IMG/VR virus record: IMGVR_UViG_3300022413_000009
Location: 4,827 to 68,826 of that record
DNA length: 64,000 nucleotides
From: a virus
Direction: 5' to 3' (one strand)
The notes beneath the pieces are model-generated. The model did no database searches. It saw only the letters and a list, made by a program, of their open reading frames with translations, and was not told the origin of the DNA. Both the position numbers and the translations under genes were made by a program. Positions within the stretch are counted from its first letter, which is position 1; each line of letters begins with the position of its first letter. This document shows positions 1-64,000 of this stretch, piece after piece.

Positions 1-678
1 CTGCCACAGCGGTAATGAGGAAGGTACCGTTGTTCCCAGCAGCGACATCATCAGCCGACAGTACGGTTACACGGGCGCCAACCTGATACGGGAATGCGCC
101 AGCAGTGAAGTCACCGCCATCGTTTCGCGTAATGGTGTTCGCTGTGAATGCGATACCCGGCGAGCCAGCCGCGACATCTTCCTCGTATGTAAGGATCGCT
201 TCGTTGACAGGGCCCACTCTGTCGAAGTTGACACGGGCGCCGATATCAGATGAATCGGAACCTTGCTGGTAGTAGGCCTGGTCAGTCGGGCTACCTGCGA
301 CGAACGCACCAAGAGTGATGATACCCGCGTATTCTTTCTTCTGAATATCGAGCTCATCGATTTCAGACCAGCCAGCCGTTTTGATTCGCTTTCGTGTAGT
401 ATCGTTCAGCGGTTCCCAATCATTGATGAATTCGAATTGCTCAGGGGTAATAGCAATCATTGGGAAAGGGTGTGGGATCAGTGTCGCGTCAGTCTTCCAT
501 TCCTCTTTGAAGAAGGAATACATCGCTTGGAGAGTCACACCATCGCTATCGATTCGTGATACCGGCGAGATAGCCGGCGACACATCGGTATCGGTTATGA
601 TTCGAAAGGTACGGCCGGCCGTAGCAATCTGGACTTCCCGTCCTTGAGTGATAAAGTCCGGATCAACTGTGATTGGCA
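1..678 (-). CDS. Hypothetical protein, 5' partial within window (start at 678, continues past window start); likely virion structural protein downstream of capsid genes
   Basis: Manual translation of minus strand from ATG at 676-678 (preceded by GAGGGAGA RBS) gives an uninterrupted ORF of more than 220 codons running off the window edge; absent from ORF track because it has no stop in the window. Confidence 0.5.
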
Positions 679-740
679 TTGTTCTCTCCCTCTAAGAGAC
701 CTGAATTACGCATCGCTCAAAATTATAACGCGGGAATAAG

Positions 741-1190
741 TCACCGCAAGGATGCCTTGATTGCTCGAGCGAGGTCTCCAGACACCGGGACGTTAGCAGG
801 GATGCTCAATTTCATCCAATCCTTGCTGTGGTCTATCGGGGCATCAACCATACACTTGAATGGCGCTACCAAATCAACCATGTGCGATGTCGCGACACCT
901 GCGACTTTATCACCGAATGTCGCTACTATATATTTCGATCCTTCTTCCAATTCTCCGAGACAGACACGACGTCTCTCGTTGATGAATTCACGCCTGATTC
1001 TCACGGGTTCATCATCTTCAACCACTTTATAGACCTGGAACTCACTGTCTTTGTCGCTCCGAAGAACCTTACCGAAGATCAACCAACTTGAACGGTTCGG
1101 CGATGGCTTTGCAATAAGTTTCTGTCTCAGCATACTTTCACCGCTACCCAATCCTGACAATAGAATGTCGGAAGCATCTCGATTCCCCAC
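741..1190 (-). CDS. Hypothetical protein
   Basis: 149 aa ORF in minus-strand gene series; no recognisable motif. Confidence 0.35.
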   Translation of the reverse strand: MGNRDASDILLSGLGSGESMLRQKLIAKPSPNRSSWLIFGKVLRSDKDSEFQVYKVVEDDEPVRIRREFINERRRVCLGELEEGSKYIVATFGDKVAGVATSHMVDLVAPFKCMVDAPIDHSKDWMKLSIPANVPVSGDLARAIKASLR

Positions 1191-1531
1191 TCTTCTACCA
1201 TGGCATAGAGGACCTCCAGTCGAGCAATGATTATCGTATCCTTAACGATATTCTGCTTGACATGGCTGAGCTTCTGCCATTCATCGTTGGCGACATAGAT
1301 GTACGCGATTGGGACCTCCATGTCGGGCACCTCACTCATGAGTTTCACGAATGAGTGCATGGAAGGTGGTGTCGTCTTATGCTTCAACACCGTCACATGC
1401 GGTCCACTGAGGATGGAATCATCCCCACCAAACTCATCGATACCTAGAACGTGGTAGCCGGTCCACTTCGCAATGAAGTCGGCTACCTCGTTAAGTTCAG
1501 CTATCGACCCCGTCACCCCGAGCTGAATCAT
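1127..1531 (-). CDS. Hypothetical protein (start trimmed to internal Met MIQLG; N-terminal 94 aa of track ORF look like a frame artefact of the overlapping acidic gene)
   Basis: Track ORF 1127..1813 overlaps 1497..2075 in another frame; only the C-terminal about 134 aa has globular composition. Confidence 0.3.
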   Translation of the reverse strand: MIQLGVTGSIAELNEVADFIAKWTGYHVLGIDEFGGDDSILSGPHVTVLKHKTTPPSMHSFVKLMSEVPDMEVPIAYIYVANDEWQKLSHVKQNIVKDTIIIARLEVLYAMVEEWGIEMLPTFYCQDWVAVKVC

Positions 1532-2075
1532 CGTCTGATTCTTCGGGTTGAGCGTCTTCGCTGCTGTCTTCGTCAGGCTCGGCAGGCTGGTCCGCAGTCT
1601 CGACTTCGACTGGATCTGCTGTAGACTCAACTTCGGCTGGCTTTTCGTCGGCCGCCGCAAGAGCCGCGACTGCGTCTCTTGGGTCAACTTCGCCTTCGCC
1701 TCCTGCTTGAACAGCGGCAGCGGCTTGCTCAGATCGAGACTCATCACTGAGCTCAACAAACTGTCCTTCCCCGTCGACATAATGGATCTCCACGTTATGG
1801 GCATATCTCTCATAAGCGAGAGCTATCTTGGCCTGGCCCGGGCATCCCTCTTCGATAATCACGGCTCTGGCTTGCTTGTTGATGTCACCCGGACCGAGGA
1901 ACATATGAGACCAAATCAATCGCGTTTGAACGCCACTGTCTCGTATCCTGGTAGCTAGACGCTTCATGGCGTTACCCGAAGCCTTGCGGAAGTAAATCGC
2001 AGTGACAGGCTGGCGTGTCTGTTCATCCAGCGGTACTGCGTCTGGCTTTCGATTCTTTCCGGTTACTGCTGACAT
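1497..2075 (-). CDS. Hypothetical head-associated protein with long poly-acidic C-terminal tail
   Basis: 192 aa; C-terminal 70 aa almost entirely D/E/A/P (EPDEDSSEDAQPEESDDDSARGDGVDS); sits immediately downstream of the major capsid gene. Confidence 0.45.
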   Translation of the reverse strand: MSAVTGKNRKPDAVPLDEQTRQPVTAIYFRKASGNAMKRLATRIRDSGVQTRLIWSHMFLGPGDINKQARAVIIEEGCPGQAKIALAYERYAHNVEIHYVDGEGQFVELSDESRSEQAAAAVQAGGEGEVDPRDAVAALAAADEKPAEVESTADPVEVETADQPAEPDEDSSEDAQPEESDDDSARGDGVDS

Positions 2076-2090
2076 ATTTAATACCTCGTT

Positions 2091-2124
2091 ACCAAAAGAC
2101 TGGGGGTGAGCGAACCCACCCCCA
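2091..2124 (-). terminator. Rho-independent terminator immediately after major capsid gene
   Basis: Minus-sense GGGGGTGGGTTCGCTCACCCCC hairpin followed by AGTCTTTTGGT, 15 nt after capsid stop. Confidence 0.55.
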
Positions 2125-2138
2125 ATGATCTCCCTCCG

Positions 2139-3185
2139 CTATAGGGTGTTGATGGCCAGACCAGCGAAGTCCTTGCTGCTGTCCATCACGGCATCCCAGT
2201 TCGTACCCGTTCCAAGAGCTGTGTCGTCAGGGTTGACACCACCGTTGGCCGGATCCCATCGGAATCCCTTCACGCCTACGTTGTAGGCAAACTCACCCTG
2301 CAGACGAGACACGATATTTTCGTTACCGGTGATCACGTCTGTGTAGAGCAGTTCCTCTTCGCTGTCTTCCAGCACCGTCGCATTCTCGACAAGTCCGAGA
2401 GTGGTGTACTGGTTAACCAACGGAGAAGCTTCCTGGCTGATGAGCGCCGCGCTGTCTGTTACCAGAACAGGACGGTTCAACGTAACCGGCTGAGCTTCCG
2501 CGATGTTGAAGTTGGAAATGCCGTCGATGTTCGCCGCAATCTGCTGCTGAACAAGGTCAAAGAAGACCTTCGAGTGCATAACCCACATCACAACACGACC
2601 AGCCGCGTCACCGAACGTCGCAAGGCCGTCTACCAAGGTAGCGGTTGCCATTGTCGTCTGAGGTGAGTTGGCAGGACCACGGTCAATCGTGACTCCGGCC
2701 TGGTTGGTGATAGCCGCTACCAGTGCAGAAAGGCCAGCGTCGAGCTGGTCAATCTGTACCGCCTTCGCAATCTGCCCACCCAGCAAGAACGAAAGCACTT
2801 CCAAATCTGGGTTGTCGCCCAGCTTACGGAAGGAGTCGAACGTCTGGTCAATAGGACCGATACGTCGGTTCAGCTTGACTGAAATATGCTCATCCATCGG
2901 AACATTCGATGGGGTAACCGCCTGGTTACTCGGCGATGTGCTTGCTACGTCACGTCGCTGAACCAGGTTGCTCACGTTCTTGAAGAACGACTCTTGAGCA
3001 AAGTCACCACGTCGTCGAGCTGTCACAAGACGAATGGCATTACGAGAAGCCGCGTTGAAAGCATCCGTGTTCTGAACGAGCGTTTCGCTCATTCCCGAAT
3101 GAACCAACTCGGGATAAATCAATCCCTGTGGCAAGTGTCCGGCTGCGCCACTGCCGGCCCATTGGGCGCGTGAACCTGTCGGCAT
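2139..3185 (-). CDS. Major capsid protein
   Basis: 348 aa, follows scaffold gene and precedes strong terminator; size/composition typical of HK97-fold or T7-like major capsid proteins; position in TerS-TerL-portal-scaffold-capsid order. Confidence 0.6.
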   Translation of the reverse strand: MPTGSRAQWAGSGAAGHLPQGLIYPELVHSGMSETLVQNTDAFNAASRNAIRLVTARRRGDFAQESFFKNVSNLVQRRDVASTSPSNQAVTPSNVPMDEHISVKLNRRIGPIDQTFDSFRKLGDNPDLEVLSFLLGGQIAKAVQIDQLDAGLSALVAAITNQAGVTIDRGPANSPQTTMATATLVDGLATFGDAAGRVVMWVMHSKVFFDLVQQQIAANIDGISNFNIAEAQPVTLNRPVLVTDSAALISQEASPLVNQYTTLGLVENATVLEDSEEELLYTDVITGNENIVSRLQGEFAYNVGVKGFRWDPANGGVNPDDTALGTGTNWDAVMDSSKDFAGLAINTL

Positions 3186-3235
3186 TTTTGAACCCTCCTA
3201 AACAAAAACCTTAGTGATGGGGTTCGCTTGCAGTC

Positions 3236-4063
3236 TTAAGCGGGCAGAGACTGATACTTGTCGTTGCCGTGCTTGTTGATGTAGTCCACCTTTTCTCGAG
3301 GCGTCATCTGACTGCGGGGCTTGTCCACCACTGCATCTCCTGCCGGTGGATTCCCTCCGCCGTTGGCCGCATCGTTACCTTCGCCACCGTCTCCTGGGGG
3401 TGTCCCACCACCAGCAGAACCAGTGCCTTTGAAGGCGCCTGCGTACACTTCCTGGGTCCGCATCTCGCTGACCAAGGCCTTGATGGTTAGAGGATTACCT
3501 TCAGCGTCCACCCGGGACGTTCCGGTAGCGTCAACGACCTGAGCCTTGAACACACCATCCTCTTCCTTCAACTTCACAAGGGCTTTGACGTGCGGGAGTA
3601 GGAGCGTCACGTTCCCATTCTCACCGTTTATAGCCTCTGTGGCTTGAGCGTCAATCAAATGCCGCTCCAATTCTTGCTTCACTCGAGCAGTTTCTCTATC
3701 CTTTTCGGCGATTTGCTCGTTGTGCTGATCCCGCATCTGCTGTTTCAGCTGTTCCCACTCGCCTTTCTTCTCCGCTTCACGTTCTTCCGCTTCGCGTTGC
3801 TGTTCCTTCAGCGTACGGTATTCCTCAGTATCGATACCGCCGAACTTGTCTTCCAGCGACTTTGTCTTACGCTTGAGATTGGCTACGTTCTCACGTTCCT
3901 TCTCGAGCGCGGACTTCAGTCCTCCGACATTCTCGACGTCTGATTCCGGGACGTACCCGCTCAATATCTTGAGCTTATATCCACCGGTTTCCAACGGCTC
4001 GTATTCTTCAGCGATTTCCTCGCTCAGTCCTTCAAGACTGTCTATCGTGGCTTGCAATGGCAT
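3236..4063 (-). CDS. Capsid scaffolding protein
   Basis: 275 aa, long central coiled-coil (KE-rich heptads) and Gly/Pro-rich C-terminus; located directly upstream of major capsid gene. Confidence 0.55.
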   Translation of the reverse strand: MPLQATIDSLEGLSEEIAEEYEPLETGGYKLKILSGYVPESDVENVGGLKSALEKERENVANLKRKTKSLEDKFGGIDTEEYRTLKEQQREAEEREAEKKGEWEQLKQQMRDQHNEQIAEKDRETARVKQELERHLIDAQATEAINGENGNVTLLLPHVKALVKLKEEDGVFKAQVVDATGTSRVDAEGNPLTIKALVSEMRTQEVYAGAFKGTGSAGGGTPPGDGGEGNDAANGGGNPPAGDAVVDKPRSQMTPREKVDYINKHGNDKYQSLPA

Positions 4064-4139
4064 GGGATTCCCTCCGAGTTGCCCGTCACTTCTCGTGACG
4101 AATCAAAGTCTACATACCTTGAACGAAAAAATACAAGAC

Positions 4140-4913
4140 CTAAGGCCCAAATTTTGCTTCTAGTTGATCGATTGTCATGGGATTACCACGCATATCGACG
4201 AGCTGAGTCAGTGTAATCTTTCCTCGACGCCAGAGACTTGCACGTACCGGGCCGAGTAGTTTATTGACGAAGGTATCGGACTTTCCTTTCAGCCATTCAG
4301 AGAATGTAATGTCCTGAGGCACCTGTCCGTCCATCGAGGCACGTGTACCAGTGGCCACTTCTGGCAGATCTATTCCGAGCTCTTCGAAACTTTTCGTAAC
4401 CGGGATGATACGCGACCGACAATTGAAGTGCCGCGGTGTTCCCCCATCAAACGGTAGGGTAGATCCGTTGATGGGCTCCAGAGTCTCAGCGTCCCAGGTT
4501 TGCCCTGAATACGCGATGCAAATGTCACTCGTCCGATTATCAAGAGTTGAAACCTGTGTTATTGATCCGATGACATCAAGATTGTCCTGGACTGTCGTCA
4601 GCAGGGCTTCTGTCTGTATCGAATTGATGGCCGTGCTCACGAGCGCGCCCGCTTTTCCGCGGGTGGTCCTCATAATCCCGGGAACCTGAACCCCTTCTAC
4701 CGTGCCACCTACGATTCTTGTGATGGCTTGCGTGATGCTTTCGCCGTTGTTCACAGTCTCTTGGACTACGTCCATGAAGCTGTTGAGAAACTGTGTCGAC
4801 TGTCTTCGCCACCAGGTACTAAGGGTCGCTCCCTCTATCAGCGTCTGAGCGACAAGCGCATCTAGAACGGCTGGAGGTGGTTGGCTTGGCGTAAAGGGGA
4901 TCTCGTCTGGCAT
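4140..4913 (-). CDS. Putative head morphogenesis / minor capsid protein (Mu gpF / SPP1 gp7-like)
   Basis: 257 aa between portal-proximal genes and scaffold, the canonical position of the Mu F-like head morphogenesis gene; no decisive motif seen. Confidence 0.35.
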   Translation of the reverse strand: MPDEIPFTPSQPPPAVLDALVAQTLIEGATLSTWWRRQSTQFLNSFMDVVQETVNNGESITQAITRIVGGTVEGVQVPGIMRTTRGKAGALVSTAINSIQTEALLTTVQDNLDVIGSITQVSTLDNRTSDICIAYSGQTWDAETLEPINGSTLPFDGGTPRHFNCRSRIIPVTKSFEELGIDLPEVATGTRASMDGQVPQDITFSEWLKGKSDTFVNKLLGPVRASLWRRGKITLTQLVDMRGNPMTIDQLEAKFGP

Positions 4914-5223
4914 AAATTCCTACCCAGTAGTTGACCATCCATCGGGTCACTCGAAAAACTACAGTAATGACGAGACACGCAAACCACAAGAAGATAATAA
5001 TCAGCGTCAGCTGGAAGAGCGTCACGCTGCCTTCTCACCATCCTTCGATGGCGGTGCGGTAGGTATGTACCTGAGGCATGAGACTTCTTTGATGAATACC
5101 CCAGGTTCTTTGTCCTCGATTGTGACGGCACACGAGTCTGAGATGGCTTTGTGCTCCTTGCATTGGAGCTCGACAGAATAGTCGTTTGCGAACATACATG
5201 CGAGAATGATGACTTCAAACATC

Positions 5224-5517
5224 TTAGGCTACCTTCTTCAATTGCTCAGCGAGCAGGATCTCCCTCAGTTTCTCCAAGTAATCCCTTCGGTCCTGTTCGT
5301 CGGGGGTTAGAGGCCGACGTTCCTCGATTGTTCGGTAAAGTTTCAGCTCAAGCTCGATAGCCTTTAGGTCCAGCTCAATGTTCCCGGCGTGTATCTCTTG
5401 GTCCAGGCTGGATTCTATTTCTTTATGGATAGCATCTCTCTGATTGTAGTCCCAGGCATATCCCGACCCGAGAAGGGCCAATCCTGATATGACTACACCG
5501 ATGCCGATTTTGTTCAT
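5224..5517 (-). CDS. Small secreted or membrane-anchored protein
   Basis: 97 aa, N-terminal hydrophobic signal-like segment MNKIGIGVVISGLALLGSGYA. Confidence 0.35.
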   Translation of the reverse strand: MNKIGIGVVISGLALLGSGYAWDYNQRDAIHKEIESSLDQEIHAGNIELDLKAIELELKLYRTIEERRPLTPDEQDRRDYLEKLREILLAEQLKKVA

Positions 5518-5846
5518 GGTATTGCGTCCCGTACTATACGATTCGCCGCCTTAGATTCAACCTTGGAGAGTCTTCGGAGATCGTGCCGGACAAGTCGACC
5601 GATTCTGACATAGGCGTCACTAATGAGAGGCCGTGCTTCTTCACGAAGTCGCTTGGTGCGACGTTTCCTTGCATCAAGCCGGGTGGCTCCGTGCGGATCG
5701 ATTCGTACAAGGAGGACCTTGAGATCTTTCCCAAGCTCGACCAAGATCCGATCAACTTTGTTCCTGATATCACCATCCAATTTCCTCAGGTCAATGTCGT
5801 GCTCAGCGAATGAGTCAAGTATCTGTTCATTGACTGTCTGTGGCAC
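5514..5846 (-). CDS. Hypothetical protein
   Basis: 110 aa ORF, start overlaps stop of neighbour (ATGA-type coupling). Confidence 0.3.
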   Translation of the reverse strand: MPQTVNEQILDSFAEHDIDLRKLDGDIRNKVDRILVELGKDLKVLLVRIDPHGATRLDARKRRTKRLREEARPLISDAYVRIGRLVRHDLRRLSKVESKAANRIVRDAIP

Positions 5847-5914
5847 GTCGCTTCTTCCGCGGATTCTTCCGCTTGCCCTTGCCTTTGTAGACTTGTGTCA
5901 TTGTCAACTCTCCC

Positions 5915-6436
5915 CTAGTGCTCGTAGAACGCTACATCGATGCCCGCTACCTGTGGCACCGTGGATATGTTTCTCAGAACACAGAGGTAATCAGTTTCTG
6001 GACGAAGAATAAACTCCTCGAATACATCGGCCAACACACCAGATCCTTGTGTGGCAACGCCACCAGGAAGGATTTCTGGTCCATCAATTATGATTAGGCC
6101 GATAGGAGAACCTACCTTTGGGTTGTCGAATAATCTGGTTCTAGCTACGTTGGGCGAGTTACGATTACGATTGACAGGGATGATTTCTTTGCCACCAAAA
6201 TAGCCCGTCGATTCGTAAATAGTGAAATTCGTGTTGCCACCCCCTGCTACTTCAGCCCTGAAGTGAGGGTAGGTGTCTGCCGGAACCGAGACTCGAAGAA
6301 GCAATGCATCGTTAGGTGCCAAGGATGTATTGAACACACTAGCGACGAATAGTCTGCCCTCATGAATCATCGCATGAACCGTATCAATGCCGATGCGAGC
6401 ACCGCTGATAGGATCTATTGGGTTAGGACCTGGCAT
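5915..6436 (-). CDS. Hypothetical protein
   Basis: 173 aa ORF in head module, Gly/Pro-rich, no motif recognised. Confidence 0.35.
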   Translation of the reverse strand: MPGPNPIDPISGARIGIDTVHAMIHEGRLFVASVFNTSLAPNDALLLRVSVPADTYPHFRAEVAGGGNTNFTIYESTGYFGGKEIIPVNRNRNSPNVARTRLFDNPKVGSPIGLIIIDGPEILPGGVATQGSGVLADVFEEFILRPETDYLCVLRNISTVPQVAGIDVAFYEH

Positions 6437-6778
6437 TATCGCCTCGATGGTGAACGGGTCAGCGCCGTATTGCTGAAGCGCCTGAACCCTGTTCTACCGC
6501 TGCTGATTGTGGCACCTTTCCTCATACCTTTCCTGGTACGGAACGTGTTCTTACCTACACGAACCAGGGTCCGGCGATGGAAGGAAGTGACCCCCACCCT
6601 ATTACGGGGGAGGGCCACTTACTGCTTGTCGTTTACGCCAGAAAGGCCGCCGTTTGTCTTGCCGTCCATGTTACTGGACACATCAACACCGGTTACCGCT
6701 GGCGGAAATCCTGGTGCACCTTTCCGACCTTTGCCGTCCTTAGGCGGAGTATCACTGCCCGCATTCTTGCGGATGTTC

Positions 6779-8557
6779 TTACTCGCTTGACCCGGCTGCC
6801 GGCGGTTGCCCTTCACTACTGTCTGCTTCGGCATCTTCGTCTTCCTCGTCATCTGTCGGTTCCTCAAAGCCGGGACCGTTGGCTGCTACTCTTGCTAGGA
6901 GGATGTGGCTGTGGCCATCATCAACCGTTGTTCGGATACCCATCTCATCCCAATCATGTTCGTGGATATCGCCTGTCTCTGGGTCGGTTACCGCATCGGT
7001 CTTCCCACCCTCTTGAAGGATATGCCTATGCCCGTCGGCGATCGCAGTGGTATCCCCTGGCTGGTTGCGCCCTTTAATCTCCTGCTCTTCACCATCGGCT
7101 TCAGCGTTGTCGCCGACTTCAGGTTCCGGATTCGCGCTGCCCCCGCTTTCAATGTCGAGGATGTCGATCTCGTCCTGCGCTTCAAAGTCATCTGACAATA
7201 GTCCTCTTCGCTTCACTTCCTTGAAGAATGTCATGCGGCTGATGTCGCCAGCGGCGCGCATCTTGAGCAGCATTTCAACATCCTTGAAGTCCTTCGACTC
7301 TATACCAAAGTCCTTAAAGACCTCAACACCACCACCTGAATCTTGTGGCATGTTCAACCACTTGGCAAAGAAGTCTAGCATGCCTTCTAGGACATTTTCT
7401 AGCTCACGAGAGATTAGGCCCAGTATCGAGTCCGCTTCCACCTGGTCCATGATGCGCCCTGTAGCGGTCTCTGTGCTCTGAACTGGGCGCTTCACCATCA
7501 TCTCCAGACCAAGCATGTTTATCCTATCCTCAAGGTCGACAAGGTCATTCACGCCAGCCTCGATCCCTTTTCCGGTGTGCTCCACGTATTTGAGCGTGGC
7601 GCCCTTAGGGGCCTTCACGAACGTGTTGGAGCCAATCTCGATGTGAATGTCGTTGTCCTCATCGCCGAATCCCTCAGCAAACAAGATCGGCACCCTAGCG
7701 ATGTGGAGTATGTTTCTCTGGTCGCTGTCGCTCTGCCAGTGGGCTACATTCAGGAACGCAATGTCGAGGAATAGGGGCTCACCAATCATGAACCCTTTCT
7801 TGTTCGTGTAGAAGGTAACTAGGGGTATCACCTCCATTGTGGTTGCCTTAACCTCTATCAGCATCCAGCGATTATCATCGGGGTTCGTAGTCGAGTTGTC
7901 TGTCTCTTCCACCTTCTCAAAGACGCGCACCAGGCCCGGCTCGATGACACGGATGCGTTCACGACGTTCCTGCTGAAACTCATTGATGTCTACCTTGACT
8001 GACTCAAGGATCCTGATCTGGGTTAGCACCTTCTGGTTATTGCGCATCTCCCATTTCCAGCCTATCAGGTCAGCGGCACGTATATGGCGGGCATAGGGTC
8101 GTACCCCGAGCTCCTGTTCTTGGGCCAGGGTTAGGCTACCATCAGGAAACTCTCCGGGTACCTCTTGGGTATCGCTGAAGTCTACAAGGATGTGGGTCAC
8201 CCCATCGTCAATGGCAGCCTCTAGGACGTTGCGAGAGAACACATCAAGATTGGTACCCTGATTGTCTATGTTGTCTCGATAAACCGCAATCTCTGGCGGT
8301 ACGTCTTCCTCTAGGACCACAGGCTTCTTGAGGGGCTTACCGACGAGCTTATCCGCTGTCTTCTTATACATGTTCGTGAGTACGGATCTATCGAGACGGT
8401 TCTTGTACGCCTCCTCTGACTCACCAGGTTCCTGAGGCATGTAGACACGACCCGCTGCCCGCATTGCAGGGGTGCCACCTCTGAGACTCGCAGTGATATG
8501 CCACCGCAGTGACATGGTATCATATTCTTCATTTGGGATGGCTACTGGATCTGGCAT
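6779..8557 (-). CDS. Portal protein
   Basis: 592 aa ORF immediately downstream of terminase large subunit with 1-nt stop/start overlap; size and position typical of portal; acidic disordered C-terminus. Confidence 0.6.
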   Translation of the reverse strand: MPDPVAIPNEEYDTMSLRWHITASLRGGTPAMRAAGRVYMPQEPGESEEAYKNRLDRSVLTNMYKKTADKLVGKPLKKPVVLEEDVPPEIAVYRDNIDNQGTNLDVFSRNVLEAAIDDGVTHILVDFSDTQEVPGEFPDGSLTLAQEQELGVRPYARHIRAADLIGWKWEMRNNQKVLTQIRILESVKVDINEFQQERRERIRVIEPGLVRVFEKVEETDNSTTNPDDNRWMLIEVKATTMEVIPLVTFYTNKKGFMIGEPLFLDIAFLNVAHWQSDSDQRNILHIARVPILFAEGFGDEDNDIHIEIGSNTFVKAPKGATLKYVEHTGKGIEAGVNDLVDLEDRINMLGLEMMVKRPVQSTETATGRIMDQVEADSILGLISRELENVLEGMLDFFAKWLNMPQDSGGGVEVFKDFGIESKDFKDVEMLLKMRAAGDISRMTFFKEVKRRGLLSDDFEAQDEIDILDIESGGSANPEPEVGDNAEADGEEQEIKGRNQPGDTTAIADGHRHILQEGGKTDAVTDPETGDIHEHDWDEMGIRTTVDDGHSHILLARVAANGPGFEEPTDDEEDEDAEADSSEGQPPAAGSSE

Positions 8558-9975
8558 TACACCCTAAGCTCCGTGATTATGGTTGACTCTGGACGTACCG
8601 GATACTCTTTCACGACGTAGTATCCCACAGCGTCGCTTAGGTGCGTCAGTTTTGGATCATGCTTCTTGTCCAACTCTCCTGAGCCTCCTTCCAAGAGTCG
8701 TACACCTTCAAAATCTTTTACCGTATTCGGGGCCCGCGTAGGATCAATCATCATTCGGATAATCCCGGATCCTGTCTTGAGTCTGGTGTTGACAGAATTG
8801 ATGCGGCTCCTCTCAGTAGGGTTGCTATTAGGTACGCGCATATAGACGCGTTCTCGACCGAAGTGGCCATAGAGCGCATTCTTGACCAAGTCCCAGTCAC
8901 TGCCCTCTGTCTGTGCGGTACCTCTTGCTCCACCTGTCGCATCACCGTACACCAAGACGCGCCCCTCATGGGCACCCCAATCCTGGATTAGTTTACGGCA
9001 TACGGCTGGGGTATTGCTATTCTGGGGGATGTGTACCTCACCGATTATCCCAGTGCCTTTGGTGCGTTGCTCAAAGACCTGGTCCTTAAACATCGTCTTG
9101 CCATCGACAACGACTCCTGGTATCGGGGTGACGAGTCGAGGGAAATCCATCTCTTGTGCAATGACCGCAACACCTGGGTCGACGTTGAAGTCGAACATGA
9201 CTATCAGGTTTGCCTTTGGATTGTACTCATCTATCAGGCGTGCGCAATGGGTCTCTTCATTGAATGGGTAGTATGCCTGCCCTGCGAAATTGACAAATGA
9301 GCCCTCATATTCTTGAGCGAATGTCAGGGGATCAAGATCGCGGCGGGCTTGTTCTACTTCCTCGCCTCGCCCATACAGCGGCAGAACGTCAGCGGATTTC
9401 CAGGTGTGGGCCTGCCACAACCCAGTCTCATCCGCTCTAGCCTTCTTCCAGGCCTCATAGTAGTGGTTCCGACCTTCGGGTACGCCGATTAGGTCACACC
9501 ATCCTCTGCGGTCTGTGAGAGCAGGGTAGACATTCTCTGTCCACGCTCCCTCTTTCATGTTCGCATACTCGTCGAGGATACCGCCATCCCAGGGCGTTCC
9601 TTCAATACGCTCAGGACGATCCATGCCTACGACTGAGATGCGGGCTCCGTTAATGAGCCAGATGCTGAGCTCAGACTCACTAGGGCGACGAGTCATGAGA
9701 GAAGGGGGAATCATTCTCTTGAAATCATCCCAATAGATTCGCTTAGCCTGGTCCCTGACTGGGGCCGCAGCAAAGAAGGCCGGGTGTGGTGTGGTCGCTA
9801 GGAGAGCTTTCTTGACGACTTTCCTCTTAGCGATTTCCGTCTTACCTGAACGACGTCCGGCAGGCAGTACATTGAACCTCGCTGTCGACTGAGCATAGTC
9901 TTGCTGAGGCTTATAGTACGCCATCGGATGCCAACGATCCGTGATGGAAGCTTCCTGATGCAGCCTCATGGCCAT
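8557..9975 (-). CDS. terL: Terminase large subunit
   Basis: 472 aa; N-terminal Walker A VLPAGRRSGKTE, central acidic Walker B-like segment, C-terminal nuclease-like region; classic position between TerS and portal. Confidence 0.8.
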   Translation of the reverse strand: MAMRLHQEASITDRWHPMAYYKPQQDYAQSTARFNVLPAGRRSGKTEIAKRKVVKKALLATTPHPAFFAAAPVRDQAKRIYWDDFKRMIPPSLMTRRPSESELSIWLINGARISVVGMDRPERIEGTPWDGGILDEYANMKEGAWTENVYPALTDRRGWCDLIGVPEGRNHYYEAWKKARADETGLWQAHTWKSADVLPLYGRGEEVEQARRDLDPLTFAQEYEGSFVNFAGQAYYPFNEETHCARLIDEYNPKANLIVMFDFNVDPGVAVIAQEMDFPRLVTPIPGVVVDGKTMFKDQVFEQRTKGTGIIGEVHIPQNSNTPAVCRKLIQDWGAHEGRVLVYGDATGGARGTAQTEGSDWDLVKNALYGHFGRERVYMRVPNSNPTERSRINSVNTRLKTGSGIIRMMIDPTRAPNTVKDFEGVRLLEGGSGELDKKHDPKLTHLSDAVGYYVVKEYPVRPESTIITELRV

Positions 9976-9978
9976 AGG

Positions 9979-10647
9979 CTAATGCTTCGTGGTGTTGGTG
10001 CCATCGGCATCGTCCATCAGCGCCACAGTCTCGCGGATTAGACGAGCAGCCTCTTCGGCCCCCATTGCAGTACCTTCACCTTTGAGGATGCCTAGGTATT
10101 CAGCCAACCGGTCCACGGCCTTGTCGGCGTCACGCATCTCGATAGACACGTTCTGGCCGTTGTTGTTGTTCGTGATAGAGATTTTCTTGACACGAGCCTT
10201 CTGTTCTTTGGTCAGTTCGCTGGGGCCTTTCGCCACCAGGACGCGGGGGCCTTGTTCGTCCATCACGACTTGGCCAGCCTCATTTCTGATTATCTCGCCG
10301 TCATTATCGGTTAGGGGACGGACGAATTCTTCTTTGACGTAGTCATAAGCGTCGCCCTCGGTCCAGAGCCTCCACTTCGCGATTATACTTTCTTCGGCGA
10401 GCCCCTCTTTCCGTAGAAGGTCGCGGAGCAATTTCTGAATCGCTTTTCGAATAGGCGCCTGAGTGAGTAAATGAGGGCCGTAAGCCTCACCCGTAGATTC
10501 GGCGAAGCCGGCCTTCTCCGCAGCCGCCTTGGCGTCACCGCCATTATGCACGTAGAAACGAACGAATTTGTGGCGTTTGAGTGTCCAGCGAAAACCTGGC
10601 TCGTTGACATCTTCTACAGATAGAAAATTTTGTGCGTTTTCTTCCAC
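9979..10647 (-). CDS. terS: Putative terminase small subunit
   Basis: 222 aa immediately upstream of terL, basic/helical N-terminus consistent with DNA-binding; no database confirmation. Confidence 0.45.
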   Translation of the reverse strand: MEENAQNFLSVEDVNEPGFRWTLKRHKFVRFYVHNGGDAKAAAEKAGFAESTGEAYGPHLLTQAPIRKAIQKLLRDLLRKEGLAEESIIAKWRLWTEGDAYDYVKEEFVRPLTDNDGEIIRNEAGQVVMDEQGPRVLVAKGPSELTKEQKARVKKISITNNNNGQNVSIEMRDADKAVDRLAEYLGILKGEGTAMGAEEAARLIRETVALMDDADGTNTTKH

Positions 10648-10699
10648 GACCTTGATTCCCTCATAGGTAGCCTTCCCGACATGAGCGAACTATAACATC

Positions 10700-11046
10700 G
10701 ACGACAGGGAAATGCGGCTTGAGCAGAGCCGTAGGGTCTATATACGCACAAGAAGCCAAAAATTTTTTTTTATTTTTTGATTTTGGCGGCTCGCGATGTA
10801 AAGTCTCACCCTGTTTTCGACATGATTTAGGGTGCGTAGGGTCGATAATCTGCTATGAAATCAGGCTCAACATCTTATCATCATTATTGTGTAGGGTCGT
10901 AGGGTCGATATCAGCGTTTTTCAATTTATTTTCAAACCCAACAGAGTTTTTGAAAAACACCCTACAACCCTAACCCATTGATTGTATCATAATACATCGA
11001 GAAGTTCAATTCCGTAGGGCCTACACCACCCTACACCACCCTACGG
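10700..11046. repeat. AT-rich intergenic module with about 8 GTAGGGT iterons (direct and inverted), copy 1 of 2
   Basis: Contains GTAGGGTCGTAGGGTCGAT, its inverted partner CACCCTACAACCCTAACCCATTGATT, CCCTACACCACCCTACACCACCCTACGG and a poly(A)/poly(T) tract; near-identical blocks recur at 58540-58860. Confidence 0.7.
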
Positions 11047-11406
11047 CTAGAAAAGTCGTGACAGGTGGTTTTCGTAGATCGAGATATCCTTAATCCTACC
11101 TCTTTCCATGTCGCCCAAGTCGTAAGTCGCCACCCCCAGTTCCCGGGCGATGGTACTCAGCTTGAGGCCAAGGCGATGTCGAACAATGCTCAAGAACACC
11201 CAGTCAGGTATGTCAATCTTTCGCATCGTCTGGAACTCCCTTTCAATTAGAATATTGACAGGCAGTTTACCATTCTCCATCTTTGAGATAGCTGTCTGGT
11301 GGAAGCCGTAATCACGAGCGATTTGCGCCTGTGACTTGAGCTCTTTGCGCCTCCAGGCGAACATCATCTCATTCTGTTTGAGCGTAAGGCGGCGTCGCAG
11401 CTTCAT
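11047..11406 (-). CDS. XRE-family helix-turn-helix transcriptional regulator (two HTH units)
   Basis: 119 aa with two HTH-like segments SQAQIARDYGFHQTAISKMENGK and LSTIARELGVATYDLGDMERG. Confidence 0.55.
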   Translation of the reverse strand: MKLRRRLTLKQNEMMFAWRRKELKSQAQIARDYGFHQTAISKMENGKLPVNILIEREFQTMRKIDIPDWVFLSIVRHRLGLKLSTIARELGVATYDLGDMERGRIKDISIYENHLSRLF

Positions 11407-11635
11407 CTCTTAGTTTCTCCTCTAACCTATCCCAGAACGGTTTAGCCATCTTGGTGAAATACTCACCATCCGGTGGTCCGTTCAACGGCTTCCATTCTAC
11501 TACTGGAATCTCCTCCCCACTAATCTTCAAGTCTCCCAACCACAATGTGCCATCATCCATGACACCTAAAATCAAGTCCTGCCTAATCTCTCCGATAGAT
11601 TGAGTCAGCGTTGAAACCTGGACGACTTGCCTCAT
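11369..11635 (-). CDS. Hypothetical protein
   Basis: 88 aa ORF in early-gene series. Confidence 0.3.
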   Translation of the reverse strand: MRQVVQVSTLTQSIGEIRQDLILGVMDDGTLWLGDLKISGEEIPVVEWKPLNGPPDGEYFTKMAKPFWDRLEEKLRDEAATPPYAQTE

Positions 11636-11892
11636 GACTCTTCCTCCGGTGGCGGTCCTGGACCACCTCTACCTGAATCAATCAATGCCTCGATGCCAAC
11701 GTGCAACATCCCGACATGCTTCAAATTCGATCCGCTTGTCCAGTATGTCTGGACATAATCATTCTCGTCTAAGAAGACGACAACCATCTCCTTGCACCTC
11801 TTCAGCTTTGGTTCAAGCTCAAGGATCATCTGTTCAGGATTGAACCGATTACCGAAGACGCCTACCTCCACATTGTCAGTCTTCATGCCCAC
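11632..11892 (-). CDS. Hypothetical protein
   Basis: 86 aa ORF, start/stop coupled to neighbours. Confidence 0.3.
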   Translation of the reverse strand: MGMKTDNVEVGVFGNRFNPEQMILELEPKLKRCKEMVVVFLDENDYVQTYWTSGSNLKHVGMLHVGIEALIDSGRGGPGPPPEEES

Positions 11893-12125
11893 TCTGTTGA
11901 ACCTCTCTTGTAGTCACCTGGCATCCAGCCTTCCTGTGCGTCGCGGTAATCAAGCGTCAACATCGCCTGGTAGCATTCGGGATGCTCATGACCGTAGACA
12001 AAATCTCCTTCCCATTTGTAGACACGGTATTGAGCCTTCTCACCTATGTCGATCCATTCACCACACCAACCGCAGACATGCATCTTCGCGCAGATGACTT
12101 CTTTATTCTTGAGTTCAAATCCCAT
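11883..12125 (-). CDS. Small Cys/His-rich putative zinc-binding protein
   Basis: 80 aa with CGWCGEW...HEHPEC pattern. Confidence 0.35.
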   Translation of the reverse strand: MGFELKNKEVICAKMHVCGWCGEWIDIGEKAQYRVYKWEGDFVYGHEHPECYQAMLTLDYRDAQEGWMPGDYKRGSTEWA

Positions 12126-12128
12126 GCT

Positions 12129-12374
12129 TCACCCCATCTCAAACCAGACGATATGAGACCATACTGTGTCGACCTTTTTTCTGGCCAGCAGACTAGGATA
12201 AACAAATCGGCCGACGAGCATCTCAGTGCCGTTGGAATACAAACCAAAGCCCTTGGTGTCGTTTATCTCACCTGTCGTGACAGCGTCACACCAGTCGCGC
12301 ATCGTCATGATGTGGCCTGCAGAGCGTGATGCTGAGCAGATCTGGCCAAAGGCGAGCATGTATTCCTTGCTCAC
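12129..12374 (-). CDS. Hypothetical protein
   Basis: 81 aa ORF. Confidence 0.3.
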   Translation of the reverse strand: MSKEYMLAFGQICSASRSAGHIMTMRDWCDAVTTGEINDTKGFGLYSNGTEMLVGRFVYPSLLARKKVDTVWSHIVWFEMG

Positions 12375-12631
12375 GATTCAGCCCAGCCGTTGATAATCTC
12401 ACGCAGGCGCTTTGTCTTTGGACCTTCTTCAGGGACAGGTTCCTCCGCGCCCCAGAAAGAACGAATAGACGCCGTGGGGTCAATGCCTAGAATTCGATAA
12501 TTATCCGCAGCAGACGAGTCCACCATATACTTGCAGATATCGAACATCTCGTCATATGCCATGAGCTTCGCCCGCAAGGAGACAACCTCCATGCGGAGTT
12601 CGCGGTCACTCATCTTTGCCGTGTCCTTCAT
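12371..12631 (-). CDS. Hypothetical protein
   Basis: 86 aa ORF. Confidence 0.3.
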   Translation of the reverse strand: MKDTAKMSDRELRMEVVSLRAKLMAYDEMFDICKYMVDSSAADNYRILGIDPTASIRSFWGAEEPVPEEGPKTKRLREIINGWAES

Positions 12632-12834
12632 GCTGCCTCCTTCGCGACAAGCTCAATGCCACCGCGATTCCGTATGTTGTGGTCCGCACATCCGTCACAC
12701 ATGACGTAGACATTGCGGCCATCGTTCTGGTGGAACACCACCTTGGCACCAGGCCTTCCGCAAGGGACTGGTTCACCATTGATGCAGATCCCCATCATGT
12801 TAGCCTCTTGGCACTGACACTTGCTCAAATCCAT
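12628..12834 (-). CDS. Small Cys-rich putative zinc-ribbon protein
   Basis: 68 aa with CQCQ...C...CGRPG...CDGCADH spacing. Confidence 0.3.
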   Translation of the reverse strand: MDLSKCQCQEANMMGICINGEPVPCGRPGAKVVFHQNDGRNVYVMCDGCADHNIRNRGGIELVAKEAA

Positions 12835-12879
12835 CTCAATCTCCCGTTGGAGGAACGTGTTCGCGGCGTCAATCGTCGG

Positions 12880-13125
12880 TCACTTGGTAGTGGTGCTCCG
12901 GAAAAAGGTCCCTACGAAGCCAAGCGCGGCCCCTAACTCAAAGTTCGTGCAAGTGAGTCCCATCCAGCCTTTGAGCACGACAAAGGTATCATTGAACACC
13001 CAGCCAACAACCGCGCCGGCGATACCGCCAACCAAAGTCGATAGGATCAGTACCACGAATATCAGCATAGAACCACCTACTGCGGCGAATATCGCTTTCG
13101 CAAAATCATATGTCGTCATCTTCAA
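12880..13125 (-). CDS. Small membrane protein (2 predicted TM helices)
   Basis: 81 aa, hydrophobic stretches AIFAAVGGSMLIFVVLILSTLVGGIAGAVVGWVF. Confidence 0.35.
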   Translation of the reverse strand: MKMTTYDFAKAIFAAVGGSMLIFVVLILSTLVGGIAGAVVGWVFNDTFVVLKGWMGLTCTNFELGAALGFVGTFFRSTTTK

Positions 13126-13697
13126 CTCCTGTCCTTGTTAGTCATCCGTCTCTTAGTCCGATGCATCAAATGATCACCAGGCATGCGGAACGGCTTGTCT
13201 CTCAATTTCTTGTATCGTCCGATAATCGTCCAGCGAACGCGGTCTGTGTTCACACGCGCCAGTTCCATTTCGTACCCGTTCAACTCAGCGAACTGCTCGT
13301 ACCACGGCAGCCTTGGCTGGTAGAATCCATGCTGCTCCCATTGCCCTGGGGCAGGCATGCAGAACACGAGTCTTCCCCCAACACGGATGAATCGGTGTAC
13401 GTTCGCCCAGCAGGCCTCCTGGTTAGTGACGTGCTCGGTGAAGCCAAAGTTCGTCACCCAGTCAAAGGGCCCTGGTGGATTGAAGTCGGTTACCGGGTCG
13501 AGGGCGAAGTTCATGTCGTACTTGAGCGCCCCATCACTACCGTTCCAATCAAGGCTCTGGTAATAAATCAACGGACCGTAGAGCTTACGATAAGGAACCC
13601 CGTCCTTGTCGGTCTTGTTACCAAGCTCGAGCAGGTTGTCGCCCTCCTCAAGCAGGCCGCCAAAGGTCTCAATCTCGTCTGGGGGTATCCCTTTCAT
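13122..13697 (-). CDS. Hypothetical protein, weak resemblance to SAM-dependent methyltransferase core
   Basis: 191 aa; RFIRVGGRLVF resembles MTase motif IV/post-I region; weak. Confidence 0.25.
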   Translation of the reverse strand: MKGIPPDEIETFGGLLEEGDNLLELGNKTDKDGVPYRKLYGPLIYYQSLDWNGSDGALKYDMNFALDPVTDFNPPGPFDWVTNFGFTEHVTNQEACWANVHRFIRVGGRLVFCMPAPGQWEQHGFYQPRLPWYEQFAELNGYEMELARVNTDRVRWTIIGRYKKLRDKPFRMPGDHLMHRTKRRMTNKDRS

Positions 13698-13993
13698 GCC
13701 ACCACCACATCCTTAAGAAAACTCTCGTGTACCGTGCCAATGGAATGCTCATGGCACAGGTGGAAAAATTTAGACATCAGCAGGTAGTCCTCCGGCACCC
13801 AGCGGCAGAAGTTGAAGCCCTCGCCATCCTTATCAGGGGCCGTCATTTGCTTCGTCTTTGGGTCATAGTCAAAGACTACGACACCTCGGAAGATGTACTT
13901 CATGGCATTGGCAATGTGTGGACGAAATGGTCGTCGTCTTTGACTGACATCGCATGAAGAAATTTCTGCATCGCATCCTCCGAGCAGGGACAT
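13694..13993 (-). CDS. Hypothetical protein
   Basis: 99 aa ORF. Confidence 0.3.
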   Translation of the reverse strand: MSLLGGCDAEISSCDVSQRRRPFRPHIANAMKYIFRGVVVFDYDPKTKQMTAPDKDGEGFNFCRWVPEDYLLMSKFFHLCHEHSIGTVHESFLKDVVVA

Positions 13994-14124
13994 TTAACCG
14001 ACTTCCCATTGCTTAGGGTTATGATCGATTCACCATTCACCTGCTCAATAGACACGATGTGTTCGACATTGATGTCGAAATTATTCCCATCTTTGCCGAC
14101 TATCCTAAGTAGATGCATCGCCAT
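13900..14124 (-). CDS. Hypothetical protein
   Basis: 74 aa ORF overlapping neighbour by about 90 nt; start likely internal. Confidence 0.25.
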   Translation of the reverse strand: MAMHLLRIVGKDGNNFDINVEHIVSIEQVNGESIITLSNGKSVKCPCSEDAMQKFLHAMSVKDDDHFVHTLPMP

Positions 14125-14135
14125 TCTCTCCTCCT

Positions 14136-14366
14136 TTAGCGTTCACGTCCTACCCCCATACAGTTTTCCCACTCGTGGTTGGGCGGGTACTCATCCGTCT
14201 CCGGATTCCATTCGCCAGGATCATCACGCAGATATTTCTGGCATTTGGCTGGCCGTTCAAGCCGCACTGGCTCTTCTAGAAAATGACTTTCCACCAGTGT
14301 CTCATACGTCGTCGAATTGCACGACGACAAGAACAGGAAGGCGATAAGAGCTAGTGTCTTGCTCAT
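14136..14366 (-). CDS. Small lipoprotein
   Basis: 76 aa, signal peptide with lipobox LFLSSC. Confidence 0.4.
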   Translation of the reverse strand: MSKTLALIAFLFLSSCNSTTYETLVESHFLEEPVRLERPAKCQKYLRDDPGEWNPETDEYPPNHEWENCMGVGRER

Positions 14367-14498
14367 AAGTCGTCAAGACAATCCAGACAGTTCTGGATCT
14401 CCTCCATCAATTCGTTCAAGTCTTGTCGCGTCTCCGACTGTGGCTTATTGGTGTCGCTGAAGACTTCGTTGATTGCCTGTTTTGCTCTTTCGACTTTG

Positions 14499-15107
14499 TC
14501 ACTCATGGACTACTCCTACCGCGGCGAAACGCTCTTTACCAAGCCACTCAACATTCTTGCCAGTATCCCTTTGCCACTCTTCGACGGCTCGCCATTCATG
14601 GTCTTCAAAATATCGGTAACCGATAAGCTCGTCAAAGACGAGAAGACTTCCTTCCCTGAGGAAAGGGTCGCAACCATATAATACCTGCCGAGTTGAGGAA
14701 TATACATCACAGTCCAGGTTAACGAACCCGAGCTGCTCGGGGAATGCGTAGGGCAATGTGTCTTCAAACCAACCGTCTGTGATAACCATTCTGTTATCGA
14801 GGGTCTTGAGCTTGGGGAACTTCCAAGAGCCGGGCCTATGACTTTTGCTAGGACTGAGGACCCATTCATCCGGGATGCCTTGCCACGAGTCGAAGAGGAA
14901 GAATTGTCCGTCATCGTCTAAAAGTTCCGCGATTTTTCGAGAAGATCGTCCACAACCGACTCCAAATTCGGCCCAAGTTTGGGTGGGAGCTTTCTCGGCA
15001 GCGATCCGATAAAGTGTCTCGGTCTCACGAAACCTTCTGGTGGAATGATCGGGGATTCCAGCAAGGGCCGCGGGGCAATACTTCCTTGAGTAGGATCTTT
15101 CTGACAT
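14499..15107 (-). CDS. Class I SAM-dependent O-methyltransferase, TylF/MycF (macrocin-O-MT) family
   Basis: 202 aa; motif I EFGVGCGRSS and the LDCDVYSST motif characteristic of TylF-family MTases. Confidence 0.5.
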   Translation of the reverse strand: MSERSYSRKYCPAALAGIPDHSTRRFRETETLYRIAAEKAPTQTWAEFGVGCGRSSRKIAELLDDDGQFFLFDSWQGIPDEWVLSPSKSHRPGSWKFPKLKTLDNRMVITDGWFEDTLPYAFPEQLGFVNLDCDVYSSTRQVLYGCDPFLREGSLLVFDELIGYRYFEDHEWRAVEEWQRDTGKNVEWLGKERFAAVGVVHE

Positions 15108-15122
15108 TTCTTTCTCTCCTTT

Positions 15123-15554
15123 CTAGAGTTCACGGGCGATCCTCATATAGTTCGCCAGTTCATTGTATTTCAGTCTCTTCCACCAAACGGCACCCTCAGC
15201 CGCGAGTACCAACTCGGTCCGATTGAGTTCTCCAACCGTTTGGCAGGCTTCATGATCAAACAGAAGGTGATCCCCACCAATCTGGAGCAGAAGCCAAGTG
15301 TTGCCCCCCGCTTTCCCCTTGTCAGCGAGAAAGGCTTTCTGTTCAATAGTATAATGCGGGATCCTAATAATGGTACTCTCACGCACGGGCCAGTCTGCCA
15401 CCCATTTGAGCTCCACCCAACCATGTCTGCCCTCTTGGACGAAAGATACGTCGGCAATACCACGTTGAATCTTATCTTCATGTCGTGTAGCCTCCTGCCA
15501 ATACTCAGTCACCATGTTCGTCCTGAGCTTGGACCATAGGTTTCCCTCACTCAT
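15123..15554 (-). CDS. Hypothetical protein
   Basis: 143 aa ORF. Confidence 0.3.
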   Translation of the reverse strand: MSEGNLWSKLRTNMVTEYWQEATRHEDKIQRGIADVSFVQEGRHGWVELKWVADWPVRESTIIRIPHYTIEQKAFLADKGKAGGNTWLLLQIGGDHLLFDHEACQTVGELNRTELVLAAEGAVWWKRLKYNELANYMRIAREL

Positions 15555-15822
15555 CTTTGAAGCCTTCCGTCGCCCTCAACATACACTGATCCTTCAGTAT
15601 GTCAGTCAAGAAGGAGACCCTCTGCAGGGCGTGTCCCATGTCAGCCGACCATCCCGCCTGTGCAATGCCGTTCTTCCGTATGACACCAATCACAATGAAG
15701 TCGATGTCGTCTACATCTTCCATCATTTCATGGATGAGGACTTTTGGGTTGTACGACCCTGGCGTGCCTAGCGCGACTACCTTGTCTTTGTCATCGGCCA
15801 ATGTCAGCGACCTCCTCTTCAA
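15547..15822 (-). CDS. Hypothetical protein
   Basis: 91 aa ORF. Confidence 0.25.
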   Translation of the reverse strand: MKRRSLTLADDKDKVVALGTPGSYNPKVLIHEMMEDVDDIDFIVIGVIRKNGIAQAGWSADMGHALQRVSFLTDILKDQCMLRATEGFKDE

Positions 15823-16345
15823 CGTCCACTACCTTGGGACTCTCGAATTCATACTTGACGTGAGTGATTACCTCAAACGTCTCATCACATTCGTTACACC
15901 AGAAGTCGTGTGGCCCGTCGGCATAGAGCTCGTAATTGTCGTCGCCGGGACACAATTGGGTCACCCTGCAATGCGGACAACGAACGAGACTCTCGTGATA
16001 GACGGACTCATTCAAGTCATTCTCGAGGCACTTGCAGGAATGACACTTCTGCCGACCTTCTGTCTTTTTGCCGAACAGGTTGATGTTCAGGATGTAGGCG
16101 TCACACTCATAACATCGGTTCCCGGATGCTATCTCAGCCTCGCGGTATCCGGCCCAATCAATCTTGCCGTCTATGTCTTGGAAATCACTAATCTTTGCCA
16201 TCAGTCTCTTCCTCGTAATCCTTTCCGGCCTTTTCGAACATGCCCTCGAATATTCCTTCGATGTTTTCGCGAGCCCCGTGCAGTGAGCACCTAATCGATT
16301 CGAACGCCACCCAGGCCTTCTCCTCGCCAGTGCTCTTGTCATCAT
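15791..16345 (-). CDS. Cys-rich multi-zinc-finger protein
   Basis: 184 aa with repeated CxxC pairs (CYECD, CHSCKC, CPHC, CNECD). Confidence 0.35.
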   Translation of the reverse strand: MMTRALARRRPGWRSNRLGAHCTGLAKTSKEYSRACSKRPERITRKRLMAKISDFQDIDGKIDWAGYREAEIASGNRCYECDAYILNINLFGKKTEGRQKCHSCKCLENDLNESVYHESLVRCPHCRVTQLCPGDDNYELYADGPHDFWCNECDETFEVITHVKYEFESPKVVDVEEEVADIGR

Positions 16346-16505
16346 CTGCGAACGTCAGTTCGAATCCTAGACGTAGTGTCGGATCCATAGCTCGGCAGCT
16401 GATGTAATATCCCATCTCCTCATTGTGCCACAGGAAGACGAGTACCTGCCTATCGTCAAACAACCAGGCACAGGCGAATTGGGCTTTCTTGTCACGCTCT
16501 TTCAT
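16188..16505 (-). CDS. Hypothetical acidic protein
   Basis: 105 aa ORF overlapping 15791..16345; start likely internal. Confidence 0.25.
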   Translation of the reverse strand: MKERDKKAQFACAWLFDDRQVLVFLWHNEEMGYYISCRAMDPTLRLGFELTFADDDKSTGEEKAWVAFESIRCSLHGARENIEGIFEGMFEKAGKDYEEETDGKD

Positions 16506-16661
16506 TTGATACTCATCCTTTCAAATCGTTCAATTAACTCTTTCTTCTCCTCAGGTGACCATGTGTCGTTGGATAGGATAACTTCTTTCGTCTCTTCCTT
16601 TCCGTATATGCAGGCCAGCACGACTATCTTGTACCAGACCTCATCGACAATTTTCTTGGTG

Positions 16662-17012
16662 TCAGTTCTCAATGAACTTCATCCTTATCAATCGCCTGTG
16701 GAGCATCGTGCCTTTCACAATCTCCATGTCACCCTTGTTCTCGAAGAAATACTCCATCGCTTTGATGGCGTGTTTGAACCTCATGCCAAGCCCGTTGTCC
16801 TGTTTACAAGGAGGCCAGACGATCCTAGTTCCCTTCTGAACTCTTGTGCCTGTGTGGGAGTTGAAGACCATCCTATCGAAATAGGTGTACTGGTAGAGCG
16901 TGAACTCACCATTCGCAAGTCTCTTGGGACGTACGTCAATCTCGATTACTTTTGGCTCAGTCACTTGGATCAAACTCCCTAGGGCGACTATGCCCCGACA
17001 ATAATTCTTCAA
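16662..17012 (-). CDS. Hypothetical protein
   Basis: 116 aa ORF. Confidence 0.3.
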   Translation of the reverse strand: MKNYCRGIVALGSLIQVTEPKVIEIDVRPKRLANGEFTLYQYTYFDRMVFNSHTGTRVQKGTRIVWPPCKQDNGLGMRFKHAIKAMEYFFENKGDMEIVKGTMLHRRLIRMKFIEN

Positions 17013-17153
17013 TCTTACTGGCGCCGAACGTCAGCAAGACTGCCTCCGCGGCGAACCGTAGCCCCAATCCATCAGGGAAAGGGGCATCGTGAGCCTCCTG
17101 CCATAGCCACTGTATCTCCTCAGCGGTGAGTTCGATTTCTCCATTCTCACGCT

Positions 17154-17750
17154 TCACTTATTCCTCGCAAGAAGGACACGCTTCTCGATCTCAGCGAAGT
17201 CCATGCCGTAGGTCACAGGCACGACACGCTCACGGTGGATCCTATCAAGTGCCTGGTATTCCTTGAGATTGTTTATCGGGTGAGATGGCGTGCCAAATGG
17301 ATACGGTACGGATCCTCTAAGTTCACCACCATACAGATATGCGAATGTCCGTCGCTTAGCCTCAGCTCGTGTGATGCCATAGATGTCAGCGATACCACGA
17401 TAGTAGTCACCGTCTTCCTTGAACTTGATGAAGACTATCCGTTGAATGAATACTCCAGGGGAGAGTTCCTCACCGCCGACAATATGATCCAACTCAAACT
17501 CACTGGTTCGATTTGTCGGGAACCAACGATGATGAGCGCCATTGGGAGCCATATTGTCAATGACCACGTATTCAGCATTCGGATACGCCCTAAACGCCTC
17601 TTCAAGAGACGATACTTCCATAGTTCTCCGGAAGCTTCTCTCTGCCCACCATTCGCGAGCAGACCATCCCATGTAGGCTCCACTGGCGGTTCCCGCCAAG
17701 AAGAACTTGATGGCATCGCGCCTACTCATCAATGCGACTTTCTTTGTCAT
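17154..17750 (-). CDS. Secreted protein with twin-arginine (Tat) signal peptide
   Basis: 198 aa; N-terminus MTKKVALMSRRDAIKFFLAGTASGAYMGWSA matches S-R-R-x-F-L-K Tat consensus with h-region and AxA-like site. Confidence 0.5.
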   Translation of the reverse strand: MTKKVALMSRRDAIKFFLAGTASGAYMGWSAREWWAERSFRRTMEVSSLEEAFRAYPNAEYVVIDNMAPNGAHHRWFPTNRTSEFELDHIVGGEELSPGVFIQRIVFIKFKEDGDYYRGIADIYGITRAEAKRRTFAYLYGGELRGSVPYPFGTPSHPINNLKEYQALDRIHRERVVPVTYGMDFAEIEKRVLLARNK

Positions 17751-18571
17751 GCCTTCCTCCTAATCGGTTCGCCGTCATACTTGCCCCAAATCTGGTTGGG
17801 CGGCATCTCATATACATCCGGCCATGTCAATGCGTAGGCCTCGGCCTTAGTGTTTCCCATCCGCTGCCAAGCCTCTACCTGATGCACGAAATCGTCTTCA
17901 CCCGGCAGTACCGTATGGTCCTTCGGGTTGAACAACGGCCAGCGCACCGCGCCAGATCGGAAGTGATCCGTAATCCCAAAGTCATTGGCACTACCATAAG
18001 ACCGCCCTTTGGCGTCGACTATCTCTAGCTGACTGAAGGGAAATTCGTTGTCAATGAGCACCGGCATGTTGATTGGAGCCTTGCCTAGCGGTGCCAGTTC
18101 ACCATTGCCGACCTTCGCGAAGAAATCTTGGTTGTTGAGTGCGACACTGTCGTCTGGCCCAAGCGAAATCATTCCCATCAGGTGCTCACGCTCGTTGAGC
18201 TGTATGCTGCCGTTCTGGATATTGCCCCAGCCAGCAGGATCAATCTCATAGTCATGCTTCATCTCCATGTACTCAGGAGTGACAGCCACCATCGGGAACG
18301 GAAATGCGATTGCGTCTGAATCGCTCTTCCAATGCTCCTTCAGGAATGAGTAGAGTTCTTGCACGGTACATCCGTTGGCGTCAACCACGATGCCAAATTC
18401 CTTGTGGAATATACGTATGCCTTCCGCACCCGCCTCCTCGACAAGCGGCAATGCCCTCGCGATTTGACGATCATACGAAGTGAGCGCCCGCCCAACCGCA
18501 CTCGGAACAGACGCCAGAACTGCGGCGCTTCCCGTCAGTTTTAGGAACGAGCGTCTAGAGAGGTCGACCAT
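17747..18571 (-). CDS. Secreted protein with twin-arginine (Tat) signal peptide
   Basis: 274 aa; N-terminus MVDLSRRSFLKLTGSAAVLASVPSAVGRA is a textbook Tat signal. Confidence 0.55.
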   Translation of the reverse strand: MVDLSRRSFLKLTGSAAVLASVPSAVGRALTSYDRQIARALPLVEEAGAEGIRIFHKEFGIVVDANGCTVQELYSFLKEHWKSDSDAIAFPFPMVAVTPEYMEMKHDYEIDPAGWGNIQNGSIQLNEREHLMGMISLGPDDSVALNNQDFFAKVGNGELAPLGKAPINMPVLIDNEFPFSQLEIVDAKGRSYGSANDFGITDHFRSGAVRWPLFNPKDHTVLPGEDDFVHQVEAWQRMGNTKAEAYALTWPDVYEMPPNQIWGKYDGEPIRRKA

Positions 18572-19766
18572 GTACTTCTTCTCCGAGTGTCAAAATCTTC
18601 TCCAAGTAAACCATCTTCTGTTCGTGGGTATTGTCCCTGACGCCCTCGCTAAGGTGAATGAACTCCTCGTAGAGAGCAGCCGCGACCCACTTCGTGCCCA
18701 TGTCAAATGCCTTCATAGCCACGTAGATTTTTCCGTTGGCAGCTCTACCCAGGTGCCCTGCGCCTAGCGTATCGAGCAAGACAATTGGGTACCGGTTCAG
18801 GTCGCATCGCAAGACATCAGTGACAAATAGTTTCGCTCTCTTGAACTGCGTCTCTTGTACCGGGCTCAGCTTGATACTGTGCTCGGGCAAGAGGTTCTTC
18901 ATCGTGTGTTCTTTATGCACCAGGAGAGCCGAGACATTGAGCGTTGGATTCGAATCCATCGTCTCCTCACGGATCTTCCCAACCACTGCCAGGAAGGTTT
19001 CGCCTGGATCCATCGATGTTCCGTGGTAATCAAGTTGGTGCTCCCACCACCCCTCACCGCAGTTTACTACCTCGCGAATGAAGTCTTCATCGTCTGAGGC
19101 AAGTATCGTGCTCATCACCATGTGCTTGCCACGCCAGTCATACTTGAGAGTCCTGTCTTCAGTCAACTCAACATCCCGTTTGATGTTGTAATTGAACCGA
19201 GCTGGGAACTTGTCCAGTGACTGGACGGCGATGCCTTTGTAATAGAGAGCCTGCCCCGCACCTGAGTGAGCTTCTGCGAACATGCCATCCACCATCGGCT
19301 TCGTCTGCAGGATGAACACCTCTTTTCCATAATGGACGTTCTCGAATTCAGCGCCTTCAACCACTATCTGTGTCCTACCTTCCACTGGCTGTGGAGCGAC
19401 ATCCTCGTTGGACACGACGCCATCCTCGTCCATCGTATTGCACCACAGCTCGCGGTAGGCGCACCACAGTTCCCAGGTCTTGCCTAGCTCAGTCGTGAAA
19501 CCTAGCTCATGGACTTTACCGTTGGGACACCGCATCTGGACGAAGCCAAACTCCTCGCCTCTGAACGTGTCATCAAACGTGCGGAATTCGAACTTACTCT
19601 TGCCGCGGTAAATCGTGACCGTCTGGCCTTCGCGCAATAAGACAGCGAGAGCATACTTCAAGCCCGTACCAAAGAACCCGATTGGATTGTCATTCTCCTT
19701 TACGGAGACACCAAAAGTCGTCACCGCCTTCAGGTCAATCAGTCCATCATTCTCGAAGACAATCAT
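18555..19766 (-). CDS. Hypothetical protein with possible GHKL-ATPase G2-box-like motif
   Basis: 403 aa; IGFFGTGLKYA resembles the GxxGxG G2 box of Hsp90/MutL/MORC-type ATPases (cf. IGQFGVGFYSA); other boxes not clearly seen. Confidence 0.3.
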   Translation of the reverse strand: MIVFENDGLIDLKAVTTFGVSVKENDNPIGFFGTGLKYALAVLLREGQTVTIYRGKSKFEFRTFDDTFRGEEFGFVQMRCPNGKVHELGFTTELGKTWELWCAYRELWCNTMDEDGVVSNEDVAPQPVEGRTQIVVEGAEFENVHYGKEVFILQTKPMVDGMFAEAHSGAGQALYYKGIAVQSLDKFPARFNYNIKRDVELTEDRTLKYDWRGKHMVMSTILASDDEDFIREVVNCGEGWWEHQLDYHGTSMDPGETFLAVVGKIREETMDSNPTLNVSALLVHKEHTMKNLLPEHSIKLSPVQETQFKRAKLFVTDVLRCDLNRYPIVLLDTLGAGHLGRAANGKIYVAMKAFDMGTKWVAAALYEEFIHLSEGVRDNTHEQKMVYLEKILTLGEEVHGRPL

Positions 19767-19996
19767 GCGTAGCCTCGTTCAGCGCGGAGCTTCTTGTTCC
19801 GCTCTTCATTCTTGCGATGCTGGTGGCGCTGGGCCATGAACTCGCGAGTGTGCCTCGCATACTTCTTCGTCATGCTGACGTTGATGTCGCCTAGGCTCAC
19901 CTGTGGTTGCCGATGATGCTGTACCACCGTCTTAGGGCCAGGGATTTTCTCCTTGCGCCTGAAGAAACTGGATACCTTGTCAATGAACTTACCCAT
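19763..19996 (-). CDS. Small basic protein
   Basis: 77 aa, K/R-rich. Confidence 0.25.
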   Translation of the reverse strand: MGKFIDKVSSFFRRKEKIPGPKTVVQHHRQPQVSLGDINVSMTKKYARHTREFMAQRHQHRKNEERNKKLRAERGYA

Positions 19997-20405
19997 ATTC
20001 TTGCCTCAATGTCGCCAAGTAAATAGGACGCACCTCACCGTCGTCCTCCAATTGGTTGAGTAACTTCTCAACCTGCTCATCTTGCCCCTCTTCTGACTGT
20101 CGCTGCTCAAGCCAGAACTCAACGTTCAGTCTCTCTTGCAGCCACTTGCCAACATCTGGGTGGATTCCCTCGACTTCACCGTCTCCTGCGTATCGAAGGA
20201 AATCGTCAATCGTCATCGCGTTGCTACATCTCATATCTTCTCCAGTACCAGGTAGCCATCGCGTCGAAGGTTGGCGATGGTGCTCGTGTTCTTGCGATGC
20301 GACCAGGCTAGGTGCTGTGTCAAGTACCCGTCGATTTGGCTGCGGGTGCGACGCTTGGCACCTCCCTTGAAGAGGTTCATCAATTGTTCGAGTGCCACAG
20401 AGCAA
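19989..20405 (-). CDS. Hypothetical protein
   Basis: 138 aa ORF. Confidence 0.3.
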   Translation of the reverse strand: MLCGTRTIDEPLQGRCQASHPQPNRRVLDTAPSLVASQEHEHHRQPSTRWLPGTGEDMRCSNAMTIDDFLRYAGDGEVEGIHPDVGKWLQERLNVEFWLEQRQSEEGQDEQVEKLLNQLEDDGEVRPIYLATLRQEYG

Positions 20406-20617
20406 TCGCTTCCGGGGCTGTAACTAGGAGCCTTGCCGGCAAGTCGGTAGATAGTTTCATCCCTTGTGATGAAAGACCGCTTGTGTCTCTTCCCGGGTGC
20501 TTCTACCACCGGAACTGCGGCGGCTTCCCCTTCAACAATGAGGTGGCATTCAACTTCCAAGCCCGCCTCTAAATACGCCGCGGCCTTTGCGAGGCTGATC
20601 TTTATTCTCGTCTTCAC
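20231..20617 (-). CDS. Hypothetical protein
   Basis: 128 aa ORF overlapping 19989..20405; one of the two starts is probably internal. Confidence 0.25.
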   Translation of the reverse strand: MKTRIKISLAKAAAYLEAGLEVECHLIVEGEAAAVPVVEAPGKRHKRSFITRDETIYRLAGKAPSYSPGSDCSVALEQLMNLFKGGAKRRTRSQIDGYLTQHLAWSHRKNTSTIANLRRDGYLVLEKI

Positions 20618-20842
20618 TTCTTTCTCCCTTTCTAGTGGAGGTCTGGTCCGCCTTCTAAAATCACTTCAAGCATGACGGGTACCATTCTATTCCCATCCCG
20701 TTTTAGGATCGTCATAGACCTAATCCGGCATCCCTCTTCCGACATTCCCTCACTCATCACGCCGAAGGCCTTGAAAGGCTTCTCTCTTTCTCGTGCGACG
20801 AATTCAATAACAGCGGACATAGGGCTCCTTCGGTTTCAATAC

Positions 20843-21259
20843 TTATACAGTATTGAAGCTGATGGCACAAATTCCTTTCGCGCTCGTCAGTATGTTCAAG
20901 ATATCCGTTGTCGAATATCCTTTGGCATCCTCCCTAATGCGTTTGATTTCAAAGCGTCGGAACATGGAGTGGCTGGCTGAGCGGTCGCTGATGTAAACTT
21001 CTCTGCCGCCAAATCCATACCACCGCATCTCATATGCGTCGTTATTGCGCGTCACGAGACAATGCAGATCAGACGCCCGGTGCCTAAGCAGGTACCCAAG
21101 GGCTGCCGCTGCTTCGGCCAGCTCGGCCATCTGAGCTTCATTCATGTCGTCTATTTTGAGGTGCTCGCGCATTCGTTCCATATCGTCAAGTCCTGGGGCG
21201 TCCCACTCAACCAAGTCGAGTGAGCGGTAACGCCCAGTGAATTCCATGAATTCAACCAT
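20843..21259 (-). CDS. Hypothetical protein
   Basis: 138 aa ORF. Confidence 0.3.
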   Translation of the reverse strand: MVEFMEFTGRYRSLDLVEWDAPGLDDMERMREHLKIDDMNEAQMAELAEAAAALGYLLRHRASDLHCLVTRNNDAYEMRWYGFGGREVYISDRSASHSMFRRFEIKRIREDAKGYSTTDILNILTSAKGICAISFNTV

Positions 21260-21451
21260 CAGTCGGCCTGTAACTTCAGCAAGGAACAGTCGCCGGCGTA
21301 ATCCGACGTCACTTTCTTTGCTGCCTCTTCCGCCGCAATCCGGAGTTGGAGAATACGAATGTATCGGATAAGGGTATCCGGGCTTCGGTTCGCCAAGTCC
21401 TTTTGTGAAGGTCTGTCATGTTCCATTTTCACGATGCTCATTTGACTCTCC

Positions 21452-21859
21452 TTAGTCTAGGTAGTCCCATTCAATTTCAGTTACGAGGAATATCTTCGTC
21501 GCGCCGTCGGCTGCTTCGACGATGAACTGCGTCGCCAACCAGTCGGTCACCGTTCCAATGAAGTCCGGGGCGTCAGTCGTGAGCACATGGACCAACCTTC
21601 CCTTGTCCGGGGCCCCTTTGGGGCGCGGGACATCCATGTAATGCTTCTCCACGAAGTGCTCGCCTTCCATCTGCTCCTCAGCTTCGATATCATCTGCGGG
21701 GCATCCGTACCTAGCGCGCAACCTGGCGGCGGCCACTTCAGCCTCTGCCTTGTTGGGCTTGACATTGGTGTTCCTCCCGTCCCTGAAGATGTTCCAGGGC
21801 ATGTCTTCCCGAGCTTCCTTGTTGCGCGGGGTTGGTTTGATTTCAATTAGCACAACCAT
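21452..21859 (-). CDS. Hypothetical protein
   Basis: 135 aa ORF. Confidence 0.3.
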   Translation of the reverse strand: MVVLIEIKPTPRNKEAREDMPWNIFRDGRNTNVKPNKAEAEVAAARLRARYGCPADDIEAEEQMEGEHFVEKHYMDVPRPKGAPDKGRLVHVLTTDAPDFIGTVTDWLATQFIVEAADGATKIFLVTEIEWDYLD

Positions 21860-22110
21860 ATCTGATTCCCCTCCATATTATAGATGGGGGCGAACGTGAA
21901 CGGCTCAGGGATTACCACCGTCTCCTCGTGCGCGATGAATTGTGCGAACATGGGAGTGTATTCTTCCACCTCGTCCTCAGTGAACAGGACGATGCTTTCG
22001 ATGACTACCACCTCATCCACCTGGGTGACTGAGTCTCCCTCTAGGATGATGTTCGTCTCTGTGAATTGCGTGATGCTCATGGCTGTTTCTCCTTCTAGTC
22101 CACCCAACAA
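21847..22110 (-). CDS. Hypothetical acidic protein
   Basis: 87 aa ORF. Confidence 0.3.
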   Translation of the reverse strand: MLGGLEGETAMSITQFTETNIILEGDSVTQVDEVVVIESIVLFTEDEVEEYTPMFAQFIAHEETVVIPEPFTFAPIYNMEGNQIWLC

Positions 22111-22331
22111 TCGGAAGCGAATTCCTCAGTGCGGGTCTCTCCGCCAATGTATTCGCCGTGGAATCCGTACTCACTTTCGAGTACCAAAACCTCGCGGCTC
22201 ATTACGCCGGCAGTCTTGATTTCGACAATCTTACCACTTTGCTCGATGTCGCATTTGAAACCGACGTAATCGCCAACCTTAACTTCAACGCCTTCGTTGG
22301 TTTCGATATTTCTGACTGTCGCTGTTCTCAT
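22095..22331 (-). CDS. Hypothetical protein
   Basis: 78 aa ORF directly downstream of conserved promoter motif. Confidence 0.35.
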   Translation of the reverse strand: MRTATVRNIETNEGVEVKVGDYVGFKCDIEQSGKIVEIKTAGVMSREVLVLESEYGFHGEYIGGETRTEEFASDCWVD

Positions 22332-22340
22332 CTTTCTTCC

Positions 22341-22440
22341 TTTCTAAGTGTGGGCAAACCCTGCCCTCATATTTAATACTACTACCATCGCAGAGAATTG
22401 CAAGAGAACGAGCGTTTCAATACTAGAAATGTGCGGTCGG
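22341..22440 (-). promoter_or_regulatory. Conserved promoter/operator-like element (copy 1)
   Basis: Minus-sense TGTGTCCGACCGCACA box, then CTTGCAAT (-35-like), then GGTAGTAGTATTAAATATGAGG (-10-like), then AAGGAAG RBS and ATG; same architecture at 24130, 25530, 49250 and partially 44190. Confidence 0.55.
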
Positions 22441-23121
22441 ACACACTTTGATGGACTTCCGAGACATAGATTTGATGCGGTTGCTGTCACCGGCAAGGAT
22501 ATCCTCCTCAAATTCCACCTCCGGATCGAAGAACCATTTCATGCCGTTCCGGTAGAAGGGTCCCATGATTCCGTAGTTCATGAGCGTGATGGTTGGATCG
22601 AACATGAAGACGAACGACGGGTCCGAGATGGTTGCCCACCTCTTAATCTGGTGAGGTTGGATGGTCCCCATGTGGCTGGCATTGCCGAGCCTCTGCAGGG
22701 ATTCCTGAGCTAGGTATTGGAACGTCTCCAGCTCGTCTCGGAAGGCGAGTGTCGCCTCCTCCATGCTCATGTCATCGTCGATTCCGACGTTGTCAGCAAA
22801 GCCGAGTTCGTACCTCTTGCCTCGGGTAGCCTGTTCCAGGAAGTCCTCATCTGGTAGCAAACGGTCCTCATCTACTTCGACCTCAAGCAAGAGAAAGTCC
22901 TCTTTGCCGACTGTCGCGCTCATAGCGAAGTACAGGGCATAGGAATTGGTTAGGTAGACGAGGTCATCCCTGCTTGGAAATTCCTCCCAGTTCCCGGGTC
23001 GATCCCCGCGAGGCTGAATCCCCTTCTCCAGGATATCGCCTAGCTTGGCGGCGGTTGTCCCGTGGTAGAGTTTCATTCCGGTTCCTCTGTCACGTCTAGG
23101 ACCTTGTGGGTGTCGAGGCAA
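22423..23121 (-). CDS. Tpt1/KptA-like (RNA 2'-phosphotransferase / ADP-ribosyltransferase fold) protein
   Basis: Internal start MKLYHGTTAAKLGDILEKGIQPRG parallels the KptA NAD-binding lobe FLYHGTASRFLDEILKQGLKP with the H-G-T motif; the N-terminal 15 aa of the track ORF are probably not translated. Confidence 0.45.
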   Translation of the reverse strand: MPRHPQGPRRDRGTGMKLYHGTTAAKLGDILEKGIQPRGDRPGNWEEFPSRDDLVYLTNSYALYFAMSATVGKEDFLLLEVEVDEDRLLPDEDFLEQATRGKRYELGFADNVGIDDDMSMEEATLAFRDELETFQYLAQESLQRLGNASHMGTIQPHQIKRWATISDPSFVFMFDPTITLMNYGIMGPFYRNGMKWFFDPEVEFEEDILAGDSNRIKSMSRKSIKVCPTAHF

Positions 23122-23805
23122 TCATGCTGCTTCTTGCCCACAAGGTCGATGAATGCCTTACCGACACATTCGTATCGGTTCCCGTTGCTATAGGTTCCCA
23201 TTAGAGTCTCATTCGTCTCTACCTCCACTATGGTTACGATGAATTTCATTACGTTCTCCCAGGGCGGTAATCATCTCTGGTGTCTCCGCCCAGCTCGGTA
23301 ATCATGAGCTCTAGGACAGTCAGGTCATATTTGAGCTGATCCGTCATTTGATTGGGCGCCCTCGTGAGGCAGACGATTGTCCGTTTCAGGACCGCGATTT
23401 TTTCTTCTCTTGTAGTCATGCCACCCCCTACAGGTTACGTTCAGCGATTACGCAACGGGGGTCATCGCGCTCACCCGTCGTTGCGATTGATTTTAGAAGC
23501 TTCAACATGCTCGTGAGAGTGTTGTATTCGTCGCGGCCCATTCCTTCTTCGCCCATGACGACTTCCACCGTCATTGCGAGGTCTTCCGCTTCAAGTTTCG
23601 TGATGTTCATGGCTGTGTCCCTTTCTAGGCGATAAGGTTCTTCTTCACGAGCTCCTTACGAAGGTGGTTCAGAATATCGCAAGTGATTTCGTGAAAGTAG
23701 GTCTCGGCGATGCCTTCGGCGTCAGCCTCGGCGTGTACGAGAGTTTCAATCTCAGTGGCAATCTGTTCGACGGTCATCATGGCTTCTCTCCAAAAATGGA
23801 GCCCC

Positions 23806-24117
23806 TTATGACAGGGGCTCGTATTCTATTCCTTCTTCCTCAGCCCACTCCTTGTGATACTTGTAGGCTTCGTCGTTCAGGTAGATGATGGTAATGCCTT
23901 CTCCGTTTTCACCAAGGCCCAAATGACCCGTCTTCGGCGAAAGTTCCTCTACCCAGATGACACCCTTCTTTTGAAGGCTGGATACGACACCACCAACGGC
24001 GTGAATATCCAGGTCATCGGTGACCAATTGGTCAGCGGTGACGTCGCTAAATCCTGGCTCGGCATACAAGTTATCGATGATGCTCTTCAGGACTGTGGTT
24101 TCTTTAACTGTGAACAT
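23806..24117 (-). CDS. Hypothetical protein
   Basis: 103 aa ORF followed by promoter-motif copy. Confidence 0.3.
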   Translation of the reverse strand: MFTVKETTVLKSIIDNLYAEPGFSDVTADQLVTDDLDIHAVGGVVSSLQKKGVIWVEELSPKTGHLGLGENGEGITIIYLNDEAYKYHKEWAEEEGIEYEPLS

Positions 24118-24129
24118 GGCTTTCTTCCC

Positions 24130-24240
24130 TTTCTATGGTAATGCGTGTCTTCATATTTAATACTAACACCGTGACTGGTCATTGCAAGGAATTGAAGCAT
24201 TTAATACAAGAAACGTGCGGTCGGACACACTTTATTCAGC
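24130..24240 (-). promoter_or_regulatory. Conserved promoter/operator-like element (copy 2)
   Basis: CTTCATATTTAATACTAACACCGTGACTGGTCATTGCAAGG ... GTGCGGTCGGACACACTTT on plus strand. Confidence 0.5.
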
Positions 24241-24315
24241 CAAAAAGAACCCCCGTTGCCGGGGGTCCAGATGGAGGATTTGCACCTCCAGGGAGAGCAG
24301 CCACGCTCTGTTTGG

Positions 24316-24729
24316 TTATGCTGCGGTAGCCCAGAACTTCTCAATGTCCTCAGCGGGCGTATCAGACGGGTAGACCTCCACTCGACGGTGGCCCTCCCCG
24401 TTCCAAAAGGCCTTCAGCCCATGCTTGATGAGGACTCCCAAGACCTCGTAAGCGGGTCCCGTGTGGCTCAGGTAAAGAGTGGCGTGAAGATCCTTCGTCT
24501 TCTCGCCGTCCTTGTGCCAGCTTCGCCATTCTCCTTCGCGGAAGGAATCGTCATCCTGGTTGTGCCAGAAGACAACCTTAGCGTCGTCATCCGATATTCC
24601 TTTCTTCTCGAGTGCTTCATGAGCTGCGGCGTTACCGCAAGTCTGGCAGCACCAGAAGTCCATGCGAGCGAACCATCCAAGTTTTCGTAACTCAGCGAAC
24701 GCTGCCTTCAATTTGTCTCTGTCATTCAT
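24316..24729 (-). CDS. Hypothetical protein
   Basis: 137 aa ORF. Confidence 0.3.
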   Translation of the reverse strand: MNDRDKLKAAFAELRKLGWFARMDFWCCQTCGNAAAHEALEKKGISDDDAKVVFWHNQDDDSFREGEWRSWHKDGEKTKDLHATLYLSHTGPAYEVLGVLIKHGLKAFWNGEGHRRVEVYPSDTPAEDIEKFWATAA

Positions 24730-24744
24730 GGCCTTTCTCCTTGT

Positions 24745-25533
24745 TCACCAGTATCGGCGGTCGTAATGGTCTTCCAAATCGTCCGCCGACTCAAGCTCAC
24801 CGGCGTACCCTATGTATCTCCTATTCGAAGCGACTGTCGCTTTCCACTCAGCATCGTCGATGTCCCAGGCGGAGTTCAACCAACGGATGTTTCCGTTTTC
24901 CCGAATCATAATTCGGTAGTCGCCGTTCTTGCCTTCCTTGTGAATGATGAAGACGACATCCGAGAGCGAGCTCTGCGGTTCCTTCTCCAAGACCTTCACC
25001 GGGATTTTTCTTTCGCCCTTCGCGAGGACGAGATAGATATTCTGGATCCGATGCAGGCGTCCAGCTGCCCAGTCAACTGTCTCTTTTCCGTCCCAGGCAG
25101 CGACATGGCCGTCGACACTGAAGATGTATCTCTTCGTGTCTCCTCTCAGGCGCAAATCCTTCTCCACGGCTGCAATCGTTTTCAACCCGTCGAAGTTGGG
25201 TGTCACCTTCTGCAGGCGAAGCCCTACCTTTTCGAATGCGTCCAAGAACATGTAGTGGTGCGGTCCTCTCTTCGGCTTGCGGCCTTCAGCTTCTAAGACA
25301 GCGTGGGCGCGGTCATAGTCGCCATCGAGCATGACTGCGAGAGCGCGGACGGTACAATCGTTGTCCTCTCCCTTCATGCGCGATGCTTTCGCGATTGTGT
25401 TCTTGATGTCTGACATGGCTGTGTCCCTTTCTAGCTTTCTACATTCGGGATTTTTTGTTGCGTCGGATGAATCCCTTAACACCCTGGGGTTTCGCCTACT
25501 GCGCCGGTAATTAGAGTACCTTTGCCTGTTCAA
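24745..25533 (-). CDS. Hypothetical protein
   Basis: 262 aa ORF. Confidence 0.35.
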   Translation of the reverse strand: MNRQRYSNYRRSRRNPRVLRDSSDATKNPECRKLERDTAMSDIKNTIAKASRMKGEDNDCTVRALAVMLDGDYDRAHAVLEAEGRKPKRGPHHYMFLDAFEKVGLRLQKVTPNFDGLKTIAAVEKDLRLRGDTKRYIFSVDGHVAAWDGKETVDWAAGRLHRIQNIYLVLAKGERKIPVKVLEKEPQSSLSDVVFIIHKEGKNGDYRIMIRENGNIRWLNSAWDIDDAEWKATVASNRRYIGYAGELESADDLEDHYDRRYW

Positions 25534-25625
25534 CTAACCCTCATATTCAATACTACTACCGTGACTGATCATTGCAAGTGTTCATTCATGTTTAATACTA
25601 AACTGTGCGGTCGGACACACTTTAT
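25530..25625 (-). promoter_or_regulatory. Conserved promoter/operator-like element (copy 3)
   Basis: CCTCATATTCAATACTACTACCGTGACTGATCATTGCAAGTG ... TGTGCGGTCGGACACACTTT. Confidence 0.5.
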
Positions 25626-26377
25626 CGCCAGTGGGCAGCCACCCAAGGGTCCGAAACCTTGTCCTGCTTGGGATCCCCGTGGAATACGACGATTGAGGAG
25701 TCTTCGGTGAGCTTGTCGTATTTATACGACTGGGCGGACTCGGGCAGGAAACATCGGATGTCGTCAGACATGACACGCCAAATCCAGTCCTGGTCCCCAT
25801 GGAGCTCGCGCATCACGTGATCCCCGAAGTCCGTTGAGATTCGATGCGTCTTCTCGGTTGGAGTCCAGAGCATCACGGATGAATTGTGAGCGCAATATCC
25901 GCGATTGGGGCCGAAGTTGTCAAGCATACAGAACGGATCCTGAGCTCGAACGACTTTTTCCAGCGACCCACGAATGACGATGTCCAAATCAATGTAGAGT
26001 ATCCGCTGACTGGGTCCGAAGAGGTTTGGATCGAACAATCCAACCTTCTGCCACCACCCCTCAGCCGTTGACGCTGGGTGTATTCGAAAGACGCCGTCGA
26101 TTTCATCACTGAAAGGTGTGATGCAAATGAAGTCATATCTCACCGCACCAGGCATGTTCCGCGCTACCATGTTCTTGAGGCGCTCGACGTATTCAATGCC
26201 GAACTTATTGCCCCACCAGACGCAGACGACTGTCAGGCGGTGTGGTAGACCTCCGAGCGTTATCCGACGAGCTTTAGAGGGGACCGCTGGTTTGCCGTAG
26301 CTCTTGTGGGCGGCTCCAGGATTATGTCCCGATGCACTTCCTGGACGATTCGATAATTGTACTCTTTTCTTAGCCAT
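25622..26377 (-). CDS. Putative GT-A fold nucleotide-sugar glycosyltransferase (DxD motif)
   Basis: 251 aa; VCVWWGNKFG N-terminal signature and YIDLDIVI DxD motif. Confidence 0.4.
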   Translation of the reverse strand: MAKKRVQLSNRPGSASGHNPGAAHKSYGKPAVPSKARRITLGGLPHRLTVVCVWWGNKFGIEYVERLKNMVARNMPGAVRYDFICITPFSDEIDGVFRIHPASTAEGWWQKVGLFDPNLFGPSQRILYIDLDIVIRGSLEKVVRAQDPFCMLDNFGPNRGYCAHNSSVMLWTPTEKTHRISTDFGDHVMRELHGDQDWIWRVMSDDIRCFLPESAQSYKYDKLTEDSSIVVFHGDPKQDKVSDPWVAAHWR

Positions 26378-26952
26378 TCGACTGCTTCTCCCTTGAACGT
26401 TCCAAGTTCATCATTCTGTGGTAGGATCTTGTCTTCGAGCATGATTATCGGGAGGCAGTTCTCAATGGTCTGCCGCGCTCCCTTCAAGACCTGTGTCTCT
26501 AGACCTTCGACATCCAGGCATATCAAATCAACTTCCTGACAGGCCGTAACCGTGTCGAGTGGCAACATCGGGATGACTCCATGCTTGCCAGGCTTGACAT
26601 ACCAGGTGCCGGCATTCCCGTCCTCGGAGGGCGGATTCTCTAACGCGATGGCGCTACACTTGTCGCCGAGTGCTGCTTGGAAGGCAATGACGTTAGTCTC
26701 GTCGCGTGTATTTCGCGTCAGACAGCGGAAATTGATTGGATCCGGCTCAAACGTAATGACCGTCTCAAAGCGAGATGAAAGATAAGATGGCCAGATTCCG
26801 CAGGCCCCGCCCGCTTGTACGACCGTCCGAAAGGCCTGACAATAGTTAAGAGCGATATCGACATCCCTCACCCAGTCGTTGACCTGAAGAAGTTTCGTGT
26901 CGTGTTCCGGCCACAGCCATTTGCGACCGAAGAAGAGGATTGACTTATACAT
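26260..26952 (-). CDS. FkbM-family SAM-dependent methyltransferase
   Basis: 230 aa; VVQAGGACGIWPSYLS and downstream FEPDP...ALGD motifs typical of Methyltransf_21/FkbM. Confidence 0.5.
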   Translation of the reverse strand: MYKSILFFGRKWLWPEHDTKLLQVNDWVRDVDIALNYCQAFRTVVQAGGACGIWPSYLSSRFETVITFEPDPINFRCLTRNTRDETNVIAFQAALGDKCSAIALENPPSEDGNAGTWYVKPGKHGVIPMLPLDTVTACQEVDLICLDVEGLETQVLKGARQTIENCLPIIMLEDKILPQNDELGTFKGEAVEWLRKEYNYRIVQEVHRDIILEPPTRATANQRSPLKLVG

Positions 26953-27604
26953 GCTTGAACACCCATTCGAATTTGAACTTCGCTACGATTTCGTAGCCCC
27001 TGGCCACCAACCATTCTGAGGCGGCGTCTACCGGAACTGTCATCTGCTGAAGAGTGTGGTGCTCCAATGCGATGACAGGCTGATGCTCTTCAATTGTCTT
27101 TTCTGCGCCCTTGAGAGCGAAGAGCTCACGGCCCTCAATATCTAAGTGAAGGAAGTCAACGCTTCCGTCGAAAGTTTGATCATCTAGACGAACCTGAATG
27201 GCGTCACCCTCGACATCTGGTTCGACGTATCGTGCTCCATACGAGATTGGCTTTCTCGAGATGTGCTTCACCGTCACCATCTCATTGACATCTCCGAGAG
27301 CGTAGGGGAAAATCGTAGCGTTGTGAACACGGTCGAGGTTCACCCTCAGGCAATGCAGGTTCTCCTCGCAGGGTTCAAACGTCGCAACCTGCCGGAAGAA
27401 CTTCGAATACCTGTACGGCCAAAGGCCGATGTTGCCGCCAGCCTGAATGCAGATGTCGTCTTTTGTGACGTACTCCAAGAGCGCGGTGGTCTCTTTCGTG
27501 ACAATGTCGAAGTGAACTGGGGTGCTCAAATCGCCGGCGGGGTACAGCCAATTGCTCTTTTCGCACCAGCCGAATTTGTGGTGGAATCTGTCATAGAGCT
27601 TCAC
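26945..27604 (-). CDS. FkbM-family SAM-dependent methyltransferase (paralogue)
   Basis: 219 aa; CIQAGGNIGLWPYRYS, TFEPCEEN, FPYALGD, same architecture as neighbour. Confidence 0.5.
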   Translation of the reverse strand: MKLYDRFHHKFGWCEKSNWLYPAGDLSTPVHFDIVTKETTALLEYVTKDDICIQAGGNIGLWPYRYSKFFRQVATFEPCEENLHCLRVNLDRVHNATIFPYALGDVNEMVTVKHISRKPISYGARYVEPDVEGDAIQVRLDDQTFDGSVDFLHLDIEGRELFALKGAEKTIEEHQPVIALEHHTLQQMTVPVDAASEWLVARGYEIVAKFKFEWVFKHV

Positions 27605-28343
27605 GTAAGTCCCTCCTTGGGAATGTATCTAGCATCGTCTCAGGCGTGAGATTCGTGATATTTAGGTGTAGCTCTGCTATTGGGAAGGACTCATACGCTG
27701 CGATAAGTCCAATCAGAGCCCCGGTCGACCTGTCGACCGAGCGTTTGGCGCTTGGCCAGTGCTGTAGGTGCCTAGGATACTCACCGAAGTAATGGCGGTC
27801 CCCTCCGGGATCGCGCTTCTCAGGCTTGTATCCGAGCGGGTATTTCATGTCATGACCGATAAGATATAGGTCACGTATGCCGTAATGATAAGCCAAATTG
27901 ACAGCCATCGGACCAGATCCATGATTAACATGAATGATTCGAGGGTCAGTTGAAAGTCCAGACTTGGTATCATCTCCAGCAATGTAGTCAATTTTGAATT
28001 TGTTCGCGATTTCGGGATACCAGGTGAACTTAGGGCACGGAATCTCTCTAAGGAGCGGATCATTTGGCCAGTAGTGATGCCACCACGGCCCATCGCACGA
28101 AAGATGGACGTCAGTTGTTGGAAATCGTTGGTAGACATTGTTAATGGTGAAGCAGACGAGTCCGTCATTCTCCTGTGCCTTCCGGATATACTGAACATCT
28201 CTCTCGATCAATGATGGGCCGGTGGCGATTATTATCCCCTTCCTCCCCTTGTATATCGGGAGTATCGGGTCGCCCAAGGGTCTCTTGTTCGGGCCTGCTA
28301 CCATTTTGGTATTCCTTGAGTAATGAAAGAGGCAAGGCATCAC
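27591..28343 (-). CDS. DUF115/MptE-like protein (putative glycosyl- or pyrophospho-transferase), paralogue A
   Basis: 250 aa; IIATGPSL ... HVNHGSGPMAVNLAYHYGIRDLYLIGHDM pattern shared with next gene. Confidence 0.35.
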   Translation of the reverse strand: MMPCLFHYSRNTKMVAGPNKRPLGDPILPIYKGRKGIIIATGPSLIERDVQYIRKAQENDGLVCFTINNVYQRFPTTDVHLSCDGPWWHHYWPNDPLLREIPCPKFTWYPEIANKFKIDYIAGDDTKSGLSTDPRIIHVNHGSGPMAVNLAYHYGIRDLYLIGHDMKYPLGYKPEKRDPGGDRHYFGEYPRHLQHWPSAKRSVDRSTGALIGLIAAYESFPIAELHLNITNLTPETMLDTFPRRDLREAL

Positions 28344-29043
28344 CGAGCTTCTTCTGCTGAAAACACGTTAGGGCCGTCGGAAACGTGCAATTGATGATGC
28401 GTTCTTTGTCCTCTGGCTTGATTAGATTGTACTGGCTGACGAACCCTTTATAGTTGTTCGATTGGTTGAGAGGTTTCGGATGTGGTCCGAAGAAATGCTG
28501 CTTCTCTCCTCTTGGGACATCCATGTTGTAACCCAGAAGCAGGAATTTCCGAATGCCGTAATGCCAGGCGAGATTGAGAAGTTGGAAGCCACTATTCGAT
28601 CCATAGTGAATGAGGTTCTTAGTTTTTGAAAGCCCCTGTCCACCTTTCCCATTCACAGTCCTGACACCTTTCCCGGGATTCTTGGCGGACCAATTCTTAT
28701 CCTGAGTCCATTTCTCCTGGCATGGATTATCGTGGACTTTAGGATTCGAGTCCCACCACCTTGGATCGCAAGCATAGAGAACGTCCATGAAATCACATAT
28801 TCGATAGGCGTCGTTCAGACCAAAGACTCGAATGAGCCCCTGCTCGTGAAAAGGTCGGATATACTCGATCTGATCCTTCGTGAGTGACGGTCCAGTGGCG
28901 AGTAGAACTGCGGTATCACCAAGAAACTTCTCAGGGACATTGTCGAATTTCTGAGGTGGCTGTCTCCTTGGCTTCCGTCGCGGTGCTCTTTGCCGAGCTC
29001 TCTCATTTGGCTTCACTCCAATTTCTTCCTTTTCCGGTGTCAA
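28165..29043 (-). CDS. DUF115/MptE-like protein, paralogue B
   Basis: 292 aa; LLATGPSL ... HYGSNSGFQLLNLAWHYGIRKFLLLGYNM; clear paralogue of 27591..28343. Confidence 0.35.
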   Translation of the reverse strand: MTPEKEEIGVKPNERARQRAPRRKPRRQPPQKFDNVPEKFLGDTAVLLATGPSLTKDQIEYIRPFHEQGLIRVFGLNDAYRICDFMDVLYACDPRWWDSNPKVHDNPCQEKWTQDKNWSAKNPGKGVRTVNGKGGQGLSKTKNLIHYGSNSGFQLLNLAWHYGIRKFLLLGYNMDVPRGEKQHFFGPHPKPLNQSNNYKGFVSQYNLIKPEDKERIINCTFPTALTCFQQKKLGDALPLSLLKEYQNGSRPEQETLGRPDTPDIQGEEGDNNRHRPIIDRERCSVYPEGTGE

Positions 29044-31045
29044 CCAATAGTGGCACCCGTAATTCTACGCAGGAAGACATAATCTTCAAAGCTTCTTCGT
29101 GAGCCTCTTCGGCCTCTTTCGTTTTTGGCGCTGACCAATTCAATTCATCGTGTACCGTCAGAAGCGGCGCACCCAAGACGTCGCATATGCCACTCTCCCA
29201 TATCTTTACCATCGCGATTTTCATGCAGTCAGCGGCGCCGCCCTGGAGCAGGGCATTCAGCGCCTTATGACCGCCCGCTCGCTTGACGTTCGCGCCCCAC
29301 TTCTCAACGGCTTGATCGTATGGCTTCGCACCTACTCCATCTTTGCGCGCCTTCTGTGCGACGTTCCAGTCTCGAGACTCGTAGAGATTGAAACGTCGTC
29401 GCCGCCCGAGTAGAGTGTGAATGAAGCCGCGCATCTCAGCTCGCTTGAGAACCTCATCATATGTCTTCTTGACGAAAGGCAGTTCCCGATGGTACTGCTG
29501 GAAGACAGGTTTGATTTCAGCGATAGTCCTACCCATGCTCGCTGCCATCGTCTTCTCACCCATGCCATAGACTAATCCGAAGTTGATGTTCTTCGCTCGT
29601 TTTCGATCGATATCAGCGATTTGAGCGACATACTCGTGAAAGTCTGTCGAAGGGTCGTCTCGATACCGCTGCCGAGTTCGCTCCGCTCCATCCCCCACCG
29701 CGTAATGGCAGAGGAGTCGATATTCGATTTGCGACCAGTCATCAGAGTACCAAACTTCTTCTGGATCAGCAATAAACAATCCTCGAATGAGTGGTCCGAG
29801 TTCTTCATCCCTGATAGGAATATTCTGGAGATTGGGATTGGAGGAACTGAATCGTCCGGACACCGCACCATAATCATCGTTTCGCAGTTGATGGAATTGT
29901 CCGTGAATTCTATCTCCAATGACATTGTTAAAGATGGTGCCTTTGACGAACGTGCCAGCATGTTTCTCGAGCCTCCGAACTTGGTAGACGAGATTCAAAT
30001 TCTCATCGTGATTTTCTTCCAACCACTTGCCCGGGAAGGAAGGGTTGCCCACAGCGGTCTTCTTGTGCGTGATTCCCTTCGCTCTGCAATACGCGACAAG
30101 CGAGTCCGTGCTTCCCGCGTCAATTCCAATGTCACTGAGTCTTTGGCGGTACTCAACGGCCTTCTGGCTGAGCTCCTCATCCAACGATGCTGCCCTGTCG
30201 ACATCAACGCGGACTCCTCGCCACCGCATCGCCATCATCATCGGTATCAATCTAGTTTCAATATCGAGTACGTCTTCGAGTCTCTCCTCCTTAACCTTCG
30301 CCATCTGCTTTTCCCAGATTTCGAAGGGGATACGGACGTCACTCTCAGCGTAAGGGCCAACCAACTCTGCAGGGGCTCTCCAAATATTCTTGGCTTGGTC
30401 TGCCCGTGTCGGCTCGCCGCCAAACGTCATCGCCAGCCACTCGTACATCTGTTCGTCGGCCTTGCCCTCTATGTCATACCGTTCTGCCAGGGCTTCCAGC
30501 GAATATTTGAATGCGTTCTCGTCGATGAGGGGGTCTGCGATTTGGACATCATAGAAGGGGCCGCTGACCTCAACTCCTTCTCCGTGCAACCAGTCGACGT
30601 CATAGCCGAGGTTCGCCCCAATTTTTGGTTGATTCGGTCGTTCGAGTTGATCCTTCGCCCAGCGCATGACGATATCTGGATCGAGATTCTTTTTGCCTGA
30701 CTCATGCCGCATGGGGAAATACCATTGTTCCCCATCTCGTGGTCCAACGGAAACAGCGATGCCGGCAATGAAACCGCCTTCCGTATCTCTTCTTCTAACG
30801 CCCGGGCCCATTTCTCGTAGATTAGGGTCTTTTGTTTCGAGGTCAAGTCCAATGATCCGAGCACTTTCAAGGTTCGGGAAACTTCGTACTCGCCAATCGG
30901 TATCTGGTATAGGGGGACGAACTGTTGACACGTATCCGCCTCCCTGCTTCTTTTCTCGGGTTTGTTCATGCCAGGCAAGGCCTTGTGAATCCCATCTACT
31001 CACCTCGATGCTTGAGCTCCGCCTCGAAGAAGCTACGAATTTCAT
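29003..31045 (-). CDS. Family A DNA polymerase with 3'-5' exonuclease domain
   Basis: 680 aa; exo motif IGLDLET, pol motif A/B region RKRAKNINFGLVYGMGEKT, motif C LLTVHDEL. Confidence 0.8.
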   Translation of the reverse strand: MKFVASSRRSSSIEVSRWDSQGLAWHEQTREKKQGGGYVSTVRPPIPDTDWRVRSFPNLESARIIGLDLETKDPNLREMGPGVRRRDTEGGFIAGIAVSVGPRDGEQWYFPMRHESGKKNLDPDIVMRWAKDQLERPNQPKIGANLGYDVDWLHGEGVEVSGPFYDVQIADPLIDENAFKYSLEALAERYDIEGKADEQMYEWLAMTFGGEPTRADQAKNIWRAPAELVGPYAESDVRIPFEIWEKQMAKVKEERLEDVLDIETRLIPMMMAMRWRGVRVDVDRAASLDEELSQKAVEYRQRLSDIGIDAGSTDSLVAYCRAKGITHKKTAVGNPSFPGKWLEENHDENLNLVYQVRRLEKHAGTFVKGTIFNNVIGDRIHGQFHQLRNDDYGAVSGRFSSSNPNLQNIPIRDEELGPLIRGLFIADPEEVWYSDDWSQIEYRLLCHYAVGDGAERTRQRYRDDPSTDFHEYVAQIADIDRKRAKNINFGLVYGMGEKTMAASMGRTIAEIKPVFQQYHRELPFVKKTYDEVLKRAEMRGFIHTLLGRRRRFNLYESRDWNVAQKARKDGVGAKPYDQAVEKWGANVKRAGGHKALNALLQGGAADCMKIAMVKIWESGICDVLGAPLLTVHDELNWSAPKTKEAEEAHEEALKIMSSCVELRVPLLVDTGKGRNWSEAK

Positions 31046-31409
31046 CAGAGATTTGCGGTTGAGTTTTTAGAATCGCTTTGATGTGATTAGTTGTCAAATC
31101 ACTCAAAGCCTTCCTCTGAAATGGTCCTTTCCCATCCTTACCGTATGTGCCCCACTTGAAATGGACACGATTATGCTCATGGTTGTCGGAAGATTCAATC
31201 GACATATCCACTTCATCGCCATGTGCTGAACGTCGAAGATAGTCTAGCCCTCCGTCAACCATATATTGTTTGCCATTGGCATCATTGTGAGTCACGTAAT
31301 CGTGACGATAGGTACTTTCGATGATTGTTCCATCGGGTGTTTTCAATGCGTTTCGAAGTATCACAGCCTCACTCCAATAATGATTCCCTCTAAATTTTCG
31401 CCACGCCAC
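30996..31409 (-). CDS. Hypothetical protein
   Basis: 137 aa ORF between putative clamp and polymerase. Confidence 0.3.
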   Translation of the reverse strand: MAWRKFRGNHYWSEAVILRNALKTPDGTIIESTYRHDYVTHNDANGKQYMVDGGLDYLRRSAHGDEVDMSIESSDNHEHNRVHFKWGTYGKDGKGPFQRKALSDLTTNHIKAILKTQPQISDEIRSFFEAELKHRGE

Positions 31410-32341
31410 GGGCAGGGCTTCGGATACGTCGAGACATCCATGTGGGTTGCCCTGCTCAGGGCCAATTGCAGGGGTACCGCGTGAAATGACGCCTCACCGA
31501 CCTCACCGGCGAGCGAGTCAACCGCAATCATCTGCCCCTCCATCGTGCTGATTTCGTTGCCTTTGAATGTTACGATAGGCATCGACTTGTCTTGTGCGAA
31601 CGGTACCAAGTCCCTCACCACTTGGGCGGTGTCACTCGGGAGCTTTGGTAGTCCGCTGCAATCGGGTATCATCGGCGCGACATCAGGCCAGTCAGTCGCG
31701 TACCTCACTGAGCGCAACCAGACGTCATCATCATACTCGTACGCCACGCCATTGTCATGAATCCAGACATACTTCGGTTCGCGTCGGATTCTCACCATTT
31801 CATCGACTGTAAAGCCTGGCAGCCCAAATATCGGGTATTCATCCGGCCAATCGTACTCCGTTCTCACCATTATGATGTTGTTCGTCGCGTAGAGATGGTC
31901 ACCCTGATGCAGAACACTCATCGCCCACGGCCTGCTGGCATCGCTGCTGACAAACGGGCTGACGCGACGTATCGCTTCTATATACTCCTTTGGATCTTCA
32001 ATTTCGTACCGATCCCCAATCGTCACTGGTTTCGAGTAATCATCGGTTGAGAGAGGCAATCGAATCATCCTCATCTTGCGCGTCTTGCTCTTCATTTTCA
32101 TGAAGCCGTCGCCAATCTCAATCTGCGGATCACCGTCGCACCTGTCAACCGCTGTCACAAATGAAGCCCCGGGAACGGTTATCGGATCGTCATGTATCTT
32201 CGGGAACGGCGCCTCAATGCTGATGCGGCCATTGTTCCCATATATCTTCCCGTCTGTGATGTGAAAATGTGTCAACACCGAGATGAGGTTCTTGTCGCTG
32301 ACAGCGCCGCGAACGAGGTTCAATGTTTGGCTAATGCTCAT
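31361..32341 (-). CDS. Possible DNA polymerase sliding clamp (DnaN-like)
   Basis: 326 aa; N-terminus LNLVRGAVSDKNLISVLTHFHITDGKIYGNNGRISIEAPFP resembles beta-clamp domain I; adjacent to polymerase; weak. Confidence 0.25.
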   Translation of the reverse strand: MSISQTLNLVRGAVSDKNLISVLTHFHITDGKIYGNNGRISIEAPFPKIHDDPITVPGASFVTAVDRCDGDPQIEIGDGFMKMKSKTRKMRMIRLPLSTDDYSKPVTIGDRYEIEDPKEYIEAIRRVSPFVSSDASRPWAMSVLHQGDHLYATNNIIMVRTEYDWPDEYPIFGLPGFTVDEMVRIRREPKYVWIHDNGVAYEYDDDVWLRSVRYATDWPDVAPMIPDCSGLPKLPSDTAQVVRDLVPFAQDKSMPIVTFKGNEISTMEGQMIAVDSLAGEVGEASFHAVPLQLALSRATHMDVSTYPKPCPWRGENLEGIIIGVRL

Positions 32342-33021
32342 CTTTCACTCACAAGGCTCAATTCATACTGGGGTTCTAGAAAAACTGACACAGCATCACC
32401 CTGGCTATCAAAATTATCGTCACAGTATTTCTCTGCTTCCTTCATTCCAATTAGCAGTTTAGAGACGTAATTTCGTTTCTGGGTCCATGTTCCGTTTTGG
32501 GCTTCGATTGTTCTCACGTCTGGCATTATGTATGAGAAGTTCTCTTCATTGAAGGTTCGATATATTTCTCCGCCTCGGTGCATCAAATGAAGGCGCATCA
32601 TGAAACATTCAGTCGCTTCTATGCCCTCGCCGATTACGCCATATCGATATAATTGCCGCCACCCTAAGGGATGAGTATCTTCCACTTCTACGAAATGAAT
32701 CGTCAATAATTTTTCTTCATCGTCGAACTCGTATCCCCAGACATCTGGGTTGTGGTGTTTACTCACAGCTAAGAAATGTCCGAAATCAGACCATTCATTC
32801 CATGGGTCACAATCTTCAGGATTTTTTCCTGGTGGTCCAAAATCAGGGAGCCACTTCTCATTTATCAATTTAATGCAAGTTCTGCGCCATCCTCCGACTT
32901 GAGCATTCGGAATGATTTTACTCTCAACGCATCTGTTGATAAGGTAAGTATGGTGATTGTCTTTCATAGCTTTCTGAACTTTCCGTTCGCCGGCCTCCGG
33001 GTCACGTGATACCCCTGGCAA
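32338..33021 (-). CDS. Hypothetical protein
   Basis: 227 aa ORF. Confidence 0.3.
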   Translation of the reverse strand: MPGVSRDPEAGERKVQKAMKDNHHTYLINRCVESKIIPNAQVGGWRRTCIKLINEKWLPDFGPPGKNPEDCDPWNEWSDFGHFLAVSKHHNPDVWGYEFDDEEKLLTIHFVEVEDTHPLGWRQLYRYGVIGEGIEATECFMMRLHLMHRGGEIYRTFNEENFSYIMPDVRTIEAQNGTWTQKRNYVSKLLIGMKEAEKYCDDNFDSQGDAVSVFLEPQYELSLVSER

Positions 33022-33129
33022 GCCTTGCAGTAATAATAGGACCCAAAGGGTCGTTTGCCTCTCTTCGACATCCCAAGGATGTGTCGAATAGCCTGGTAAA
33101 TCGTTTCGTGTAGCCTCTTCCCTTCCCCG

Positions 33130-33432
33130 TTACAGTTGACGACGACGCCGTGTTTCTCGGGTGACTCTGACGTGACATCTTCCGCACAAGAGGCAACCGT
33201 CTGCTGTCTTCTCATGGCCGAATCTCTCGTAAGTTAGATGATGGACCTCCATTGTTTTGACAATATCCTCGAACTTCTTGCACCACTGGCAATAGCCCGC
33301 ATCACGCAACCATACACGGTCTTGCCATATCCGCTGATGAGCTGAGTCAGGATGCTCAAGAGCGGGCCTACGTTCATGCGGCGGTTTCGGGATTAGCCAT
33401 TCGGGAACCGAGGTGGGTCCAAAATTGTCCAT
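33130..33432 (-). CDS. HNH endonuclease
   Basis: 100 aa; CQWCKK...HHLTYERFGHEKTADGCLLCGRCH HNH/zinc motif. Confidence 0.55.
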   Translation of the reverse strand: MDNFGPTSVPEWLIPKPPHERRPALEHPDSAHQRIWQDRVWLRDAGYCQWCKKFEDIVKTMEVHHLTYERFGHEKTADGCLLCGRCHVRVTRETRRRRQL

Positions 33433-34198
33433 CTGCTATCTCCGAGAAGTCCCACTGAGCGTAGGCTAGGTCGTGAAGCCATTGTGTACGATCACGAAGA
33501 TCTGTCAGCTCATCATTCACTGAGTTCCAAGCTATTGGGTGGGCCATTGACTCTGGGCCATACGCCACAGTGGGTACACCCTGAATGATAGCATCAACTC
33601 CACCAATTGTGTCATAAGTCACGCAAAGAACCGCTCCCTTTAGCGCGGTTTCGATATCATCTTGGGCAAAACCAGGTGCCTTTCCCCACCCACATGGTAT
33701 CCGATCACCCGCCCGAAATGGATGGGGCCGGAACTTGACTGATCGATTTGTCTGATCGAGCAACCGAGCCACTCTCTCATACCACGATGTCATATCACGG
33801 AATTCACCGAGAACGAGGATATATCCATCATCTATCTCCGGCATCATGCGCCAGGATCTAAGAGGGACGCGGTGCTTGTCCCACCTATCTCCCGGGCTGT
33901 TCTCGTTCATGAAATCGGCGCGGCCGTTGAATCCATCCCAGCCAATCGCGACATTGTCATGCCGGTCTCCGAAAAAGCAACGGTTGACTGTCAGCACGGG
34001 AATCTTCTTCGACTGGCAAATTCCGAGAGTTTTCTTCCACGAATTGTTCGCGAAGAGAACATGAAGATCGCCATTCGTGTCGACCGCGTCGTGATTCGTG
34101 AAAATCACGGGTATGCCGTGGTACCCGAAACCAGATACGAAATAGTCCTGGTATCGACGCTGCCAACCGGATCCGGTGCTGTGAATCACTGCCCTCAT
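33374..34198 (-). CDS. Hypothetical protein, possible glycosyltransferase-like fold
   Basis: 274 aa; C-terminal segment reminiscent of GT-B C-domain; low certainty. Confidence 0.25.
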   Translation of the reverse strand: MRAVIHSTGSGWQRRYQDYFVSGFGYHGIPVIFTNHDAVDTNGDLHVLFANNSWKKTLGICQSKKIPVLTVNRCFFGDRHDNVAIGWDGFNGRADFMNENSPGDRWDKHRVPLRSWRMMPEIDDGYILVLGEFRDMTSWYERVARLLDQTNRSVKFRPHPFRAGDRIPCGWGKAPGFAQDDIETALKGAVLCVTYDTIGGVDAIIQGVPTVAYGPESMAHPIAWNSVNDELTDLRDRTQWLHDLAYAQWDFSEIADGQFWTHLGSRMANPETAA

Positions 34199-34506
34199 AC
34201 AGGTGTGATAGTCACATTCCCGACATTCAGAGGAGGTGAGTCATCTGCCACCGTGTACGGCACCTCAAGGCCAGACGATTGCGCGCCATTCGTGTCGACT
34301 GTGATGAAGCGGAAGATCCAATCGCCAAAGGCGACGTCGTTCACTGCTACATTAAGATCTGGCGGTGCTATGTTGCCAAGGGGTGCGTAGTCCACACCAC
34401 CATTGGCACTTCCCGCCACAGCGACGTGAGCAATCTCAGTGACGTCAAGTACGCCGCCAAGCTCACGCTCAATGGGTAGTTCCCAAGATATAAGTAGATT
34501 TTTCAT
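34195..34506 (-). CDS. Hypothetical protein
   Basis: 103 aa ORF. Confidence 0.3.
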   Translation of the reverse strand: MKNLLISWELPIERELGGVLDVTEIAHVAVAGSANGGVDYAPLGNIAPPDLNVAVNDVAFGDWIFRFITVDTNGAQSSGLEVPYTVADDSPPLNVGNVTITPV

Positions 34507-34624
34507 GTATCGTTCTCCAACCTAATTGAAACGCCCGTCACATTCTTTGGACGGTCTATGGGAGGCTTTTTGTCATCCCCTTTCAAAATAATAGCCACGA
34601 TAACAGCCACAACGATGGCGACAA

Positions 34625-35215
34625 TCAGCCACATTCAGCTACCACCAATATGTCTTGCACACCGGTGAACGTCACGTCAGCGTCGTCTACGGCATAGAAT
34701 TTCTTCTGTATGATTGTCACACCATCAGAATCGAACACCTGTCCTTCGACAGAGATATCCGTACGACAGTCAGTGCCTAATGGAATAGAACCTACGACTG
34801 GCAGGAAGAAATTTCCATTGGTTTTGGATACGCTGCGAACTTTCGTGTCAACTGTCTTCCAAGCGGTGATAGTCTTCTCCGCTGTGCTTGAGATACGTGA
34901 GGAGGTTCCACCGGCGGAGTACGCTGTAGAGGTGTAGGTGTACGTACCAGGCTTCACGTAGTCAATTTGATAGCTCGTCACCGTGCCGTCGGGTATGTCT
35001 GCCACGAGTTGCCAGATTCGTGTGCCACCTTGGTTCGTGTACGGACCGGCGTTCGTGCAGGTCTCCGTCTCCGTTGGGTTCGTCCAGTTCAACGCTATGC
35101 TGTCAGCGCGTACCTTCGACGATACGAAGCCTAGGATGACGACTATAGCCCAGAACGAGGCCCACTCGACTATCGTCATTGGACGGTTCTTCCTCATTAG
35201 AATCTCCACCCCCAT
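34625..35215 (-). CDS. Secreted/membrane-anchored beta-rich (Ig/FN3-like) protein
   Basis: 196 aa; N-terminal TM/signal segment and Thr/Ser/Gly/Tyr-rich beta-strand composition. Confidence 0.35.
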   Translation of the reverse strand: MGVEILMRKNRPMTIVEWASFWAIVVILGFVSSKVRADSIALNWTNPTETETCTNAGPYTNQGGTRIWQLVADIPDGTVTSYQIDYVKPGTYTYTSTAYSAGGTSSRISSTAEKTITAWKTVDTKVRSVSKTNGNFFLPVVGSIPLGTDCRTDISVEGQVFDSDGVTIIQKKFYAVDDADVTFTGVQDILVVAECG

Positions 35216-35685
35216 GTGATCAAGTCCTGCCCACGATTCGGCTTCGTGGTCCCCGCATTCGACCAGTGCCGAATGCCGATTGATTGATGGTCAGTGATGC
35301 GCCATTTGAGAACCAGAGTGTAACCGAGTTCGTCACCAATAAATCTTGAAGTGTGGATCCAGTACGCCGCGCCAATATGCACCTCAGTCGGGAGTGCCTT
35401 CCACCATGTCTCAGGTTTCTGTGCCACGAATGCGACAAAGACATTGCCGTTATTGTCGAGCTTCAGATCGTTGTAATCCTGCTCACTGATGAGAGCGATG
35501 CCAAGGTCAAACTTCTCCTGGTAGACTCTCTCAGTCAGTACGAGTCCCACGCCACCGTTGAATCCGCTGGCAAACGTCGGACCGATTTCAACTTCTGTCG
35601 CCTTCGCTTTATAGGCGAAGAACAGAAGCAGAACGATCAAGATTGCGATGACAGCGCCTTTCGGATTATCAAATAATTTGTTCAT
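35197..35685 (-). CDS. Outer-membrane beta-barrel protein (PagL/OmpA-like small barrel)
   Basis: 162 aa; signal peptide, alternating amphipathic strands, C-terminal ...ITWGWRF ending in Phe (OMP sorting signature). Confidence 0.45.
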   Translation of the reverse strand: MNKLFDNPKGAVIAILIVLLLFFAYKAKATEVEIGPTFASGFNGGVGLVLTERVYQEKFDLGIALISEQDYNDLKLDNNGNVFVAFVAQKPETWWKALPTEVHIGAAYWIHTSRFIGDELGYTLVLKWRITDHQSIGIRHWSNAGTTKPNRGQDLITWGWRF

Positions 35686-36608
35686 AGGTCAAATATCCCT
35701 TTTTGGACTGGAAGATGGCTGGTGTCACCGATGCTGCGGTACAGTTCCGTCATCATCATGCGGTTCCACAATGCCCTGGATTCGAATATTGTACCCAATT
35801 CCTCCAGGGTAAACTTCCATTTCTTCATCAAATCATACAGGTAATCTCGCTCAGGATCGGCAAGTGTCGTGACGTGGGCGTTCTTATCATGCCTTGTTGG
35901 TGAGGTCTCACTGACGCCAACGATGCGGAAATTCGTGTCAATGAAGATCCCACCGTAGGCCGCTATCAGGATCCAGGTTGCGGAGTCAACCGACAACCAC
36001 GGCACTTTCGTCATCATTTGGGTTCCGGTTGCTGCGAGACCATGCGTTCGGATGCCCTCTGGTAGCAGATGATGCGTTTCTGCTGCCCACCTGGCGCGAT
36101 ATGTTTCCCCAAGGTCATTCCTGGGCGAGATGCAGACGTATCCGCCCGACATATCGCAAACCTCCTTCAGGCGAGCCTCATCTTCGTTCTGGTGGAACAC
36201 CGGAAGGACCCGATTTGGGAACTTTTCGTTCAGTACCGCATAGTTCTCATCGGAGATTTTGATGGCTTCAGCGAGTTGTTCTTCGGTCGCTGTCTCTCCT
36301 GGTTTTCCCGGGATTTTGTCCAAGTTGATGAACCACACCTTATTCAAATCACCGATGATGTCCACCAATTCAGCGTAGACATCGACCAGGTGCGGCAGGT
36401 GGACTTCCTCGCCTTTCGTCCAGGCAGTGAAGGCGCCCGAATCGAGCATGATTTCGTAATTGTCGTCAATCTTGGCGACAATAGGGCTTGTCGCTTTGGC
36501 ATATTTCACGTAGGAGCCGTGACAGGAGAAAAGCCGGTACCGCGGAGTACCGAGGCGCTCATCTGCCTCGATGACCCCTTTACCGACTCCCGAATAGTAG
36601 ATATGCAT
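35682..36608 (-). CDS. dpdA: DpdA / tRNA-guanine-transglycosylase-like 7-deazaguanine DNA transglycosylase
   Basis: 308 aa; IMLDSGAFTAW matches TGT catalytic ILTDSGGFQVF region; embedded in preQ0/preQ1 biosynthesis gene cluster. Confidence 0.6.
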   Translation of the reverse strand: MHIYYSGVGKGVIEADERLGTPRYRLFSCHGSYVKYAKATSPIVAKIDDNYEIMLDSGAFTAWTKGEEVHLPHLVDVYAELVDIIGDLNKVWFINLDKIPGKPGETATEEQLAEAIKISDENYAVLNEKFPNRVLPVFHQNEDEARLKEVCDMSGGYVCISPRNDLGETYRARWAAETHHLLPEGIRTHGLAATGTQMMTKVPWLSVDSATWILIAAYGGIFIDTNFRIVGVSETSPTRHDKNAHVTTLADPERDYLYDLMKKWKFTLEELGTIFESRALWNRMMMTELYRSIGDTSHLPVQKGIFDL

Positions 36609-36665
36609 CAGCTCACTTTTAATACTACGCCATTTGAAATTTGATCGTCGTCGCGACGAGCATTT

Positions 36666-37175
36666 TCAATTCATGCGGATGATTTGTTTTTCGTTCGGCA
36701 TCTGGACGCTCGGGCCGCCAGAGAGTTCGGGATGGGCCCAGACTGCGGTTGGCCAGAAGGGTATCCCGCCGCGCGGCGTAAAACGTCCCTGTACCTCGAT
36801 TCGGTACGGCTCGATAGCGTCCACCAAATCGTTGATGATTTTGCAGACGCAACTCTCATGGAACTCACCGACATTTCTGTATGAACCGAGATAGAGTTTA
36901 AGGGATTTTGATTCAACGCACAATTCCCGTGGTGTGTACTGGATGATGATTTCTGCGAAATCAGGCTGTCCGGTTTTCGGACAGAGAGACGTGAACTCCG
37001 GCGCACGGATCACGATATTCCCTGCTGCCCCGTTGGGATTTCGCCCTTCTTCGCCTTCTTCTGTCGGCCAGAAAGGATTGGGGAAACTCTCTAGGAGCTC
37101 CGGATTCGCTGTGTCATATTCATACTTCGTGTCACTTGAGCCCAGCGATTTCAGTGACTTCGTTTGATCGTTCAT
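36666..37175 (-). CDS. queF: NADPH-dependent 7-cyano-7-deazaguanine reductase QueF (preQ0 to preQ1)
   Basis: 169 aa; FTSLCPKTGQPDF catalytic Cys region and ESKSLKLYL QueF signature. Confidence 0.7.
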   Translation of the reverse strand: MNDQTKSLKSLGSSDTKYEYDTANPELLESFPNPFWPTEEGEEGRNPNGAAGNIVIRAPEFTSLCPKTGQPDFAEIIIQYTPRELCVESKSLKLYLGSYRNVGEFHESCVCKIINDLVDAIEPYRIEVQGRFTPRGGIPFWPTAVWAHPELSGGPSVQMPNEKQIIRMN

Positions 37176-37866
37176 CTTCGAATCCTATTGCGTTGTCAAG
37201 CCACAGCGGCTCGGTGTGCGGGCCTGTCTCCAACCACCTAACGATGGCTGGGATACAGGTATCGAGTTTGAAATGGTCAGTCCAATCTTTTAATCGAATG
37301 AATCGACCAATCACTTCTTCTGTCCACTCCGGATCAGGCTCCTTCGTAAACCATTCACATCTCGCGCCGCGTTCTCCGTCAATTCGGCGCATTGCCCAGC
37401 CTCGCCCGAAAGGCCTGTGGGTAACTTGGTTGGCTCGTTCGGGTATCTCCGAATGAGTAAATCGTATCAATTCGAACTCGCAGCTCAGAGCGTTTCCGAC
37501 TGAGTCAGCGTTGTCGTGAATTCCGCAGCGTCCATCAACCAAATTCAAATGATGGCAGTAGTAGGTGTCGTTCCCGACTTGCATGTCACTCATCACAGGA
37601 AACTCTTCTCCGTCAAATTGGATCATCCTCTCTTCAACTCGATCCGCGACACCCGAGTGAAGCTTCTCTCCGGGCAGCCAATCCATCGTGAACTTACGGC
37701 AACAACCGCCGCAGTTCGGATGGCAAATCATCTGCCTTGTGAACATGCCAGGCGACACGCGCAATCGTTTCGGATGATATATCTTGTTCTTGTATCCGAA
37801 AGGCCGCAGCGTCACGGGCGCGAAATACGATGTGATGATCTTCTCAACTGAGTCCATTGAGTTCAT
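37132..37866 (-). CDS. Cys-rich hypothetical protein
   Basis: 244 aa; CHPNCGGCC and additional Cys/His clusters; unknown function, inside deazaguanine cluster. Confidence 0.3.
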   Translation of the reverse strand: MNSMDSVEKIITSYFAPVTLRPFGYKNKIYHPKRLRVSPGMFTRQMICHPNCGGCCRKFTMDWLPGEKLHSGVADRVEERMIQFDGEEFPVMSDMQVGNDTYYCHHLNLVDGRCGIHDNADSVGNALSCEFELIRFTHSEIPERANQVTHRPFGRGWAMRRIDGERGARCEWFTKEPDPEWTEEVIGRFIRLKDWTDHFKLDTCIPAIVRWLETGPHTEPLWLDNAIGFEDERSNEVTEIAGLK

Positions 37867-38462
37867 ATTCCAAATCCTAGGTCAAAGGCCTTCGCGAAAA
37901 ATGCGGACTTCGCGTCACGCGGCAATTGGGGAATGATTTCTATCCTCAATTCCTGCGCCTCTTGGCCGTGTTCATCCCACCCGACCCAATCTCGCGAGTC
38001 GGCATTGATAAGATTCTCTGCTTCAACGAAGAGAGCCAACCAGTCGGCTTTCTTGACGATGTCGCACTTTCCGATGAGCTGATACTTCTCTTCAATCCGT
38101 TTCTCAATCATCGCTTCGAGTTTATGGTAGCCCACCACTTGAGCTTTGAAGGGAGCAGCCATGTCACTCAAATAGGCTTCGCTGGCATCATGGAAGAGTG
38201 CCTGTCGTTGCTCTCCTTGGTTCCCGCCAAGCCATTCGACAATGCTAGTCACCAATACCGAGTGCTGCGCCACGGAGTAGAAATGAGTTACGTGGCCGGT
38301 GTACCGGCATTGATTGCTCAACGCATGACCGATATCTTCAATGCAAATTTCAGACGGATCATCGCCAAACAGATTGAACCTCTTGTCACTGTATGTCGTG
38401 ATCCACACGTGATCCTTGAATGCGTTTCTGCTACCCGGCATCGGGCTCCTCCTGATTGTCAT
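37863..38462 (-). CDS. HD-domain phosphohydrolase
   Basis: 199 aa; H...ALFHDASEAYLSDM HD motif (YfbR-like 5'-deoxynucleotidase type). Confidence 0.5.
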   Translation of the reverse strand: MTIRRSPMPGSRNAFKDHVWITTYSDKRFNLFGDDPSEICIEDIGHALSNQCRYTGHVTHFYSVAQHSVLVTSIVEWLGGNQGEQRQALFHDASEAYLSDMAAPFKAQVVGYHKLEAMIEKRIEEKYQLIGKCDIVKKADWLALFVEAENLINADSRDWVGWDEHGQEAQELRIEIIPQLPRDAKSAFFAKAFDLGFGI

Positions 38463-38964
38463 AACACGAGATGGCGAAGTGGTCGTTCTCTTTCTCCGTC
38501 ACCACATGGACATTCTGCCAGCGGTACATGAGTTTCCTCATCCACCAGGCTTGGGGCTTGAGTGTGATATGAGCGTTCCTTCCGTCTGGTAGCTTCGCAC
38601 AAGCCGGGCGAACTGAAATGACGAAGAAAGCCGCTAGGATCGTCTTTGATTTGATGTGGTCCAAAACAGCGTCGATGAACTCTTCCTCGACATGCTCCAT
38701 CACGTCAATGCAGAGGACTAAGTCGCAAGGGACCGGATCTTCTGAGAACTCTCCTTCAATCGCCGGATCATAATTTGTCACGCCCGGGAAATTCTGGCTC
38801 ACAGTCGCCTTGCCGCAGCCATAATCGAGGATAGAGCTTTGCTCTGGCCATGAATAGACGAAAGGGACGATCCATTCTTTCCAGCACCGCCAGGCGCTCG
38901 ATCCAAAGTGTTCGCTCTGCTTGTGAAGCTTCGAGTTCAATGCCTTGTATTCGTCAGATATCAT
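38431..38964 (-). CDS. Class I SAM-dependent methyltransferase
   Basis: 177 aa; motif I ILDYGCGKA, acidic motif II region LVLCIDVMEH. Confidence 0.5.
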   Translation of the reverse strand: MISDEYKALNSKLHKQSEHFGSSAWRCWKEWIVPFVYSWPEQSSILDYGCGKATVSQNFPGVTNYDPAIEGEFSEDPVPCDLVLCIDVMEHVEEEFIDAVLDHIKSKTILAAFFVISVRPACAKLPDGRNAHITLKPQAWWMRKLMYRWQNVHVVTEKENDHFAISCYDNQEEPDAG

Positions 38965-39337
38965 CTACGTCATATATCCTCTTCAAAAGTATCTCCGCGA
39001 TCTCGGGTGGGCTGAAATGGTCGCCTTTCAGCACCTTCCCATTCTCGTCCTTACCTTCTTTCGTCATGTTGCTTCGGTGGACTTCGGCAAAAACCTTGTC
39101 CAATGGAATCCCGTAATAATGAGCGGTGCCGCAGATGACATATACCATGTCAGCTAGGGCGTCCGTCACTTTCGTGAGATCCTTGCCTCGTTCAGCATAC
39201 CGATATTCATGATACTGATCCTCTAAGAGCTTCATTCGCCTCTTCACCTCCTCAGTGTCGGGTAGGTGTGGGACATCATTTATCGGTATGTCAAATTTCT
39301 CGTGAAACTCCTTAACGCACATCATCGCGCGATGCAT
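38954..39337 (-). CDS. MazG-like nucleotide pyrophosphohydrolase (all-alpha NTP-PPase)
   Basis: 127 aa; helical EExxE-type composition typical of MazG/HisE family; moderate. Confidence 0.35.
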   Translation of the reverse strand: MHRAMMCVKEFHEKFDIPINDVPHLPDTEEVKRRMKLLEDQYHEYRYAERGKDLTKVTDALADMVYVICGTAHYYGIPLDKVFAEVHRSNMTKEGKDENGKVLKGDHFSPPEIAEILLKRIYDVDDI

Positions 39338-39350
39338 TGGCCTTCTCCCA

Positions 39351-39908
39351 TTACCGTACTTGGTTCAAAAACTCCTCTTTGGCACTATTATCGCTCTTGA
39401 ATACGCCTCTTAGGGCTGTGGTGATGGTTTCGTGTCCCTGCTGACAGACTCCACGGCTTTCCATGCACAGGTGCCGACAGCATAGCCTGACCGCCACTCC
39501 TCTTGGCGACAGAACATCGTATATGGATTCTGCGATTTGATCGGTGAGTCGTTCTTGGACTTGGAGTCTGCGGGAAAAGCAATCCACGACTCGATTGAGT
39601 TTGGAAAGTCCGCAGATTTTCCCATCCGGGATATAGGCGACTGAGGCACGACCAAAAATAGCAGCAAGATGGTGCTCGCAATGGCTATATACCGGAATAT
39701 CACGGACCAACACCATTTGGTCGTAGTTTTCACCGCCATCTTCGAACTCCTTCATTATGTCCTTAGGATCTTCGCCGTAGCCCTTGGTCCAGAACTCCCA
39801 CGCGCGAGACACGCGCAAAGGGGTCTCAACCAATCCGCCTCGTTCCGGGTCCTCACCGATTCCTTTGAGCAGGTATCCGGCAGCGGCTTCTAGGTCACCA
39901 TTGCTCAT
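39351..39908 (-). CDS. folE: GTP cyclohydrolase I (FolE)
   Basis: Start trimmed to [33 protein letters not shown]; catalytic [13 protein letters not shown] motif. Confidence 0.7.
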
Positions 39909-40621
39909 GCTGCGGCCACCACGCTCTTCCAGAACTCTCTGTCTTCGTACTCGAGTGGATCTACCCACCCCATGTCGTTGAATGACTCCAGTCGTTCGAC
40001 ACAGGCGCCGCACTTGCCGCAGGCCTCTCTTCGACCGTTATAGCAGGTCCAGCTTTGACCATAATCCTCAGCGGTGAGACCAAGATCTTTGCCCACGTCA
40101 AGTATGTCGCCTTTGGTGAGTGTAATGAACGGTGTCAGCAATTTGACAGGTTGGTAGTTCGCAATCATCGTCGCTCCATTTAGAGCGTCGAAGAACTCTT
40201 CTCGGCAGTCGGGGTAGATATCGTGATCCCCTGCATGGGCGCCGCAGAACACGGCACCAATATCTAGGCTCACCGCGTATCCGACTGCTAGGCTGAGCAT
40301 TATCATATTTCGATTCGGGACGACTGTCGCCTTCATGTTTTCTTCAGAGTAGTGTCCCTCCGGGACCTCAATGCCGCTGGTCAATGAGCTGCCTTGGAGC
40401 AGAGTGTTGATTGATCGAATGTCAACCACCTTGTGCGGAATTCGTTTCACCGCGCAAAATCGGTGAGCGTACTCAAGCTCTTTGGCATGACGTTGCCCGT
40501 AATTGAACGACAAGGCATGCACCTCGTCACAGGTTTCGAGAGCGTGATTGAGAAGCGTGAACGAGTCCATGCCTCCCGAGTAGATGACTACCGACTTCAT
40601 AATGATACCTCCGCTGAACAT
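39905..40621 (-). CDS. queC: 7-cyano-7-deazaguanine synthase QueC
   Basis: 238 aa; PP-loop VIYSGGMDS and C-terminal zinc cluster [11 protein letters not shown]. Confidence 0.75.
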
Positions 40622-41052
40622 TTTCGTGTCTCTTCGACGATGACTTTCGTGAGCTTGACGCCGGGAGCATCAGCCAACAATTCCGGACCCATTATTTCGA
40701 GAAGATATCTGCCCATATTCTCGGCTGTCGGGTTAAATGGTGTGATGTGGAGACTGTCGTGCAGGTGTTGCCCTGGGTTGTCTCCGCTGATGAATCCTTG
40801 CTGAAGTAACTTGAGCATCGGATCGTCTTTCCAGATGAGGAACTTATGGTCCCATCTTCGCTCAAGCCATTCACAGAGCTTCGACTTGATGACTCCGAAG
40901 TCTATGACACGACCCACACCGTCGAGTTCCTCTGCTTCACAGAAGAACGTCACACGATAGTTATGTCCGTGGAGCCACCGGCACTTGTTCTCGTGTCCAA
41001 CGACGCGGTGTCCGGCGCTGAAATCGTGGTACCTAACTGCTCTGATTGACAT
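40597..41052 (-). CDS. queD: 6-carboxy-5,6,7,8-tetrahydropterin synthase QueD
   Basis: 151 aa; CRWLHGHNY (CxxxHGH) PTPS-family motif. Confidence 0.7.
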
Positions 41053-41470
41053 AGTTCCTCTCTAATGGGGCAATGGTGTGGATGGTTAGAGGATCTTCTT
41101 CTGCCTGGTGGGCTTCAACGAACTGGGCTGTCTCCATCCCAATAGCACGAACAACAACCTTCTTTTCTTTGACCGCCTGTATGGGACAAGGTACGACAAC
41201 CGCCTCACGGCCGTAGACCTTCCCGTCTTGGACCAGGACCAAGTCTTCACCGTCTTGATAGAAGAGGGCATAGTATCCGTCTGGATCATTTGCCAGGTTG
41301 CCATTGAACTGGACCGTGATGTCAATGCAGAAAGGATCGTCATCGAACTCACCAAGTGTGACGACGTTTGAATAGGCCGACCCCGGTTCGGCGAGTGCTG
41401 GGGGAAGTAGCGCCACGGCGGAGCCAAGGCCGACCATTTGCAAGAACTTTCTTCGATCCATCTTAGTCAT
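41033..41470 (-). CDS. Secreted protein with twin-arginine (Tat) signal peptide
   Basis: 145 aa; MTKMDRRKFLQMVGLGSAVALLPPALA. Confidence 0.5.
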   Translation of the reverse strand: MTKMDRRKFLQMVGLGSAVALLPPALAEPGSAYSNVVTLGEFDDDPFCIDITVQFNGNLANDPDGYYALFYQDGEDLVLVQDGKVYGREAVVVPCPIQAVKEKKVVVRAIGMETAQFVEAHQAEEDPLTIHTIAPLERNYVNQSS

Positions 41471-41831
41471 CGGAATGGAACTCTCCTATCAAACAATGTA
41501 GGAACTCGTGCCCAAGGGCATCCATGTCGGGGTCTCCGAGTATCTGTTCTGGCCGCCTAGCGTAGACAGCACAGAGCGAGGAGTTCGTCTCCTCATCATA
41601 ATAGAACGAGCTCCAGGCTTCACCGCCACGTTCACTGTCGAGCCAATTGATGTGAACGGTTGTCGAGTCAACCTCCCATTCCTGTTCGACTTCTTCACCA
41701 TAAGGATCGTAGCAGTAGAGCGGAGTCTCCTCAGCCTGTGCTTCAACCGGCTTGAAATTCAGCGTTACCCCTACTCCGAGAAAAAAGGTCACAATGACCA
41801 TCGATGCGACGACAATATGTATCTTCAACAT
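41463..41831 (-). CDS. Small secreted HExxH zinc-metallopeptidase-like protein
   Basis: 122 aa; signal/TM N-terminus and HEFLHCLIGEFH near C-terminus. Confidence 0.35.
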   Translation of the reverse strand: MLKIHIVVASMVIVTFFLGVGVTLNFKPVEAQAEETPLYCYDPYGEEVEQEWEVDSTTVHINWLDSERGGEAWSSFYYDEETNSSLCAVYARRPEQILGDPDMDALGHEFLHCLIGEFHSDD

Positions 41832-42553
41832 TATGGTAACCCCAGGTGCTTGTGAAGTTGATAGCTCATCCGATACCCGTACTGTTTCACAAGGCTGATG
41901 GCGTGTAGCTCGTTCTGCCGGTTCTCATCCTTGTCATACGAGTCTAGTGGCTGGACATACACCGCCTTACCGTTTGGAGGACGTGCCAGACGAATGTGCT
42001 TCTGCTTGGTTTGGGTACTGAGAATTGGCAAGCCATCCTCTTTGTCGGTATCGTCGAAGCTCACGATATACTTGTAACAGGACGACAGAGATTCAATTGT
42101 CTTATTGATTTTGGCCGTCTTCGGTGAGCAGACAATAGACAGATTGCCGTTCGCGAAAGCCAGCCTCGCCCAGTCATCGTTGAAGGCATCAATCCAGCGA
42201 ATGCCGTTCGTTTCAATCTGTACCCGATGCCCCTGCTCCAAGAGTTTGAAGCACAGGACCGAGATGTCTTGTCGAAAAGGCTCGCCGCCAGTGAGCACTA
42301 CCAAGTCAGTTTTGATGTGCTCATTGGCGGCGATAATCGCCAGAAGTAGTTCATCCATATGGGGGTGCCATGTGGACGATTCGAAGTCAGTGTCGCACCA
42401 GAAGCATTTGAGATTGCATCCGCCGAGGCGAACGAAGATAGCGCCTTCGCCAGCGAAAGGTCCCTCACCTTGTATGGTAGGGAAAACTTCTTGGATCCAG
42501 AGTTGATTTGGTGAGGATAGGTCCTGTTTTCTTATAGGGTTTTCGCCGAACAT
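41831..42553 (-). CDS. queE: 7-carboxy-7-deazaguanine synthase QueE (radical SAM)
   Basis: 240 aa; TIQGEGPFAGEGAIFVRLGGCNLKCFWCDT cluster-binding motif. Confidence 0.75.
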   Translation of the reverse strand: MFGENPIRKQDLSSPNQLWIQEVFPTIQGEGPFAGEGAIFVRLGGCNLKCFWCDTDFESSTWHPHMDELLLAIIAANEHIKTDLVVLTGGEPFRQDISVLCFKLLEQGHRVQIETNGIRWIDAFNDDWARLAFANGNLSIVCSPKTAKINKTIESLSSCYKYIVSFDDTDKEDGLPILSTQTKQKHIRLARPPNGKAVYVQPLDSYDKDENRQNELHAISLVKQYGYRMSYQLHKHLGLP

Positions 42554-42585
42554 ATCACCGGTACCTTTCTATGTGGTTGAAGATA

Positions 42586-42999
42586 TTACTGGGTATCCAC
42601 TTCCGACGCAAGTTCTGAGTCACCCGGATTCTCAAGTCGTTGATACACCTCTTTAATGGACTCTTGCAATGACTCTTTCATGTACGAGAAGCGGTCAGGA
42701 ATCGCAAGAACCTTGACAGGTTTGTCTGTCATGTCGAGCGGGAATCGCATTTCAAGGGTCTGGAAATGGATATCTTCCATGCAGACGATTTCATCTGCCC
42801 AGTGGATTAGGATGGCATCCACCGGGATTAGCGCATAATCATTCGCGCCAGCGGCCCTGGTATTGAAGCCAAATTCTCGTTGAAGGACAACCGCAGCGGT
42901 CGGAGAACGCAAAAGACCCGCAGAGCAGACGCAAAGAACTCTCTTCGCGTCGCCCTGGTACGGGTTCTTGCAGGTGAACAATCGATTCATATCGTTCAT
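42586..42999 (-). CDS. Low-molecular-weight protein-tyrosine phosphatase / ArsC-like protein
   Basis: 137 aa; P-loop CSAGLLRSP (CX5R-S) near N-terminus and downstream DP loop. Confidence 0.45.
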   Translation of the reverse strand: MNDMNRLFTCKNPYQGDAKRVLCVCSAGLLRSPTAAVVLQREFGFNTRAAGANDYALIPVDAILIHWADEIVCMEDIHFQTLEMRFPLDMTDKPVKVLAIPDRFSYMKESLQESIKEVYQRLENPGDSELASEVDTQ

Positions 43000-43224
43000 T
43001 TAAGGATCCAAAAGTTTCTTCGCCTCCTTGAGGGTTCTCCGTGCCTTGTTCACGTCTTTTGCTACAGAGAGAGGATCAATCTTCTCCCCTTTGGTCTCCT
43101 TCCGGAAGCCTGCAATCATGGCACCAAAGTCACCACCAGCTTGGCGGATACGTTTCGTCCCGAACAACATGATCACGATTACTGCGATAATCAGAAGTTG
43201 GGGCATGCTTATTCCTGACAACAT
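43000..43224 (-). CDS. tatA: Twin-arginine translocase subunit TatA/TatE homologue
   Basis: 74 aa; [42 protein letters not shown] aligns closely with bacterial TatA ([40 protein letters not shown]): TM helix, hinge G, amphipathic helix. Confidence 0.75.
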   Translation of the reverse strand: [74 protein letters not shown]

Positions 43225-43331
43225 TTCATTTCTCCTTTCTATGAGATAAGGAGCGGGCCCTGAGTTTCCGGTTTGAATGACATTGACCTAGTCATCGCAT
43301 CCCCTTCAATCTACTGGCGGGCCCGCCGTTT

Positions 43332-43361
43332 GAAAAACCCGCCCCGGGTTGGCAGGGCGGG
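43332..43361 (-). terminator. Rho-independent terminator between 43434..44183 gene and tatA
   Basis: Minus-sense CCCGCCCTGCCAACCCGGGGCGGG hairpin followed by TTTTTC. Confidence 0.45.
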
Positions 43362-43433
43362 AGCCTTCTAGATTCCTGGACCGAGAAGGCATGGCCCGTT
43401 CTGTTGCCAGGTGGGCCAGTCCCCGAATCTTCT

Positions 43434-44183
43434 TCAGGCTGCGATGTCGAACTCTACGACCTCATCAATCAGGTCGTGAAGCTTCCGAGTGCGAGGAGCC
43501 AGCTCGTTGACTGACAGTCCCTTCAGCGACTCGGTTGCAGCGTTGAACAACCTCCAACCACTGTCGCCAGTCTTGGCAAACGACTTGTGGTCAGGTGTGT
43601 CCCACTGCTCGACAACCTTCTCGACTCGTCCTGTGTTGATTGCACCTCGGCGCAACATCTCAACGATCAGGTACTCAGCCTCGAAAGGCGTGAGCTGACG
43701 TTTCTTGTAGGCGTCATATCGAGCTGACTGCACCGCACTCAAGTCGATGACTTTGCCTACTGCGTCGTCAATGACGTCGCCCAGGCTGTCAAGAATGAGT
43801 GACGTATGCTTGCGGCCAACGGTTACTTCACCGCTGAACGCTAGGTTGTCACAAACGAAGACGCCACTACCACATGCGATGGAAGCGGCAAACCACTTGA
43901 TGTGGCTGTTCCGCAATCCGATGACGGTAGCGAAGTCCGCGCTCTTCTTCGAGTGAACTTCCATCATACCGAACATGTTCGCGCCTTCATGGCCGAGAGC
44001 GAATGCCGTCGATGCGACTTTCAATCCCTTCTCATTCAAGCGGTCCTCAACCAGGTCAACGAAGTAATCGTGACCAATGGGGACAAACGTCTCTGTCTTA
44101 GGCGGAAGGACCATACCCGAGAGGACGTTCCTTTCGACGTAGTTCGCACCACAATGGGCGATTAGGTTTAGGTTCTTACTCAT
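43434..44183 (-). CDS. Conserved phage protein (DUF932-like)
   Basis: 249 aa; length and N-terminal pattern reminiscent of DUF932 family; by memory only. Confidence 0.3.
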   Translation of the reverse strand: MSKNLNLIAHCGANYVERNVLSGMVLPPKTETFVPIGHDYFVDLVEDRLNEKGLKVASTAFALGHEGANMFGMMEVHSKKSADFATVIGLRNSHIKWFAASIACGSGVFVCDNLAFSGEVTVGRKHTSLILDSLGDVIDDAVGKVIDLSAVQSARYDAYKKRQLTPFEAEYLIVEMLRRGAINTGRVEKVVEQWDTPDHKSFAKTGDSGWRLFNAATESLKGLSVNELAPRTRKLHDLIDEVVEFDIAA

Positions 44184-44189
44184 TGTCTT

Positions 44190-44255
44190 TCTCCTTGCTT
44201 TCTATGAATGCTCAGATGTAATACTAACATCGTCACTCACGATTGCAAGAACTCA
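44190..44255 (-). promoter_or_regulatory. Conserved promoter-like element (partial copy)
   Basis: GCTCAGATGTAATACTAACATCGTCACTCACGATTGCAAGAAC shares the AATACTA...ATTGCAAG core. Confidence 0.4.
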
Positions 44256-44765
44256 TTAAGCCTCGACTGTATTCATTTCCGTAGCGACAAAGTTCACGTC
44301 TGCCGTGATAAGTTCATGCGGTGACGCCTGTATCGACACGCTATTGATATAGGCATTGAACCGATGCTTCCACGGACCCTGGTGAACTTCAATCCAATGA
44401 GGTCCATGCGTCTCCGTGAGCAGACGTACCTTTTCAATATCTTCGACATACATCGTAAACCGGCCAGAAATCTCACGTCGTCCAAATCCAAATCCAACGG
44501 GGCTTAAAACACCAACCTGTCGATGAGGATAGATATTCTCGTCCAATGAGAATTCGGATTCAATGACCATAGGTGTGAAGACTTCACCTTCAACCATCTC
44601 CTTGACTGGTTCAGAAACTTCAACGCCCGCCTGTTCAAGTGCCGCGATTGGTGATCCTTCAATCACCTCGTGTACCGCTTCGTCACCTGTCACCAGGTGT
44701 CGGCCAACCGTGGTTACGGCTACGCCACCGATCGTCATACCTTTTATGAAATCTCGTCTATCCAT
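44256..44765 (-). CDS. Secreted protein with twin-arginine (Tat) signal peptide
   Basis: 169 aa; MDRRDFIKGMTIGGVAVTTVG. Confidence 0.5.
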   Translation of the reverse strand: MDRRDFIKGMTIGGVAVTTVGRHLVTGDEAVHEVIEGSPIAALEQAGVEVSEPVKEMVEGEVFTPMVIESEFSLDENIYPHRQVGVLSPVGFGFGRREISGRFTMYVEDIEKVRLLTETHGPHWIEVHQGPWKHRFNAYINSVSIQASPHELITADVNFVATEMNTVEA

Positions 44766-45237
44766 TGTTCTCCTCCACCACCGTACCGTCAGGGTAGATG
44801 ATAATAATCGGCTTCCCCTTCTTGCGAGCGTACCTCACCGTCGCCCACGTTCCACTTCGAACTTCTTCGACGTTCCCGGGACACGCGATGATGATATCCC
44901 CAGCATCCACGATGTCGTGATTGCGAGGGATGTAATCCTTTGGCTCGTACCAAACATCACTCGTGACATACGCCCTCAACTTCGACTTCGTCGGCGGATG
45001 GCCATGTACCTCGATATTTAGACTTCGAGCAGCCGTTGCCGCGGCAGCGTCTGCGCCCATACAATCACCGTGATGAAACTCACATGGCTGAAGCTTTCGC
45101 AATCGGTCTGTCAGTGCGAGTCCCGCTGCTCGGCTTATCATATTCCTCGTTCCCGTGAAACCAATCACAGGATAGTCTGAAGGATTGATGTGCTCATCCA
45201 TCACGCTCACGCCCGGTGGAAGATTCCATCCGCTCAT
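44758..45237 (-). CDS. SLOG/DprA-like Rossmann-fold protein
   Basis: 159 aa; GFTGTR ... HHGDCMGADA ... HGHPP pattern typical of SLOG (YpsA/DprA-like) nucleotide-binding domains. Confidence 0.35.
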   Translation of the reverse strand: MSGWNLPPGVSVMDEHINPSDYPVIGFTGTRNMISRAAGLALTDRLRKLQPCEFHHGDCMGADAAAATAARSLNIEVHGHPPTKSKLRAYVTSDVWYEPKDYIPRNHDIVDAGDIIIACPGNVEEVRSGTWATVRYARKKGKPIIIIYPDGTVVEENNG

Positions 45238-45475
45238 CGTCTATCTCCTGTTGTCGATAACGCTCGTAGGCCTCATCTTCATCCTCTTGTCCGAAAATGC
45301 TTTCCCATTGCTCATCATCATCCTCCGGTGTTTGGGGACTGTCTGAAATATGGCAAGGCATCTTGTGCGTCAACTTTCTTCCTTTCTGTAAGCCCGAGGG
45401 CTGAGGGTGTGTCCCAGGTTTGTGAGGGCGAAACCTAGACCTAACTGCGACTTCCCTCAGTTCTAATAATACAAC

Positions 45476-45823
45476 CTACCGCCGCTTCTGCAAACGGTTA
45501 TAGAGCAGGATTATTCTCATCCCTATAGAAAATCTAGGTTCGTACCTGACCCCGCTACGCAGACGATTGAGATATGACTGTGAACATCCCACGATTTGCG
45601 CAACTCTCGAGCTCGAAATCTTGTGCTTCAATTGCAGGGTCCTGAGGATCTTCTGAAAATCAACCTCAGCCGGGTGTGTAGTCTCCGAAATTGAGCGTTG
45701 GGAGGTTTTTGCTCTGTTGATATTCGCGCCCGGGGATGTCAGACCAGACAAGTGACTCTGGTACTTCATAGAGTTGGTCGCAATTTCTGCAGACATCGAT
45801 GTCATCGAATCTTCCTTCCTCAT
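45476..45823 (-). CDS. Helix-turn-helix DNA-binding protein
   Basis: 115 aa; SSRVAQIVGCSQSYLNRLRSG HTH; overlaps 3' end of radical SAM gene by about 158 nt in another frame. Confidence 0.4.
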   Translation of the reverse strand: MRKEDSMTSMSAEIATNSMKYQSHLSGLTSPGANINRAKTSQRSISETTHPAEVDFQKILRTLQLKHKISSSRVAQIVGCSQSYLNRLRSGVRYEPRFSIGMRIILLYNRLQKRR

Positions 45824-46646
45824 GCGCTAACCTGAGTTCACGATACGCAGGGGAGTCGACAATTTCTGCGATGGAATTTGAATCGAGATGTCCAAGCACT
45901 CCTCGGGAATCTTGCCCAAGCACCATACAGCACGCGACAACCGCCGCACGGTGGCTGCCAAGGCCTCCAGCCCGCACTTGCAAAAGGGGAGCGTTGGGTC
46001 GGCCACAAGATCTTTTTTCACCGCGCCGATGATAGTTGATGTCGATCTTATCTGAATCTGCCCAATTGTGCATGAGCCAAATTTCACTGTGAGCTCCAGT
46101 GAATCGGCCCCAGTTCTTTCTATACTGTAATACTTCATATTCGACCTCTTCCTGATTTATGATTAGGTGATTGATGTGCATCTCACTCAGCGATCCTTTC
46201 GCCATGCTGACGAAACGCCGAGCGTTCTCTCTCACCAAATCATAATCCCCGCCTTCCATCCACTTCGTGTACGTCGGTTTGTCATAACCGATGCAAGACA
46301 GGCGTAGGATGTCAATGCCTGCCTCTATCAATTCTCCGCTCAGTTTCTCCGTCAGCTTCTTACCGTTGGTAAACGATATGCAGGTGAGGCCGCGATCCTT
46401 GACTGCCTTGACGAACTTCGGAAAGTCTCGGTTGAGCGTCGGCTCGCCGCTGCCATGGAGTGTAACCGTCTGGAGGCCATACTGCATCCCATCGTCGACA
46501 ATCTTTTCGAATACATCAAAAGGGAGCTTTCTGAGAAACTCTCTCTCGCGTCCTTGTGACTGGGGACACATCTGGCACTTATAGTTACAGCCACCATTCA
46601 ACTCTAAGTCAAGGACATGTATCTGCAGGTCTTCAGGAGTCGGCAC
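45666..46646 (-). CDS. Radical SAM superfamily enzyme
   Basis: 326 aa; CNYKCQMC (Cx3Cx2C) near N-terminus, GSGEPTLN SAM-binding region. Confidence 0.6.
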   Translation of the reverse strand: MPTPEDLQIHVLDLELNGGCNYKCQMCPQSQGREREFLRKLPFDVFEKIVDDGMQYGLQTVTLHGSGEPTLNRDFPKFVKAVKDRGLTCISFTNGKKLTEKLSGELIEAGIDILRLSCIGYDKPTYTKWMEGGDYDLVRENARRFVSMAKGSLSEMHINHLIINQEEVEYEVLQYRKNWGRFTGAHSEIWLMHNWADSDKIDINYHRRGEKRSCGRPNAPLLQVRAGGLGSHRAAVVACCMVLGQDSRGVLGHLDSNSIAEIVDSPAYRELRLAHEEGRFDDIDVCRNCDQLYEVPESLVWSDIPGREYQQSKNLPTLNFGDYTPG

Positions 46647-47028
46647 TCTTTTTTCTCACCTTCTTTGGAATCACTCCACCGACTGTACTTCGATCGATGT
46701 CATCATGTTGGAAGTTCGCGAAGTATATCTCGAACACGACTGCCATCTCCTGTCCAACTGCGACAAATTGATGGTCATGCCCGGGCTTGACTTCATGGTA
46801 GTCACCGACCTCAAGGATTGTTTCATCCCAAAGCTCGTTCCCGTTCCCATAATCCATTCTTTCTCGGATCATGATGCGACCCTTCTCGCAATAGAATCCG
46901 TTCCACTTGTATTTATGAGAGTGAACGGAGCATTGTGTCCCGGGATGAACTTCGATGCGATGTAGCTCTAGGGATGAATTAGCGACTATCTGTACCGTCT
47001 CTCCCCAGATTTTTCCGGCTTTTTTCAT
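46633..47028 (-). CDS. Cupin-domain protein
   Basis: 131 aa; HRIEVHPGTQCSVHSH ... GFYCEKGRIMI two-His cupin motifs. Confidence 0.45.
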   Translation of the reverse strand: MKKAGKIWGETVQIVANSSLELHRIEVHPGTQCSVHSHKYKWNGFYCEKGRIMIRERMDYGNGNELWDETILEVGDYHEVKPGHDHQFVAVGQEMAVVFEIYFANFQHDDIDRSTVGGVIPKKVRKKSADS

Positions 47029-47271
47029 GGTGGCGTTCCCTTTCTCTGGCGACTTTGGCGGCCTTGCGGGCCTTGTTTATCTCTCTCTGTCCGCGTGCGC
47101 GATAGGCTTCACACCACTTGCGATTTCTACCGTGCTTGCGATTTTTCTTCCCGCCTTTCGGCTTCGTTCCATCCGAAGGTCTGGCCATGACAATCTCCTA
47201 AGGGCGAAATGCCCTATCTAGTTGTCATGGGGTCCTCCTGGGTAGATGGGATAATTCATTTTTCGTAATGC

Positions 47272-47451
47272 GTTACGAACGGATGTCTTCAATCTTGGCA
47301 ACAACCTTATCCCAGTACTCTCGGACAATGGCTGGCTGCTCAAGGACGTTCCATCCGATAAGCAATCCGCCGGCAGCGCCGACGAAAAGCGAGAACGGAA
47401 AGATGTTGTATGCGATGAGTCCAAGTACGACTGCGACGATTGCGCTCTTCA
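47272..47451 (-). CDS. Small membrane protein (59 aa, below ORF-track cutoff)
   Basis: Manual translation MKSAIVAVVLGLIAYNIFPFSLFVGAAGGLLIGWNVLEQPAIVREYWDKVVAKIEDIRS with GGGAGAAG RBS; lies downstream of SPFH gene. Confidence 0.4.
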
Positions 47452-47614
47452 TTCATCTTCTCCCTTTTGCGATGGTGGCATTATACGTGATCCGAAGATC
47501 TCATCAAAGATTTCATCCCAATCAATTTCCGGAACGTAGCGTTGACGCGGGTGGGGTCCGCCCTTTCGCAGTATATCTGGCGTTCGCCCCACCCTCGGAG
47601 GCGCAGGTTTTTTC

Positions 47615-48154
47615 TTATTCATTCCAAAGCCTTAGGCTTGGAGCCTTACTCAAGTCAATGAATCTGAATTCGTGTACGGTTACGCCCCATCCATCAGCCT
47701 CTTTTGTGATCGTCTCAGAAATTTCATCGGCGAAACCATTCGCATGAATGTGCTTCCAGGTGCTGTCCGCGACCGTGTCACCGATGATTCCACAAGAGGC
47801 CTGATGCAGGACATCATCGACTTCTTCGACTTTGAGGACTGTCTTTTCGATATCGTTGATGCTCCACAGAACCATTCCTTGAATGACGATTTCAACGCCG
47901 TCCTCTGTTGTGAGGCTCTGCTCACCGAGGTCCATCGCTGCGGGAACGACATTATCGACGAAGATTTGATCGACGTCAAAAGGGATGACCCAATGGAAGC
48001 CAGGTTGGAGGACAGGGTTTCGTTTCCAGAAGAGAAACCGGTAGCGCCTCTTGCCGAGCGTGAGCACGACTCCTCTCTCGTACTCGTCAATGACAACCCA
48101 GAATTGGAAGATTTGTACGAAGTCGACGAGGAGGTCTATGAGGCGATCAAACAT
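47615..48154 (-). CDS. SPFH / band-7 (stomatin-prohibitin-HflC-like) domain protein
   Basis: 179 aa; IDEYERGVVLTLGK... typical start of SPFH domain. Confidence 0.5.
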   Translation of the reverse strand: MFDRLIDLLVDFVQIFQFWVVIDEYERGVVLTLGKRRYRFLFWKRNPVLQPGFHWVIPFDVDQIFVDNVVPAAMDLGEQSLTTEDGVEIVIQGMVLWSINDIEKTVLKVEEVDDVLHQASCGIIGDTVADSTWKHIHANGFADEISETITKEADGWGVTVHEFRFIDLSKAPSLRLWNE

Positions 48155-48927
48155 TCCTCGAGTTTAGCATAGGGCCGGCTGAAGAAGCCGAAATGCTCAT
48201 CGTCGTCGGACCTCGTGACGCGAGCGGTCAGCTCAAATTTCAGGCCCGAATACTCAACTTCATTATCCGCCTTGTAGTCACTCACGGCCCTTGGTACTGA
48301 GCCCCAATATCGGTTTCCATCCTCATCCTCGGCCAACATCTTAAGAGTGTCACCGTAATCCGACGCCTGCCACTTCGTTCCGATGATCGTTACGACGAAG
48401 GAACGACGCCCTTCCTCAATGATTGGCGCGTCGGCCATCTTCACAGCCCGCTCCGCATCTTCAACCTCTTTCCGCTCCTCACGCTCACGCTTCTGCTTCT
48501 CGTATTTGGACTCGCCGAGCTCCATAGCCTTCAGGCCATTAATCAACGAGTTGATACGAGGATTGTCGGAGGTGAAATTATCCCGGATGTAGATGAGATA
48601 GTCTTTCTCGGTTTCAACGAGATCCTCAATCAGCTTGCCTTGGTGTTTCCCAAACCACAGGCGGTTGTCATCGTACTCGCCGCGCTTGCGAAGCGTACCG
48701 CACTCGTCCGAAATGTCGTAGAACTTGACATATTTGATGTGCGGGTGGCTGTCACAATACTTGTCGGCGTTCGCACAAGCTGTCTCCCACGTGCGTCCCA
48801 AATTGCGAACGTAGGTATAAGGGTTGACCATCGGATGCTCAGGGCGTCCCTGCAGAATGCGATGGAGGGTATAGAGGCCGTTCGTGGCCCCCGTCTCAAT
48901 CCAGACTTCAAAGGTGAGTTCGTTCAC
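48136..48927 (-). CDS. Hypothetical protein
   Basis: 263 aa, central charged coiled-coil; first gene downstream of tRNA array promoter copy. Confidence 0.3.
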   Translation of the reverse strand: MNELTFEVWIETGATNGLYTLHRILQGRPEHPMVNPYTYVRNLGRTWETACANADKYCDSHPHIKYVKFYDISDECGTLRKRGEYDDNRLWFGKHQGKLIEDLVETEKDYLIYIRDNFTSDNPRINSLINGLKAMELGESKYEKQKREREERKEVEDAERAVKMADAPIIEEGRRSFVVTIIGTKWQASDYGDTLKMLAEDEDGNRYWGSVPRAVSDYKADNEVEYSGLKFELTARVTRSDDDEHFGFFSRPYAKLEECLIAS

Positions 48928-49249
48928 GATATCCTCCCATAAGGTCCATCGGCCGCCATGTCTTCATACATCTGTTCTTTCATTGCGGCTTCGTGCTGAC
49001 GTAGAGCTTTCCTCTGCTTCCGTGTGAGAGGCTTGATTCCATCGCGGCCTTGCTTGATGCAATGCTCGCGATATTTCAGTCTTGGGATAATCTTAGGCAT
49101 GGCTTTCTCTCCTTTCTACTTGTTGAACTTGATGCGGTACCAGCGAATAATGCGATGCGATTCCATTCCCAAGACAACCATCCAGATGATGCTGGTGGCT
49201 CCTAAAAATTTGACGATTTCGAATAACATGGCTGATCCCTTTCTAGCTT

Positions 49250-49345
49250 TCTAAGTGTGTCCTCATATTTAATACTACTACCGACACAGAGAAATGCAAG
49301 AGAATGACGCATTCATTTGTATGAATCAGGGAAAAGTGTGCGGTC
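49250..49345 (-). promoter_or_regulatory. Conserved promoter/operator-like element (copy 4)
   Basis: CCTCATATTTAATACTACTACCGACACAGAGAAATGCAAGAG ... GTGTGCGGTCGGACACAATTT. Confidence 0.5.
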
Positions 49346-49465
49346 GGACACAATTTGGGCAGTAGAAATTGGCAGGGGTGTCAGGTATCGCGCCTGACCG
49401 ACAAGGGTCAGAGCCTTGTCTCGTCACTTGACGACACCCCAACAAGCAGGAAAGGTCAAAGAAAT

Positions 49466-49536
49466 TGGCTAGGGTGGTCGGTAATGCTCCGACGCTCACA
49501 GGTTCAAAGCCTGATCCCGCACTTTGCGTCACCCCG
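49466..49536 (-). tRNA. tRNA-like gene, anticodon probably UUG (Gln); atypical T-loop
   Basis: Encoded CCA (TGG on plus), perfect 5-bp T-stem GTCGG/CCGAC, anticodon hairpin ACAGG-TTCAAAG-CCTGA; T-loop non-canonical so low confidence. Confidence 0.3.
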
Positions 49537-49537
49537 T

Positions 49538-49607
49538 TGGCAGCCCATCACGGAATCGAACCGTGCTCGTCGGGTTTGGAGTCCGCTCTAGTCCCAGAGC
49601 ATGAGCT
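49538..49607 (-). tRNA. tRNA, anticodon probably CCA (Trp); short (67 nt + CCA)
   Basis: T-arm CACGG-AATCGAA-CCGTG, D-arm GCTC/GAGC, loop CUCCAAA as in bacterial tRNA-Trp; anticodon stem imperfect. Confidence 0.4.
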
Positions 49608-49613
49608 ATTGAT

Positions 49614-49707
49614 TGGCGGAAGGCGGAGGAGTCGAACCCCACCCACATTTCTGCAGGACCATGTTTTCAAGGCACGTCGGCGGACCATCCCACCTGCATC
49701 ACCTTCC
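49614..49707 (-). tRNA. Long-variable-arm tRNA-like gene (Ser/Leu class), anticodon unresolved (UGA?)
   Basis: TGG + acceptor GGAAGGC/ACCTTCC pairing, AGTCGAA T-loop, about 91 nt; internal GGACCATG duplication makes cloverleaf ambiguous. Confidence 0.3.
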
Positions 49708-49712
49708 GTAAT

Positions 49713-49800
49713 TGGCGGAGAGCGGAGTAGTCGAAACTCACCCGCTACAGCGAGCGACTAGATTAGCAGTCCGTCCCAGGCCCTGCCTGGTTCGCTCTCC
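49713..49800 (-). tRNA. Long-variable-arm tRNA, anticodon possibly GCU (Ser)
   Basis: Acceptor GGAGAGC/GCTCTCC + G discriminator + CCA, T-loop AGTCGAA, 85 nt + CCA. Confidence 0.35.
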
Positions 49801-49805
49801 ATGTT

Positions 49806-49881
49806 TGGTACCCCCGGTAGGATTCGAACCTACATCAGTCGGCTTAAAAGGCCTGTCTCTGCGCAATTGAGTTACGGAGGC
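49806..49881 (-). tRNA. tRNA-Lys (anticodon UUU), tentative
   Basis: T-arm GTAGG-ATTCGAA-CCTAC, acceptor with two G-U pairs, loop CUUUUAA. Confidence 0.45.
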
Positions 49882-49887
49882 AATGTT

Positions 49888-49962
49888 TGGTGGATGCGGT
49901 AGGTCTCGAACCTACGTCTTTCCCGTTAAGAGCGGTGACTCTGCCAGCTGAGTTACGCATCC
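49888..49962 (-). tRNA. tRNA-Lys (anticodon CUU), tentative
   Basis: T-arm GTAGG-TCTCGAA-CCTAC, acceptor GGATGCG, loop CUCUUAA. Confidence 0.45.
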
Positions 49963-49967
49963 GAAAT

Positions 49968-50042
49968 TGGAGCCCCATCTAGGATTCGAACCCAGAAGCT
50001 AATCAGTTTCGAAGACTGACACCCGTCCACCGGGCATGAGGC
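49968..50042 (-). tRNA. tRNA-Arg (anticodon UCG)
   Basis: T-arm CTAGG-ATTCGAA-CCCAG, anticodon stem TCAGT/ACTGA with loop CUUCGAA. Confidence 0.5.
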
Positions 50043-50043
50043 T

Positions 50044-50120
50044 TGGTTGATGCCGTGGGAGTTGAACCCACCTCATAGCAGGATATAAGCCTGCGTGTGA
50101 CGACCGGCCACCCGGCATCT
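50044..50120 (-). tRNA. tRNA with anticodon UAU (Ile, AUA-reading)
   Basis: T-arm GTGGG-AGTTGAA-CCCAC, perfect anticodon stem GCAGG/CCTGC with loop CUUAUAU. Confidence 0.5.
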
Positions 50121-50126
50121 ATTGTT

Positions 50127-50201
50127 TGGTCCTTCCCCGTGGTATCGAACCACGCTCCACGGTGCTTCAAACCGTTGCTAATCCATCTCAGCTAGAGAAG
50201 G
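50127..50201 (-). tRNA. tRNA-Phe (anticodon GAA)
   Basis: T-arm CGTGG-TATCGAA-CCACG, anticodon stem ACGGT/ACCGT, loop UUGAAGC. Confidence 0.5.
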
Positions 50202-50202
50202 T

Positions 50203-50280
50203 TGGTGCGCCCCCTCGGCTTCGAACCGAGAAACTACTCGTTTTGAGCGAGCAAGGTATGCCTATTCCCATCAGGGACGC
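50203..50280 (-). tRNA. tRNA with anticodon CAA (Leu codon UUG) but short variable loop
   Basis: T-arm CTCGG-CTTCGAA-CCGAG, loop CUCAAAA, acceptor GCGTCCC/GGGGCGC; 5-nt variable region unlike type II Leu tRNAs. Confidence 0.45.
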
Positions 50281-50288
50281 TTAGAATT

Positions 50289-50361
50289 TGGACCCCCCAC
50301 GAGGACTCGAACCTCGAAATCAGAGCTTAGAACACTCCTACCGCTCCTGTCGGATGGAGGG
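50289..50361 (-). tRNA. tRNA-like gene, anticodon loop possibly UUCUAAG (anticodon CUA, amber-suppressor type); unresolved
   Basis: Acceptor CCCTCCA/TGGGGGG fully paired with CCA, T-arm CGAGG-TTCGAGT-CCTCG; anticodon stem only 3-4 bp in my fold. Confidence 0.35.
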
Positions 50362-50415
50362 ACGATGTGCTTTCAAAAGCACGGTAACCAGGTTAAGGTG
50401 CTTTCAAAAGCAAAT

Positions 50416-50493
50416 TGGAGCCACAGCTCGGAAGCGCGCCGAGTTCCCCTGTTTACAAGACAGGACATCATCTAGATAAATGTTTCGTGTGGC
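50416..50493 (-). tRNA. tRNA-Thr (anticodon UGU), atypical T-loop
   Basis: Anticodon stem CCTGT/ACAGG loop CUUGUAA; T-stem CTCGG/CCGAG with unusual loop. Confidence 0.4.
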
Positions 50494-50499
50494 ATTGTT

Positions 50500-50574
50500 T
50501 GGTCGTCCGAGAAGGAATTGCACCTTCATCTCCTCGCGTATCAGACGGGGGCTCTACTGTTAAGCTACCGGACT
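50500..50574 (-). tRNA. tRNA-like gene, anticodon unresolved
   Basis: TGG + T-arm GAAGG-AATTGCA-CCTTC and D-arm-like GCTTAACAGTAGAGC; anticodon stem not confidently placed. Confidence 0.3.
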
Positions 50575-50575
50575 C

Positions 50576-50647
50576 TGGTAGCGGCACCGGGTAACGCTCC
50601 CGGCTGTCCTGGGTTATGAGCCCTGGTTGGTCGCTTGACCTACCGCA
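50576..50647 (-). tRNA. tRNA-Met/Ile2-type (anticodon CAU)
   Basis: T-stem CCGGG/CCCGG, anticodon loop CUCAUAA. Confidence 0.45.
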
Positions 50648-50653
50648 TTAAAT

Positions 50654-50730
50654 TGGTACCCCAGGCGGGACTCGAACCCGCAAACTACAGTTTCTAAGAC
50701 TGGCGGCTATGCCTATTCGCCTACCGGGGC
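50654..50730 (-). tRNA. tRNA with anticodon UAG (Leu codon CUA) but short variable loop
   Basis: Clean cloverleaf: acceptor GCCCCGG, D-stem GGCG/CGCC, loop CUUAGAA, T-arm GCGGG-TTCGAGT-CCCGC, CCA encoded. Confidence 0.5.
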
Positions 50731-50732
50731 AT

Positions 50733-50807
50733 TGGAGATGTGAGACGGATTCGAACCGTCGTGTGTCTGGTTTGCAAGCAGAAGCCTATCCTCTCGGCCA
50801 TCACATC
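50733..50807 (-). tRNA. tRNA-Cys (anticodon GCA)
   Basis: Acceptor GATGTGA/TCACATC, T-arm GACGG-TTCGAAT-CCGTC, loop UUGCAAA. Confidence 0.55.
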
Positions 50808-50812
50808 TATGT

Positions 50813-50888
50813 TGGGGTGTCTCCTAGGACTTGCACCTAGTTCATCCGGGATCACAACCCAGGCTTCACGTTTCAAAGTTTGAGACAC
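50813..50888 (-). tRNA. tRNA-His (anticodon GUG)
   Basis: Acceptor GTGTCTC/GAGACAC, anticodon stem CTGGG/CCCGG loop UUGUGAU, T-arm CTAGG/CCTAG. Confidence 0.5.
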
Positions 50889-50894
50889 ATTGTT

Positions 50895-50972
50895 TGGAGC
50901 ATCCGACGGGACTCGAACCCGCATTGTTCTGGGTGAAAACCAGACTGCCTATTCCATTTAGCTGACAGATGC
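50895..50972 (-). tRNA. tRNA-Glu (anticodon UUC)
   Basis: T-arm ACGGG-TTCGAGT-CCCGT, anticodon stem TCTGG/CCAGA loop UUUUCAC. Confidence 0.55.
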
Positions 50973-50973
50973 T

Positions 50974-51052
50974 TGGTACTCCTGAACGGACTCGAACCGT
51001 CATTGTTCTGGATGAGAACCAGACCGCCTATTCCAATTAGCAGGACAGGAGC
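50974..51052 (-). tRNA. tRNA-Glu (anticodon CUC)
   Basis: Near-duplicate of previous tRNA with loop UUCUCAU. Confidence 0.5.
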
Positions 51053-51061
51053 GTCGTTGTT

Positions 51062-51134
51062 TGGTGGAGGTGCGCGGAATCGAACCCCGCCCATCGGCTT
51101 GCAAGGCCGTCGGTGGCGCCCACGCACCACCCCC
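51062..51134 (-). tRNA. tRNA-Ala (anticodon UGC)
   Basis: Acceptor GGGGGTG/CACCTCC, anticodon stem CGGC/GCCG loop CUUGCAA. Confidence 0.5.
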
Positions 51135-51135
51135 T

Positions 51136-51209
51136 TGGTACTCAGTGATGGAATCGAACCATCGTCTCCGATTTGTAAGAACGGCGCTAATCCCCTCAGC
51201 TAACCGAGC
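51136..51209 (-). tRNA. tRNA-Val (anticodon UAC)
   Basis: T-arm GATGG-TTCGATT-CCATC, loop CUUACAA, acceptor GCTCGGT/ACTGAGT. Confidence 0.5.
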
Positions 51210-51217
51210 ATTTTGTT

Positions 51218-51293
51218 TGGCGCCCGCGATGAGAATTGAACTCACCTACATTCGCTCGACAGGCGATCCACGTCACCAGACGCGCCCACGGGC
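51218..51293 (-). tRNA. tRNA-Asp (anticodon GUC)
   Basis: Acceptor GCCCGTG/CGCGGGC, anticodon stem TTCGC/GCGAT loop CUGUCGA. Confidence 0.55.
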
Positions 51294-51300
51294 TTGAATT

Positions 51301-51377
51301 TGGTCTGCGCGGTAGGATTCGAACCTACGACATGATGGTTCCAGGCCACCAACTCTACCAGACTGAGCTACGCACAG
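51301..51377 (-). tRNA. tRNA, anticodon region ambiguous (best guess UGG, Pro)
   Basis: T-arm GTAGG-TTCGAAT-CCTAC, D-arm GCTCAGTCTGGTAGAGT; anticodon loop parse gives CCUGGAA with C33. Confidence 0.4.
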
Positions 51378-51380
51378 ATT

Positions 51381-51455
51381 TGGAGCGAGGTGCGGGAATT
51401 GAACCCGCCTATACTGGGTGGAAGCCAGTTTTATCACCAGAACTTTCTACCCCGC
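51381..51455 (-). tRNA. tRNA-Gly (anticodon UCC)
   Basis: T-arm GCGGG-TTCAATT-CCCGC, anticodon stem ACTGG/CCAGT loop CUUCCAC. Confidence 0.55.
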
Positions 51456-51456
51456 T

Positions 51457-51533
51457 TGGCCCCAATTCTAGGACTCGAACCTAGCTCGCACAGATTAACA
51501 GTCTGCCGTCGTCACCCGGACGACTCAACTGGG
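51457..51533 (-). tRNA. tRNA-Asn (anticodon GUU)
   Basis: T-arm CTAGG-TTCGAGT-CCTAG, anticodon stem ACAGA/TCTGC loop CUGUUAA. Confidence 0.55.
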
Positions 51534-51549
51534 GTAATACCAAAAAAAT

Positions 51550-51636
51550 TGGTGGATGTCCTAGGAATCGAACCTAGAATGCCTAAGAAGGTACAGGGTT
51601 ACAGCCTGCTCACGATCCATACGCGACTAGACATCC
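51550..51636 (-). tRNA. tRNA-Tyr (anticodon GUA), long variable arm
   Basis: Acceptor GGATGTC/GACATCC perfect, T-arm CTAGG-TTCGATT-CCTAG, anticodon stem GCAGG/CCTGT loop CUGUAAC, 15-nt variable arm as in bacterial tRNA-Tyr. Confidence 0.55.
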
Positions 51637-51899
51637 ACGAATCTACTGCCCAAATTGTTAAAGAGCCTGCTACGGTGCAGAGCCAGGGAGTAGAAGTGGG
51701 TCTAGGTTTCTGTCCCCGGCGTTGCACCGGAGACGGTTACAACGCGATTAGAGGTTTTCGGCCTCTGGATTCGAGCGACTAATCGTCGCCCAATACCCGA
51801 CGTGACCTAATATGCCGAGGGGGCACATCGGTTGTCTGGTATCAAATTTTCGCGTTGAAATATTCATGTCACGTAATTTAAGGCCTTCCATTCAAAAAG

Positions 51900-53450
51900 T
51901 CAAGCCCTTTGTGGTATCGGGTAGACGTACCTATCCGGCATCCGGCACATATATAGATTCTCTCTAGCGCGAGTAGCCCCCACGTAGAAGACGCGATGCT
52001 CGTCATCCGGATAGTCGTCTAGGCCTTTGCGCGTTTTTGGGGCCAAAGAGTTCAGAAGTAATACGTTATCGGCTTCGCCTCCCTTGATTCCGTGTATCGT
52101 TGACACGTTCACTCTGGGAGTGCCTTTGATATCTTCACCCCTTCTAAGAACTCGGCGGTAGTAGGCCACCTTGCGTGGGTCGATATTATGCAGAGCGTCA
52201 TACCAGTGCAGGTTCCGGCCAACCTTCAGTCCGTACTTCTCAGTCAGGAGTGCGATGCCAGCCTGCTCTTCTTCCATGCAATCGAGATCCTTGAACCCTC
52301 GTTTGATGTCAGTGTTGCCGCGCATGTGGTTGTAGACGTTCTGGCATTCGTATCGAGAGAACTTATCTCCCTTTCGCATACGCTCCCAGACCTGGATTGC
52401 TCGGAGGTCCATCTCATCAGCGAACGGCTTGCCTTTGATTGAGAACGGTACGCCCAATCGCATGAGAACGAGAGTCAAATCCTTTATCATGTATCCGTTC
52501 CGAACAAGTATCAGCCACTCGCCGCCATCTGCTATGGGGGCATGGATGGGTTTTTCAACGAATTTGACGGATCCCTTCTTGTCAGGATTCGGGCCCCACT
52601 CTTTGTCATATCGATTCTTGATCCGGGAAGTGAATCGATTCGCGTACATCCAAATCTCAGGAGGAAGGCGCCACGACTTCTTCAGCACCTCACGATTACC
52701 TTTAAGGTTGAGGAACGTGTCGAGATCCGCTCCTGACCATCTGTAAATGGCTTGATCATCGTCGCCAGCGATATAGATTTCGTCAACCTCGCTGAACAAG
52801 GCTTCAACAAGGTCCCACTGCTGCCGATTCAAATCTTGTGCCTCGTCGATGATGGCAACCTTGACGCCGGGCAAGGCTCCAATCGGAATCGCTGCGTCAA
52901 TCATGTCACTGTAATCGAGTAGTCCTTTTTCGGCCTTGTAGATTTCAAGTTGGTTGATGAATTGTTTGAACCTCGGCAGCTTGAGCTCGTGACGAACTGC
53001 GATGGGAAGTGAATTGTAATGTTTCTCAGGATCCATTCGCTTCGCTCGAGCGAGGCAATACTGATGATAATAGGCGTCGCCTTCCTGCTGCCCCGCTGGG
53101 ATGGCGTCAATATCATCGGTCATATCTCTACCACCGTAGAACTTCATTCCAACCATGTTAGAAATTGCCTGCCAATCGTTCCATTGCATGACATCAGTCT
53201 TCGCCAGCTGTAGCCTGCGATATCCGAGACTGTGGAGGGTGCTGAAGTACGGGAGTTTCTTTGGCGTTAAATGAGGGAACTTCTCAATCGCTCTGTCACG
53301 AGCCTCGTATGCCGCCTTCCGTGTAAACGAGCAGAAGGCGATTTCATCTGGTTGAACACCATCCTGCAATTTTTCATCGACGATTTCGAGAAGTCGTGTC
53401 GTCTTGCCCGTGCCTGGCGGCCCCAATATCACCATCTGCTTCGGACTCAA
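51900..53450 (-). CDS. UvrD/Rep/PcrA-family (SF1) DNA helicase
   Basis: 516 aa; Walker A ILGPPGTGKTT, motif II IIDEAQD, motif III GDDDQAIY, motif VI VGATRARENLY. Confidence 0.7.
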   Translation of the reverse strand: MSPKQMVILGPPGTGKTTRLLEIVDEKLQDGVQPDEIAFCSFTRKAAYEARDRAIEKFPHLTPKKLPYFSTLHSLGYRRLQLAKTDVMQWNDWQAISNMVGMKFYGGRDMTDDIDAIPAGQQEGDAYYHQYCLARAKRMDPEKHYNSLPIAVRHELKLPRFKQFINQLEIYKAEKGLLDYSDMIDAAIPIGALPGVKVAIIDEAQDLNRQQWDLVEALFSEVDEIYIAGDDDQAIYRWSGADLDTFLNLKGNREVLKKSWRLPPEIWMYANRFTSRIKNRYDKEWGPNPDKKGSVKFVEKPIHAPIADGGEWLILVRNGYMIKDLTLVLMRLGVPFSIKGKPFADEMDLRAIQVWERMRKGDKFSRYECQNVYNHMRGNTDIKRGFKDLDCMEEEQAGIALLTEKYGLKVGRNLHWYDALHNIDPRKVAYYRRVLRRGEDIKGTPRVNVSTIHGIKGGEADNVLLLNSLAPKTRKGLDDYPDDEHRVFYVGATRARENLYMCRMPDRYVYPIPQRA

Positions 53451-55057
53451 AATTCTGTCTCCGGCACCTTAGGATCTGGCGTCTGTTCTTTGTCTTCATC
53501 CGTCCAATCTTTGATGCACCAACATTCACGATTGACTTGCTTCGGTTCTCGCGTGAGCATCAACTGCTTCTTGGTTGCGCCGAGTATTCTCATCATGCGA
53601 TGTAGCTCGTTGCCGCCGTCCTTTGCACGATAGATTCCACGACGTACAAGGAACTCCCAGAATGGCTGGTGCTTGAACCACAAGCATCCATCGTCATCCT
53701 TCCACACCTGGCCCGTATCAATCTCAAGTCGGGTCTCTGCCCCGCCGTGGTTGGTGCAGAAATCTTTCAGCGCCGTGAAGATGTGGCCATACGTTCCTGT
53801 CTCGGGACCGAGCTCTACCCGTTCGGCTGACTCAATCTTCTCCTTCAGCATCGCGTTCCATCTCTGGGGACGTACCTTCATCGGGAACTTGCACATGGAC
53901 TCGGCGAGCTTGGTGATAAACCTGTCTTGGTTCATCAGTTCGCCTGTCTGCAGGGTAATCATCACTCCGTCCACCGCCATGTACCACTCGGGCTTCTCAT
54001 CCACGAGCTCCTTGCCATACGGATCGAGCGTCACAGTCTTCTGCAAAGTGCCGAGCATCGCTTCAAGCTCACCACCGTCGGCAGAACTGTTTCCAATCCC
54101 GTACTTCCTTCCAAGGCATGCGTCCCGCGCACAGACTCGCTTGATTGGATCGTCATCGCATGTGTAGAAATACTTACCCTTTGACAAGCTCTTGGTGATT
54201 TGGATTACCTCAGGAGAGCTGAGAGGCGGGTTTATCATCCTGTGGTTGTATTCTTCAATCTTCTGCTGCCAGTCATCTTGGTATTTCTCACGGAGGTAGA
54301 CACCGATATTGAAGAGCGATTTGTTTCGCGTCCCTTGCGGGAAGCCGCCCTTCGCTGACGCCAGCCGTTGTAGGCAAGGGGGTCCGTCTTTGAAAGGCTT
54401 CTCCAGCTCAGGTATTTCGAGCTTCAAGAAAGCTTCTTTCGAAATCTTTCGACTCTCTGCATTTACCACGAAGTCGTGAAGTTCGACGAGAGCCTTGCCA
54501 TCAACGTCTAGCCCGTATCTATTCGTTGGTCCGGGGCAATTGAAGTACGGCAAGTTGATCCAGTTCCCGACATCTTCTGGTTTGATTATCTTCTGTTTCG
54601 GGAATACTTCAGTGGCCGGGAACCCGAGGGCTTCCGCCATTTTGTTCAACCTGTCACGAACATGCTCAGCCTTCACCGGCTCCTTGAAGAAGACATAGAG
54701 GTGAGCGCCACCGCTCTTGGTGCGGCAGGTTACAAATGGGAGTTGGAGTTTCTGGACGTCTTCGTTGAGCTTCTTCAAGTCCAGGTCATATTCATCGATG
54801 TCCAGCGCGGCAAAGACGCAGCATTGATCATCTCGTATTGGTACGATGCCAAGCCCTGCATCGCCGGCAATATGCTTTTCGAAGTGACTGAGGAAGACTG
54901 GTTCTTTGACTGTCCAAGGTTTGCCGCTTACCTTTTCTTGTCTTGACGAGAGATCCGGGTCGATGTCATACCGCCCGTGTACCCTGTCCAAGCCGTCGAA
55001 TAGCTGACGGAATCTTTCGATGTCGGACTGTACTTCCTTTTCCATCGCCTCCCTCAA
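53447..55057 (-). CDS. DNA primase-polymerase (AEP/PrimPol N-domain with PriCT-type C-terminal domain)
   Basis: 536 aa; AEP motifs hhhDhD (FAALDIDEYD) and SGGAHLYVFF, C-terminal PPCLQRL...GTRNKSLFNIGVYL PriCT-like region. Confidence 0.6.
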   Translation of the reverse strand: MREAMEKEVQSDIERFRQLFDGLDRVHGRYDIDPDLSSRQEKVSGKPWTVKEPVFLSHFEKHIAGDAGLGIVPIRDDQCCVFAALDIDEYDLDLKKLNEDVQKLQLPFVTCRTKSGGAHLYVFFKEPVKAEHVRDRLNKMAEALGFPATEVFPKQKIIKPEDVGNWINLPYFNCPGPTNRYGLDVDGKALVELHDFVVNAESRKISKEAFLKLEIPELEKPFKDGPPCLQRLASAKGGFPQGTRNKSLFNIGVYLREKYQDDWQQKIEEYNHRMINPPLSSPEVIQITKSLSKGKYFYTCDDDPIKRVCARDACLGRKYGIGNSSADGGELEAMLGTLQKTVTLDPYGKELVDEKPEWYMAVDGVMITLQTGELMNQDRFITKLAESMCKFPMKVRPQRWNAMLKEKIESAERVELGPETGTYGHIFTALKDFCTNHGGAETRLEIDTGQVWKDDDGCLWFKHQPFWEFLVRRGIYRAKDGGNELHRMMRILGATKKQLMLTREPKQVNRECWCIKDWTDEDKEQTPDPKVPETEF

Positions 55058-55133
55058 AAACTGGGGAAGACGCTACAATCAACGGAGGGAGATCGTATCC
55101 TGTAGGCCTTCCCCAAACTAGACGAGTCCTCCC

Positions 55134-55916
55134 TTAGAATGCAGGAGGAGCCTCGTCATCACTGCCTTCAGTCTTGTTCAGACTGTCGGTGGCTTCTTTG
55201 ACTTGCCCGCCTTTCACGGCGTCGTGGAACGCTTTGGCCGCTGCTACGACCTCTTCGTCCTCTAGGACTGTCTTACCGGCAATTTCCCAGTTCCACCAAC
55301 TGTAGTCATCCTTCCGTTCAGCTACGACATCTAGCTGATAGGCGTGGCTATACATTGGCGGGGTGAACGTGCCACCCTTCTTTCGTGGGAACTTGATTTT
55401 GTTCATCTGGCTCATCCACCGGCGGCTTTTCTTCACCTGCGTTCGAGTCATAGCGATGACAATCGGTGTTGCTCCGTCCTCTGTTACCAGCAGAACGTAA
55501 TGGTAGCGAGTGTCCATCAACTCGTTCCCGTTCTCAAGCAAGTCCCGATTTTCGTCGTCGCGCGTTGTAGGCGGTGCTTCGTCGGCCGTGTACTCCTGCA
55601 CGAAACCACCACCGCTGTCACGCGGCACCCACTCGACAAAGCCACGTCGGTAGAAGCAGGGGATTACCGTAATGGGACCGGATATAACCGTGTTCTCTAC
55701 CGTGTCAATGAGCATGCCTTCTTCGGCACCCTCAATGTACGCCGCCTCAGTCTTCTTGACCTGGGGCGAGTTGCTTTGCAAAATGGCAAGGAAGGGAATG
55801 GCATACGCTTCACTATCAGCGCCCTCAAAACCACCGCCTTCGTCTTCCTCGAATTGACTTGCCAATACTGGCAAGGTGTCTTTCTTCGCTGCTACGTCTT
55901 TCTTTGCTTCAGGCAT
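55134..55916 (-). CDS. Hypothetical protein (possible ssDNA-binding/annealing role by position)
   Basis: 260 aa ORF between primase and SNF2 helicase genes; acidic tail; no motif. Confidence 0.25.
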   Translation of the reverse strand: MPEAKKDVAAKKDTLPVLASQFEEDEGGGFEGADSEAYAIPFLAILQSNSPQVKKTEAAYIEGAEEGMLIDTVENTVISGPITVIPCFYRRGFVEWVPRDSGGGFVQEYTADEAPPTTRDDENRDLLENGNELMDTRYHYVLLVTEDGATPIVIAMTRTQVKKSRRWMSQMNKIKFPRKKGGTFTPPMYSHAYQLDVVAERKDDYSWWNWEIAGKTVLEDEEVVAAAKAFHDAVKGGQVKEATDSLNKTEGSDDEAPPAF

Positions 55917-55962
55917 CTCGTTCTCCTTTAACGCCCATCATCATTTCTTTCATCGTTACGCC

Positions 55963-56526
55963 CTACTCGGGCCGAGTGATCTTCGCAACCTTAAACGGAA
56001 AGATTCCAAAGTTCTTTTCCCACTCTTCGTCAGTTTCGTTCTCCTCCATGTGTGACCGACAGAACGCCGGCAATGTTCGTGGATGTACGTATTCCTTCTG
56101 ATTGAAATCTTGGCCCTGTTCCTTCAGGGTTTCTACCAACGTCTTAGCCTCATCGTCTTGCCCGACGCCATAGGTGATTTTGAACTCATTGCGAATGAGA
56201 TCGCCGTTGTTTGTCTTGCGGAGCCATGCGAAACACCACGGCTTTGTCTTCTCCGTCATGCCTGCCTTGATGTCTTCTTTGATTCCAACGACGTTGCCGT
56301 TCGCATCTGTATATGACGAACAACCGGCATTGAGCATCGCTTCTGGGAGCGTCTCAAATTGCATCTTGTTCAACTCGTTGGCCTTCTTGCGGGCCATGTC
56401 TTGGATTTCGGCAAGCTCATCTTCAAGGCGGCATTGTCGTTGCACCAACCCCGAAATAGTTTTTATTTCTTCGTCAGTGGGTCCTTCCTTTTCGGCCTCG
56501 TCAGCCAGGTCTTCATAATCTACCAT
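55963..56526 (-). CDS. Hypothetical protein
   Basis: 187 aa acidic ORF in replication module. Confidence 0.3.
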   Translation of the reverse strand: MVDYEDLADEAEKEGPTDEEIKTISGLVQRQCRLEDELAEIQDMARKKANELNKMQFETLPEAMLNAGCSSYTDANGNVVGIKEDIKAGMTEKTKPWCFAWLRKTNNGDLIRNEFKITYGVGQDDEAKTLVETLKEQGQDFNQKEYVHPRTLPAFCRSHMEENETDEEWEKNFGIFPFKVAKITRPE

Positions 56527-56542
56527 TTGTCTTTCTCCCTTT

Positions 56543-56911
56543 CTAGGCGGCGCTCTGAGAGTCTAACCGTCTCTCCTGTGATTTACTCATTCGGATATTC
56601 ACGTCGACAGCGACATACTGCCGAGTCTGCCTATCCCACCTAAGTATGTTGACACGACCGCGATTCATTTCAGCGGCTATGGCTGTGGCTACCCCGATGG
56701 CTACCGGGTCTCCGACAGTGAGCAGGTAATCGTCATCACTGAAGCCCCGCAGTTGACTCCTCAACTGTGCCACAAGTGGTTGGATGGCGATACCGATATT
56801 ATTGGATTGGATCAGAACCTTAAGGTCTCCGTACACCCGAGCGGGTGTTAGGTCGTGCATTGGGGTTCCATCACCTCGTCGCAATTCTTGGACGATGAAG
56901 ACATTGCTCAT
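56543..56911 (-). CDS. Hypothetical protein
   Basis: 122 aa ORF. Confidence 0.3.
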   Translation of the reverse strand: MSNVFIVQELRRGDGTPMHDLTPARVYGDLKVLIQSNNIGIAIQPLVAQLRSQLRGFSDDDYLLTVGDPVAIGVATAIAAEMNRGRVNILRWDRQTRQYVAVDVNIRMSKSQERRLDSQSAA

Positions 56912-56958
56912 ATTGTTCTTTCTCCTAGGGGTACTAATCTAGTGCCTTTTCAAACGGT

Positions 56959-58614
56959 TCACAACCATGTGTCGACATCGTCCCTTGTGATCGTGTCAGC
57001 AAGGCTCTTCTTAGCCCGCAATGCGTTGATAATTCTAGTGTCGATGGTTCCGAGAGTTTCAAGATCGAAATAGGTGACATTGTTCTTCTGTCCAATGCGA
57101 TGCGCTCGATCCTCAGACTGGAGTCTGTTCTCGAGACTGAAGTCATTCGAATAATAGGCCACATATGACGCGGCAGTAAGGGTGAGACCGAATCCACCAG
57201 ACTGCTGTTGACCAATAAAGAAGCGGCACCGGTCATCGTTCTGGAACCTGTCAATCGCAAGGTCCCGATCCTCCTGACCCACCGCGCCATAGTAATTGAC
57301 GACCGTGTCACTGTCGTATTCTTGAGCCAGCATTCGTGTCAGGTTTTCTATCTCGGGAACGAAGCGAGCCCAGATAATCAGCTTGCCGCCCTCTTCGGAC
57401 AGGATGTACGAATCTTCGACGATGTCCTTGATGGCCTTCGCCCTCGGTAGATTCGAGAAATTTGGGATGACGCAGGCTTCGGCTCGTCCTCCGGCCTCGT
57501 TTGGAATGAATCCACCCAGTACCTGTTGCAGACGAATCATCTTCGTGAGCACGTTCGCCACTGTGACGTCATCTGCTTGTGCGAGCTCTAGCTTCGCGTC
57601 CTGCAGAACTTTGTTATAAATTCTGCCTTGGTCCTCCTGCATACCAACGTATCGGCGCTCGTAGAGCTTGTCTGGCAAGTCCAGGCATTCCTTCTTAGTC
57701 ACGCGGTAGGAGACTGCGTCGATGTTTGTCACAAGCTCGTCGAGGTTCTTGTATCCGGTGCATACTTCATACTCTTTCTCCGTCTTCCAGTTCTTCTCTG
57801 TCTGCCACTCGGCGTAGCGATGCTTGAAGGAATGGAAATTCGTGTAGCCTAGGTATCCCGGTCCCAAGAACTTGAACTGAGCGTAGAGATCCATCGGCGA
57901 ATTGGTGACTGGTGTGCCTGTCATAATCGCACGGGAGTGAGCTCGCTTCCCGAGCGTGAGGATTCTTTTGGTGCGGCGTGATCCAGGTGTCTTAATTTTC
58001 GTCGATTCATCCATGATCCAGTAGACGCTGAAGCTGTTTAGGATTTTAGCGATCTCTGTCCCGAACTTCATCGGACCACCTCGCTTCGTTCGCCAGAACC
58101 TCTCAGCGACCCCGAATGCGTCGACGTTGATAACCAGGATCCTGAGTCCGGTGAACTTCGGATCCCAGAGCCTATCGTAATCTTTCCAGTCAGCCGCCTT
58201 CATGTACGAGGACCAGACACAGACTCTCCGTTCAACCCAGTCTGGAAGGTGAACAGGGATTTCCCTGAGGACCCAGTTACGCTGAACTCCATTCGGGGCC
58301 ACTATGAACAGGAAATTGATTTCACCTTTGGCGTACTTCCAGGCCGCGACATCGATTCCGACTTTCGTTTTGCCGGTACCCATCTCCATGAGGTAGGCGA
58401 AATCTTCCAAGTCGCGCGAACGTTCGAACGCGGTGTCCTGGTGGTCATATGGGACTGTTTTGAACTGGAAGTCTTGCGGAGTGATGATGCGCGACAACTT
58501 TCTCTCCTTTCTGAATTCGCAGTCTAACACGACGTAGGGTCTAGTTACGCACAAGAAGCCAGAAAAAAATAAATTTTTTTGGGTTCCCGGGTCACGCGAG
58601 GGCAAAGAACCCAC
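56959..58614 (-). CDS. SNF2-family (SF2) DNA helicase / translocase
   Basis: 551 aa; motif I MEMGTGKT, DExx box WIMDESTKIK, C-terminal motif VI QSEDRAHRIGQ. Confidence 0.75.
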   Translation of the reverse strand: MGSLPSRDPGTQKNLFFSGFLCVTRPYVVLDCEFRKERKLSRIITPQDFQFKTVPYDHQDTAFERSRDLEDFAYLMEMGTGKTKVGIDVAAWKYAKGEINFLFIVAPNGVQRNWVLREIPVHLPDWVERRVCVWSSYMKAADWKDYDRLWDPKFTGLRILVINVDAFGVAERFWRTKRGGPMKFGTEIAKILNSFSVYWIMDESTKIKTPGSRRTKRILTLGKRAHSRAIMTGTPVTNSPMDLYAQFKFLGPGYLGYTNFHSFKHRYAEWQTEKNWKTEKEYEVCTGYKNLDELVTNIDAVSYRVTKKECLDLPDKLYERRYVGMQEDQGRIYNKVLQDAKLELAQADDVTVANVLTKMIRLQQVLGGFIPNEAGGRAEACVIPNFSNLPRAKAIKDIVEDSYILSEEGGKLIIWARFVPEIENLTRMLAQEYDSDTVVNYYGAVGQEDRDLAIDRFQNDDRCRFFIGQQQSGGFGLTLTAASYVAYYSNDFSLENRLQSEDRAHRIGQKNNVTYFDLETLGTIDTRIINALRAKKSLADTITRDDVDTWL

Positions 58615-58860
58615 CGTAGAGATGACACGGTGTGTAGGGTCGTAGGGTCGATCTGGTACTGTTTGACTACTTTTCCAAACACCCCCGCATCATTTGAAAA
58701 ACACCCTACGACCCTAACCCATTGATTTTTTCATACTATGTAGATTTAATTCAAGTCGGGTGACCCTACGCCACCCTACAGCCTTGAGAAAAGGACCGCT
58801 GACCCCCTTCACGGCAGGCGAGAAGCCACCAAAACGCCTACCAGGGACCAGCGGCCAAAC
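58540..58860. repeat. AT-rich intergenic module with GTAGGGT iterons, copy 2 of 2
   Basis: Shares GTAGGGTCTAGTTACGCACAAGAAGCCAGAAAAAAA...TTTTTTT, GTGTAGGGTCGTAGGGTCGAT, TTGAAAAACACCCTACGACCCTAACCCATTGATT and CCCTACGCCACCCTACAGCC with the 10.7-11.05 kb module. Confidence 0.7.
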
Positions 58861-59451
58861 TCAACCAGTCCAGATTCCCGGACGGAGAGTTGCGGCCGCT
58901 ACGTCACGATCGAACTCGATATTGTATCGGGAAAGAATTTCCGCGATAGCGTCACAGTCTCCCTCCATTACATCGTCAGAGCTTACAGCAACCGCCATTG
59001 GTTCAGCAATCATTAGCTCGTCCATGTAGTCGTACCTCGCGTTGACATGCTTCGTCATTTCAGCACGGGTATTCAGTCCCTTTCGCTTGACGAGGCCTTC
59101 AATAGCATTTTGACGATCCCGGTAAACCATCACAGAGGTCATGTGCGGGAACCATCCTTTGAAAATTGGGTAGTATTCGACAGCGACTTTGAACATCCAC
59201 GGGTCATCATGTTTGATGAATGACTTGCAGAAATGGTACAAGTCAGCCTTGTCAGCAGGGCCCATCGGGATGCCCGGAGTCATCTTCCAATGCGTCTTTA
59301 AGAAGTCTTTGATGTCCGCATTCTCGTGATTCTCGTAGTCAGTCCCTTTGAAGGTTCTTCCGACCCATACTCCGTGAGCGCGGATAATGCCCGCAACGAG
59401 AGAGCTGCCGCCACGCGGTGAGCAGAACAGGACTATCGGGTCATTTTTCAT
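58861..59451 (-). CDS. Putative sulfotransferase
   Basis: 196 aa; N-terminal VLFCSPRGGSSLV resembles the PAPS 5'-phosphosulfate-binding loop of sulfotransferases. Confidence 0.35.
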   Translation of the reverse strand: MKNDPIVLFCSPRGGSSLVAGIIRAHGVWVGRTFKGTDYENHENADIKDFLKTHWKMTPGIPMGPADKADLYHFCKSFIKHDDPWMFKVAVEYYPIFKGWFPHMTSVMVYRDRQNAIEGLVKRKGLNTRAEMTKHVNARYDYMDELMIAEPMAVAVSSDDVMEGDCDAIAEILSRYNIEFDRDVAAATLRPGIWTG

Positions 59452-60097
59452 TCAGACTCCAGAGTCCGTAATGCCAATCAACCGAATCATTGTTGGCGTA
59501 GGTCTTCGTCTTATGGTGCATTCGTTCGATTAATCCCTCATCCTCCATGTCACCTTCGCGATATGTCGCCAATAAATACTTCGATCCACTCTCCTTCATC
59601 AACCTGACTGATCGTTGAATCAACTCAGGCGTGTAAAGATGATTGAGAACATAGATGCAAAGGATCAAATCAACGGGATCCCTAAGAACCTCGCGCGTAA
59701 TATCGAAAGGGAGAACATCCTGCCGCCGAGGCATGACATCATATCCTTGATACTCAACATCGTCTGGCAGGCAGTGGTGGATCCAATTCTGATCACCGCA
59801 ACCCATATCAGCGATTGTACGTATGCCATAGGTTCGAATTACCTCAGGCAACCAACCCCGAATTATCCCGGTTGTGTCAAATCGCGAACCCTTTCCGCAC
59901 GGAGTCTCCGGCTTACCGGACTCCCATTCTGTCACGAATCTATTCACCCCTGATCCACTCCGCTTCTTCTTCTTGCTTTCGTTTGCACTCGAAGTAGAAC
60001 GTCGAGTCGACAGCGTGGTTGATTGACAGGATTTCGACTGCCTCAGCGACAGGCAGCTCTGAGAATCCAATAGGAAGTTCCGTGAGTCCCTGCTCAC
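59441..60097 (-). CDS. Class I SAM-dependent methyltransferase (true start probably internal)
   Basis: 218 aa track ORF; motif I IADMGCGDQ; N-terminal about 50 aa is Ser/Thr low complexity and overlaps o-spanin gene. Confidence 0.4.
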   Translation of the reverse strand: MSRDSRNFLLDSQSCLSLRQSKSCQSTTLSTRRSTSSANESKKKKRSGSGVNRFVTEWESGKPETPCGKGSRFDTTGIIRGWLPEVIRTYGIRTIADMGCGDQNWIHHCLPDDVEYQGYDVMPRRQDVLPFDITREVLRDPVDLILCIYVLNHLYTPELIQRSVRLMKESGSKYLLATYREGDMEDEGLIERMHHKTKTYANNDSVDWHYGLWSLNEK

Positions 60098-60224
60098 AGG
60101 GCTGCATCGCTTCTACCGGCTTACTCCTCGGAGGGGGCTCGATCTCCGGTAGGTGCTCGACTCGCGTCGTTCCACAACTCCCTAAAACTAGGGTCAAAGG
60201 GATTAGCAATAATGATCGTCGCAT
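59940..60224 (-). CDS. o-spanin (outer-membrane lipoprotein, Rz1-like)
   Basis: 94 aa; lipoprotein signal with lipobox LVLGSCG; 5' end overlaps 3' end of i-spanin gene in another frame. Confidence 0.55.
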   Translation of the reverse strand: MRRSLLLIPLTLVLGSCGTTRVEHLPEIEPPPRSKPVEAMQPCEQGLTELPIGFSELPVAEAVEILSINHAVDSTFYFECKRKQEEEAEWIRGE

Positions 60225-60594
60225 CTTCGGTAACCTCTACATCCTCACAAACCAGGTCCGACGTTGGCTTAATCAGCTGCGCCGCCCGGATTCCTTCAAT
60301 TAGACTACGCTCTCGCGCTCTTAGAGCTGCGAGATCCGTTTGCAATTCCACCCGTGCCGCTGCATCTAATTCCTCTTGAGCAGCGTACTCAGCGCGAACC
60401 ACACGCTCACGCTCTGCGATCGCCTTGGCGTTAGCTTCTGCGATTGTAGCTCGTTCTTCAAGGTACTTGGCCTCTTCCCACTTTGCCCCCGCAAGGAAGA
60501 CGGCCAACATAGCCAGAACAACCAGGATCGGCTTCCAATAGTTCTTAATGAACCCGCCAACTCCCGGGATGACTTTTAGAATCCAAAGCCACAT
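60121..60594 (-). CDS. i-spanin (Rz-like)
   Basis: 157 aa; N-terminal TM helix ILVVLAMLAVFLAGA followed by long Ala/Glu/Arg coiled-coil, overlapped at 3' end by lipoprotein ORF. Confidence 0.55.
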   Translation of the reverse strand: MWLWILKVIPGVGGFIKNYWKPILVVLAMLAVFLAGAKWEEAKYLEERATIAEANAKAIAERERVVRAEYAAQEELDAAARVELQTDLAALRARERSLIEGIRAAQLIKPTSDLVCEDVEVTEDATIIIANPFDPSFRELWNDASRAPTGDRAPSEE

Positions 60595-61109
60595 ATCAAT
60601 GACTCCTTACCTTTTGTGATGAGATCCTGAATAGATCCATCATTGACGATCCTATTCGTGATGAGACTCTTATCGAATCCCGCTTCACTTGAGTGACCGT
60701 TCTCAGAAATGATTTCCTGACCCGGCCGAGTGATATACAATATCGCGCCACTGTTATTCCTGATCCATTCGGCCTCGTTCTGGAATCGCACATCTGGAAT
60801 GATTAGAGACTTGTGCTGTTGATGTTTCACGTCAGCAATCTTTATCCACAGCTCTGGGTGAACGAGTTCACGACCCCATTCAGTGCCGAGAGTCTGAGCT
60901 AGGTACCTCGGCGAGCGTCCAATCTCCGGAATAGGCTCTTCCTTGGCGACACGGTCATCCCAGATCCGAGAATCTAATCCGAACATCGTTTCGAGTGCTC
61001 GCTTGATCGGATCGGCGAGTCCGTGAATCGTGATGAAATACTCATCCGCGAGTCCTTCAGCGAGTGTCGTTTTGCCGCTACCGGCGGCGCCTGCAATTCC
61101 TATCAGCAT
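60576..61109 (-). CDS. Deoxynucleoside monophosphate kinase (T4 gp1-like P-loop kinase)
   Basis: 177 aa; IGIAGAAGSGKTT P-loop, LYITRPGQE and NDGSIQDL segments parallel T4 dNMP kinase. Confidence 0.5.
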   Translation of the reverse strand: MLIGIAGAAGSGKTTLAEGLADEYFITIHGLADPIKRALETMFGLDSRIWDDRVAKEEPIPEIGRSPRYLAQTLGTEWGRELVHPELWIKIADVKHQQHKSLIIPDVRFQNEAEWIRNNSGAILYITRPGQEIISENGHSSEAGFDKSLITNRIVNDGSIQDLITKGKESLICGFGF

Positions 61110-61861
61110 GCCAGCACCCTATTCAAAGTGTACCATTGGTCTCTATCCCACCCGTCCTTATTGTCGGCGGTCTTCTCGCCTTGCTTCTGCATCCACTGGA
61201 GATAGCCTTTCGGACATTCAGTCCAGAGCGCGTCCTTGTGCTTCCCGAATCCCATTTTCTTAGCCCCCATGAACACCGGGCGCTCGGCATAGGCTACCAG
61301 ATCCTCGACCGTCATCTTCGTTGTCGAACCGTTGAGCATGTAACAAAGGATGAGAGCAGTCACCTTCGCGTCGTGACCAGCGCGATGAGCATCACCAGCC
61401 ACGCTCGTGAAACCTAGCATGTACCGCAGGGCTTGATTCTTAAACGACAGCGCATCAGGCAGCCGATGAAGCGCGAGACGATATGTGCATAGCCAGGCGC
61501 TGCCCTGAACTCCATACGCGCGAGCGAAGCTCTCGTCAAACTCAGCGTTATGAGCGGCGAATAGGTTAGGTTCATCGTTGAACACTTTCGGAAAAACTTC
61601 TTCCGGAGTAGGTTTGCCTTCTACGTCGGCGTCAGTGATGTGATGTATTGCGGAAGATACGTATGGAATCGGTATCCCAGGATTACAGAGGAATGACTTC
61701 GCGTCACCGTACAGTATCCAACCTTCTGTCTGTTGATTGTCGTCGTCGGGCTCATCAAAGATGATGTCTTGATACCCGACTTCACATACTTTCTCGCTTT
61801 CTGGGTCGAATCCGGTAGTCTCGAAATCGACGACCCGGATGGTGGCTTCCTTCAGGTCCAT
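61103..61861 (-). CDS. DnaQ-like DEDDh 3'-5' exonuclease
   Basis: 252 aa; Exo I VVDFETTG, Exo II AHNAEFDESF, Exo III HRAGHDAKVTA. Confidence 0.7.
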   Translation of the reverse strand: MDLKEATIRVVDFETTGFDPESEKVCEVGYQDIIFDEPDDDNQQTEGWILYGDAKSFLCNPGIPIPYVSSAIHHITDADVEGKPTPEEVFPKVFNDEPNLFAAHNAEFDESFARAYGVQGSAWLCTYRLALHRLPDALSFKNQALRYMLGFTSVAGDAHRAGHDAKVTALILCYMLNGSTTKMTVEDLVAYAERPVFMGAKKMGFGKHKDALWTECPKGYLQWMQKQGEKTADNKDGWDRDQWYTLNRVLAC

Positions 61862-61862
61862 G

Positions 61863-63056
61863 TCAGTCCTCTAACATTATGATATCGGCGCGATGCCGTT
61901 CCACTTCTCCATATTTTCTGTGAATGGCAATCGAGTACATATCCCGACCAGTGCGGTATCCCATTGACGCGGTCCATGCGTCCTTTGGGGCAAGTGTTCG
62001 GAAAGACTCAACTATACACCCTGGCAAGTCAAAAACCTTGCGAACGTGAATGTGACCCGTGTACCAATAGCGGAAGGTCGTTTCTCCCCAATCTTCTTTC
62101 CTGTCAGCTGCGAGTATCTCGCCGAGCTTCTCAGGCTTAACTGTGTCACCGTGTGTGACAGCGATTAGATTCTGACCGAAACGATAATAGTGATACTTCG
62201 CCGGGCTGGTGTCGAACGTCACGCGCGGATTGTCTTCGTATGCCATGCCCAAAGCCAGCGTCAATACTTGTGCGGTATGCTCATCGTGGTTACCGATTTC
62301 ATTGATTACCCGGACCGTCTCGTGCTTCCGAAGGGCTGCCTCGATACAGGCGCGCATTGCACGGACACCTATACGTAGAACCCGTGCCCACCGAGTATCA
62401 ACATCGAGCACATTCCCTGACTTGAGTGTTCGGTTGTCTGAAGTGTCGCTGTGGAAGAAATCCCCGACATTCACGATAAGGGCCTGCTTGCCAGGAGGCG
62501 CGCAATCGACGAGCCTGTTCATCGTTAGAACGAGATTCCTCTCTGCTATCTCAGCGTCGAAGTCATCACCAGATTCTTTGGCCCACGAGTACATTCCGAT
62601 ATGGGGGTCACCCATCGGATAGACGATAAGCAAATCATCATCGACGAATGTGGTTGGTGCAGGGATTGCAGGGACTTTCAAGTCCGGGAGACTGAACGCC
62701 TGCTTGGTGGCCTCGAGAGCCATCTCAAGGAGCATCTCTGCTTCACGTTTGGATTTGACCCACTGTAGTTTCTTCTCACCATCGGGGCCATAGAGTGTGC
62801 TGATTCCAGCTATGCCAAAAGGCTCGGGAACCTCTACTGACATGTCATGGTTAGGTGACCACCCCTGAATAGCAGCGTTTCGTCGTACCCGCCTAATTGC
62901 CTTACCGATGGTAGTTCGTTCACACCCGAGCAATGTAGCCGCGGCTCTCTGTGACCCTGCTTCGAGAACCGCTTCAAGGTATCTGAGTTGAATTGGGGTT
63001 GCGAACTTTTTGAGACCCTCGAGTTCAATCGGGTCATCAACTATGCCGTGAGCCAT
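61863..63056 (-). CDS. HTH-domain + calcineurin-like metallophosphoesterase (SbcD/Mre11-like nuclease candidate)
   Basis: 397 aa; N-terminal HTH (AATLLGCERTTIGKAIRRV), phosphoesterase motifs GDPHIG, NVGDFFH, GNHD, GHIH. Confidence 0.55.
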   Translation of the reverse strand: MAHGIVDDPIELEGLKKFATPIQLRYLEAVLEAGSQRAAATLLGCERTTIGKAIRRVRRNAAIQGWSPNHDMSVEVPEPFGIAGISTLYGPDGEKKLQWVKSKREAEMLLEMALEATKQAFSLPDLKVPAIPAPTTFVDDDLLIVYPMGDPHIGMYSWAKESGDDFDAEIAERNLVLTMNRLVDCAPPGKQALIVNVGDFFHSDTSDNRTLKSGNVLDVDTRWARVLRIGVRAMRACIEAALRKHETVRVINEIGNHDEHTAQVLTLALGMAYEDNPRVTFDTSPAKYHYYRFGQNLIAVTHGDTVKPEKLGEILAADRKEDWGETTFRYWYTGHIHVRKVFDLPGCIVESFRTLAPKDAWTASMGYRTGRDMYSIAIHRKYGEVERHRADIIMLED

Positions 63057-63065
63057 ATCCGACTC

Positions 63066-63278
63066 CTAGTTATTAGAATCGTCCTTTCCCTTACTTCGCT
63101 TTCTTCGAGTACAGTGCATGTACACTGATACCCCTGCCGCGATTATAGCAGCGATTCCCGCTAGGATCGATACGATCAAATCTACTTGAGCAAGAATTGA
63201 AGTCCCTGCTCCAATGCCACTAGCCAATGCGACACCGTCAGCCGCGAGTTTTTGATCAATAGCCATCTTAGCCTGCAT
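63066..63278 (-). CDS. Putative holin (small 2-TM membrane protein with charged C-terminus)
   Basis: 70 aa; Gly/Ala-rich TM segments then RRKRSKGKDDSNN tail; adjacent to endolysin-like and spanin genes. Confidence 0.4.
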   Translation of the reverse strand: MQAKMAIDQKLAADGVALASGIGAGTSILAQVDLIVSILAGIAAIIAAGVSVYMHCTRRKRSKGKDDSNN

Positions 63279-63540
63279 CTCCCATTCCGTTTGGTTTGTA
63301 TGCCTGATAAGCGATATACATTTTCGTGAACATGCCGCCGAGAGCTGTGAGCAATGCCACCGGGAAGGCAGTGATGAATGCTAGGTTAGCTGGTTCGATT
63401 GACGATAGATCGAGAGCCGTGTACCACTGCCAAGATTCAGCGAAAAGCCAAACATACGAGAGGAAGAAGACCGTTAGATAGAATCTAGGAAACACCCGTA
63501 GGGCATTGATTCTCTTCGCTAGTATTATCCACTTGTCCAT
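63268..63540 (-). CDS. Membrane protein (holin/antiholin candidate)
   Basis: 90 aa with 2-3 hydrophobic helices. Confidence 0.35.
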   Translation of the reverse strand: MDKWIILAKRINALRVFPRFYLTVFFLSYVWLFAESWQWYTALDLSSIEPANLAFITAFPVALLTALGGMFTKMYIAYQAYKPNGMGDAG

Positions 63541-63549
63541 GCGTCTCCC

Positions 63550-64000
63550 TCAAAACGCGGCCCTTCTTCTCCATCCAAGACGGAATACACCCAAGGAGGG
63601 TTTCTTCTCAATCAAGGACTCGTAAAAATTGCCCTGGCGCTCGCGTATTACGGTCACCAGTTCATAGTCCTTAGCTAGAAAAGAGTTTACAGCGGCAACG
63701 GTATTGATGCCCACGATACCGTCAACAACAAGATCTCCACCGAGCTTGTTTATTGATCTCTGTACTATCTTCCAGGTTTGTCTGGATCCCATATTCACTG
63801 CCATGTCGAAGATTTTGTTTGAAAGCAGCCCTGACATGATCGCATCACATTTGTTCGGGATCCAAAATCCGGTGCGATAGAGCTCTATTGCATCTTCCCG
63901 AGAAGCATTCCTAATATCATCGATATCCACGTCGCCGTCGCCGTCCAAATCGCCATCCGGAAGGCCATCTCTATTGAGGTCCCCAATGCTTTTGAGATAC
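63550..64000 (-). CDS. Endolysin-like protein, 3' portion (gene continues beyond window end): calcium-binding dockerin-like repeats + peptidoglycan-binding domain
   Basis: Track start is a TTG; reading frame stays open upstream to the window end (…YLKSIGDLNRDGLPDGDLDGDGDVDIDD). DxDxDG repeats, then LVVDGIVGINTVAAVNSF matching PG_binding_1. Confidence 0.45.
   Translation of the reverse strand, partial: YLKSIGDLNRDGLPDGDLDGDGDVDIDDIRNASREDAIELYRTGFWIPNKCDAIMSGLLSNKIFDMAVNMGSRQTWKIVQRSINKLGGDLVVDGIVGINTVAAVNSFLAKDYELVTVIRERQGNFYESLIEKKPSLGVFRLGWRRRAAF

Follow-up and report, generated by a model that had tools for sequence, protein, structure and literature searches.

In lambda cosB and P1 pac, short repeats are clustered and combined with bent DNA and IHF. 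The C1 operators of P1 are short asymmetric sites for one repressor and occur at several places in the genome. The omega sites of plasmid pSM19035 and the ParR/parC sites of plasmid R1 are built from 7-11 bp units around promoters at several loci, where a small protein is bound cooperatively. Paired antitermination signals head operons in lambda (nutL/nutR) and HK022 (putL/putR). In the Bacillus phage SPP1, the origins oriL and oriR contain repeats and an A+T-rich unwinding element and are bound by gp38; one of the two lies in the late region (PMC6316719). This second origin may stall forks and thereby lead to concatemer synthesis (PMC6316719). The terS protein of SPP1, gp1, binds repeats that overlap its own promoter and represses this promoter through pacL (PMC6316719). 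In phage T4, oriF and oriG combine a regulated middle-mode promoter with a downstream A+T-rich unwinding element (PMC3016281). The stoperators of cluster A mycobacteriophages are short asymmetric sites of one repressor, and a two-domain repressor acting as a monomer sets a precedent for asymmetric recognition (PMC9283540).

A stretch of 64,000 nucleotides from an uncultured virus (IMG/VR record IMGVR_UViG_3300022413_000009), hereafter the window, carries two related modules, A and B, built around the heptamer GTAGGGT. The GTAGGGT arrays are real, non-coding, and phage-specific. They are of a known kind, the cis-acting repeat arrays at the heads of phage operons; what is notable is a clade-wide, concertedly evolving two-copy arrangement that links the replication and packaging genes. 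In this study, we describe the anatomy and gene context of the two modules, the conservation of their pairing, and their concerted divergence; promoter activity, binding and looping by a protein, the direction of regulation (repression or activation), and which protein binds are what we infer from them. The paired gaps are most likely co-evolving control regions. More specifically, and with some reserve, we favor the reading that the modules are promoter-operator regions, paralogous to each other and recognized by a phage-specific protein, for which a double-HTH protein of the XRE type and terS are the candidates.

Gene context and relatedness of the two modules

Every plausible gene in the window lies on the minus strand; hence, the modules are to be read in reverse complement. 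The modules and the genes next to them are as follows.

9979..10647, minus strand: terS (Terminase_2), the first gene after module A; fast-evolving candidate binder
10729..11046, minus strand: module A, non-coding, between the XRE gene and terS, homologous to B by alignment
11047..11406, minus strand: gene of a 119-aa protein with two XRE-type HTH motifs, directly upstream of A; candidate binder
56959..58497, minus strand: SNF2-family helicase gene, the first gene after module B; its start at 58497 was taken from an identical 512-aa database protein
58532..58781, minus strand: module B, non-coding, between ORF196 and the SNF2 helicase gene, homologous to A by alignment

Module A lies directly 5' of terS-terL-portal and ends ~80 bp upstream of the terS start. 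Module B lies directly 5' of the SNF2 helicase-primase-UvrD genes. Both are in sense orientation. A preliminary description of this DNA had likewise placed them upstream of the packaging/structural and the replication genes. Pfam and PHROGs scans were run over about 50 ORFs. The SNF2 helicase gene is followed by Pam3 gp32/33/34-like proteins, an AEP primase, a UvrD helicase, and 17 tRNA genes, and farther on by radical-SAM, QueC, and DpdA-like genes, a clamp, and PolA. Upstream of B are an unassigned 196-aa ORF (ORF196), an endolysin, exonucleases, a dNMP kinase, and a methyltransferase. In a near-identical 87-kb contig, tail genes precede the endolysin. Taken together, this context indicates that A heads a packaging/structural block and B a replication block, and that the genome exceeds the window. 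No GC-skew switch was found; the skew is uniformly negative, but with every gene on the same strand this carries no information.

The 64-kb window contains 15 copies of GTAGGGT, compared with 3.03 ± 1.55 expected from dinucleotide-preserving shuffles (maximum of the shuffles, 7). Thirteen of the 15 copies fall within 10731-11044 and 58534-58779. With TTAGGGT variants and one degenerate GTAGGCC counted, there are 9-10 sites in module A and 7 in B, and the earlier figure of about eight repeats each was fair. The looser pattern TAGGGT adds two sites in A and one in B. No third heptamer cluster was present in the window or in 9 kb of tail/lysis DNA past its right end, and no conserved small ORF was found in either module.

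The two modules align collinearly at 75% identity. Their local alignment score is 105 (shuffles, 19; z = 39), and the blocks common to both match at 22/22, 29/31, and 42/46 positions. A repeat finder recovered three shared blocks (families D8, D13, and D14), which are the segments quoted in the preliminary description. The claim of two related intergenic blocks of ~300 bp was thus borne out, and self-alignment returned long matches rather than short chance ones. A 57-bp insert with an extra repeat pair is present in A and absent from B. The genes around A differ from those around B, so the modules represent a true dispersed repeat, and an assembly duplication is rejected, in agreement with the preliminary description. 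Metagenome contig L089 begins at window position 58720, inside the shared 46-nt block, as expected of a true repeat at assembly. Because of the shared 22-46-bp blocks, metagenome assemblies break at both positions.

Module anatomy, predicted promoters, and A/T tracts

In the orientation of transcription, each module starts with two or three heptamers (given as GTAGGTG-type), followed by a -35 element, an extended -10 element, an IHF-consensus site, and two heptamers. Its 3' part consists of an inverted heptamer pair, an A/T tract, a conserved 15-mer (GGCTTCTTGTGCGTA), a last inverted heptamer, and the ribosome-binding region. The elements in and near module A are listed below.

11018..11044, minus strand: heptamers U1-U3, GTAGGGTGGTGTAGGGTGGTGTAGGCC, centered at about -67, -57, and -47 from the predicted start
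10981..11009, minus strand: sigma70-like promoter directed towards terS, TTGAAC, 17 nt, TG-n-TACAAT (9/12 plus TG)
10971..10983, minus strand: AATCAATGGGTTA, which fits the IHF consensus WATCAANNNNTTR exactly and overlaps -10 to +1
10959..10972, minus strand: D1 pair TTAGGGTTGTAGGGT with 8-bp spacing, just 3' of the -10 element
10891..10905, plus strand: D2 pair GTAGGGTCGTAGGGT (ACCCTACGACCCTAC on the transcribed strand), in inverted orientation to D1
10828..10842, plus strand: extra pair TAGGGTGCGTAGGGT in the 57-bp insert, in A only according to the alignment
10758..10784, no strand: A/T tract, by composition the most AT-rich 30-mer of the window
10731..10757, plus strand: gene-proximal conserved block (D8), with GTAGGGT (S site), 5 nt, and TACGCACAAGAAGCC
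10689..10697, minus strand: terS-proximal TGTTATAGT, an extended -10-like sequence outside the duplicated module

The corresponding elements of module B are as follows.

58789..58856, minus strand: terminator-like long hairpin with a UUUUCUC tail after the ORF196 stop, predicted by folding
58763..58779, minus strand: upstream heptamers GTAGGGTGGCGTAGGGT with 10-bp spacing, at about -57 and -47
58725..58754, minus strand: promoter-like element in the homologous position, weaker than that of A, with TTGAAT, 18 nt, TG-n-AAAAAT
58715..58727, minus strand: AATCAATGGGTTA, a pattern match to the IHF consensus
58703..58716, minus strand: D1 pair TTAGGGTCGTAGGGT
58634..58648, plus strand: D2 pair GTAGGGTCGTAGGGT, inverted relative to D1
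58563..58580, no strand: A/T tract, by composition
58534..58560, plus strand: gene-proximal conserved block (D8), with GTAGGGT (S site) and TACGCACAAGAAGCC

Repeated candidate binding sites surround the predicted core promoter in both modules. The upstream heptamers are spaced by 10 bp, with centers at about -47 and -57 in both modules and at -67 in A only. The downstream pair, TTAGGGT-n-GTAGGGT, lies at about +2 to +17 and is followed by ~50 poorly conserved bases. The inverted pair ACCCTACGACCCTAC is located ~70 bp downstream; A has a second such pair, and a variable stretch follows. The IHF consensus has six matches in the window (1.9 expected), two of which are the homologous site in A and B.

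This layout was compared with other arrays of short sites. Like the omega and ParR arrays, the modules contain short units, direct and inverted, that flank or overlap a promoter at several loci. Those arrays consist of 7-10 contiguous units in plasmid partition or copy-control circuits and are bound by RHH proteins, whereas the units here are paired and spread over 250-300 bp, and no RHH or Par genes were seen. Stoperators number 20-30 and are single sites scattered in small gaps, in one orientation with respect to transcription. Here, in contrast, the sites are confined to two modules as paired clusters in both orientations; with 13 of 15 sites in two modules, a dispersed operator system of the stoperator type was rejected.

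Several observations argue for promoter-operator regions. Each module immediately precedes, on the coding strand, the gene that opens a functional block. A promoter-like element is found between repeat pairs at the same place in A and B; that in A is the sole sigma70-type match in the 1.1 kb from 10400 to 11500 in a simple scan. The heptamers flank or overlap the predicted core promoter with 10-bp phasing, with inverted pairs downstream. A terminator-like hairpin precedes B (-42.6 kcal/mol; z of only -1.7; missed by a simple terminator scan), and clear intrinsic terminators precede the module in four related loci (L088, L173, L007, and L012), which suggests that a promoter lies inside the module. 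Some of the heptamers fall in untranscribed DNA, and both orientations occur, pointing to recognition at the level of DNA.

Other observations argue against promoter-operator regions. The promoter matches are weak: the element in B is below the threshold of the scan, and the -10 hexamer is among the less conserved parts of the shared block. No terminator was found between the XRE gene and module A. The separate extended -10-like element TGTTATAGT is nearer to terS, outside module A, and is conserved, with the leader after it, in relative L001. The shared blocks, up to 46 nt, are longer than binding sites need. Joint control of replication and packaging operons would also be an unusual temporal program. 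A sigma54 promoter and an additional sigma70 promoter within the gene-proximal conserved block were inspected by eye and rejected for their wrong spacing.

The stretch from D1 to D2 is predicted to form a very stable RNA hairpin in both modules (A, -34.3 kcal/mol, z = -5.5; B, -40.5 kcal/mol, z = -4.9), beginning 2-5 nt past the predicted transcription start. The sole difference between the arms in A is a U-G wobble, which holds for the sense strand only. Two copies that head long co-directional operons resemble nutL/nutR and putL/putR, and the hairpin at the 5' end of both transcripts might act as an RNA leader, either an mRNA stabilizer or a nut/put-like signal for processive antitermination. 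We consider such a leader very doubtful. Heptamers are also located 5' of the -35 element, in DNA that this promoter would leave untranscribed, and one stands alone near the ribosome-binding site. A comparable hairpin is not conserved in the relatives, a shared block in one of them (r2, see below) is inverted between its copies, and a search of the modules against Rfam gave no match.

The A/T tracts are pure A/T over 18-27 bp and take the first three places when the 30-mers of the 64-kb window are ranked by AT content. In the preliminary description, the repeats flanked the tract; tract and repeats are both real, but their arrangement is asymmetric, with one heptamer on the gene-proximal side and the rest on the distal side. 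Short direct and inverted repeats beside an A/T tract are also what dual replication origins would show, either SPP1-like, with a protein that would bind the heptamers at both loci and melt the tract, or of the T4 oriF/oriG type, with a promoter, an unwinding element, and R-loop priming. Dual origins appear rather unlikely to us; SPP1 and T4 offer precedents for them. Module B adjoins helicase, primase, and UvrD genes, and an IHF-consensus site is present. As in SPP1, where genes are likewise on one strand, there are exactly two dispersed loci with short repeats and an A+T-rich region, one next to replication genes and the other within the late region, where that of SPP1 occupies an intergenic stretch (PMC6316719). 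SPP1 differs in its direct repeats, its known initiator, and the position of oriL inside the initiator gene. Here, unlike in SPP1, heptamer pairs in both orientations surround a predicted promoter, no initiator is recognizable, and both copies are intergenic and head operons. The predicted promoter lies 170-230 bp 5' of the A/T tract, an order that can be likened to that of T4 oriF/oriG, in which the promoter depends on a phage factor (PMC3016281). However, the T4 origins share little sequence, have one MotA box instead of arrays, and have the unwinding element close to the promoter rather than at the distance seen here.

The classical form of an iteron-type origin, which had been suggested for these modules, did not hold. 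The repeats are units of 7-8 bp, paired, with 8-, 9-, or 10-bp spacing and in both orientations, and not phased iterons of 17-22 bp. Among the ~50 ORFs scanned, many of them of unassigned function, no gene for an initiator or origin-binding protein (Rep/O/gp38-like) was recognized. The modules contain no DnaA boxes, and the skew does not switch. The least stable 60-bp windows also include several other promoter-like regions, and duplex stability in the modules is no lower than in these. The regulatory and origin readings are not mutually exclusive.

Paired regions in related genomes

Homologues of terL and SNF2 are abundant in metagenomes. Four related genomes with both the terS-side and the SNF2-side gap were recovered, with the following identities to the window.

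r1: terL 81%, SNF2 79%; loci L001 / L088
r2: terL 59%, SNF2 54%; loci L091 / L090
r3: terL 62%, SNF2 49%; loci L173 / L172
r4: terL 60%, SNF2 50%; loci L262 / L261

The phage has no close cultured relative: beyond such metagenome homologues, the best terL match was an uncultured spring virus (54%) with a different layout, and cultured phages had terL identities of 32% or less. The closest GenBank record, MW202621, was unsuitable as a comparator because its two-armed genome layout differs.

The terS-side and SNF2-side gaps were homologous to each other in all five genomes (the window and r1-r4). Within a genome, the z-scores of the gap pairs were 39 (window), 12.6, 61, and 39 (r1-r3), and the pair of r4 was 80% identical over ~250 bp. 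Between genomes, all 24 comparisons gave z of 6 or less, mostly ~0, and the gaps were essentially unalignable. Gaps that are alike within a genome and unalignable between genomes indicate that the two regions evolve in concert. Such concerted evolution is also expected of initiator/origin specificity. Conservation of the iterons in related genomes therefore has two sides: the paired arrangement is kept, but the iteron sequence is not.

Each relative has its own set of elements. r1 contains GTATCGGG and GTAGG units with an A-tract. In r2, an 85-bp block is inverted between the two copies, copies of one element face outward, and the SNF2-side module sits between divergent genes; divergent genes and outward-facing copies together suggest a region organized as a bidirectional promoter. 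In r3, promoter-like blocks are shared, and the iteron TTCTCGTTTTGTTCTC occurs on the terS side only. r4 has long shared blocks, no short iterons, and no strong A/T tract. Since r4 keeps the pairing without iterons, the conserved property appears to be a shared 5' control region and not an iteron origin; the loss of a marked A/T tract in r4 likewise counts against dual origins. Among the three functions first put forward for the modules, binding arrays of a regulator at module-level promoters fit best, given the position of the predicted promoter, the terminators, and r4. CCTAY was considered as a common core across the relatives; its enrichment was significant in the window and r2 only and, having been defined post hoc, is a hint.

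Wider searches returned little else. No match was found when both regions were compared with 50,697 phage records by DNA search, or when IMG/VR was scanned for the exact pattern of the double heptamer. A gapped pattern in JGI metagenomes hit one unrelated high-GC contig only (L174). A scan of IMG/VR with an SNF2 profile gave distant loci only (39-46% identity), none on contigs with terL loci. Strain contigs L175 and L178-L180 match the window at 100% identity across both modules and their surroundings, with differences only at 63.4-64 kb, and module B is identical in L175 and L089. This identity across the modules means that the strain contigs provide no footprinting information.

The spread of similarity beyond plausible binding sites, the inverted ends of the modules (CCGTAGGGT ... 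ACCCTACGG), and an inverted repeat of ~32 bp at both ends of the gap in L010 could point to a non-functional or selfish repeat, either a MITE-like element with terminal inverted heptamers or a relic duplication under gene conversion. Such an origin is highly improbable. There are no target-site duplications at A or B, the same two syntenic positions are filled in five of five genomes, and no empty site was seen among close relatives. The copies share blocks and not full-length identity, and the downstream operons would need a promoter here. Apart from their inverted terminal heptamers, the modules did not show the properties of a MITE-like element.

Candidate binders and possible coupling of replication to packaging

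The pairing, conserved in five of five genomes, and the genes for candidate binders beside module A also favor promoter-operator regions. The XRE protein is weakly suggested as the binder. Its double-HTH gene abuts the module in the window and in r1 and lies three genes away in r2, with an orthologue near the module found in 2 of the 4 relatives and not detected in the others. That it went undetected close to the module in most relatives speaks against the XRE protein, as does its first recognition helix, which is identical in r1 although the repeats there differ. The XRE family is rare (17 cluster representatives among 1.84 billion). A PDB sequence search gave a marginal 434-repressor-like HTH match only, and a search of a word index for homologues matched only the protein itself. 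An AlphaFold model made without an alignment was poor (pLDDT 65) and was not used.

terS always adjoins the module A-type gap. Of the neighboring genes it evolves fastest by far: it is 41% identical between the window and r1, compared with 81% for terL and 79% for SNF2, and this fast divergence matches the divergence of the repeats. The same parallel would be expected if the modules were packaging signals recognized by terS. In that case, heptamers, bend, and A/T tract would form a pac/cosB-type signal, with A as the packaging start and B as a second pac or a site through which terS represses the replication operon after packaging has started. Module A is immediately 5' of terS, the usual place of pac or cos. 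Relatives with terL identity of 59% or more all have a gap of 240-700 bp upstream of terS, often with repeats of their own; more distant relatives often have no such gap. The known sites of terS proteins combine clustered short repeats with DNA bending and IHF; in the pac region of SPP1, for example, pacL/pacC/pacR overlap the promoters PL1/PL2 (PMC6316719). As in SPP1 pac, lambda cosB, and P1 pac, the DNA upstream of terS contains repeats, a bent or A/T-rich stretch, and an IHF-type site, and these overlap the predicted promoter of the packaging operon. Known pac and cos sites occur once per genome. Here, in contrast, the full array recurs ~48 kb away in front of the replication genes, and the four relatives show the same duplication. 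The restriction of the r3 iteron TTCTCGTTTTGTTCTC to the terS side also suggests that a terS-specific signal may differ from the shared blocks. We therefore judge a packaging signal to be quite unlikely.

If the modules are promoter-operator regions, they may work as follows. Each would head one of two large delayed transcription units: B a unit with the SNF2 helicase, primase, UvrD helicase, and tRNA genes, and A a unit with terS, terL, portal, and head genes that continues towards the tail and lysis genes. A host-type, sigma70-like promoter would lie in each module. A phage-encoded, sequence-specific protein would occupy the heptamers 5' of the -35 element, over the start, ~70 bp downstream in inverted orientation, and beside the ribosome-binding region. 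An IHF-type bend at the start and the A/T tract could help to fold these sites into one looped or wrapped complex, which might switch both operons together. Because both sites would have to fit one protein and could recombine with each other, the copies would stay alike within a genome and diverge quickly between phages. The binder could be the XRE double-HTH protein, or terS acting on its own promoter as gp1 does in SPP1.

The phage group in question is large, uncultured, and uncharacterized, and its terL identity to cultured relatives does not exceed 32%. As co-regulated promoter-operators, if that is what they are, the modules would provide a handle on the timing of replication and assembly in such phages. 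They would also define a fast-evolving pair of protein and DNA specificities, which could be a barrier or a marker between related phages. Should they prove to be SPP1-like twin origins or terS-bound coupling sites, a mechanism known from one Bacillus phage would extend to a broad environmental clade. A further idea, which we regard as unlikely, is that this whole clade, whose genomes carry SNF2 helicase, AEP primase, and 7-deazaguanine genes, maintains a single kind of nucleoprotein-assembly site as two co-evolving copies, in front of the replication and the packaging genes, at which one protein, possibly terS, couples replication to packaging physically or in time. If true, the coupling might take the form of an SPP1-like concatemer switch or of a shut-off of the replication genes at the start of packaging, and the two modules would be a conserved two-site device, more than a pair of promoters.

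Sequences flanking terS and the A/T tract

The terS gene (window 9979-10647) shares only 41% identity with its orthologue in the closest relative (L001 1648-2211); in the same comparison, the adjacent terL is 81% identical and SNF2 79%. A terS-proximal leader (window 10650-10700, minus strand; L001 1600-1650) is kept between relatives and lies outside the duplicated module. It consists of TGTTATAGT/TGTTACAAT, an extended -10-like element, followed by G(T/A)CGGGAAG..ATGAGGGA, and may provide terS with an additional promoter of its own or act as an operator at the level of translation.

An iteron, TTCTCGTTTTGTTCTC, is present in 4-5 copies 5' of terS in two relatives (L173 2620-2905; L012 2800-2900 and 3162), and one inverted copy adjoins the terS start in L012. 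The iteron was not found in L172, the SNF2-side module of the relative that carries L173. Lying apart from the shared blocks, this repeat could be a signal specific to terS (pac).

The A/T tract, the pure A/T stretch of the GTAGGGT-heptamer modules A (tract at 10758-10784) and B (58563-58580), contains an A-run and a T-run that, with the GCC/GGC on either side, form the imperfect palindrome GCCAAAA...TTTTGGC. Its 3' arm belongs to the conserved GGCTTCTTGTGCG block in both copies. Folding of the palindrome is predicted to be weak, with z values of -2.6 and -0.8 for the two copies.

The following gene was also annotated:
11047-11406: 119-aa protein with two XRE-type HTH motifs within one short chain

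This protein family is very rare, with 17 cluster representatives among 1.84 billion proteins.

The gapped-pattern scan of JGI metagenomes returned only one high-GC contig, L174, in which tandem GGTAGGGT repeats opposite an inverted ACCCTA array (1810-1950) form a long hairpin. It was rejected as a relative, being an unrelated contig that matched the search pattern by chance.

Promoter-like repeats, tRNA array and 7-deazaguanine genes

A second repeat family, unrelated to the repeats of the modules, was observed as a promoter-like element in five window copies:
22353-22449, minus: copy 1
24137-24233, minus: copy 2
25527-25623, minus: copy 3
44212-44249, minus: copy 4
49249-49345, minus: copy 5

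The consensus is CTTGCAAT, a spacer of ~12 nt and GGTAGTAGTATTAAATATGAG, usually with AAAGTGTGTCCGACCGCAC in front. GTAGGGT is absent from all five copies, and a small gene lies directly downstream of each (5/5). The family is probably the early promoter class of the phage.

Other features of the window are as follows:
49888-51636, minus: tRNA array of 17 genes, directly 3' of the replication genes
35682-36608, 39905-40621, 41831-42553 and 45666-46646: DpdA-like (queuine tRNA-ribosyltransferase family), QueC and radical-SAM genes

As a set, these genes suggest that the phage swaps DNA guanine for a 7-deazaguanine derivative.

Strain variation and the wider group

The metagenome strain contigs L175 and L176 are 100% identical to the window throughout the compared DNA except at the endolysin end (window 63370-63995), where ~100 differences are packed into 600 bp and the sequence past that is divergent. 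The lysis/tail junction holds a sharp recombination boundary.

Relatives of terL with 54-57% identity were located within large genome contigs (L190, L193, L195, L197 and L243), which suggests that they belong to prophage relatives. These contigs come mostly from Alphaproteobacteria (Methylobacterium, Aliidongia), with the betaproteobacterium Pseudoduganella also represented, and hint at which hosts the wider group may infect.

Follow-up and report, generated by a model that had tools for sequence, protein, structure and literature searches.

The window analyzed here is the whole 64,000-nt stretch of DNA, which stems from an uncultured tailed phage whose source is metagenome contigs only. Genes for the major head protein, portal, terminase, PolA, clamp, helicase, and primase establish its phage identity, and it additionally harbors a PagL-like gene. 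Inside the replication gene block, the minus strand between positions 35682 and 42553 carries a predicted DNA-modification module comprising FolE, QueD, QueE, QueC, QueF, and a 308-aa protein with a TGT fold. The genes form a single co-directional, tightly packed array, with junctions anywhere between a 44-nt overlap and a 57-nt gap. All cluster genes that the initial annotation had named are found here at matching coordinates and with strong statistics.

The route to preQ0 is represented by four enzymes, all encoded on the minus strand. FolE (GTP cyclohydrolase I, 185 aa, 39351..39908; Pfam 1.4e-67) clears the cut-offs of three FolE models in NCBIfam (NF006825, NF006826, and the equivalog TIGR00063), scoring 227.9 bits against NF006825 (cut-off 174). 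According to the gene calls of the source contig, its true start is an internal ATG at 39908 that overlaps the QueC stop by 4 nt. QueC (preQ0 synthase, 231 aa, 39905..40600; Pfam QueC 2.1e-64) is characterized by an SGGMDS PP-loop and a cysteine cluster at the C terminus. QueD (CPH4 synthase, 151 aa, 40597..41052; Pfam PTPS 1.1e-26) carries the CxxxHGH motif (C24, H28, H30); the paralogue DpdL was rejected as its identity, as the sequence does not read LxxxHRHxF (motif definitions from PMC10516641). QueE (radical-SAM 7-carboxy-7-deazaguanine synthase, 240 aa, 41831..42553; Radical_SAM 1.8e-9) contains the motifs C46x3C50x2C53 (CNLKCFWC) and FPTIQGEG, and its top five NCBIfam matches are all QueE models, each under its cut-off. 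The four proteins have strong scores, and their catalytic motifs are intact; they make up the full set that had been claimed for this locus, and by homology they would lead from GTP to preQ0 as a free base.

QueF (169 aa, 36666..37175, minus strand; Pfam QueF 2.2e-29) is a unimodular NADPH-dependent preQ0 reductase and scores 132.6 bits against TIGR03139, the QueF-II equivalog for preQ1 synthase (cut-off 86.9). The catalytic C65 lies within LCPKTGQPD, and the protein possesses the NADPH motif E88-SKSLKLY95, which is present in QueF and missing from QueF-L (PMC10516641). By homology, the enzyme would reduce preQ0 to preQ1. The presence of QueF had been taken to predict dPreQ1 rather than dPreQ0 or archaeosine, and this call is judged right because QueF is a true NADPH-type reductase. 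QueF is also found in all 43 IMG/VR loci that combine a DpdA of at least 38% identity with the full preQ0 set, and its start lies at most 1.5 kb from DpdA in 53 of 57 loci. Given that QueF accompanies this DpdA clade in every case, the inserted base is most likely preQ1.

The 308-aa protein (35682..36608, minus strand) is a DpdA1-like DNA guanine transglycosylase (phrog_887, 1.4e-41), in which the LDSGAF motif occupies residues 55-60. BLASTP matches it to the prototype DpdA of phage 9g (3e-24), which modifies DNA (PMC6884629), and to the DpdA1 of phage phiSM (2e-21). In a Foldseek search with its AF2 model (pLDDT 90), phage DpdA structures are nearest (TM 0.85-0.86, E 1e-29 to 1e-24), while bacterial TGT (E 2e-8, TM 0.55) and bacterial DpdA (bDpdA, 7UI4; E 2e-6) are more distant; Vibrio phage nt-1 DpdA2, the sole DpdA2 compared, is likewise a distant match (E 1e-7). 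The protein shows no match to Pfam TGT and contains neither the CxCxxC zinc subdomain nor the tRNA-binding C-terminal subdomain. A tRNA-type TGT was rejected as its identity on these grounds and because phage DpdA is structurally closest; the protein groups with phage DpdA, as the initial annotation had proposed. Its putative active site (D56, F60, D97, H139, D208) is invariant in 30 homologues, and a mapping based on motif order and predicted strand positions proposes that these residues match D95, F99, D130, H181, and D256 of bDpdA (PMC10164549). Judging from its family, the enzyme would act post-replicatively on double-stranded phage DNA, putting the 7-deazaguanine base in place of guanine through a TGT-type double displacement with D208 as the nucleophile and D56 as the general acid/base. 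Tested DpdA1-type members swap 0.1-30% of G and not all G, and replacement in this phage is probably partial as well. Direct preQ1 insertion has been demonstrated for a DpdA2 only, and the phiSM enzyme, the sole DpdA1 tested from a phage with QueF and DpdM, was inactive in E. coli (PMC10516641).

The cysteine-rich ORF (244 aa, 37132..37866, minus strand), which overlaps QueF by 44 nt, encodes a YkgJ/PF03692-type cysteine-cluster protein that is homologous to DpdM. With tblastn it matches loci of the Vibrio phages VH7D, phi-Grn1, and phi-ST2 (about 2e-18) and of Cellulophaga phage phiSM (2e-21), the top match being a Pan1 protein annotated as "YkgJ family" (2e-49); many of its homologues carry PF03692. 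In VH7D, phi-Grn1, phi-ST2, and phiSM, DpdM has been experimentally linked to modification as a dPreQ1 N-methyltransferase (PMC10516641). Eight cysteines, four in the motif CxxxCxxCC (C48xxxC52xxC55C56) together with C104, C114, C129, and C170, are invariant in six reference and 33 metagenomic sequences. The AF2 model (pLDDT 89) finds no fold match in the PDB. The invariance of the eight metal-ligand cysteines and of 16 columns across the 33 homologues suggests purifying selection on a working enzyme. The ORF is predicted to encode a dPreQ1 N-methyltransferase. As a two-metal cysteine-cluster enzyme it would methylate part of the dPreQ1 on the aminomethyl nitrogen to yield 7-(methylamino)methyl-7-deazaguanine (mdPreQ1), and the product is therefore predicted as dPreQ1 with some mdPreQ1. 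In the set of 43 loci DpdM occurs in 12, never without QueF, and its start is always 617-794 bp from that of QueF; a further locus, L097, has the same DpdM-QueF-DpdA order as the window.

Five further genes on the minus strand are interleaved with the pathway. The HD-domain phosphohydrolase (37863..38441; phrog_318 1.3e-47, weak Pfam YfbR-like) is of the T5 Dmp/YfbR-like dNMP phosphatase type, with a probable role in general nucleotide metabolism; it occurs in just 5 of 81 independent related loci (eight matches when three self-copies of the window's contig are included) and is absent from a close relative, L093. The class I SAM methyltransferase (177 aa, 38431..38964) matches Methyltransf_23 at 8.2e-6, slightly below the gathering score. 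In three phages of the same lineage, namely the window phage, L093, and L011, it adjoins deazaguanine genes, and its distant homologues are located in capsid or glycosylation modules. The MazG-like nucleotide pyrophosphohydrolase (127 aa, 38954..39337; Pfam PRA-PH 2.6e-16, phrog_671 6e-29) follows FolE in the closest relatives and takes the identical position in L006, L010, and L093. Of the four genes that had been suggested to tailor the base, the cysteine-rich ORF stands as a DpdM homologue; the HD, MazG-like, and methyltransferase genes, going by their distribution among sequenced loci, are not conserved partners and probably do not act on it.

The last two interleaved ORFs are insertions specific to this phage, as judged from the sequence comparisons. 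The ORF at 41033..41470 (145 aa) has a twin-arginine signal peptide with the leader MTKMDRRKFLQMVGLGSAVALLPPALA (MTKMDRRKFLQ...ALA|EPG), lacks a match in Pfam and PHROGs as well as a homologue among 90 related loci or L093-L096, and lies outside the pathway. Two Tat-secreted proteins had been placed within the cluster; this ORF is one of them, but the second twin-arginine leader belongs to an ORF at 44256-44765, beyond the cluster interval. The phage also carries a TatA gene. The neighboring ORF (122 aa, 41463..41831) contains a hydrophobic N-terminal segment and a C-terminal HEFLH, but has no family match in Pfam or PHROGs and no homologue in related loci, which leaves its earlier label as a mini-metalloprotease unsupported. 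In relatives, the same intergenic slots are occupied by homing-endonuclease genes (HNH, T5orf172), so the slots appear to be insertion hot spots and the interleaved genes look like insertions. Each of the five is most likely either an insertion unrelated to the pathway or a gene of general nucleotide metabolism.

The same gene set, QueF and DpdM included, was published in 2023 (Cui et al. 2023, PMC10516641), and this phage is a clean fresh instance of a known system. Cellulophaga phage phiSM shares the same seven functions (DpdA1, FolE, QueD, QueE, QueC, QueF, and DpdM; PMC10516641), including a unimodular QueF, a DpdA1-type DpdA (31% identity), and a DpdM with 39% identity in which all eight cysteines recur. 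In both phages, QueF, DpdM, and DpdA are side by side and adjoin clamp and polymerase genes, but the order is QueF-DpdM-DpdA in phiSM and DpdM-QueF-DpdA in the window. The phiSM DpdA has 240 aa, whereas the 308-aa protein carries a conserved C-terminal helical extension; the window cluster also has the five extra genes and no ParB-like gene. The top DpdM matches among isolated phages (41%, 2e-49 and 4e-41) are those of Pseudanabaena phage Pan1 and Mycobacterium phage Knocker, in which QueF, YkgJ-like, and TGT-like proteins are mutually adjacent, both clusters being known from annotation alone. The Pan1 transglycosylase is longer (433 aa) and matches residues 53-223 only, and the annotation of Knocker lists QueF as a second GTP cyclohydrolase. 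Vibrio phage VH7D, with validated preQ1 insertion and methylation, has a homologous DpdM (27%, 2e-18) and the same chemistry is expected, but its transglycosylase is a DpdA2, its DpdM contains insertions and is longer, and nothing resembling QueF or DpdA turned up within about 8 kb of the DpdM gene.

Enterobacteria phage 9g and Escherichia phage CAjan share a homologous DpdA1 (29% over 255 aa, 3e-24) and a preQ0 pathway beside polymerase and clamp genes. Both lack QueF and DpdM; 9g has a Gat-QueC that leads to archaeosine (dG+), and CAjan ends at dPreQ0. The bacterial Dpd system (bDpdA/DpdB/DpdC; PDB 7UI4), in which bDpdA inserts preQ0 within a restriction-modification system, has the TIM-barrel TGT fold and apparently also the catalytic Asp pair in common (PMC10164549). 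At 16% identity (E 2e-6) bDpdA is distant, however, the window DpdA has neither the large Ins8 nor the zinc site, and neither the DpdB ATPase nor DpdC is seen in the annotated region of the window.

We consider it probable that the preQ0 route, QueF, DpdA1-like insertion, and DpdM methylation together yield dPreQ1 with minor mdPreQ1. It is unlikely that the product is dPreQ1 (or dPreQ0) only, with a DpdM homologue that is inactive here or acts on another substrate. Even in validated phages mdPreQ1 amounts to just 0.01-0.1% of G, in keeping with low DpdM activity where measured (PMC10516641), and DpdM is dispensable in the lineage, L093 having the same cluster without it; yet the invariant cysteines and columns speak for function, as does the occurrence of DpdM solely with, and always adjacent to, QueF. 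There is a slim chance that the class I methyltransferase is a second tailoring enzyme, which would provide another route to mdPreQ1 or an undescribed, further-methylated 7-deazaguanine. The gene sits between MazG and HD/DpdM, it keeps its place beside QueF in L093 where DpdM is missing, and two copies flank QueE in L011. Against this, the gene occurs in a single one of the 81 related DpdA loci, and the examined members of its 546 homologues outside the lineage reside in SU10-like capsid/glycosylation modules or among Caulobacter phage glycosyltransferases, where the stretches examined contain no deazaguanine genes. Its usual companions, namely Methyltransf_21, MptE-like, and radical SAM/SPASM genes, are carried by the window as well. 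A tailoring role of this enzyme is not supported.

Very little probability is given to a cluster that mainly serves translation by supplying preQ1 for queuosine precursors in tRNAs via host TGT or the DpdA-like protein. Of the 17 tRNAs arrayed at 49809-51636, two have GUN anticodons, tRNA-Asn(GTT) and tRNA-Tyr(GTA). As both are queuosine substrates, free preQ1 could feed tRNA modification too, and the 308-aa protein does have a TGT fold. The subdomains and Pfam match of a tRNA-type enzyme are nevertheless missing from it, its homology to the DNA-modifying 9g DpdA is clear, DpdM is known from DNA modification only, and QueA, QueG, and QueH are not seen among the ORFs scanned in 33374-45237. Highly improbable is a pre-replicative scheme comparable to MazZ/DatZ in Z-genome phages, in which the dGTP pool, altered by the MazG-like and HD enzymes, would allow a 7-deaza-dGTP analogue to be incorporated at replication. 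Both genes do sit within the cluster, and four related phages likewise have MazG after FolE. DpdA is present, however, and all viruses known to have 7-deazaguanine DNA encode it, post-replicative insertion being proposed and not shown for them (PMC10516641); moreover, the HD protein falls in the common T5 Dmp-type family, no base-to-nucleotide kinase or phosphoribosyltransferase is seen, and close relatives lack HD.

Every test run, by sequence and structure comparison, agrees with the preQ1-type, DpdA-based DNA modification cluster of the initial annotation. The expected outcome is a partial, probably motif-specific exchange of G for dPreQ1, with mdPreQ1 as a minor fraction. If this replacement holds true, G-containing host restriction sites in the phage DNA would be less cut.

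The genes of the cluster region all lie on the minus strand. Neighbouring cluster ORFs overlap by up to 44 nt or are separated by at most 57 nt, and so constitute a single co-directional array. From 42553 down to 35682 the array reads QueE, a 122-aa ORF, a 145-aa ORF, QueD, QueC, FolE, a MazG-like gene, a class I methyltransferase, an HD phosphohydrolase, a Cys-rich ORF, QueF, and a 308-aa protein; family matches and motifs of these ORFs confirm the gene list of the initial annotation. The full route from GTP to preQ0 is present according to Pfam, NCBIfam, and the translations, and its four enzymes carry their catalytic motifs. FolE (39351–39908, with the start corrected to 39908; 1.4e-67) passes three NCBIfam FolE models and contains CEHH. 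QueD (40597–41052) matches PTPS at 1.1e-26 with a CxxxHGH motif, and QueC (39905–40600) is recognized at 2.1e-64 with SGGMDS. QueE (41831–42553) is a radical SAM protein with the motifs Cx3Cx2C and FPTIQGEG, whose best five NCBIfam matches are all QueE models that score under their cut-offs. QueF (36666–37175) is of the NADPH-dependent type and not a QueF-L amidinotransferase, as illustrated by the motif ESKSLKLY, the catalytic Cys65, and a TIGR03139 score of 132.6 bits against a cut-off of 86.9. Two other subtypes were considered and rejected: the dDG subtype (DpdL), as the sole PTPS protein has CxxxHGH and not LxxxHRHxF, and the fdPreQ1 subtype (DpdN), as no PF00551 formyltransferase is found among the ORFs scanned in 33374–45237.

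A DpdA-family transglycosylase is the signature protein of phage 7-deazaguanine DNA modification systems. DpdA1 is defined here as reachable from the DpdA of phage 9g by sequence search, which DpdA2 is not, and the subfamily of the 308-aa protein (35682–36608) was assigned by direct comparison with the enzymes of 9g, phiSM, and nt-1. In BLASTP the protein is 29% identical to 9g DpdA over 255 aa (E 3e-24) and 31% identical to phiSM DpdA1 (2e-21). It has no match in Pfam or NCBIfam, the TGT model PF01702 included, and searching PDB chains by sequence or by profile returns noise only; PHROGs, direct BLAST to the reference phages, and the fold search were the informative methods. PHROGs assigns the protein to phrog_887 “queuine tRNA-ribosyltransferase” (1.4e-41). 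Its AlphaFold model (pLDDT 90, pTM 0.86, 30 homologues) takes on a TIM-barrel TGT fold with an invariant catalytic Asp pair (D56 and D208), a TGT likeness that holds at the superfamily level only. Among viral structures, Foldseek places an uncultured-phage protein (E 1.5e-29, TM 0.85) and the transglycosylase of Dinoroseobacter phage R5C (E 3.9e-24, TM 0.86) closest, followed by nt-1 DpdA2 (E 1e-7, TM 0.59); in the PDB it retrieves the Z. mobilis TGT (E 2e-8, TM 0.55) and bacterial DpdA 7UI4 (E 2e-6, TM 0.50). The zinc subdomain CxCxxC...H and the C-terminal tRNA-binding parts are absent from both the sequence and the family alignment. The direct alignment to 9g and phiSM, the nearest phage structures, and the missing zinc subdomain argue for a TGT-superfamily protein that groups with phage DpdA and is of the DpdA1 type.

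The family alignment also preserves the likely active site. Invariant are D56 and F60 (LDSGAF), D97 (NLDKIP), H139 (FHQNE), and D208 (SVDSA), which, judged by order and predicted strand position rather than by superposition, would be the counterparts of D95, F99, D130, H181, and the nucleophile D256 in bacterial DpdA (PMC10164549). DpdA1 enzymes possess a conserved histidine at “position 196” that is missing in DpdA2 (PMC6884629). Two invariant residues are candidates for it, namely H139, aligned to FHAGE of 9g, and H189 (THG). Longer forms of DpdA occur among the related loci. A 430- to 476-aa form (e.g., Pan1_56; L001 9655–10956, L057, L059, L063, L065, L066, and L069) matches the window protein at residues 53–223 only (42–48% identity), with differing termini, and further long forms in L071 (416 aa) and in L076, L077, L079, and L082 (525–540 aa) match residues 52/53–282 with 31–34% identity. 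Protein clustering put DpdA and QueF together in a single cluster, which fused or run-on ORFs may explain.

The Cys-rich ORF (37132–37866, 244 aa) is DpdM-like and is assigned, from sequence and gene position, as DpdM, the predicted dPreQ1 methylase. DpdM is of the YkgJ type, and its CxxxCxxCC motif and four further conserved cysteines form two metal sites (Cui et al. 2023, PMC10516641); mdPreQ1 has been tied to it in phiSM, phi-Grn1, and phi-ST2, with in vivo validation for VH7D (PMC10516641). With tblastn the window ORF finds phiSM at 2e-21 and VH7D, phi-Grn1, and phi-ST2 at about 2e-18, and the best matches are a “YkgJ family cysteine cluster protein” of Pseudanabaena phage Pan1 (2e-49) and a protein of Mycobacterium phage Knocker (4e-41). 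The phiSM match, gp53, lies between QueF and DpdA and, by its place and gene number, corresponds to the DpdM gene CEPG_00054. Eight cysteines (C48, C52, C55, C56, C104, C114, C129, and C170) are invariant across an alignment of six reference sequences and across 33 homologues from metagenomes. PF03692 is found in many of the homologues; the window protein itself has no Pfam match at E≤0.01 and none in NCBIfam. Its AlphaFold model (pLDDT 89) has no significant PDB match (best E 1.2), which fits the published statement that the DpdM fold is unlike known nucleic-acid methylases. In VH7D, DpdA2 was not located near DpdM.

Searching IMG/VR with a profile of the 308-aa family yielded 80 loci. [quoted passage not shown] DpdM occurs in 12 of the 43, never without QueF, with its start always 617–794 bp from the QueF start. 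One further NCBI metagenome contig has the identical order FolE-DpdM-QueF-DpdA. The close relative L093 shares pathway proteins at 69–78% identity and DpdA at 60%, and is devoid of DpdM and HD. The presence of QueF in 43/43 and of DpdM in 12/43 loci points to a QueF-linked DpdA clade of predicted preQ1 type, to which DpdM is an optional add-on. For preQ1 as the substrate that DpdA would accept, the 43/43 linkage is indirect support.

The remaining genes of the array are poorly conserved. The 145-aa ORF (41033–41470), which has a canonical twin-arginine leader, and the 122-aa ORF (41463–41831) have neither a family match nor a homologue in the related loci compared. The HD protein (37863–38441; phrog_318 “dNMP phosphatase”, 1.3e-47) matches the common T5 Dmp/YfbR-type family and is found in 5 of 81 independent related loci (eight matches with three self-copies of the window’s own contig). 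The MazG-like gene (38954–39337; PRA-PH 2.6e-16) follows FolE in L006, L010, and L093 but not in relatives more distant than these; Cui et al. (PMC10516641) likewise noted a MazG/dUTPase gene next to the phiST cluster, without giving it a role in the modification. The class I methyltransferase (38431–38964; Methyltransf_23 8.2e-6) belongs to a large family of 546 homologues. Those examined outside the lineage are in capsid modules of SU10-like phages, accompanied by a TPR protein, GT29-/GT8-like, Methyltransf_21/24, and radical SAM/SPASM proteins, and the Caulobacter phage homologues sit among glycosyltransferases. Elsewhere the window harbors a radical SAM/SPASM gene along with paralogous genes of the MptE-like and Methyltransf_21 (FkbM) types (25622–28343 (-) and 45666–46646 (-)), and L006 5104–8286 additionally encodes GT8, an epimerase/dehydratase, a DAHP/KDO8P-synthase-like protein, and a metallophosphoesterase. 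Comparable sets, joined by members of the class I methyltransferase family, occur in the SU10-like capsid modules (L094–L096), which suggests glycan or virion modification. Homing-endonuclease-type genes occupy the same intergenic slots between deazaguanine genes (HNH_3 in L006, 476–865; T5orf172/GIY-YIG-like in L011, 5770–6321), and these slots are therefore insertion hot spots. Owing to the poor conservation, the other contexts, and the slot insertions, the interleaved genes are read as insertions or general nucleotide-metabolism genes that are probably outside the pathway. The initial annotation had suggested that genes inside the cluster may tailor the base, which would apply to the Cys-rich ORF as DpdM and probably not to the HD, MazG-like, and methyltransferase genes. 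Its “metalloprotease” label for the 122-aa ORF had an HEFLH string as its only basis and is unsupported.

The window derives from a tailed-phage genome in which PHROGs identifies the major head protein (2139–3185), portal (6779–8557), large terminase (8557–9975), family A DNA polymerase (29003–31045), sliding clamp (31361–32341), and helicases and primase (51900–58614). An 87,151-bp metagenome contig (ENA ERZ28013244 k141_4109482) and two shorter contigs contain an exact match to the DpdA-like protein, and metagenome contigs are the sole source of the phage (source samples ENA ERZ28013244, ERZ27296363, and ERZ27296376). Megablast of 35000–43300 against 50,697 phage records gives no DNA-level match, and thus no near relative has been isolated. 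Rfam detects no preQ1 riboswitch, either at the gathering threshold over the whole window or at E≤1 over 34000–46000. The promoter and terminator scan stays at background level, with the single exception of a strong terminator-like hairpin (43361–43338 (-)) just upstream of a TatA/E homologue (43000–43206 (-); Pfam TatA_B_E 1.1e-10; 67% identity to the L093 copy). Phage-borne TatA looks rare by sequence search, because tblastn against the 50,697 records matched only seven, most of them evidently bacterial or host-contaminated. Two ORFs near TatA have canonical twin-arginine leaders; both had been described as interleaved with the cluster, which is true for 41033–41470 (-), while the other lies outside at 44256–44765 (-). 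L093 keeps one of the two with the RR motif intact (TatA and leader ORF at 2398–2622 and 1698–2201). Directly upstream of QueE, a 137-aa ORF (42586–42999 (-)) without a family match carries a P-loop like that of low-molecular-weight phosphatases/ArsC (C25-X5-R31-S32) and is 52% identical to an L006 ORF. At the other end, a gene (35197–35685 (-)) that is PagL-like (PF09411, lipid A 3-O-deacylase; 28 bits, gathering score 23) shares a 4-nt overlap with the DpdA stop, and its product has a hydrophobic segment at the N terminus. The related loci compared hold no homologue of it. The gene suggests a Gram-negative host and possible outer-membrane remodelling.

In the most likely mechanism, FolE, QueD, QueE, and QueC would convert GTP to preQ0, which QueF would reduce to preQ1. 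The predicted DpdA would then swap guanine for preQ1 in replicated DNA, and part of the resulting dPreQ1 would be N-methylated by DpdM. DpdA1-type enzymes modify 0.1–30% of G, and in the phages that were tested mdPreQ1 accounts for 0.01–0.1% of G (PMC10516641), so partial modification is expected. A rival to the last step is that mdPreQ1 is not made. The cluster could instead serve tRNA queuosine, for which the phage has substrates of its own: a 17-tRNA array (49809–51636 (-), ARAGORN; 9 of 17 reach the Rfam gathering score) includes tRNA-Asn(GTT) and tRNA-Tyr(GTA), natural queuosine substrates. On this choice between DpdA and tRNA TGT, which the initial annotation had posed as the test for 35682–36608, BLAST and Foldseek give the phage DpdA grouping, and its interpretation stands.

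Two further rivals assign a role to the interleaved genes. A pre-replicative route through MazG and HD, with pool editing as in Z-genomes, was considered and rejected as unlikely. The class I methyltransferase adjoins deazaguanine genes in all three lineage phages having it, L093 without DpdM included. It keeps this place and might act, alongside or instead of DpdM, as another enzyme that tailors preQ1 or dPreQ1. We regard this as very improbable; if true, mdPreQ1 would be made by an unrelated enzyme, or an undescribed doubly methylated 7-deazaguanine would arise. With an NADPH-type QueF, a DpdA1-type protein, and the full preQ0 route, the original reading of preQ1-type 7-deazaguanine DNA modification is essentially right.

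The system was already published in 2019–2023, and its basic mechanism is known. Added here are the DpdM assignment, the strict QueF linkage of the DpdA clade, and the probable placement of the extra genes outside the pathway. Whether a given restriction enzyme, CRISPR effector, or sequencing chemistry works on a phage genome is decided by the modified bases in it. The strict association of QueF with this DpdA1-like clade (43/43) offers a simple genomic rule for predicting preQ1-type versus preQ0-type DNA. An environmental phage lineage, with dozens of related metagenomic contigs, joins the few phages that are predicted to make mdPreQ1, and its close relatives with and without DpdM are a natural comparison set for what mdPreQ1 adds.

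Follow-up and report, generated by a model that had tools for sequence, protein, structure and literature searches.

A tailed-phage TatA-type protein and its association with phage proteins bearing twin-arginine signals

We identified in a tailed phage a gene encoding a TatA/E-type protein (hereafter tatA), together with four genes whose products start with a twin-arginine (RR) motif. Proteins of the latter type are encoded near tatA in other phages that have a closely related TatA, and three of the four resemble domains of virion proteins of the kinds that the phage itself has. From these sequence comparisons we consider it fairly probable that the phage TatA joins the TatBC complex of the host to export phage-encoded cargo. 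The window, i.e., the 64,000-nucleotide stretch of viral DNA analysed here, is part of a genome of 87 kb. A contig of 87,151 bp, identical to the window at all six of the 50-base probes falling within the contig, encodes a terminase, a portal, head, tail tube and tail tip proteins, a DNA polymerase, and 17 tRNAs. The features discussed below are listed in Table 1.

Table 1. Coordinates of the features discussed in the text (positions in the window).
Feature	Coordinates	Strand	Remarks
tatA	43000..43224	-	TatA/E-type subunit, 74 aa, phage clade
Shine-Dalgarno AAGGAG	43237..43232	-	7 nt ahead of the start codon (ATG at 43224); read from the sequence
Terminator-like hairpin	43328..43361	-	9-bp stem, 8 G-C pairs, then TTTTT; terminator scan and sequence
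w137	42586..42999	-	CX5R(S) motif VLCVCSAGLLRSP, as in low-molecular-weight phosphatases
w274	17747..18571	-	Tat-signal protein, MVDLSRRSFLKLTGSAAVLASVPSAVG; motif SRRSFLK
w198	17154..17750	-	N-terminus SRRDAIKFFLAGTASGAYMGWSA, RR region LMSRRDAIKFFLAGTASGAYMGWSA; motif SRRDAIK
w145	41033..41470	-	Tat-signal protein, MTKMDRRKFLQMVGLGSAVALLPPALA, cleavage site, then EP; motif DRRKFLQ
w169	44256..44765	-	Tat-signal protein, MDRRDFIKGMTIGGVAVTTVG; motif DRRDFIK
655-aa virion-module protein, 5' part	1..679	-	Runs off the window start
Lysis cassette	63066..64000	-	Pfam; full gene order read on L030
GH108/PG_binding_3 endolysin	63550 to past window end	-	Pfam; full length 185 aa
Two small membrane proteins after the endolysin	63268..63540 and 63066..63278	-	Gene order
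i-/o-spanin-like pair	59940..60594		End of tail operon

The phage TatA and its clade

The first-pass annotation had proposed that the 74-aa ORF encodes a homologue of TatA/TatE, and sequence searches confirm that its product is of the TatA/E type. It matched the Tat-family profile of Pfam (PF02416, TatA_B_E) with E=1.1e-10 and 41.1 bits (gathering score 21), and scored 52.7 bits with the NCBIfam model TIGR01411 (tatAE), missing the cutoff of 53.9 by 1.2 bits. The best NCBIfam matches were all TatA/TatE models. The equivalog models of particular bacterial TatA/TatE groups were not reached, as expected of a divergent clade. When the PDB was searched with phmmer, the protein matched E. coli TatA (2mn6/2mn7/2lzs, E about 4e-11), to which it aligns without gaps over residues 3-45 with 25 of 43 positions identical (58%). 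That annotation gave no strand for the ORF. The gene is on the minus strand; on the plus strand there is no ORF at this place and the translation is meaningless. Public gene calls start tatA at Met7, giving a product of 68 aa; the start of the 74-aa protein is supported by the Shine-Dalgarno sequence.

TatA proteins have an N-terminus of 8-10 residues ending in an essential polar residue, then a hydrophobic helix of 12 residues with a conserved Phe at its end, followed by the hinge Gly (PMC9527704). The F-K motif of the amphipathic helix is also important (PMC13186574). In the phage protein, the N-terminus has eight residues (MLSGISMP) and is followed by Gln9, which aligns with Gln8 of E. coli and is invariant in the clade alignments. 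The hydrophobic helix (L10-F21) has 12 residues, ends in Phe, and precedes the hinge Gly22, and the amphipathic helix ends in G39-F40-R41-K42 (G-F-K-K in E. coli, G-F-[KR]-[KR] in most clade members). The features that reviews name as essential in TatA are thus present in the window protein, and also in nearly all the clade members examined. TatB, the other candidate, has a Gly-Pro hinge, a Glu before the helix, and around 170 aa in E. coli. We rejected it given the F-G-T-K hinge, the Gln, and the 74 aa of the phage protein.

The window TatA belongs to a phage-specific clade of around 20-28 sequences from phages of 33-61% GC: around 20 sequences score at least 96 bits, ahead of bacterial TatAs, and the clade of the neighbour-joining tree includes 28 of 147 sequences. 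All over the clade there is a deletion of seven residues after the amphipathic helix and a loss of most of the acidic patch, and the tail is conserved and mostly basic (AKDV-K-A-[KR]-K-T...K-A-K-K). Both the indel and the tail are absent from bacterial TatAs. In the window protein, the acidic cluster after the amphipathic helix is not kept (net charge -1, with three acidic residues mixed with two Lys), and the phage-specific, basic tail has a net charge of +3 as a whole. In E. coli TatA the removal of the negative charges after the amphipathic helix reduces activity without abolishing it (PMC9527704), so that the acidic patch is a modulating rather than a strictly defining feature. This part of the protein is the basis of an alternative that we regard as very improbable, namely that the phage TatA is a dominant-negative inhibitor whose altered tail poisons host Tat translocons and blocks the export of host envelope proteins, e.g., receptors or defence factors. 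The region is consistently unlike that of bacterial TatAs, its acidic patch being reduced and a basic helix added, and changes in its acidic residues do lower activity in E. coli. Yet, such an inhibitor would also act against the four RR-signal proteins of the phage itself, whose genes co-occur and co-vary with tatA. Furthermore, since the region past the amphipathic helix is dispensable in E. coli (PMC9527704), a changed tail need not inactivate the protein.

The earlier view that such a function is seldom annotated in phages agrees with our searches. With tblastn, 50,697 phage records gave only bacterial contigs of Salmonella and Acinetobacter filed as phage, and noise at E around 9. Pattern scans for the phage-type TatA found none in IMG/VR and none in 185,579 species-representative genomes, and a scan of JGI metagenomes retrieved two loci only. 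Comparison of the region with phage genomes by megablast gave no match. The literature searched for phage-encoded TatA or Tat-dependent phage proteins contained none (it was mostly TATA-box noise and phage-display papers), and a search joining twin-arginine with superinfection exclusion returned nothing relevant. The window TatA does match phrog_29532 over 56 residues (E=8.8e-7), a family with no assigned function and no literature, which indicates that TatA-like proteins are already present, unnamed, in viral protein catalogues. One of the relatives, P0003, was annotated as TatA by the JGI pipeline.

tatA is surrounded by a 7-deazaguanine DNA-modification cluster and by middle-type genes of metabolic or auxiliary type. 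It is separated from a DUF932 gene by the terminator-like hairpin, and hence probably starts its own transcription unit. The ATG of w137 abuts the stop codon of tatA (TAAATG), and the w137 product had no match in Pfam, NCBIfam or PHROG. We rejected w137 as a partner of TatA, as no homologue was found at any other TatA locus; not being kept beside tatA in other lineages, it is probably outside the system. The DUF932 protein was rejected as well, since a TatA-less relative also has a DUF932 gene.

We also considered an artefact, i.e., a bacterial tatA mis-assembled into a viral contig, with RR N-termini due to chance or to mis-called starts. The data are metagenomic, and the TatA matches in the public phage collection were bacterial contigs under phage names. 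However, assemblies from ENA, JGI, and Logan, which are independent of one another, show the same gene order around tatA. In GC content, tatA follows each phage, from 0.33 to 0.58, and both flanks are phage genes sharing its strand. Bacterial TatAs lack the indel and tail of the clade, of which the species-representative genomes hold no copy, and the RR motifs are far above chance and kept in orthologues (see below). Such an artefact is therefore extremely improbable.

Twin-arginine signals and their co-occurrence with tatA

Four ORFs of the window had been described as starting with canonical Tat signals. All four are real and are encoded on the minus strand, but the description suits only w274, w145, and w169. 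The RR motif of w198 is non-canonical, with Ala in place of Phe, and the protein matched none of the Tat-signal models (Pfam and TIGR01409). Using the curated model TIGR01409 (cutoff of 16.7 bits), w169 and w274 scored above the cutoff (18.6 and 17.1 bits) and w145 just below it (16.2 bits). Three of the four N-termini thus reach the threshold or fall short of it by no more than 0.5 bit. The first-pass annotation had named two results that would refute it, the lack of any Tat-family profile match for the 74-aa ORF and a non-Tat classification of the N-termini; we looked for both and obtained neither. The signal of w274 was also matched by the Pfam TAT_signal profile (E=5e-4). Among proteins of the relatives, P0037 (18.3), P0041 (17.5) and L023_244 (21.4) exceeded the cutoff, P0040 (16.3) and L014_174 (16.0) were just below, and four others had no match. 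The proteins missing the cutoff by less than 1 bit were thus three, relatives included.

The RR consensus across the set is S/D/N-RR-x-F-[LI]-[KQ]. The h-regions that follow are weakly hydrophobic, with mean Kyte-Doolittle values of 0.8-1.7, whereas those of the Sec-type and lipoprotein signals of the same phage range between 1.85 and 2.46. Putative cleavage sites of the AxA type were found in w145 (ALA, before E), in P0037 (AGA, before I), and in P0041 (AAA, before T). There is no clear cleavage site in w169 and w198, which may stay anchored in the membrane; in the case of w198 the N-terminus is possibly an uncleaved signal-anchor. The start of w198 overlaps the end of w274 by four bases (17747..17750). 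w198 also contains a string resembling motif B of DNA polymerases (RAEAKRRTFAYLYGG), only partly conserved in its orthologue.

To estimate how many RR motifs arise by chance, we shuffled the N-termini of 95 minus-strand proteins. The expected number was 0.10 with a loose filter and 0.002 with the strict consensus, and four were observed. No RR motif was found at the real gene starts of phage lambda, and 751 kb of TatA-less viral loci contained no canonical one. The motif is kept in orthologues at 33-66% identity. As judged from their sequences, the Tat-type signals of the phage ORFs thus appear to be genuine.

RR-signal proteins are encoded near tatA, often in adjacent genes, in five of the eight independent lineages with a TatA of the clade. 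The sister phage (L007/L017) has orthologues of w169 (adjoining tatA), w274, and w198, and the RR is kept in all of them, the w198 orthologue having NRRDALKYF. The w274 orthologue P0037 keeps both SRRSFLK and the AGA cleavage motif. Two RR proteins start around 0.2 and 1.3 kb downstream of tatA in L014/L019, two others (one w274-like and one w169-like) are encoded 3-4 kb from tatA in L023, and one is encoded just upstream of tatA in L025. The remaining three lineages (L021, L002/L001/L003, and L031) encode no RR protein within the 7-17 kb of sequence present; either their cargo is encoded elsewhere in the genome, or a phage profits from TatA even if it has no cargo of its own. In IMGVR_UViG_3300033144_003327, a syntenic relative with 45-78% protein identity, tatA is missing together with w169, w145, w274, and w198, and the flanking genes are conserved at each site of the missing genes. 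Joint absence in one relative could reflect the general turnover of accessory genes, but it is hard to explain in this way why four sites would all hit RR genes. Altogether, these observations strengthen the earlier suggestion that the phage TatA is linked to a set of phage Tat substrates. Pattern scans of IMG/VR with w274 and with TerL as single proteins, which require shared exact 8-mers, retrieved nothing. A scan with the single sequence of a 403-aa neighbour gave only an unrelated phage, and a profile of three sequences worked.

The lineages devoid of visible RR genes are relevant for another explanation, akin to that of auxiliary metabolic genes. The phage TatA might maintain the host's own Tat export, e.g., of respiratory enzymes, cell-wall amidases or phosphatases, when host expression is shut off, with the RR proteins as incidental users. 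TatA is the Tat subunit needed in the largest copy number, and would therefore be the most sensitive to dilution or turnover. The position of tatA among genes of metabolic or auxiliary type also fits. We nevertheless find host maintenance unlikely, since it leaves unexplained the RR proteins directly beside tatA in four lineages, the lack of all four RR genes in the TatA-less relative, and the distinctive conserved tail of the clade.

Virion-type domains of the cargo and a model for export

The RR proteins are not a single conserved family, a possibility that we rejected because their mature domains are unrelated except between orthologues. w169 consists of the signal, a linker, and a domain of around 105 aa with the fold of phage tail tubes. 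The core of its AF2 model has a pLDDT of 70-83, and its Foldseek matches are tail tube proteins. All four members of the w169 family have the RR and the h-region; a distant homologue that lacks the signal, P0043, matched PF18906 (Phage_tube_2, E=3e-21). The domains of w274 and w145 have their parent type in a 655-aa protein, whose gene comes next downstream after that of the major head protein (in the gene map of L027). Residues 63-138 of w274 are a copy of its N-terminal domain (BLASTP, 41% identity, E=3e-18), and the mature part of w145 is a copy of its C-terminal domain (BLASTP, E=4e-7; E=9e-9 between w145 and P0038). Using tblastn, P0038 and w274 matched positions 185..679 of the window and L027:12507-14474. 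Apart from the TAT_signal of w274, no PHROG or Pfam domain was matched by w274, w145, w198, P0038, or the 655-aa protein, and the AlphaFold model of w274, built from three sequences, was unusable (pLDDT of 33). The cargo proteins (145-274 aa) have no recognisable catalytic domain. We conclude that w169, w145, and w274 each duplicate a domain found in a kind of virion protein that the phage itself encodes.

No TatB or TatC is encoded in the window, where proteins have at most two hydrophobic segments and where a search of the ORFs with a TatA profile returned only tatA. Hence, the phage TatA can only act with the TatBC receptor complex of the host. During infection it would add to, or replace, the host TatA at substrate-loaded TatBC, raising or retuning the capacity of the Tat pathway. 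The products of w274, w198, w145, and w169 would then be transported already folded to the periplasm or to the outer face of the inner membrane. Virion-type domains fold in the cytoplasm, where they probably also form oligomers, and this would account for the use of Tat rather than Sec. The mostly basic C-terminal helix, specific to the phage proteins, may adapt TatA to its cargo or to regulation. We infer the cooperation with host TatBC, the export itself, and any benefit to the phage, and the same applies to the boosting or retuning of export that was proposed initially. The receptor usually seen as limiting in E. coli is TatBC and not TatA, so that a higher flux is not a self-evident result of additional TatA by itself. 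A further point against the model is that the clade lacks most of the acidic patch that E. coli TatA needs for full activity (PMC9527704).

TatA might also act alone. The annotation had mentioned its repurposing as a holin-like permeabiliser. Without TatBC, it would thin or depolarise the inner membrane, affecting the timing of lysis or the release of a signal-less hydrolase. TatA does weaken membranes by means of its short helix and amphipathic helix, as do the holins of the TpeE/BhlA type (PMC9527704). In the low-GC lineage (L001-L004), tatA is directly followed by a gene for a signal-less cell-wall hydrolase of the SleB type (PF07486), and tatA might have a holin role there. In the window phage, however, a lysis cassette of the canonical kind, with the genes for the GH108 endolysin, two small membrane proteins, and an i-/o-spanin-like pair, is present at the end of the tail operon, around 17-20 kb from tatA, which lies among middle-type genes. 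All the Tat-specific residues are retained in its TatA, and the clade conserves those for which a holin would have no use (the Gln before the helix, the F-G hinge, and G-F-K/R-K); a holin also gives no reason for the co-variation of the RR-signal genes. Lysis is thus disfavoured as the function of TatA in this phage, and we regard it as quite improbable.

Assuming export with host TatBC, the role of the cargo is a matter of speculation: it might be superinfection exclusion, or the masking of receptors or of the envelope by decoys made of virion domains. Structural genes would have been duplicated and a signal peptide added, yielding folded, perhaps oligomeric cargo with the domains of tail-tube and head-proximal proteins. 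In a more specific version, to which we give little credence for now, the conserved basic C-terminal helix would turn the phage TatA into a cargo-dedicated adaptor, comparable to TatAd for PhoD, that hijacks host TatBC and exports virion-domain decoys or caps, which in the periplasm block DNA delivery by related superinfecting phages or mask receptors. If the decoys were real, the phage TatA would be the first subunit of a general protein translocase to be encoded by a virus, and superinfection exclusion would gain a new class that depends on Tat. Provided that host TatBC and the phage TatA do work together, viruses can reprogramme the capacity for protein export, and not only metabolism. The phage TatA would also provide a natural compact variant, basic in its tail and lacking the acidic patch, to probe how translocon assembly is controlled by the number of TatA and by its C-terminal region. 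Its cargo would be a new class of envelope-directed phage proteins, in which a Tat signal is fused to copies of virion domains, and whose role might be exclusion, receptor masking, or a remodelling of the envelope. A tatA gene on a viral contig should then also not be discarded as contamination during automatic annotation.

Comparison with known systems

The phage TatA resembles E. coli TatE and TatA (58% core identity to the latter) in size (67-89 aa) and in architecture, i.e., a short N-out N-terminus, a polar residue, a 12-residue helix, the Gly hinge, and F-K. In E. coli, tatE is a monocistronic paralogue of tatA whose product works with TatBC; it stands alone, without tatB or tatC, like the phage tatA. 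The phage protein differs in being encoded by a virus, in forming a separate clade with a deletion of seven residues, and in having a conserved, mostly basic helix as its tail, whereas the E. coli tail is acidic and unstructured. Unlike its E. coli counterparts, the phage gene is associated in the genome with its own cargo.

Association with a cargo is known in Bacillus subtilis, where TatAd-TatCd is a translocase dedicated to PhoD and encoded beside this substrate. In both cases the gene of a TatA paralogue adjoins those of particular substrates, with which it is presumably expressed, and TatA would be specialised for a small set of cargo; similarity between the phage TatA and the structure of TatAd (2l16) is weak (E=0.004). 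The B. subtilis system supplies its own TatC, whereas the phage supplies only TatA and must use the TatBC of its host. The cargo also differs, since PhoD is a phosphodiesterase and the phage cargo consists of copies of virion domains.

Holins of the TpeE/BhlA type share with the phage TatA a short transmembrane helix with an amphipathic one after it, the association with phages or prophages, and the weakening of membranes. They are unrelated to TatA in sequence and lack its conserved positions (PMC9527704). In contrast, the window protein is truly homologous to TatA, has each of these positions, and is encoded far from the lysis cassette. A virion-type fold joined to a twin-arginine signal that directs its transport through the inner membrane has a precedent in WceF of Pantoea stewartii, a bacterial protein with the fold of phage tailspikes (PMC7949094). 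WceF is a chromosomally encoded, glycan-modifying enzyme of 736 aa, whereas the phage proteins have 145-274 aa and are copies of tail-tube or head-proximal domains.

Phages are known to encode holins and spanins and, in the case of filamentous phages, secretins. A phage encoding a subunit for the export of folded proteins, together with matched substrates, is undescribed in the phage records and the literature that we searched. Several phages direct proteins to the envelope for superinfection exclusion or receptor masking, e.g., Imm and Sp of T4, Llp of T5, and SieB of lambda. These proteins use Sec, are lipoproteins, or insert directly into the membrane, and we know of none that uses Tat or comes with a translocase subunit. 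Their destination, the infected cell's envelope, would also be that of the RR proteins described here, which makes exclusion or masking a candidate role for the cargo.

The tatA gene and its genomic setting

The first-pass annotation had taken the 74-aa ORF at 43000..43224 for a TatA/TatE homologue. It lies on the minus strand, the plus strand having no ORF there, and profile searches confirmed the assignment. The ORF matched Pfam TatA_B_E (PF02416) with E=1.1e-10 and 41.1 bits (gathering score 21), as well as several TatA/TatE models of NCBIfam, among which TIGR01411 (tatAE subfamily) gave 52.7 bits for a cutoff of 53.9. A phmmer search of all PDB sequences retrieved the NMR structures of Escherichia coli TatA (2mn6, 2mn7, 2lzs and 2lzr, E ~4e-11 to 7e-10). 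The alignment with E. coli TatA covers residues 3-45 without gaps, with 25 of the 43 positions identical. The start at ATG 43224 is supported by an AAGGAG Shine-Dalgarno sequence 7 nt upstream. Public gene callers place it at Met7, giving a protein of 68 aa (P0001), and the longer N-terminus (MLSGIS...) can be aligned to MGGIS, a conserved sequence in bacterial TatA. Between tatA and the upstream DUF932 gene is a strong hairpin resembling a terminator (stem of 9 bp with 8 G-C pairs, then TTTTT). No other window ORF matched the TatA profile and no window protein had more than two hydrophobic segments. Hence, the phage encodes neither TatC nor a second TatA/B.

Features of the window discussed in the text (proteins named w are numbered by their length in aa)
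Feature	Position	Strand	Remark
655-aa virion-module protein, 5' end of gene	679..1	-	
66-aa gene	16957..17157		
w198	17154..17750	-	RR protein
w274	17747..18571	-	RR protein
403-aa protein	18555..19766	-	upstream of w274
PagL-type protein and two small membrane proteins	34503..35685	-	PagL domain 35197..35685
7-deazaguanine (queuosine-precursor) DNA-modification set	36666..42553	-	also includes PRA-PH-like pyrophosphohydrolase and methyltransferase
QueF-like	36666..37175	-	
FolE	39351..40013	-	
QueC	39905..40621	-	
QueD/PTPS	40597..41052	-	
w145	41033..41470	-	RR protein
w122	41463..41831	-	overlaps start of w145
QueE-like radical SAM	41831..42553	-	
w137	42586..42999	-	
tatA	43000..43224	-	
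w169	44256..44765	-	RR protein
Radical SAM/SPASM enzyme and cupin	45666..47028	-	326 and 131 aa
SPFH/Band 7 protein	47615..48154	-	E=1.3e-18
17-tRNA-gene array	49888..51636	-	1.75-kb stretch without ORFs
Probable spanin pair	59940..60594	-	~3 kb from endolysin-holin block, not adjacent
94-aa spanin-pair lipoprotein	59940..60224	-	lipobox LGSC
157-aa spanin-pair protein	60121..60594	-	N-terminal membrane helix; overlaps 94-aa lipoprotein

Essentially all window genes lie on the minus strand, and PHROG matches include portal, large terminase, major head protein, DNA polymerase, processivity factor, primase, helicases and exonuclease. An 87,151-bp ENA contig was identical to the window at all six 50-base probes falling within it; the rest of this contig encodes a tail module (tail terminator, 419-aa Phage_tube_2 tube protein, 2012-aa tail tip protein) and then the lysis cassette. 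The neighbours of tatA form a phage 7-deazaguanine DNA-modification cluster (FolE, QueD, QueC, QueE and a QueF-like gene), with no DpdA/TGT identified among the scanned ORFs. This gene order recurs in independent ENA, JGI and Logan assemblies. The tRNA array encodes Lys, Cys, Phe, Ala, Val, Pro, Gly, Asn and Tyr tRNAs once, and Arg, Ile, Leu and Glu tRNAs twice.

Several other genes deserve mention. The ATG of w137 directly follows the tatA stop (TAAATG); this protein has a CX5R(S) phosphatase-like motif (VLCVCSAGLLRSP), no profile match, and no homologue in the other TatA-bearing phages. w122, without family match, has an N-terminal hydrophobic signal or anchor and a C-terminal HEFLH (HExxH-like) motif, and could be a small exported metallopeptidase. 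The radical SAM/SPASM-cupin pair, which may modify a peptide or nucleotide, is kept in a sister phage and in a TatA-less relative (UViG_3300033144_003327). The SPFH/Band 7 membrane-scaffold protein possibly stabilises the membrane; Band_7 genes also occur in this relative (L015:1550-2086) and 4 kb from tatA in an unrelated TatA phage (L021:13945-14820). The PagL-type protein has a Sec signal and a lipid A 3-O-deacylase domain (E=2.7e-6), and gives a second hint, independent of Tat, of host envelope remodelling by the phage; in the relative its slot is occupied by another gene. The 403-aa protein matches phrog_8203 (unknown function) and is widespread: IMG/VR contains homologues at 45 loci (29-49% identity), in which the N-terminal motif MIVFEN...GFFGTGLKYA is invariant. 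Its function is unrelated to the presence of TatA.

Twin-arginine proteins and the origin of their mature domains

We scanned every possible start in six frames (1,838 starts) for twin-arginine (RR) signals, i.e., RR-x-hydrophobic-hydrophobic followed by an uncharged h-region. The scan returned the four ORFs previously described as carrying canonical Tat signals and one lipoprotein-type signal (59940..60224, MRRSLLLIPLTLVLGSC), with no others. The description holds for w274 (SRRSFLK), w145 (DRRKFLQ, with an ALA|EP site) and w169 (DRRDFIK), but not for w198, which has SRRDAIK followed by a Gly-rich h-region. The curated model TIGR01409 (cutoff 16.7 bits) scored w169 (18.6), w274 (17.1) and w145 (16.2) and gave no score for w198. 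The mean Kyte-Doolittle hydropathy of the h-regions was 0.8-1.7 in the RR proteins, against 1.85-2.46 in the signals of Sec and lipoprotein type that the phage also encodes, which is the expected difference between Tat and Sec signals. When the first 45 residues of 95 minus-strand proteins were each shuffled 2,000 times, the loose filter had an expectation of 0.10 hits and the strict consensus one of 0.002, for four observed. Phage lambda had no hit at any real gene start. The 45 TatA-less IMG/VR loci (751 kb, ~1,400 ORFs) had no consensus hit and five loose ones, all off-frame-looking. A dominant-negative role of the phage TatA would be at odds with the phage's own RR proteins, and we regard it as very improbable.

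The mature parts of three of the four candidate cargo proteins resemble virion proteins. The sole distant, signal-less homologue of w169 is P0043, which belongs to the Phage_tube_2 tail tube proteins (PF18906, E=3e-21), as does the phage's own tube protein. The AlphaFold model of w169 (mean pLDDT 62 overall, 70-83 in the core) is a beta-sandwich plus helix, and matches tail tube proteins of BFVD (E ~7e-6, target TM up to 0.59) and tube-type structures of the PDB (phage 812, R4C, lambda gpV, GTA tube, monocin and Hcp). Residues 63-138 of w274 align at 41% identity (E=3e-18) with residues 43-124 of a 655-aa protein of this phage, whose gene lies four genes beyond that for the major head protein. 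The same protein is matched by w145 at residues 445-474 and 609-654, including the C-terminal ...LERNY (E=4e-7), and w274 and w145 are connected by P0038, a homologue of 437 aa from a different phage. Hence, each of these three joins a Tat signal to copied virion-protein sequence of domain size. We found no family annotation for the 655-aa parent and no detectable relative of w198 except its orthologue. Virion domains that fold fast in the cytoplasm would be natural clients of Tat, not Sec. A virion-type fold combined with a Tat signal has been documented before, in Pantoea WceF (PMC7949094).

Co-occurrence of tatA and twin-arginine genes

We analysed the genomic context of eight TatA lineages with the same RR filter. 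Besides the window lineage, with its four RR proteins, the sister phage from the same sample (L007, L017; ~65% identity) encodes a w169 orthologue (MDRRGFVKG) directly upstream of tatA, and orthologues of w274 (P0037, MANLSRRSFLKLSGGAAVLATIPKAVAGA) and w198 (NRRDALKYF). In L014/L019 (TatA 50% identical, 60% GC, SU10-type portal), tatA is followed by a 72-aa gene and two RR proteins, MDRRTFLKF... (205 aa) and MSNNRRTFLGRLTALLGASAVVPAWA (174 aa). L023 encodes, 3-4 kb downstream of tatA, the distantly w169-like MNRRGLLKSF... (181 aa) and the w274-like MNRRGFLKGV... (244 aa, TIGR01409 21.4 bits), and L025 encodes MAEKIDRRAFLSGAG... (141 aa) just upstream of tatA. RR proteins of different families have unrelated mature parts and resemble each other in the signal regions alone. 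Within families the RR motif is kept and the h-region drifts, a pattern expected for functional signal peptides.

No RR protein was found in L021, the low-GC L001-L006 group, or L031, within 7-17 kb of DNA per locus. A generic host-maintenance role of the phage TatA would account for these three lineages without visible cargo, but it explains neither the adjacency of tatA and RR genes nor their co-variation, and we find it unlikely. It had also been suggested that TatA might have been repurposed as a holin-like protein. We keep this idea at low probability because tatA of the low-GC lineage is next to the gene for a SleB-type hydrolase without a signal; it is weak for the phage studied here, whose lysis cassette is canonical (185-aa GH108 endolysin, two small membrane proteins, i-/o-spanin-like pair) and distant from tatA. 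The other flank of the low-GC tatA (L001/L002) is a tRNA-like sequence. In the same phage, genes for sulfotransferase, Capsule_synth and methyltransferase proteins are clustered (10371..16124; PF00685, PF03567, PF05159, PF05050) in a glycan-sulfation-like module that is unusual for a phage.

The TatA-less relative (66 kb in IMG/VR; L015, L032) is a natural knockout. It is syntenic with the window from helicase through DNA polymerase to the packaging side (45-78% protein identity), lacks tatA, and conserves the flanking genes at each RR-gene site, where the RR gene is missing. The rSAM-SPASM gene is directly followed by DUF932 (no w169), two unrelated small genes separate DUF932 from QueE (no tatA or w137), and between QueE and QueD there is a 99-aa gene (no w122 or w145). 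At the remaining site, 118 bp separate the 403-aa gene from a homologue of the 66-aa gene downstream of it (no w274 or w198). This co-variation of five genes at separate sites is our strongest single argument that tatA and the RR genes form one functional set.

A phage clade of TatA and its proposed function

In a large protein database, the close relatives of the phage TatA (61-75% identity) were on phage-like contigs, followed by bacterial TatAs of Alcanivorax, Microbulbifer, Haliea and Cellvibrio (~50%). The profile search ranked ~20 sequences (at least 96 bits) above the bacterial TatAs. All TatAs of known phage context fell in one clade of 28 of the 147 sequences in a neighbour-joining tree without support values. 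The clade phages span 34% to 61% GC and the GC content of tatA follows each genome, so that this is an old, ameliorated phage gene family, not a recent capture or chimera.

TatA had been described as not commonly annotated in phages. Indeed, we found no phage-clade TatA in 50,697 phage records, where the real matches were Salmonella or Acinetobacter bacterial contigs filed as phage, nor, with pattern scans, in IMG/VR or in 185,579 species-representative genomes. One PHROG of unknown function (phrog_29532) matches the phage TatA. Five tatE/tatA-bearing records of the phage collection (OR851447.1, AFYI01000004.1, AGRM01000003.1, CAKLQH020000005.1 and CAKLQF020000005.1) were rejected as phage genomes, being chromosomal contigs of these genera or short unannotated fragments. 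Such misfiled records would yield false "phage TatA" hits in automated surveys.

Clade identity, co-location across lineages, and co-absence in the TatA-less relative make it the best-supported reading of these sequences that the phage TatA associates with TatBC of the host and assists the export of phage RR proteins. This reading is also in line with the general behaviour of TatA, which oligomerises, is present in many copies and is recruited to TatBC once this is loaded with substrate, with clusters of at least 16 protomers (PMC13186574). More speculatively, the exported cargo might act as virion-domain decoys for superinfection exclusion or for receptor or envelope masking, which would fit its origin.

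Neither the protein family nor the type of RR signal is new. What is new to the collections and literature searched is their combination, in which a TatA clade borne by viruses, with a tail of its own, co-varies with virus-encoded Tat cargo built from copies of virion domains. The clade has the TatA core, whose functional significance has been described (PMC9527704, PMC13186574): an N-terminus of 8-9 residues, a polar Gln, a 12-residue hydrophobic helix ending in Phe, and G-F-[KR]-[KR]. The hinge Gly is kept by all aligned and examined members, and the rest of the core by nearly all. Two features set the clade apart from bacterial TatAs: a deletion immediately past the amphipathic helix, at the place of the bacterial acidic patch, and a second motif that is conserved and helix-like (A-K-D-[VI]-x-K-A-[RK]-K-T...K-A-K-K). 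This motif gives most phage tails a net charge of +3 to +7, whereas bacterial tails have -3 to -5. This changed tail need not inactivate the phage TatA, since E. coli TatA can do without its C-terminal region past the amphipathic helix (PMC9527704).
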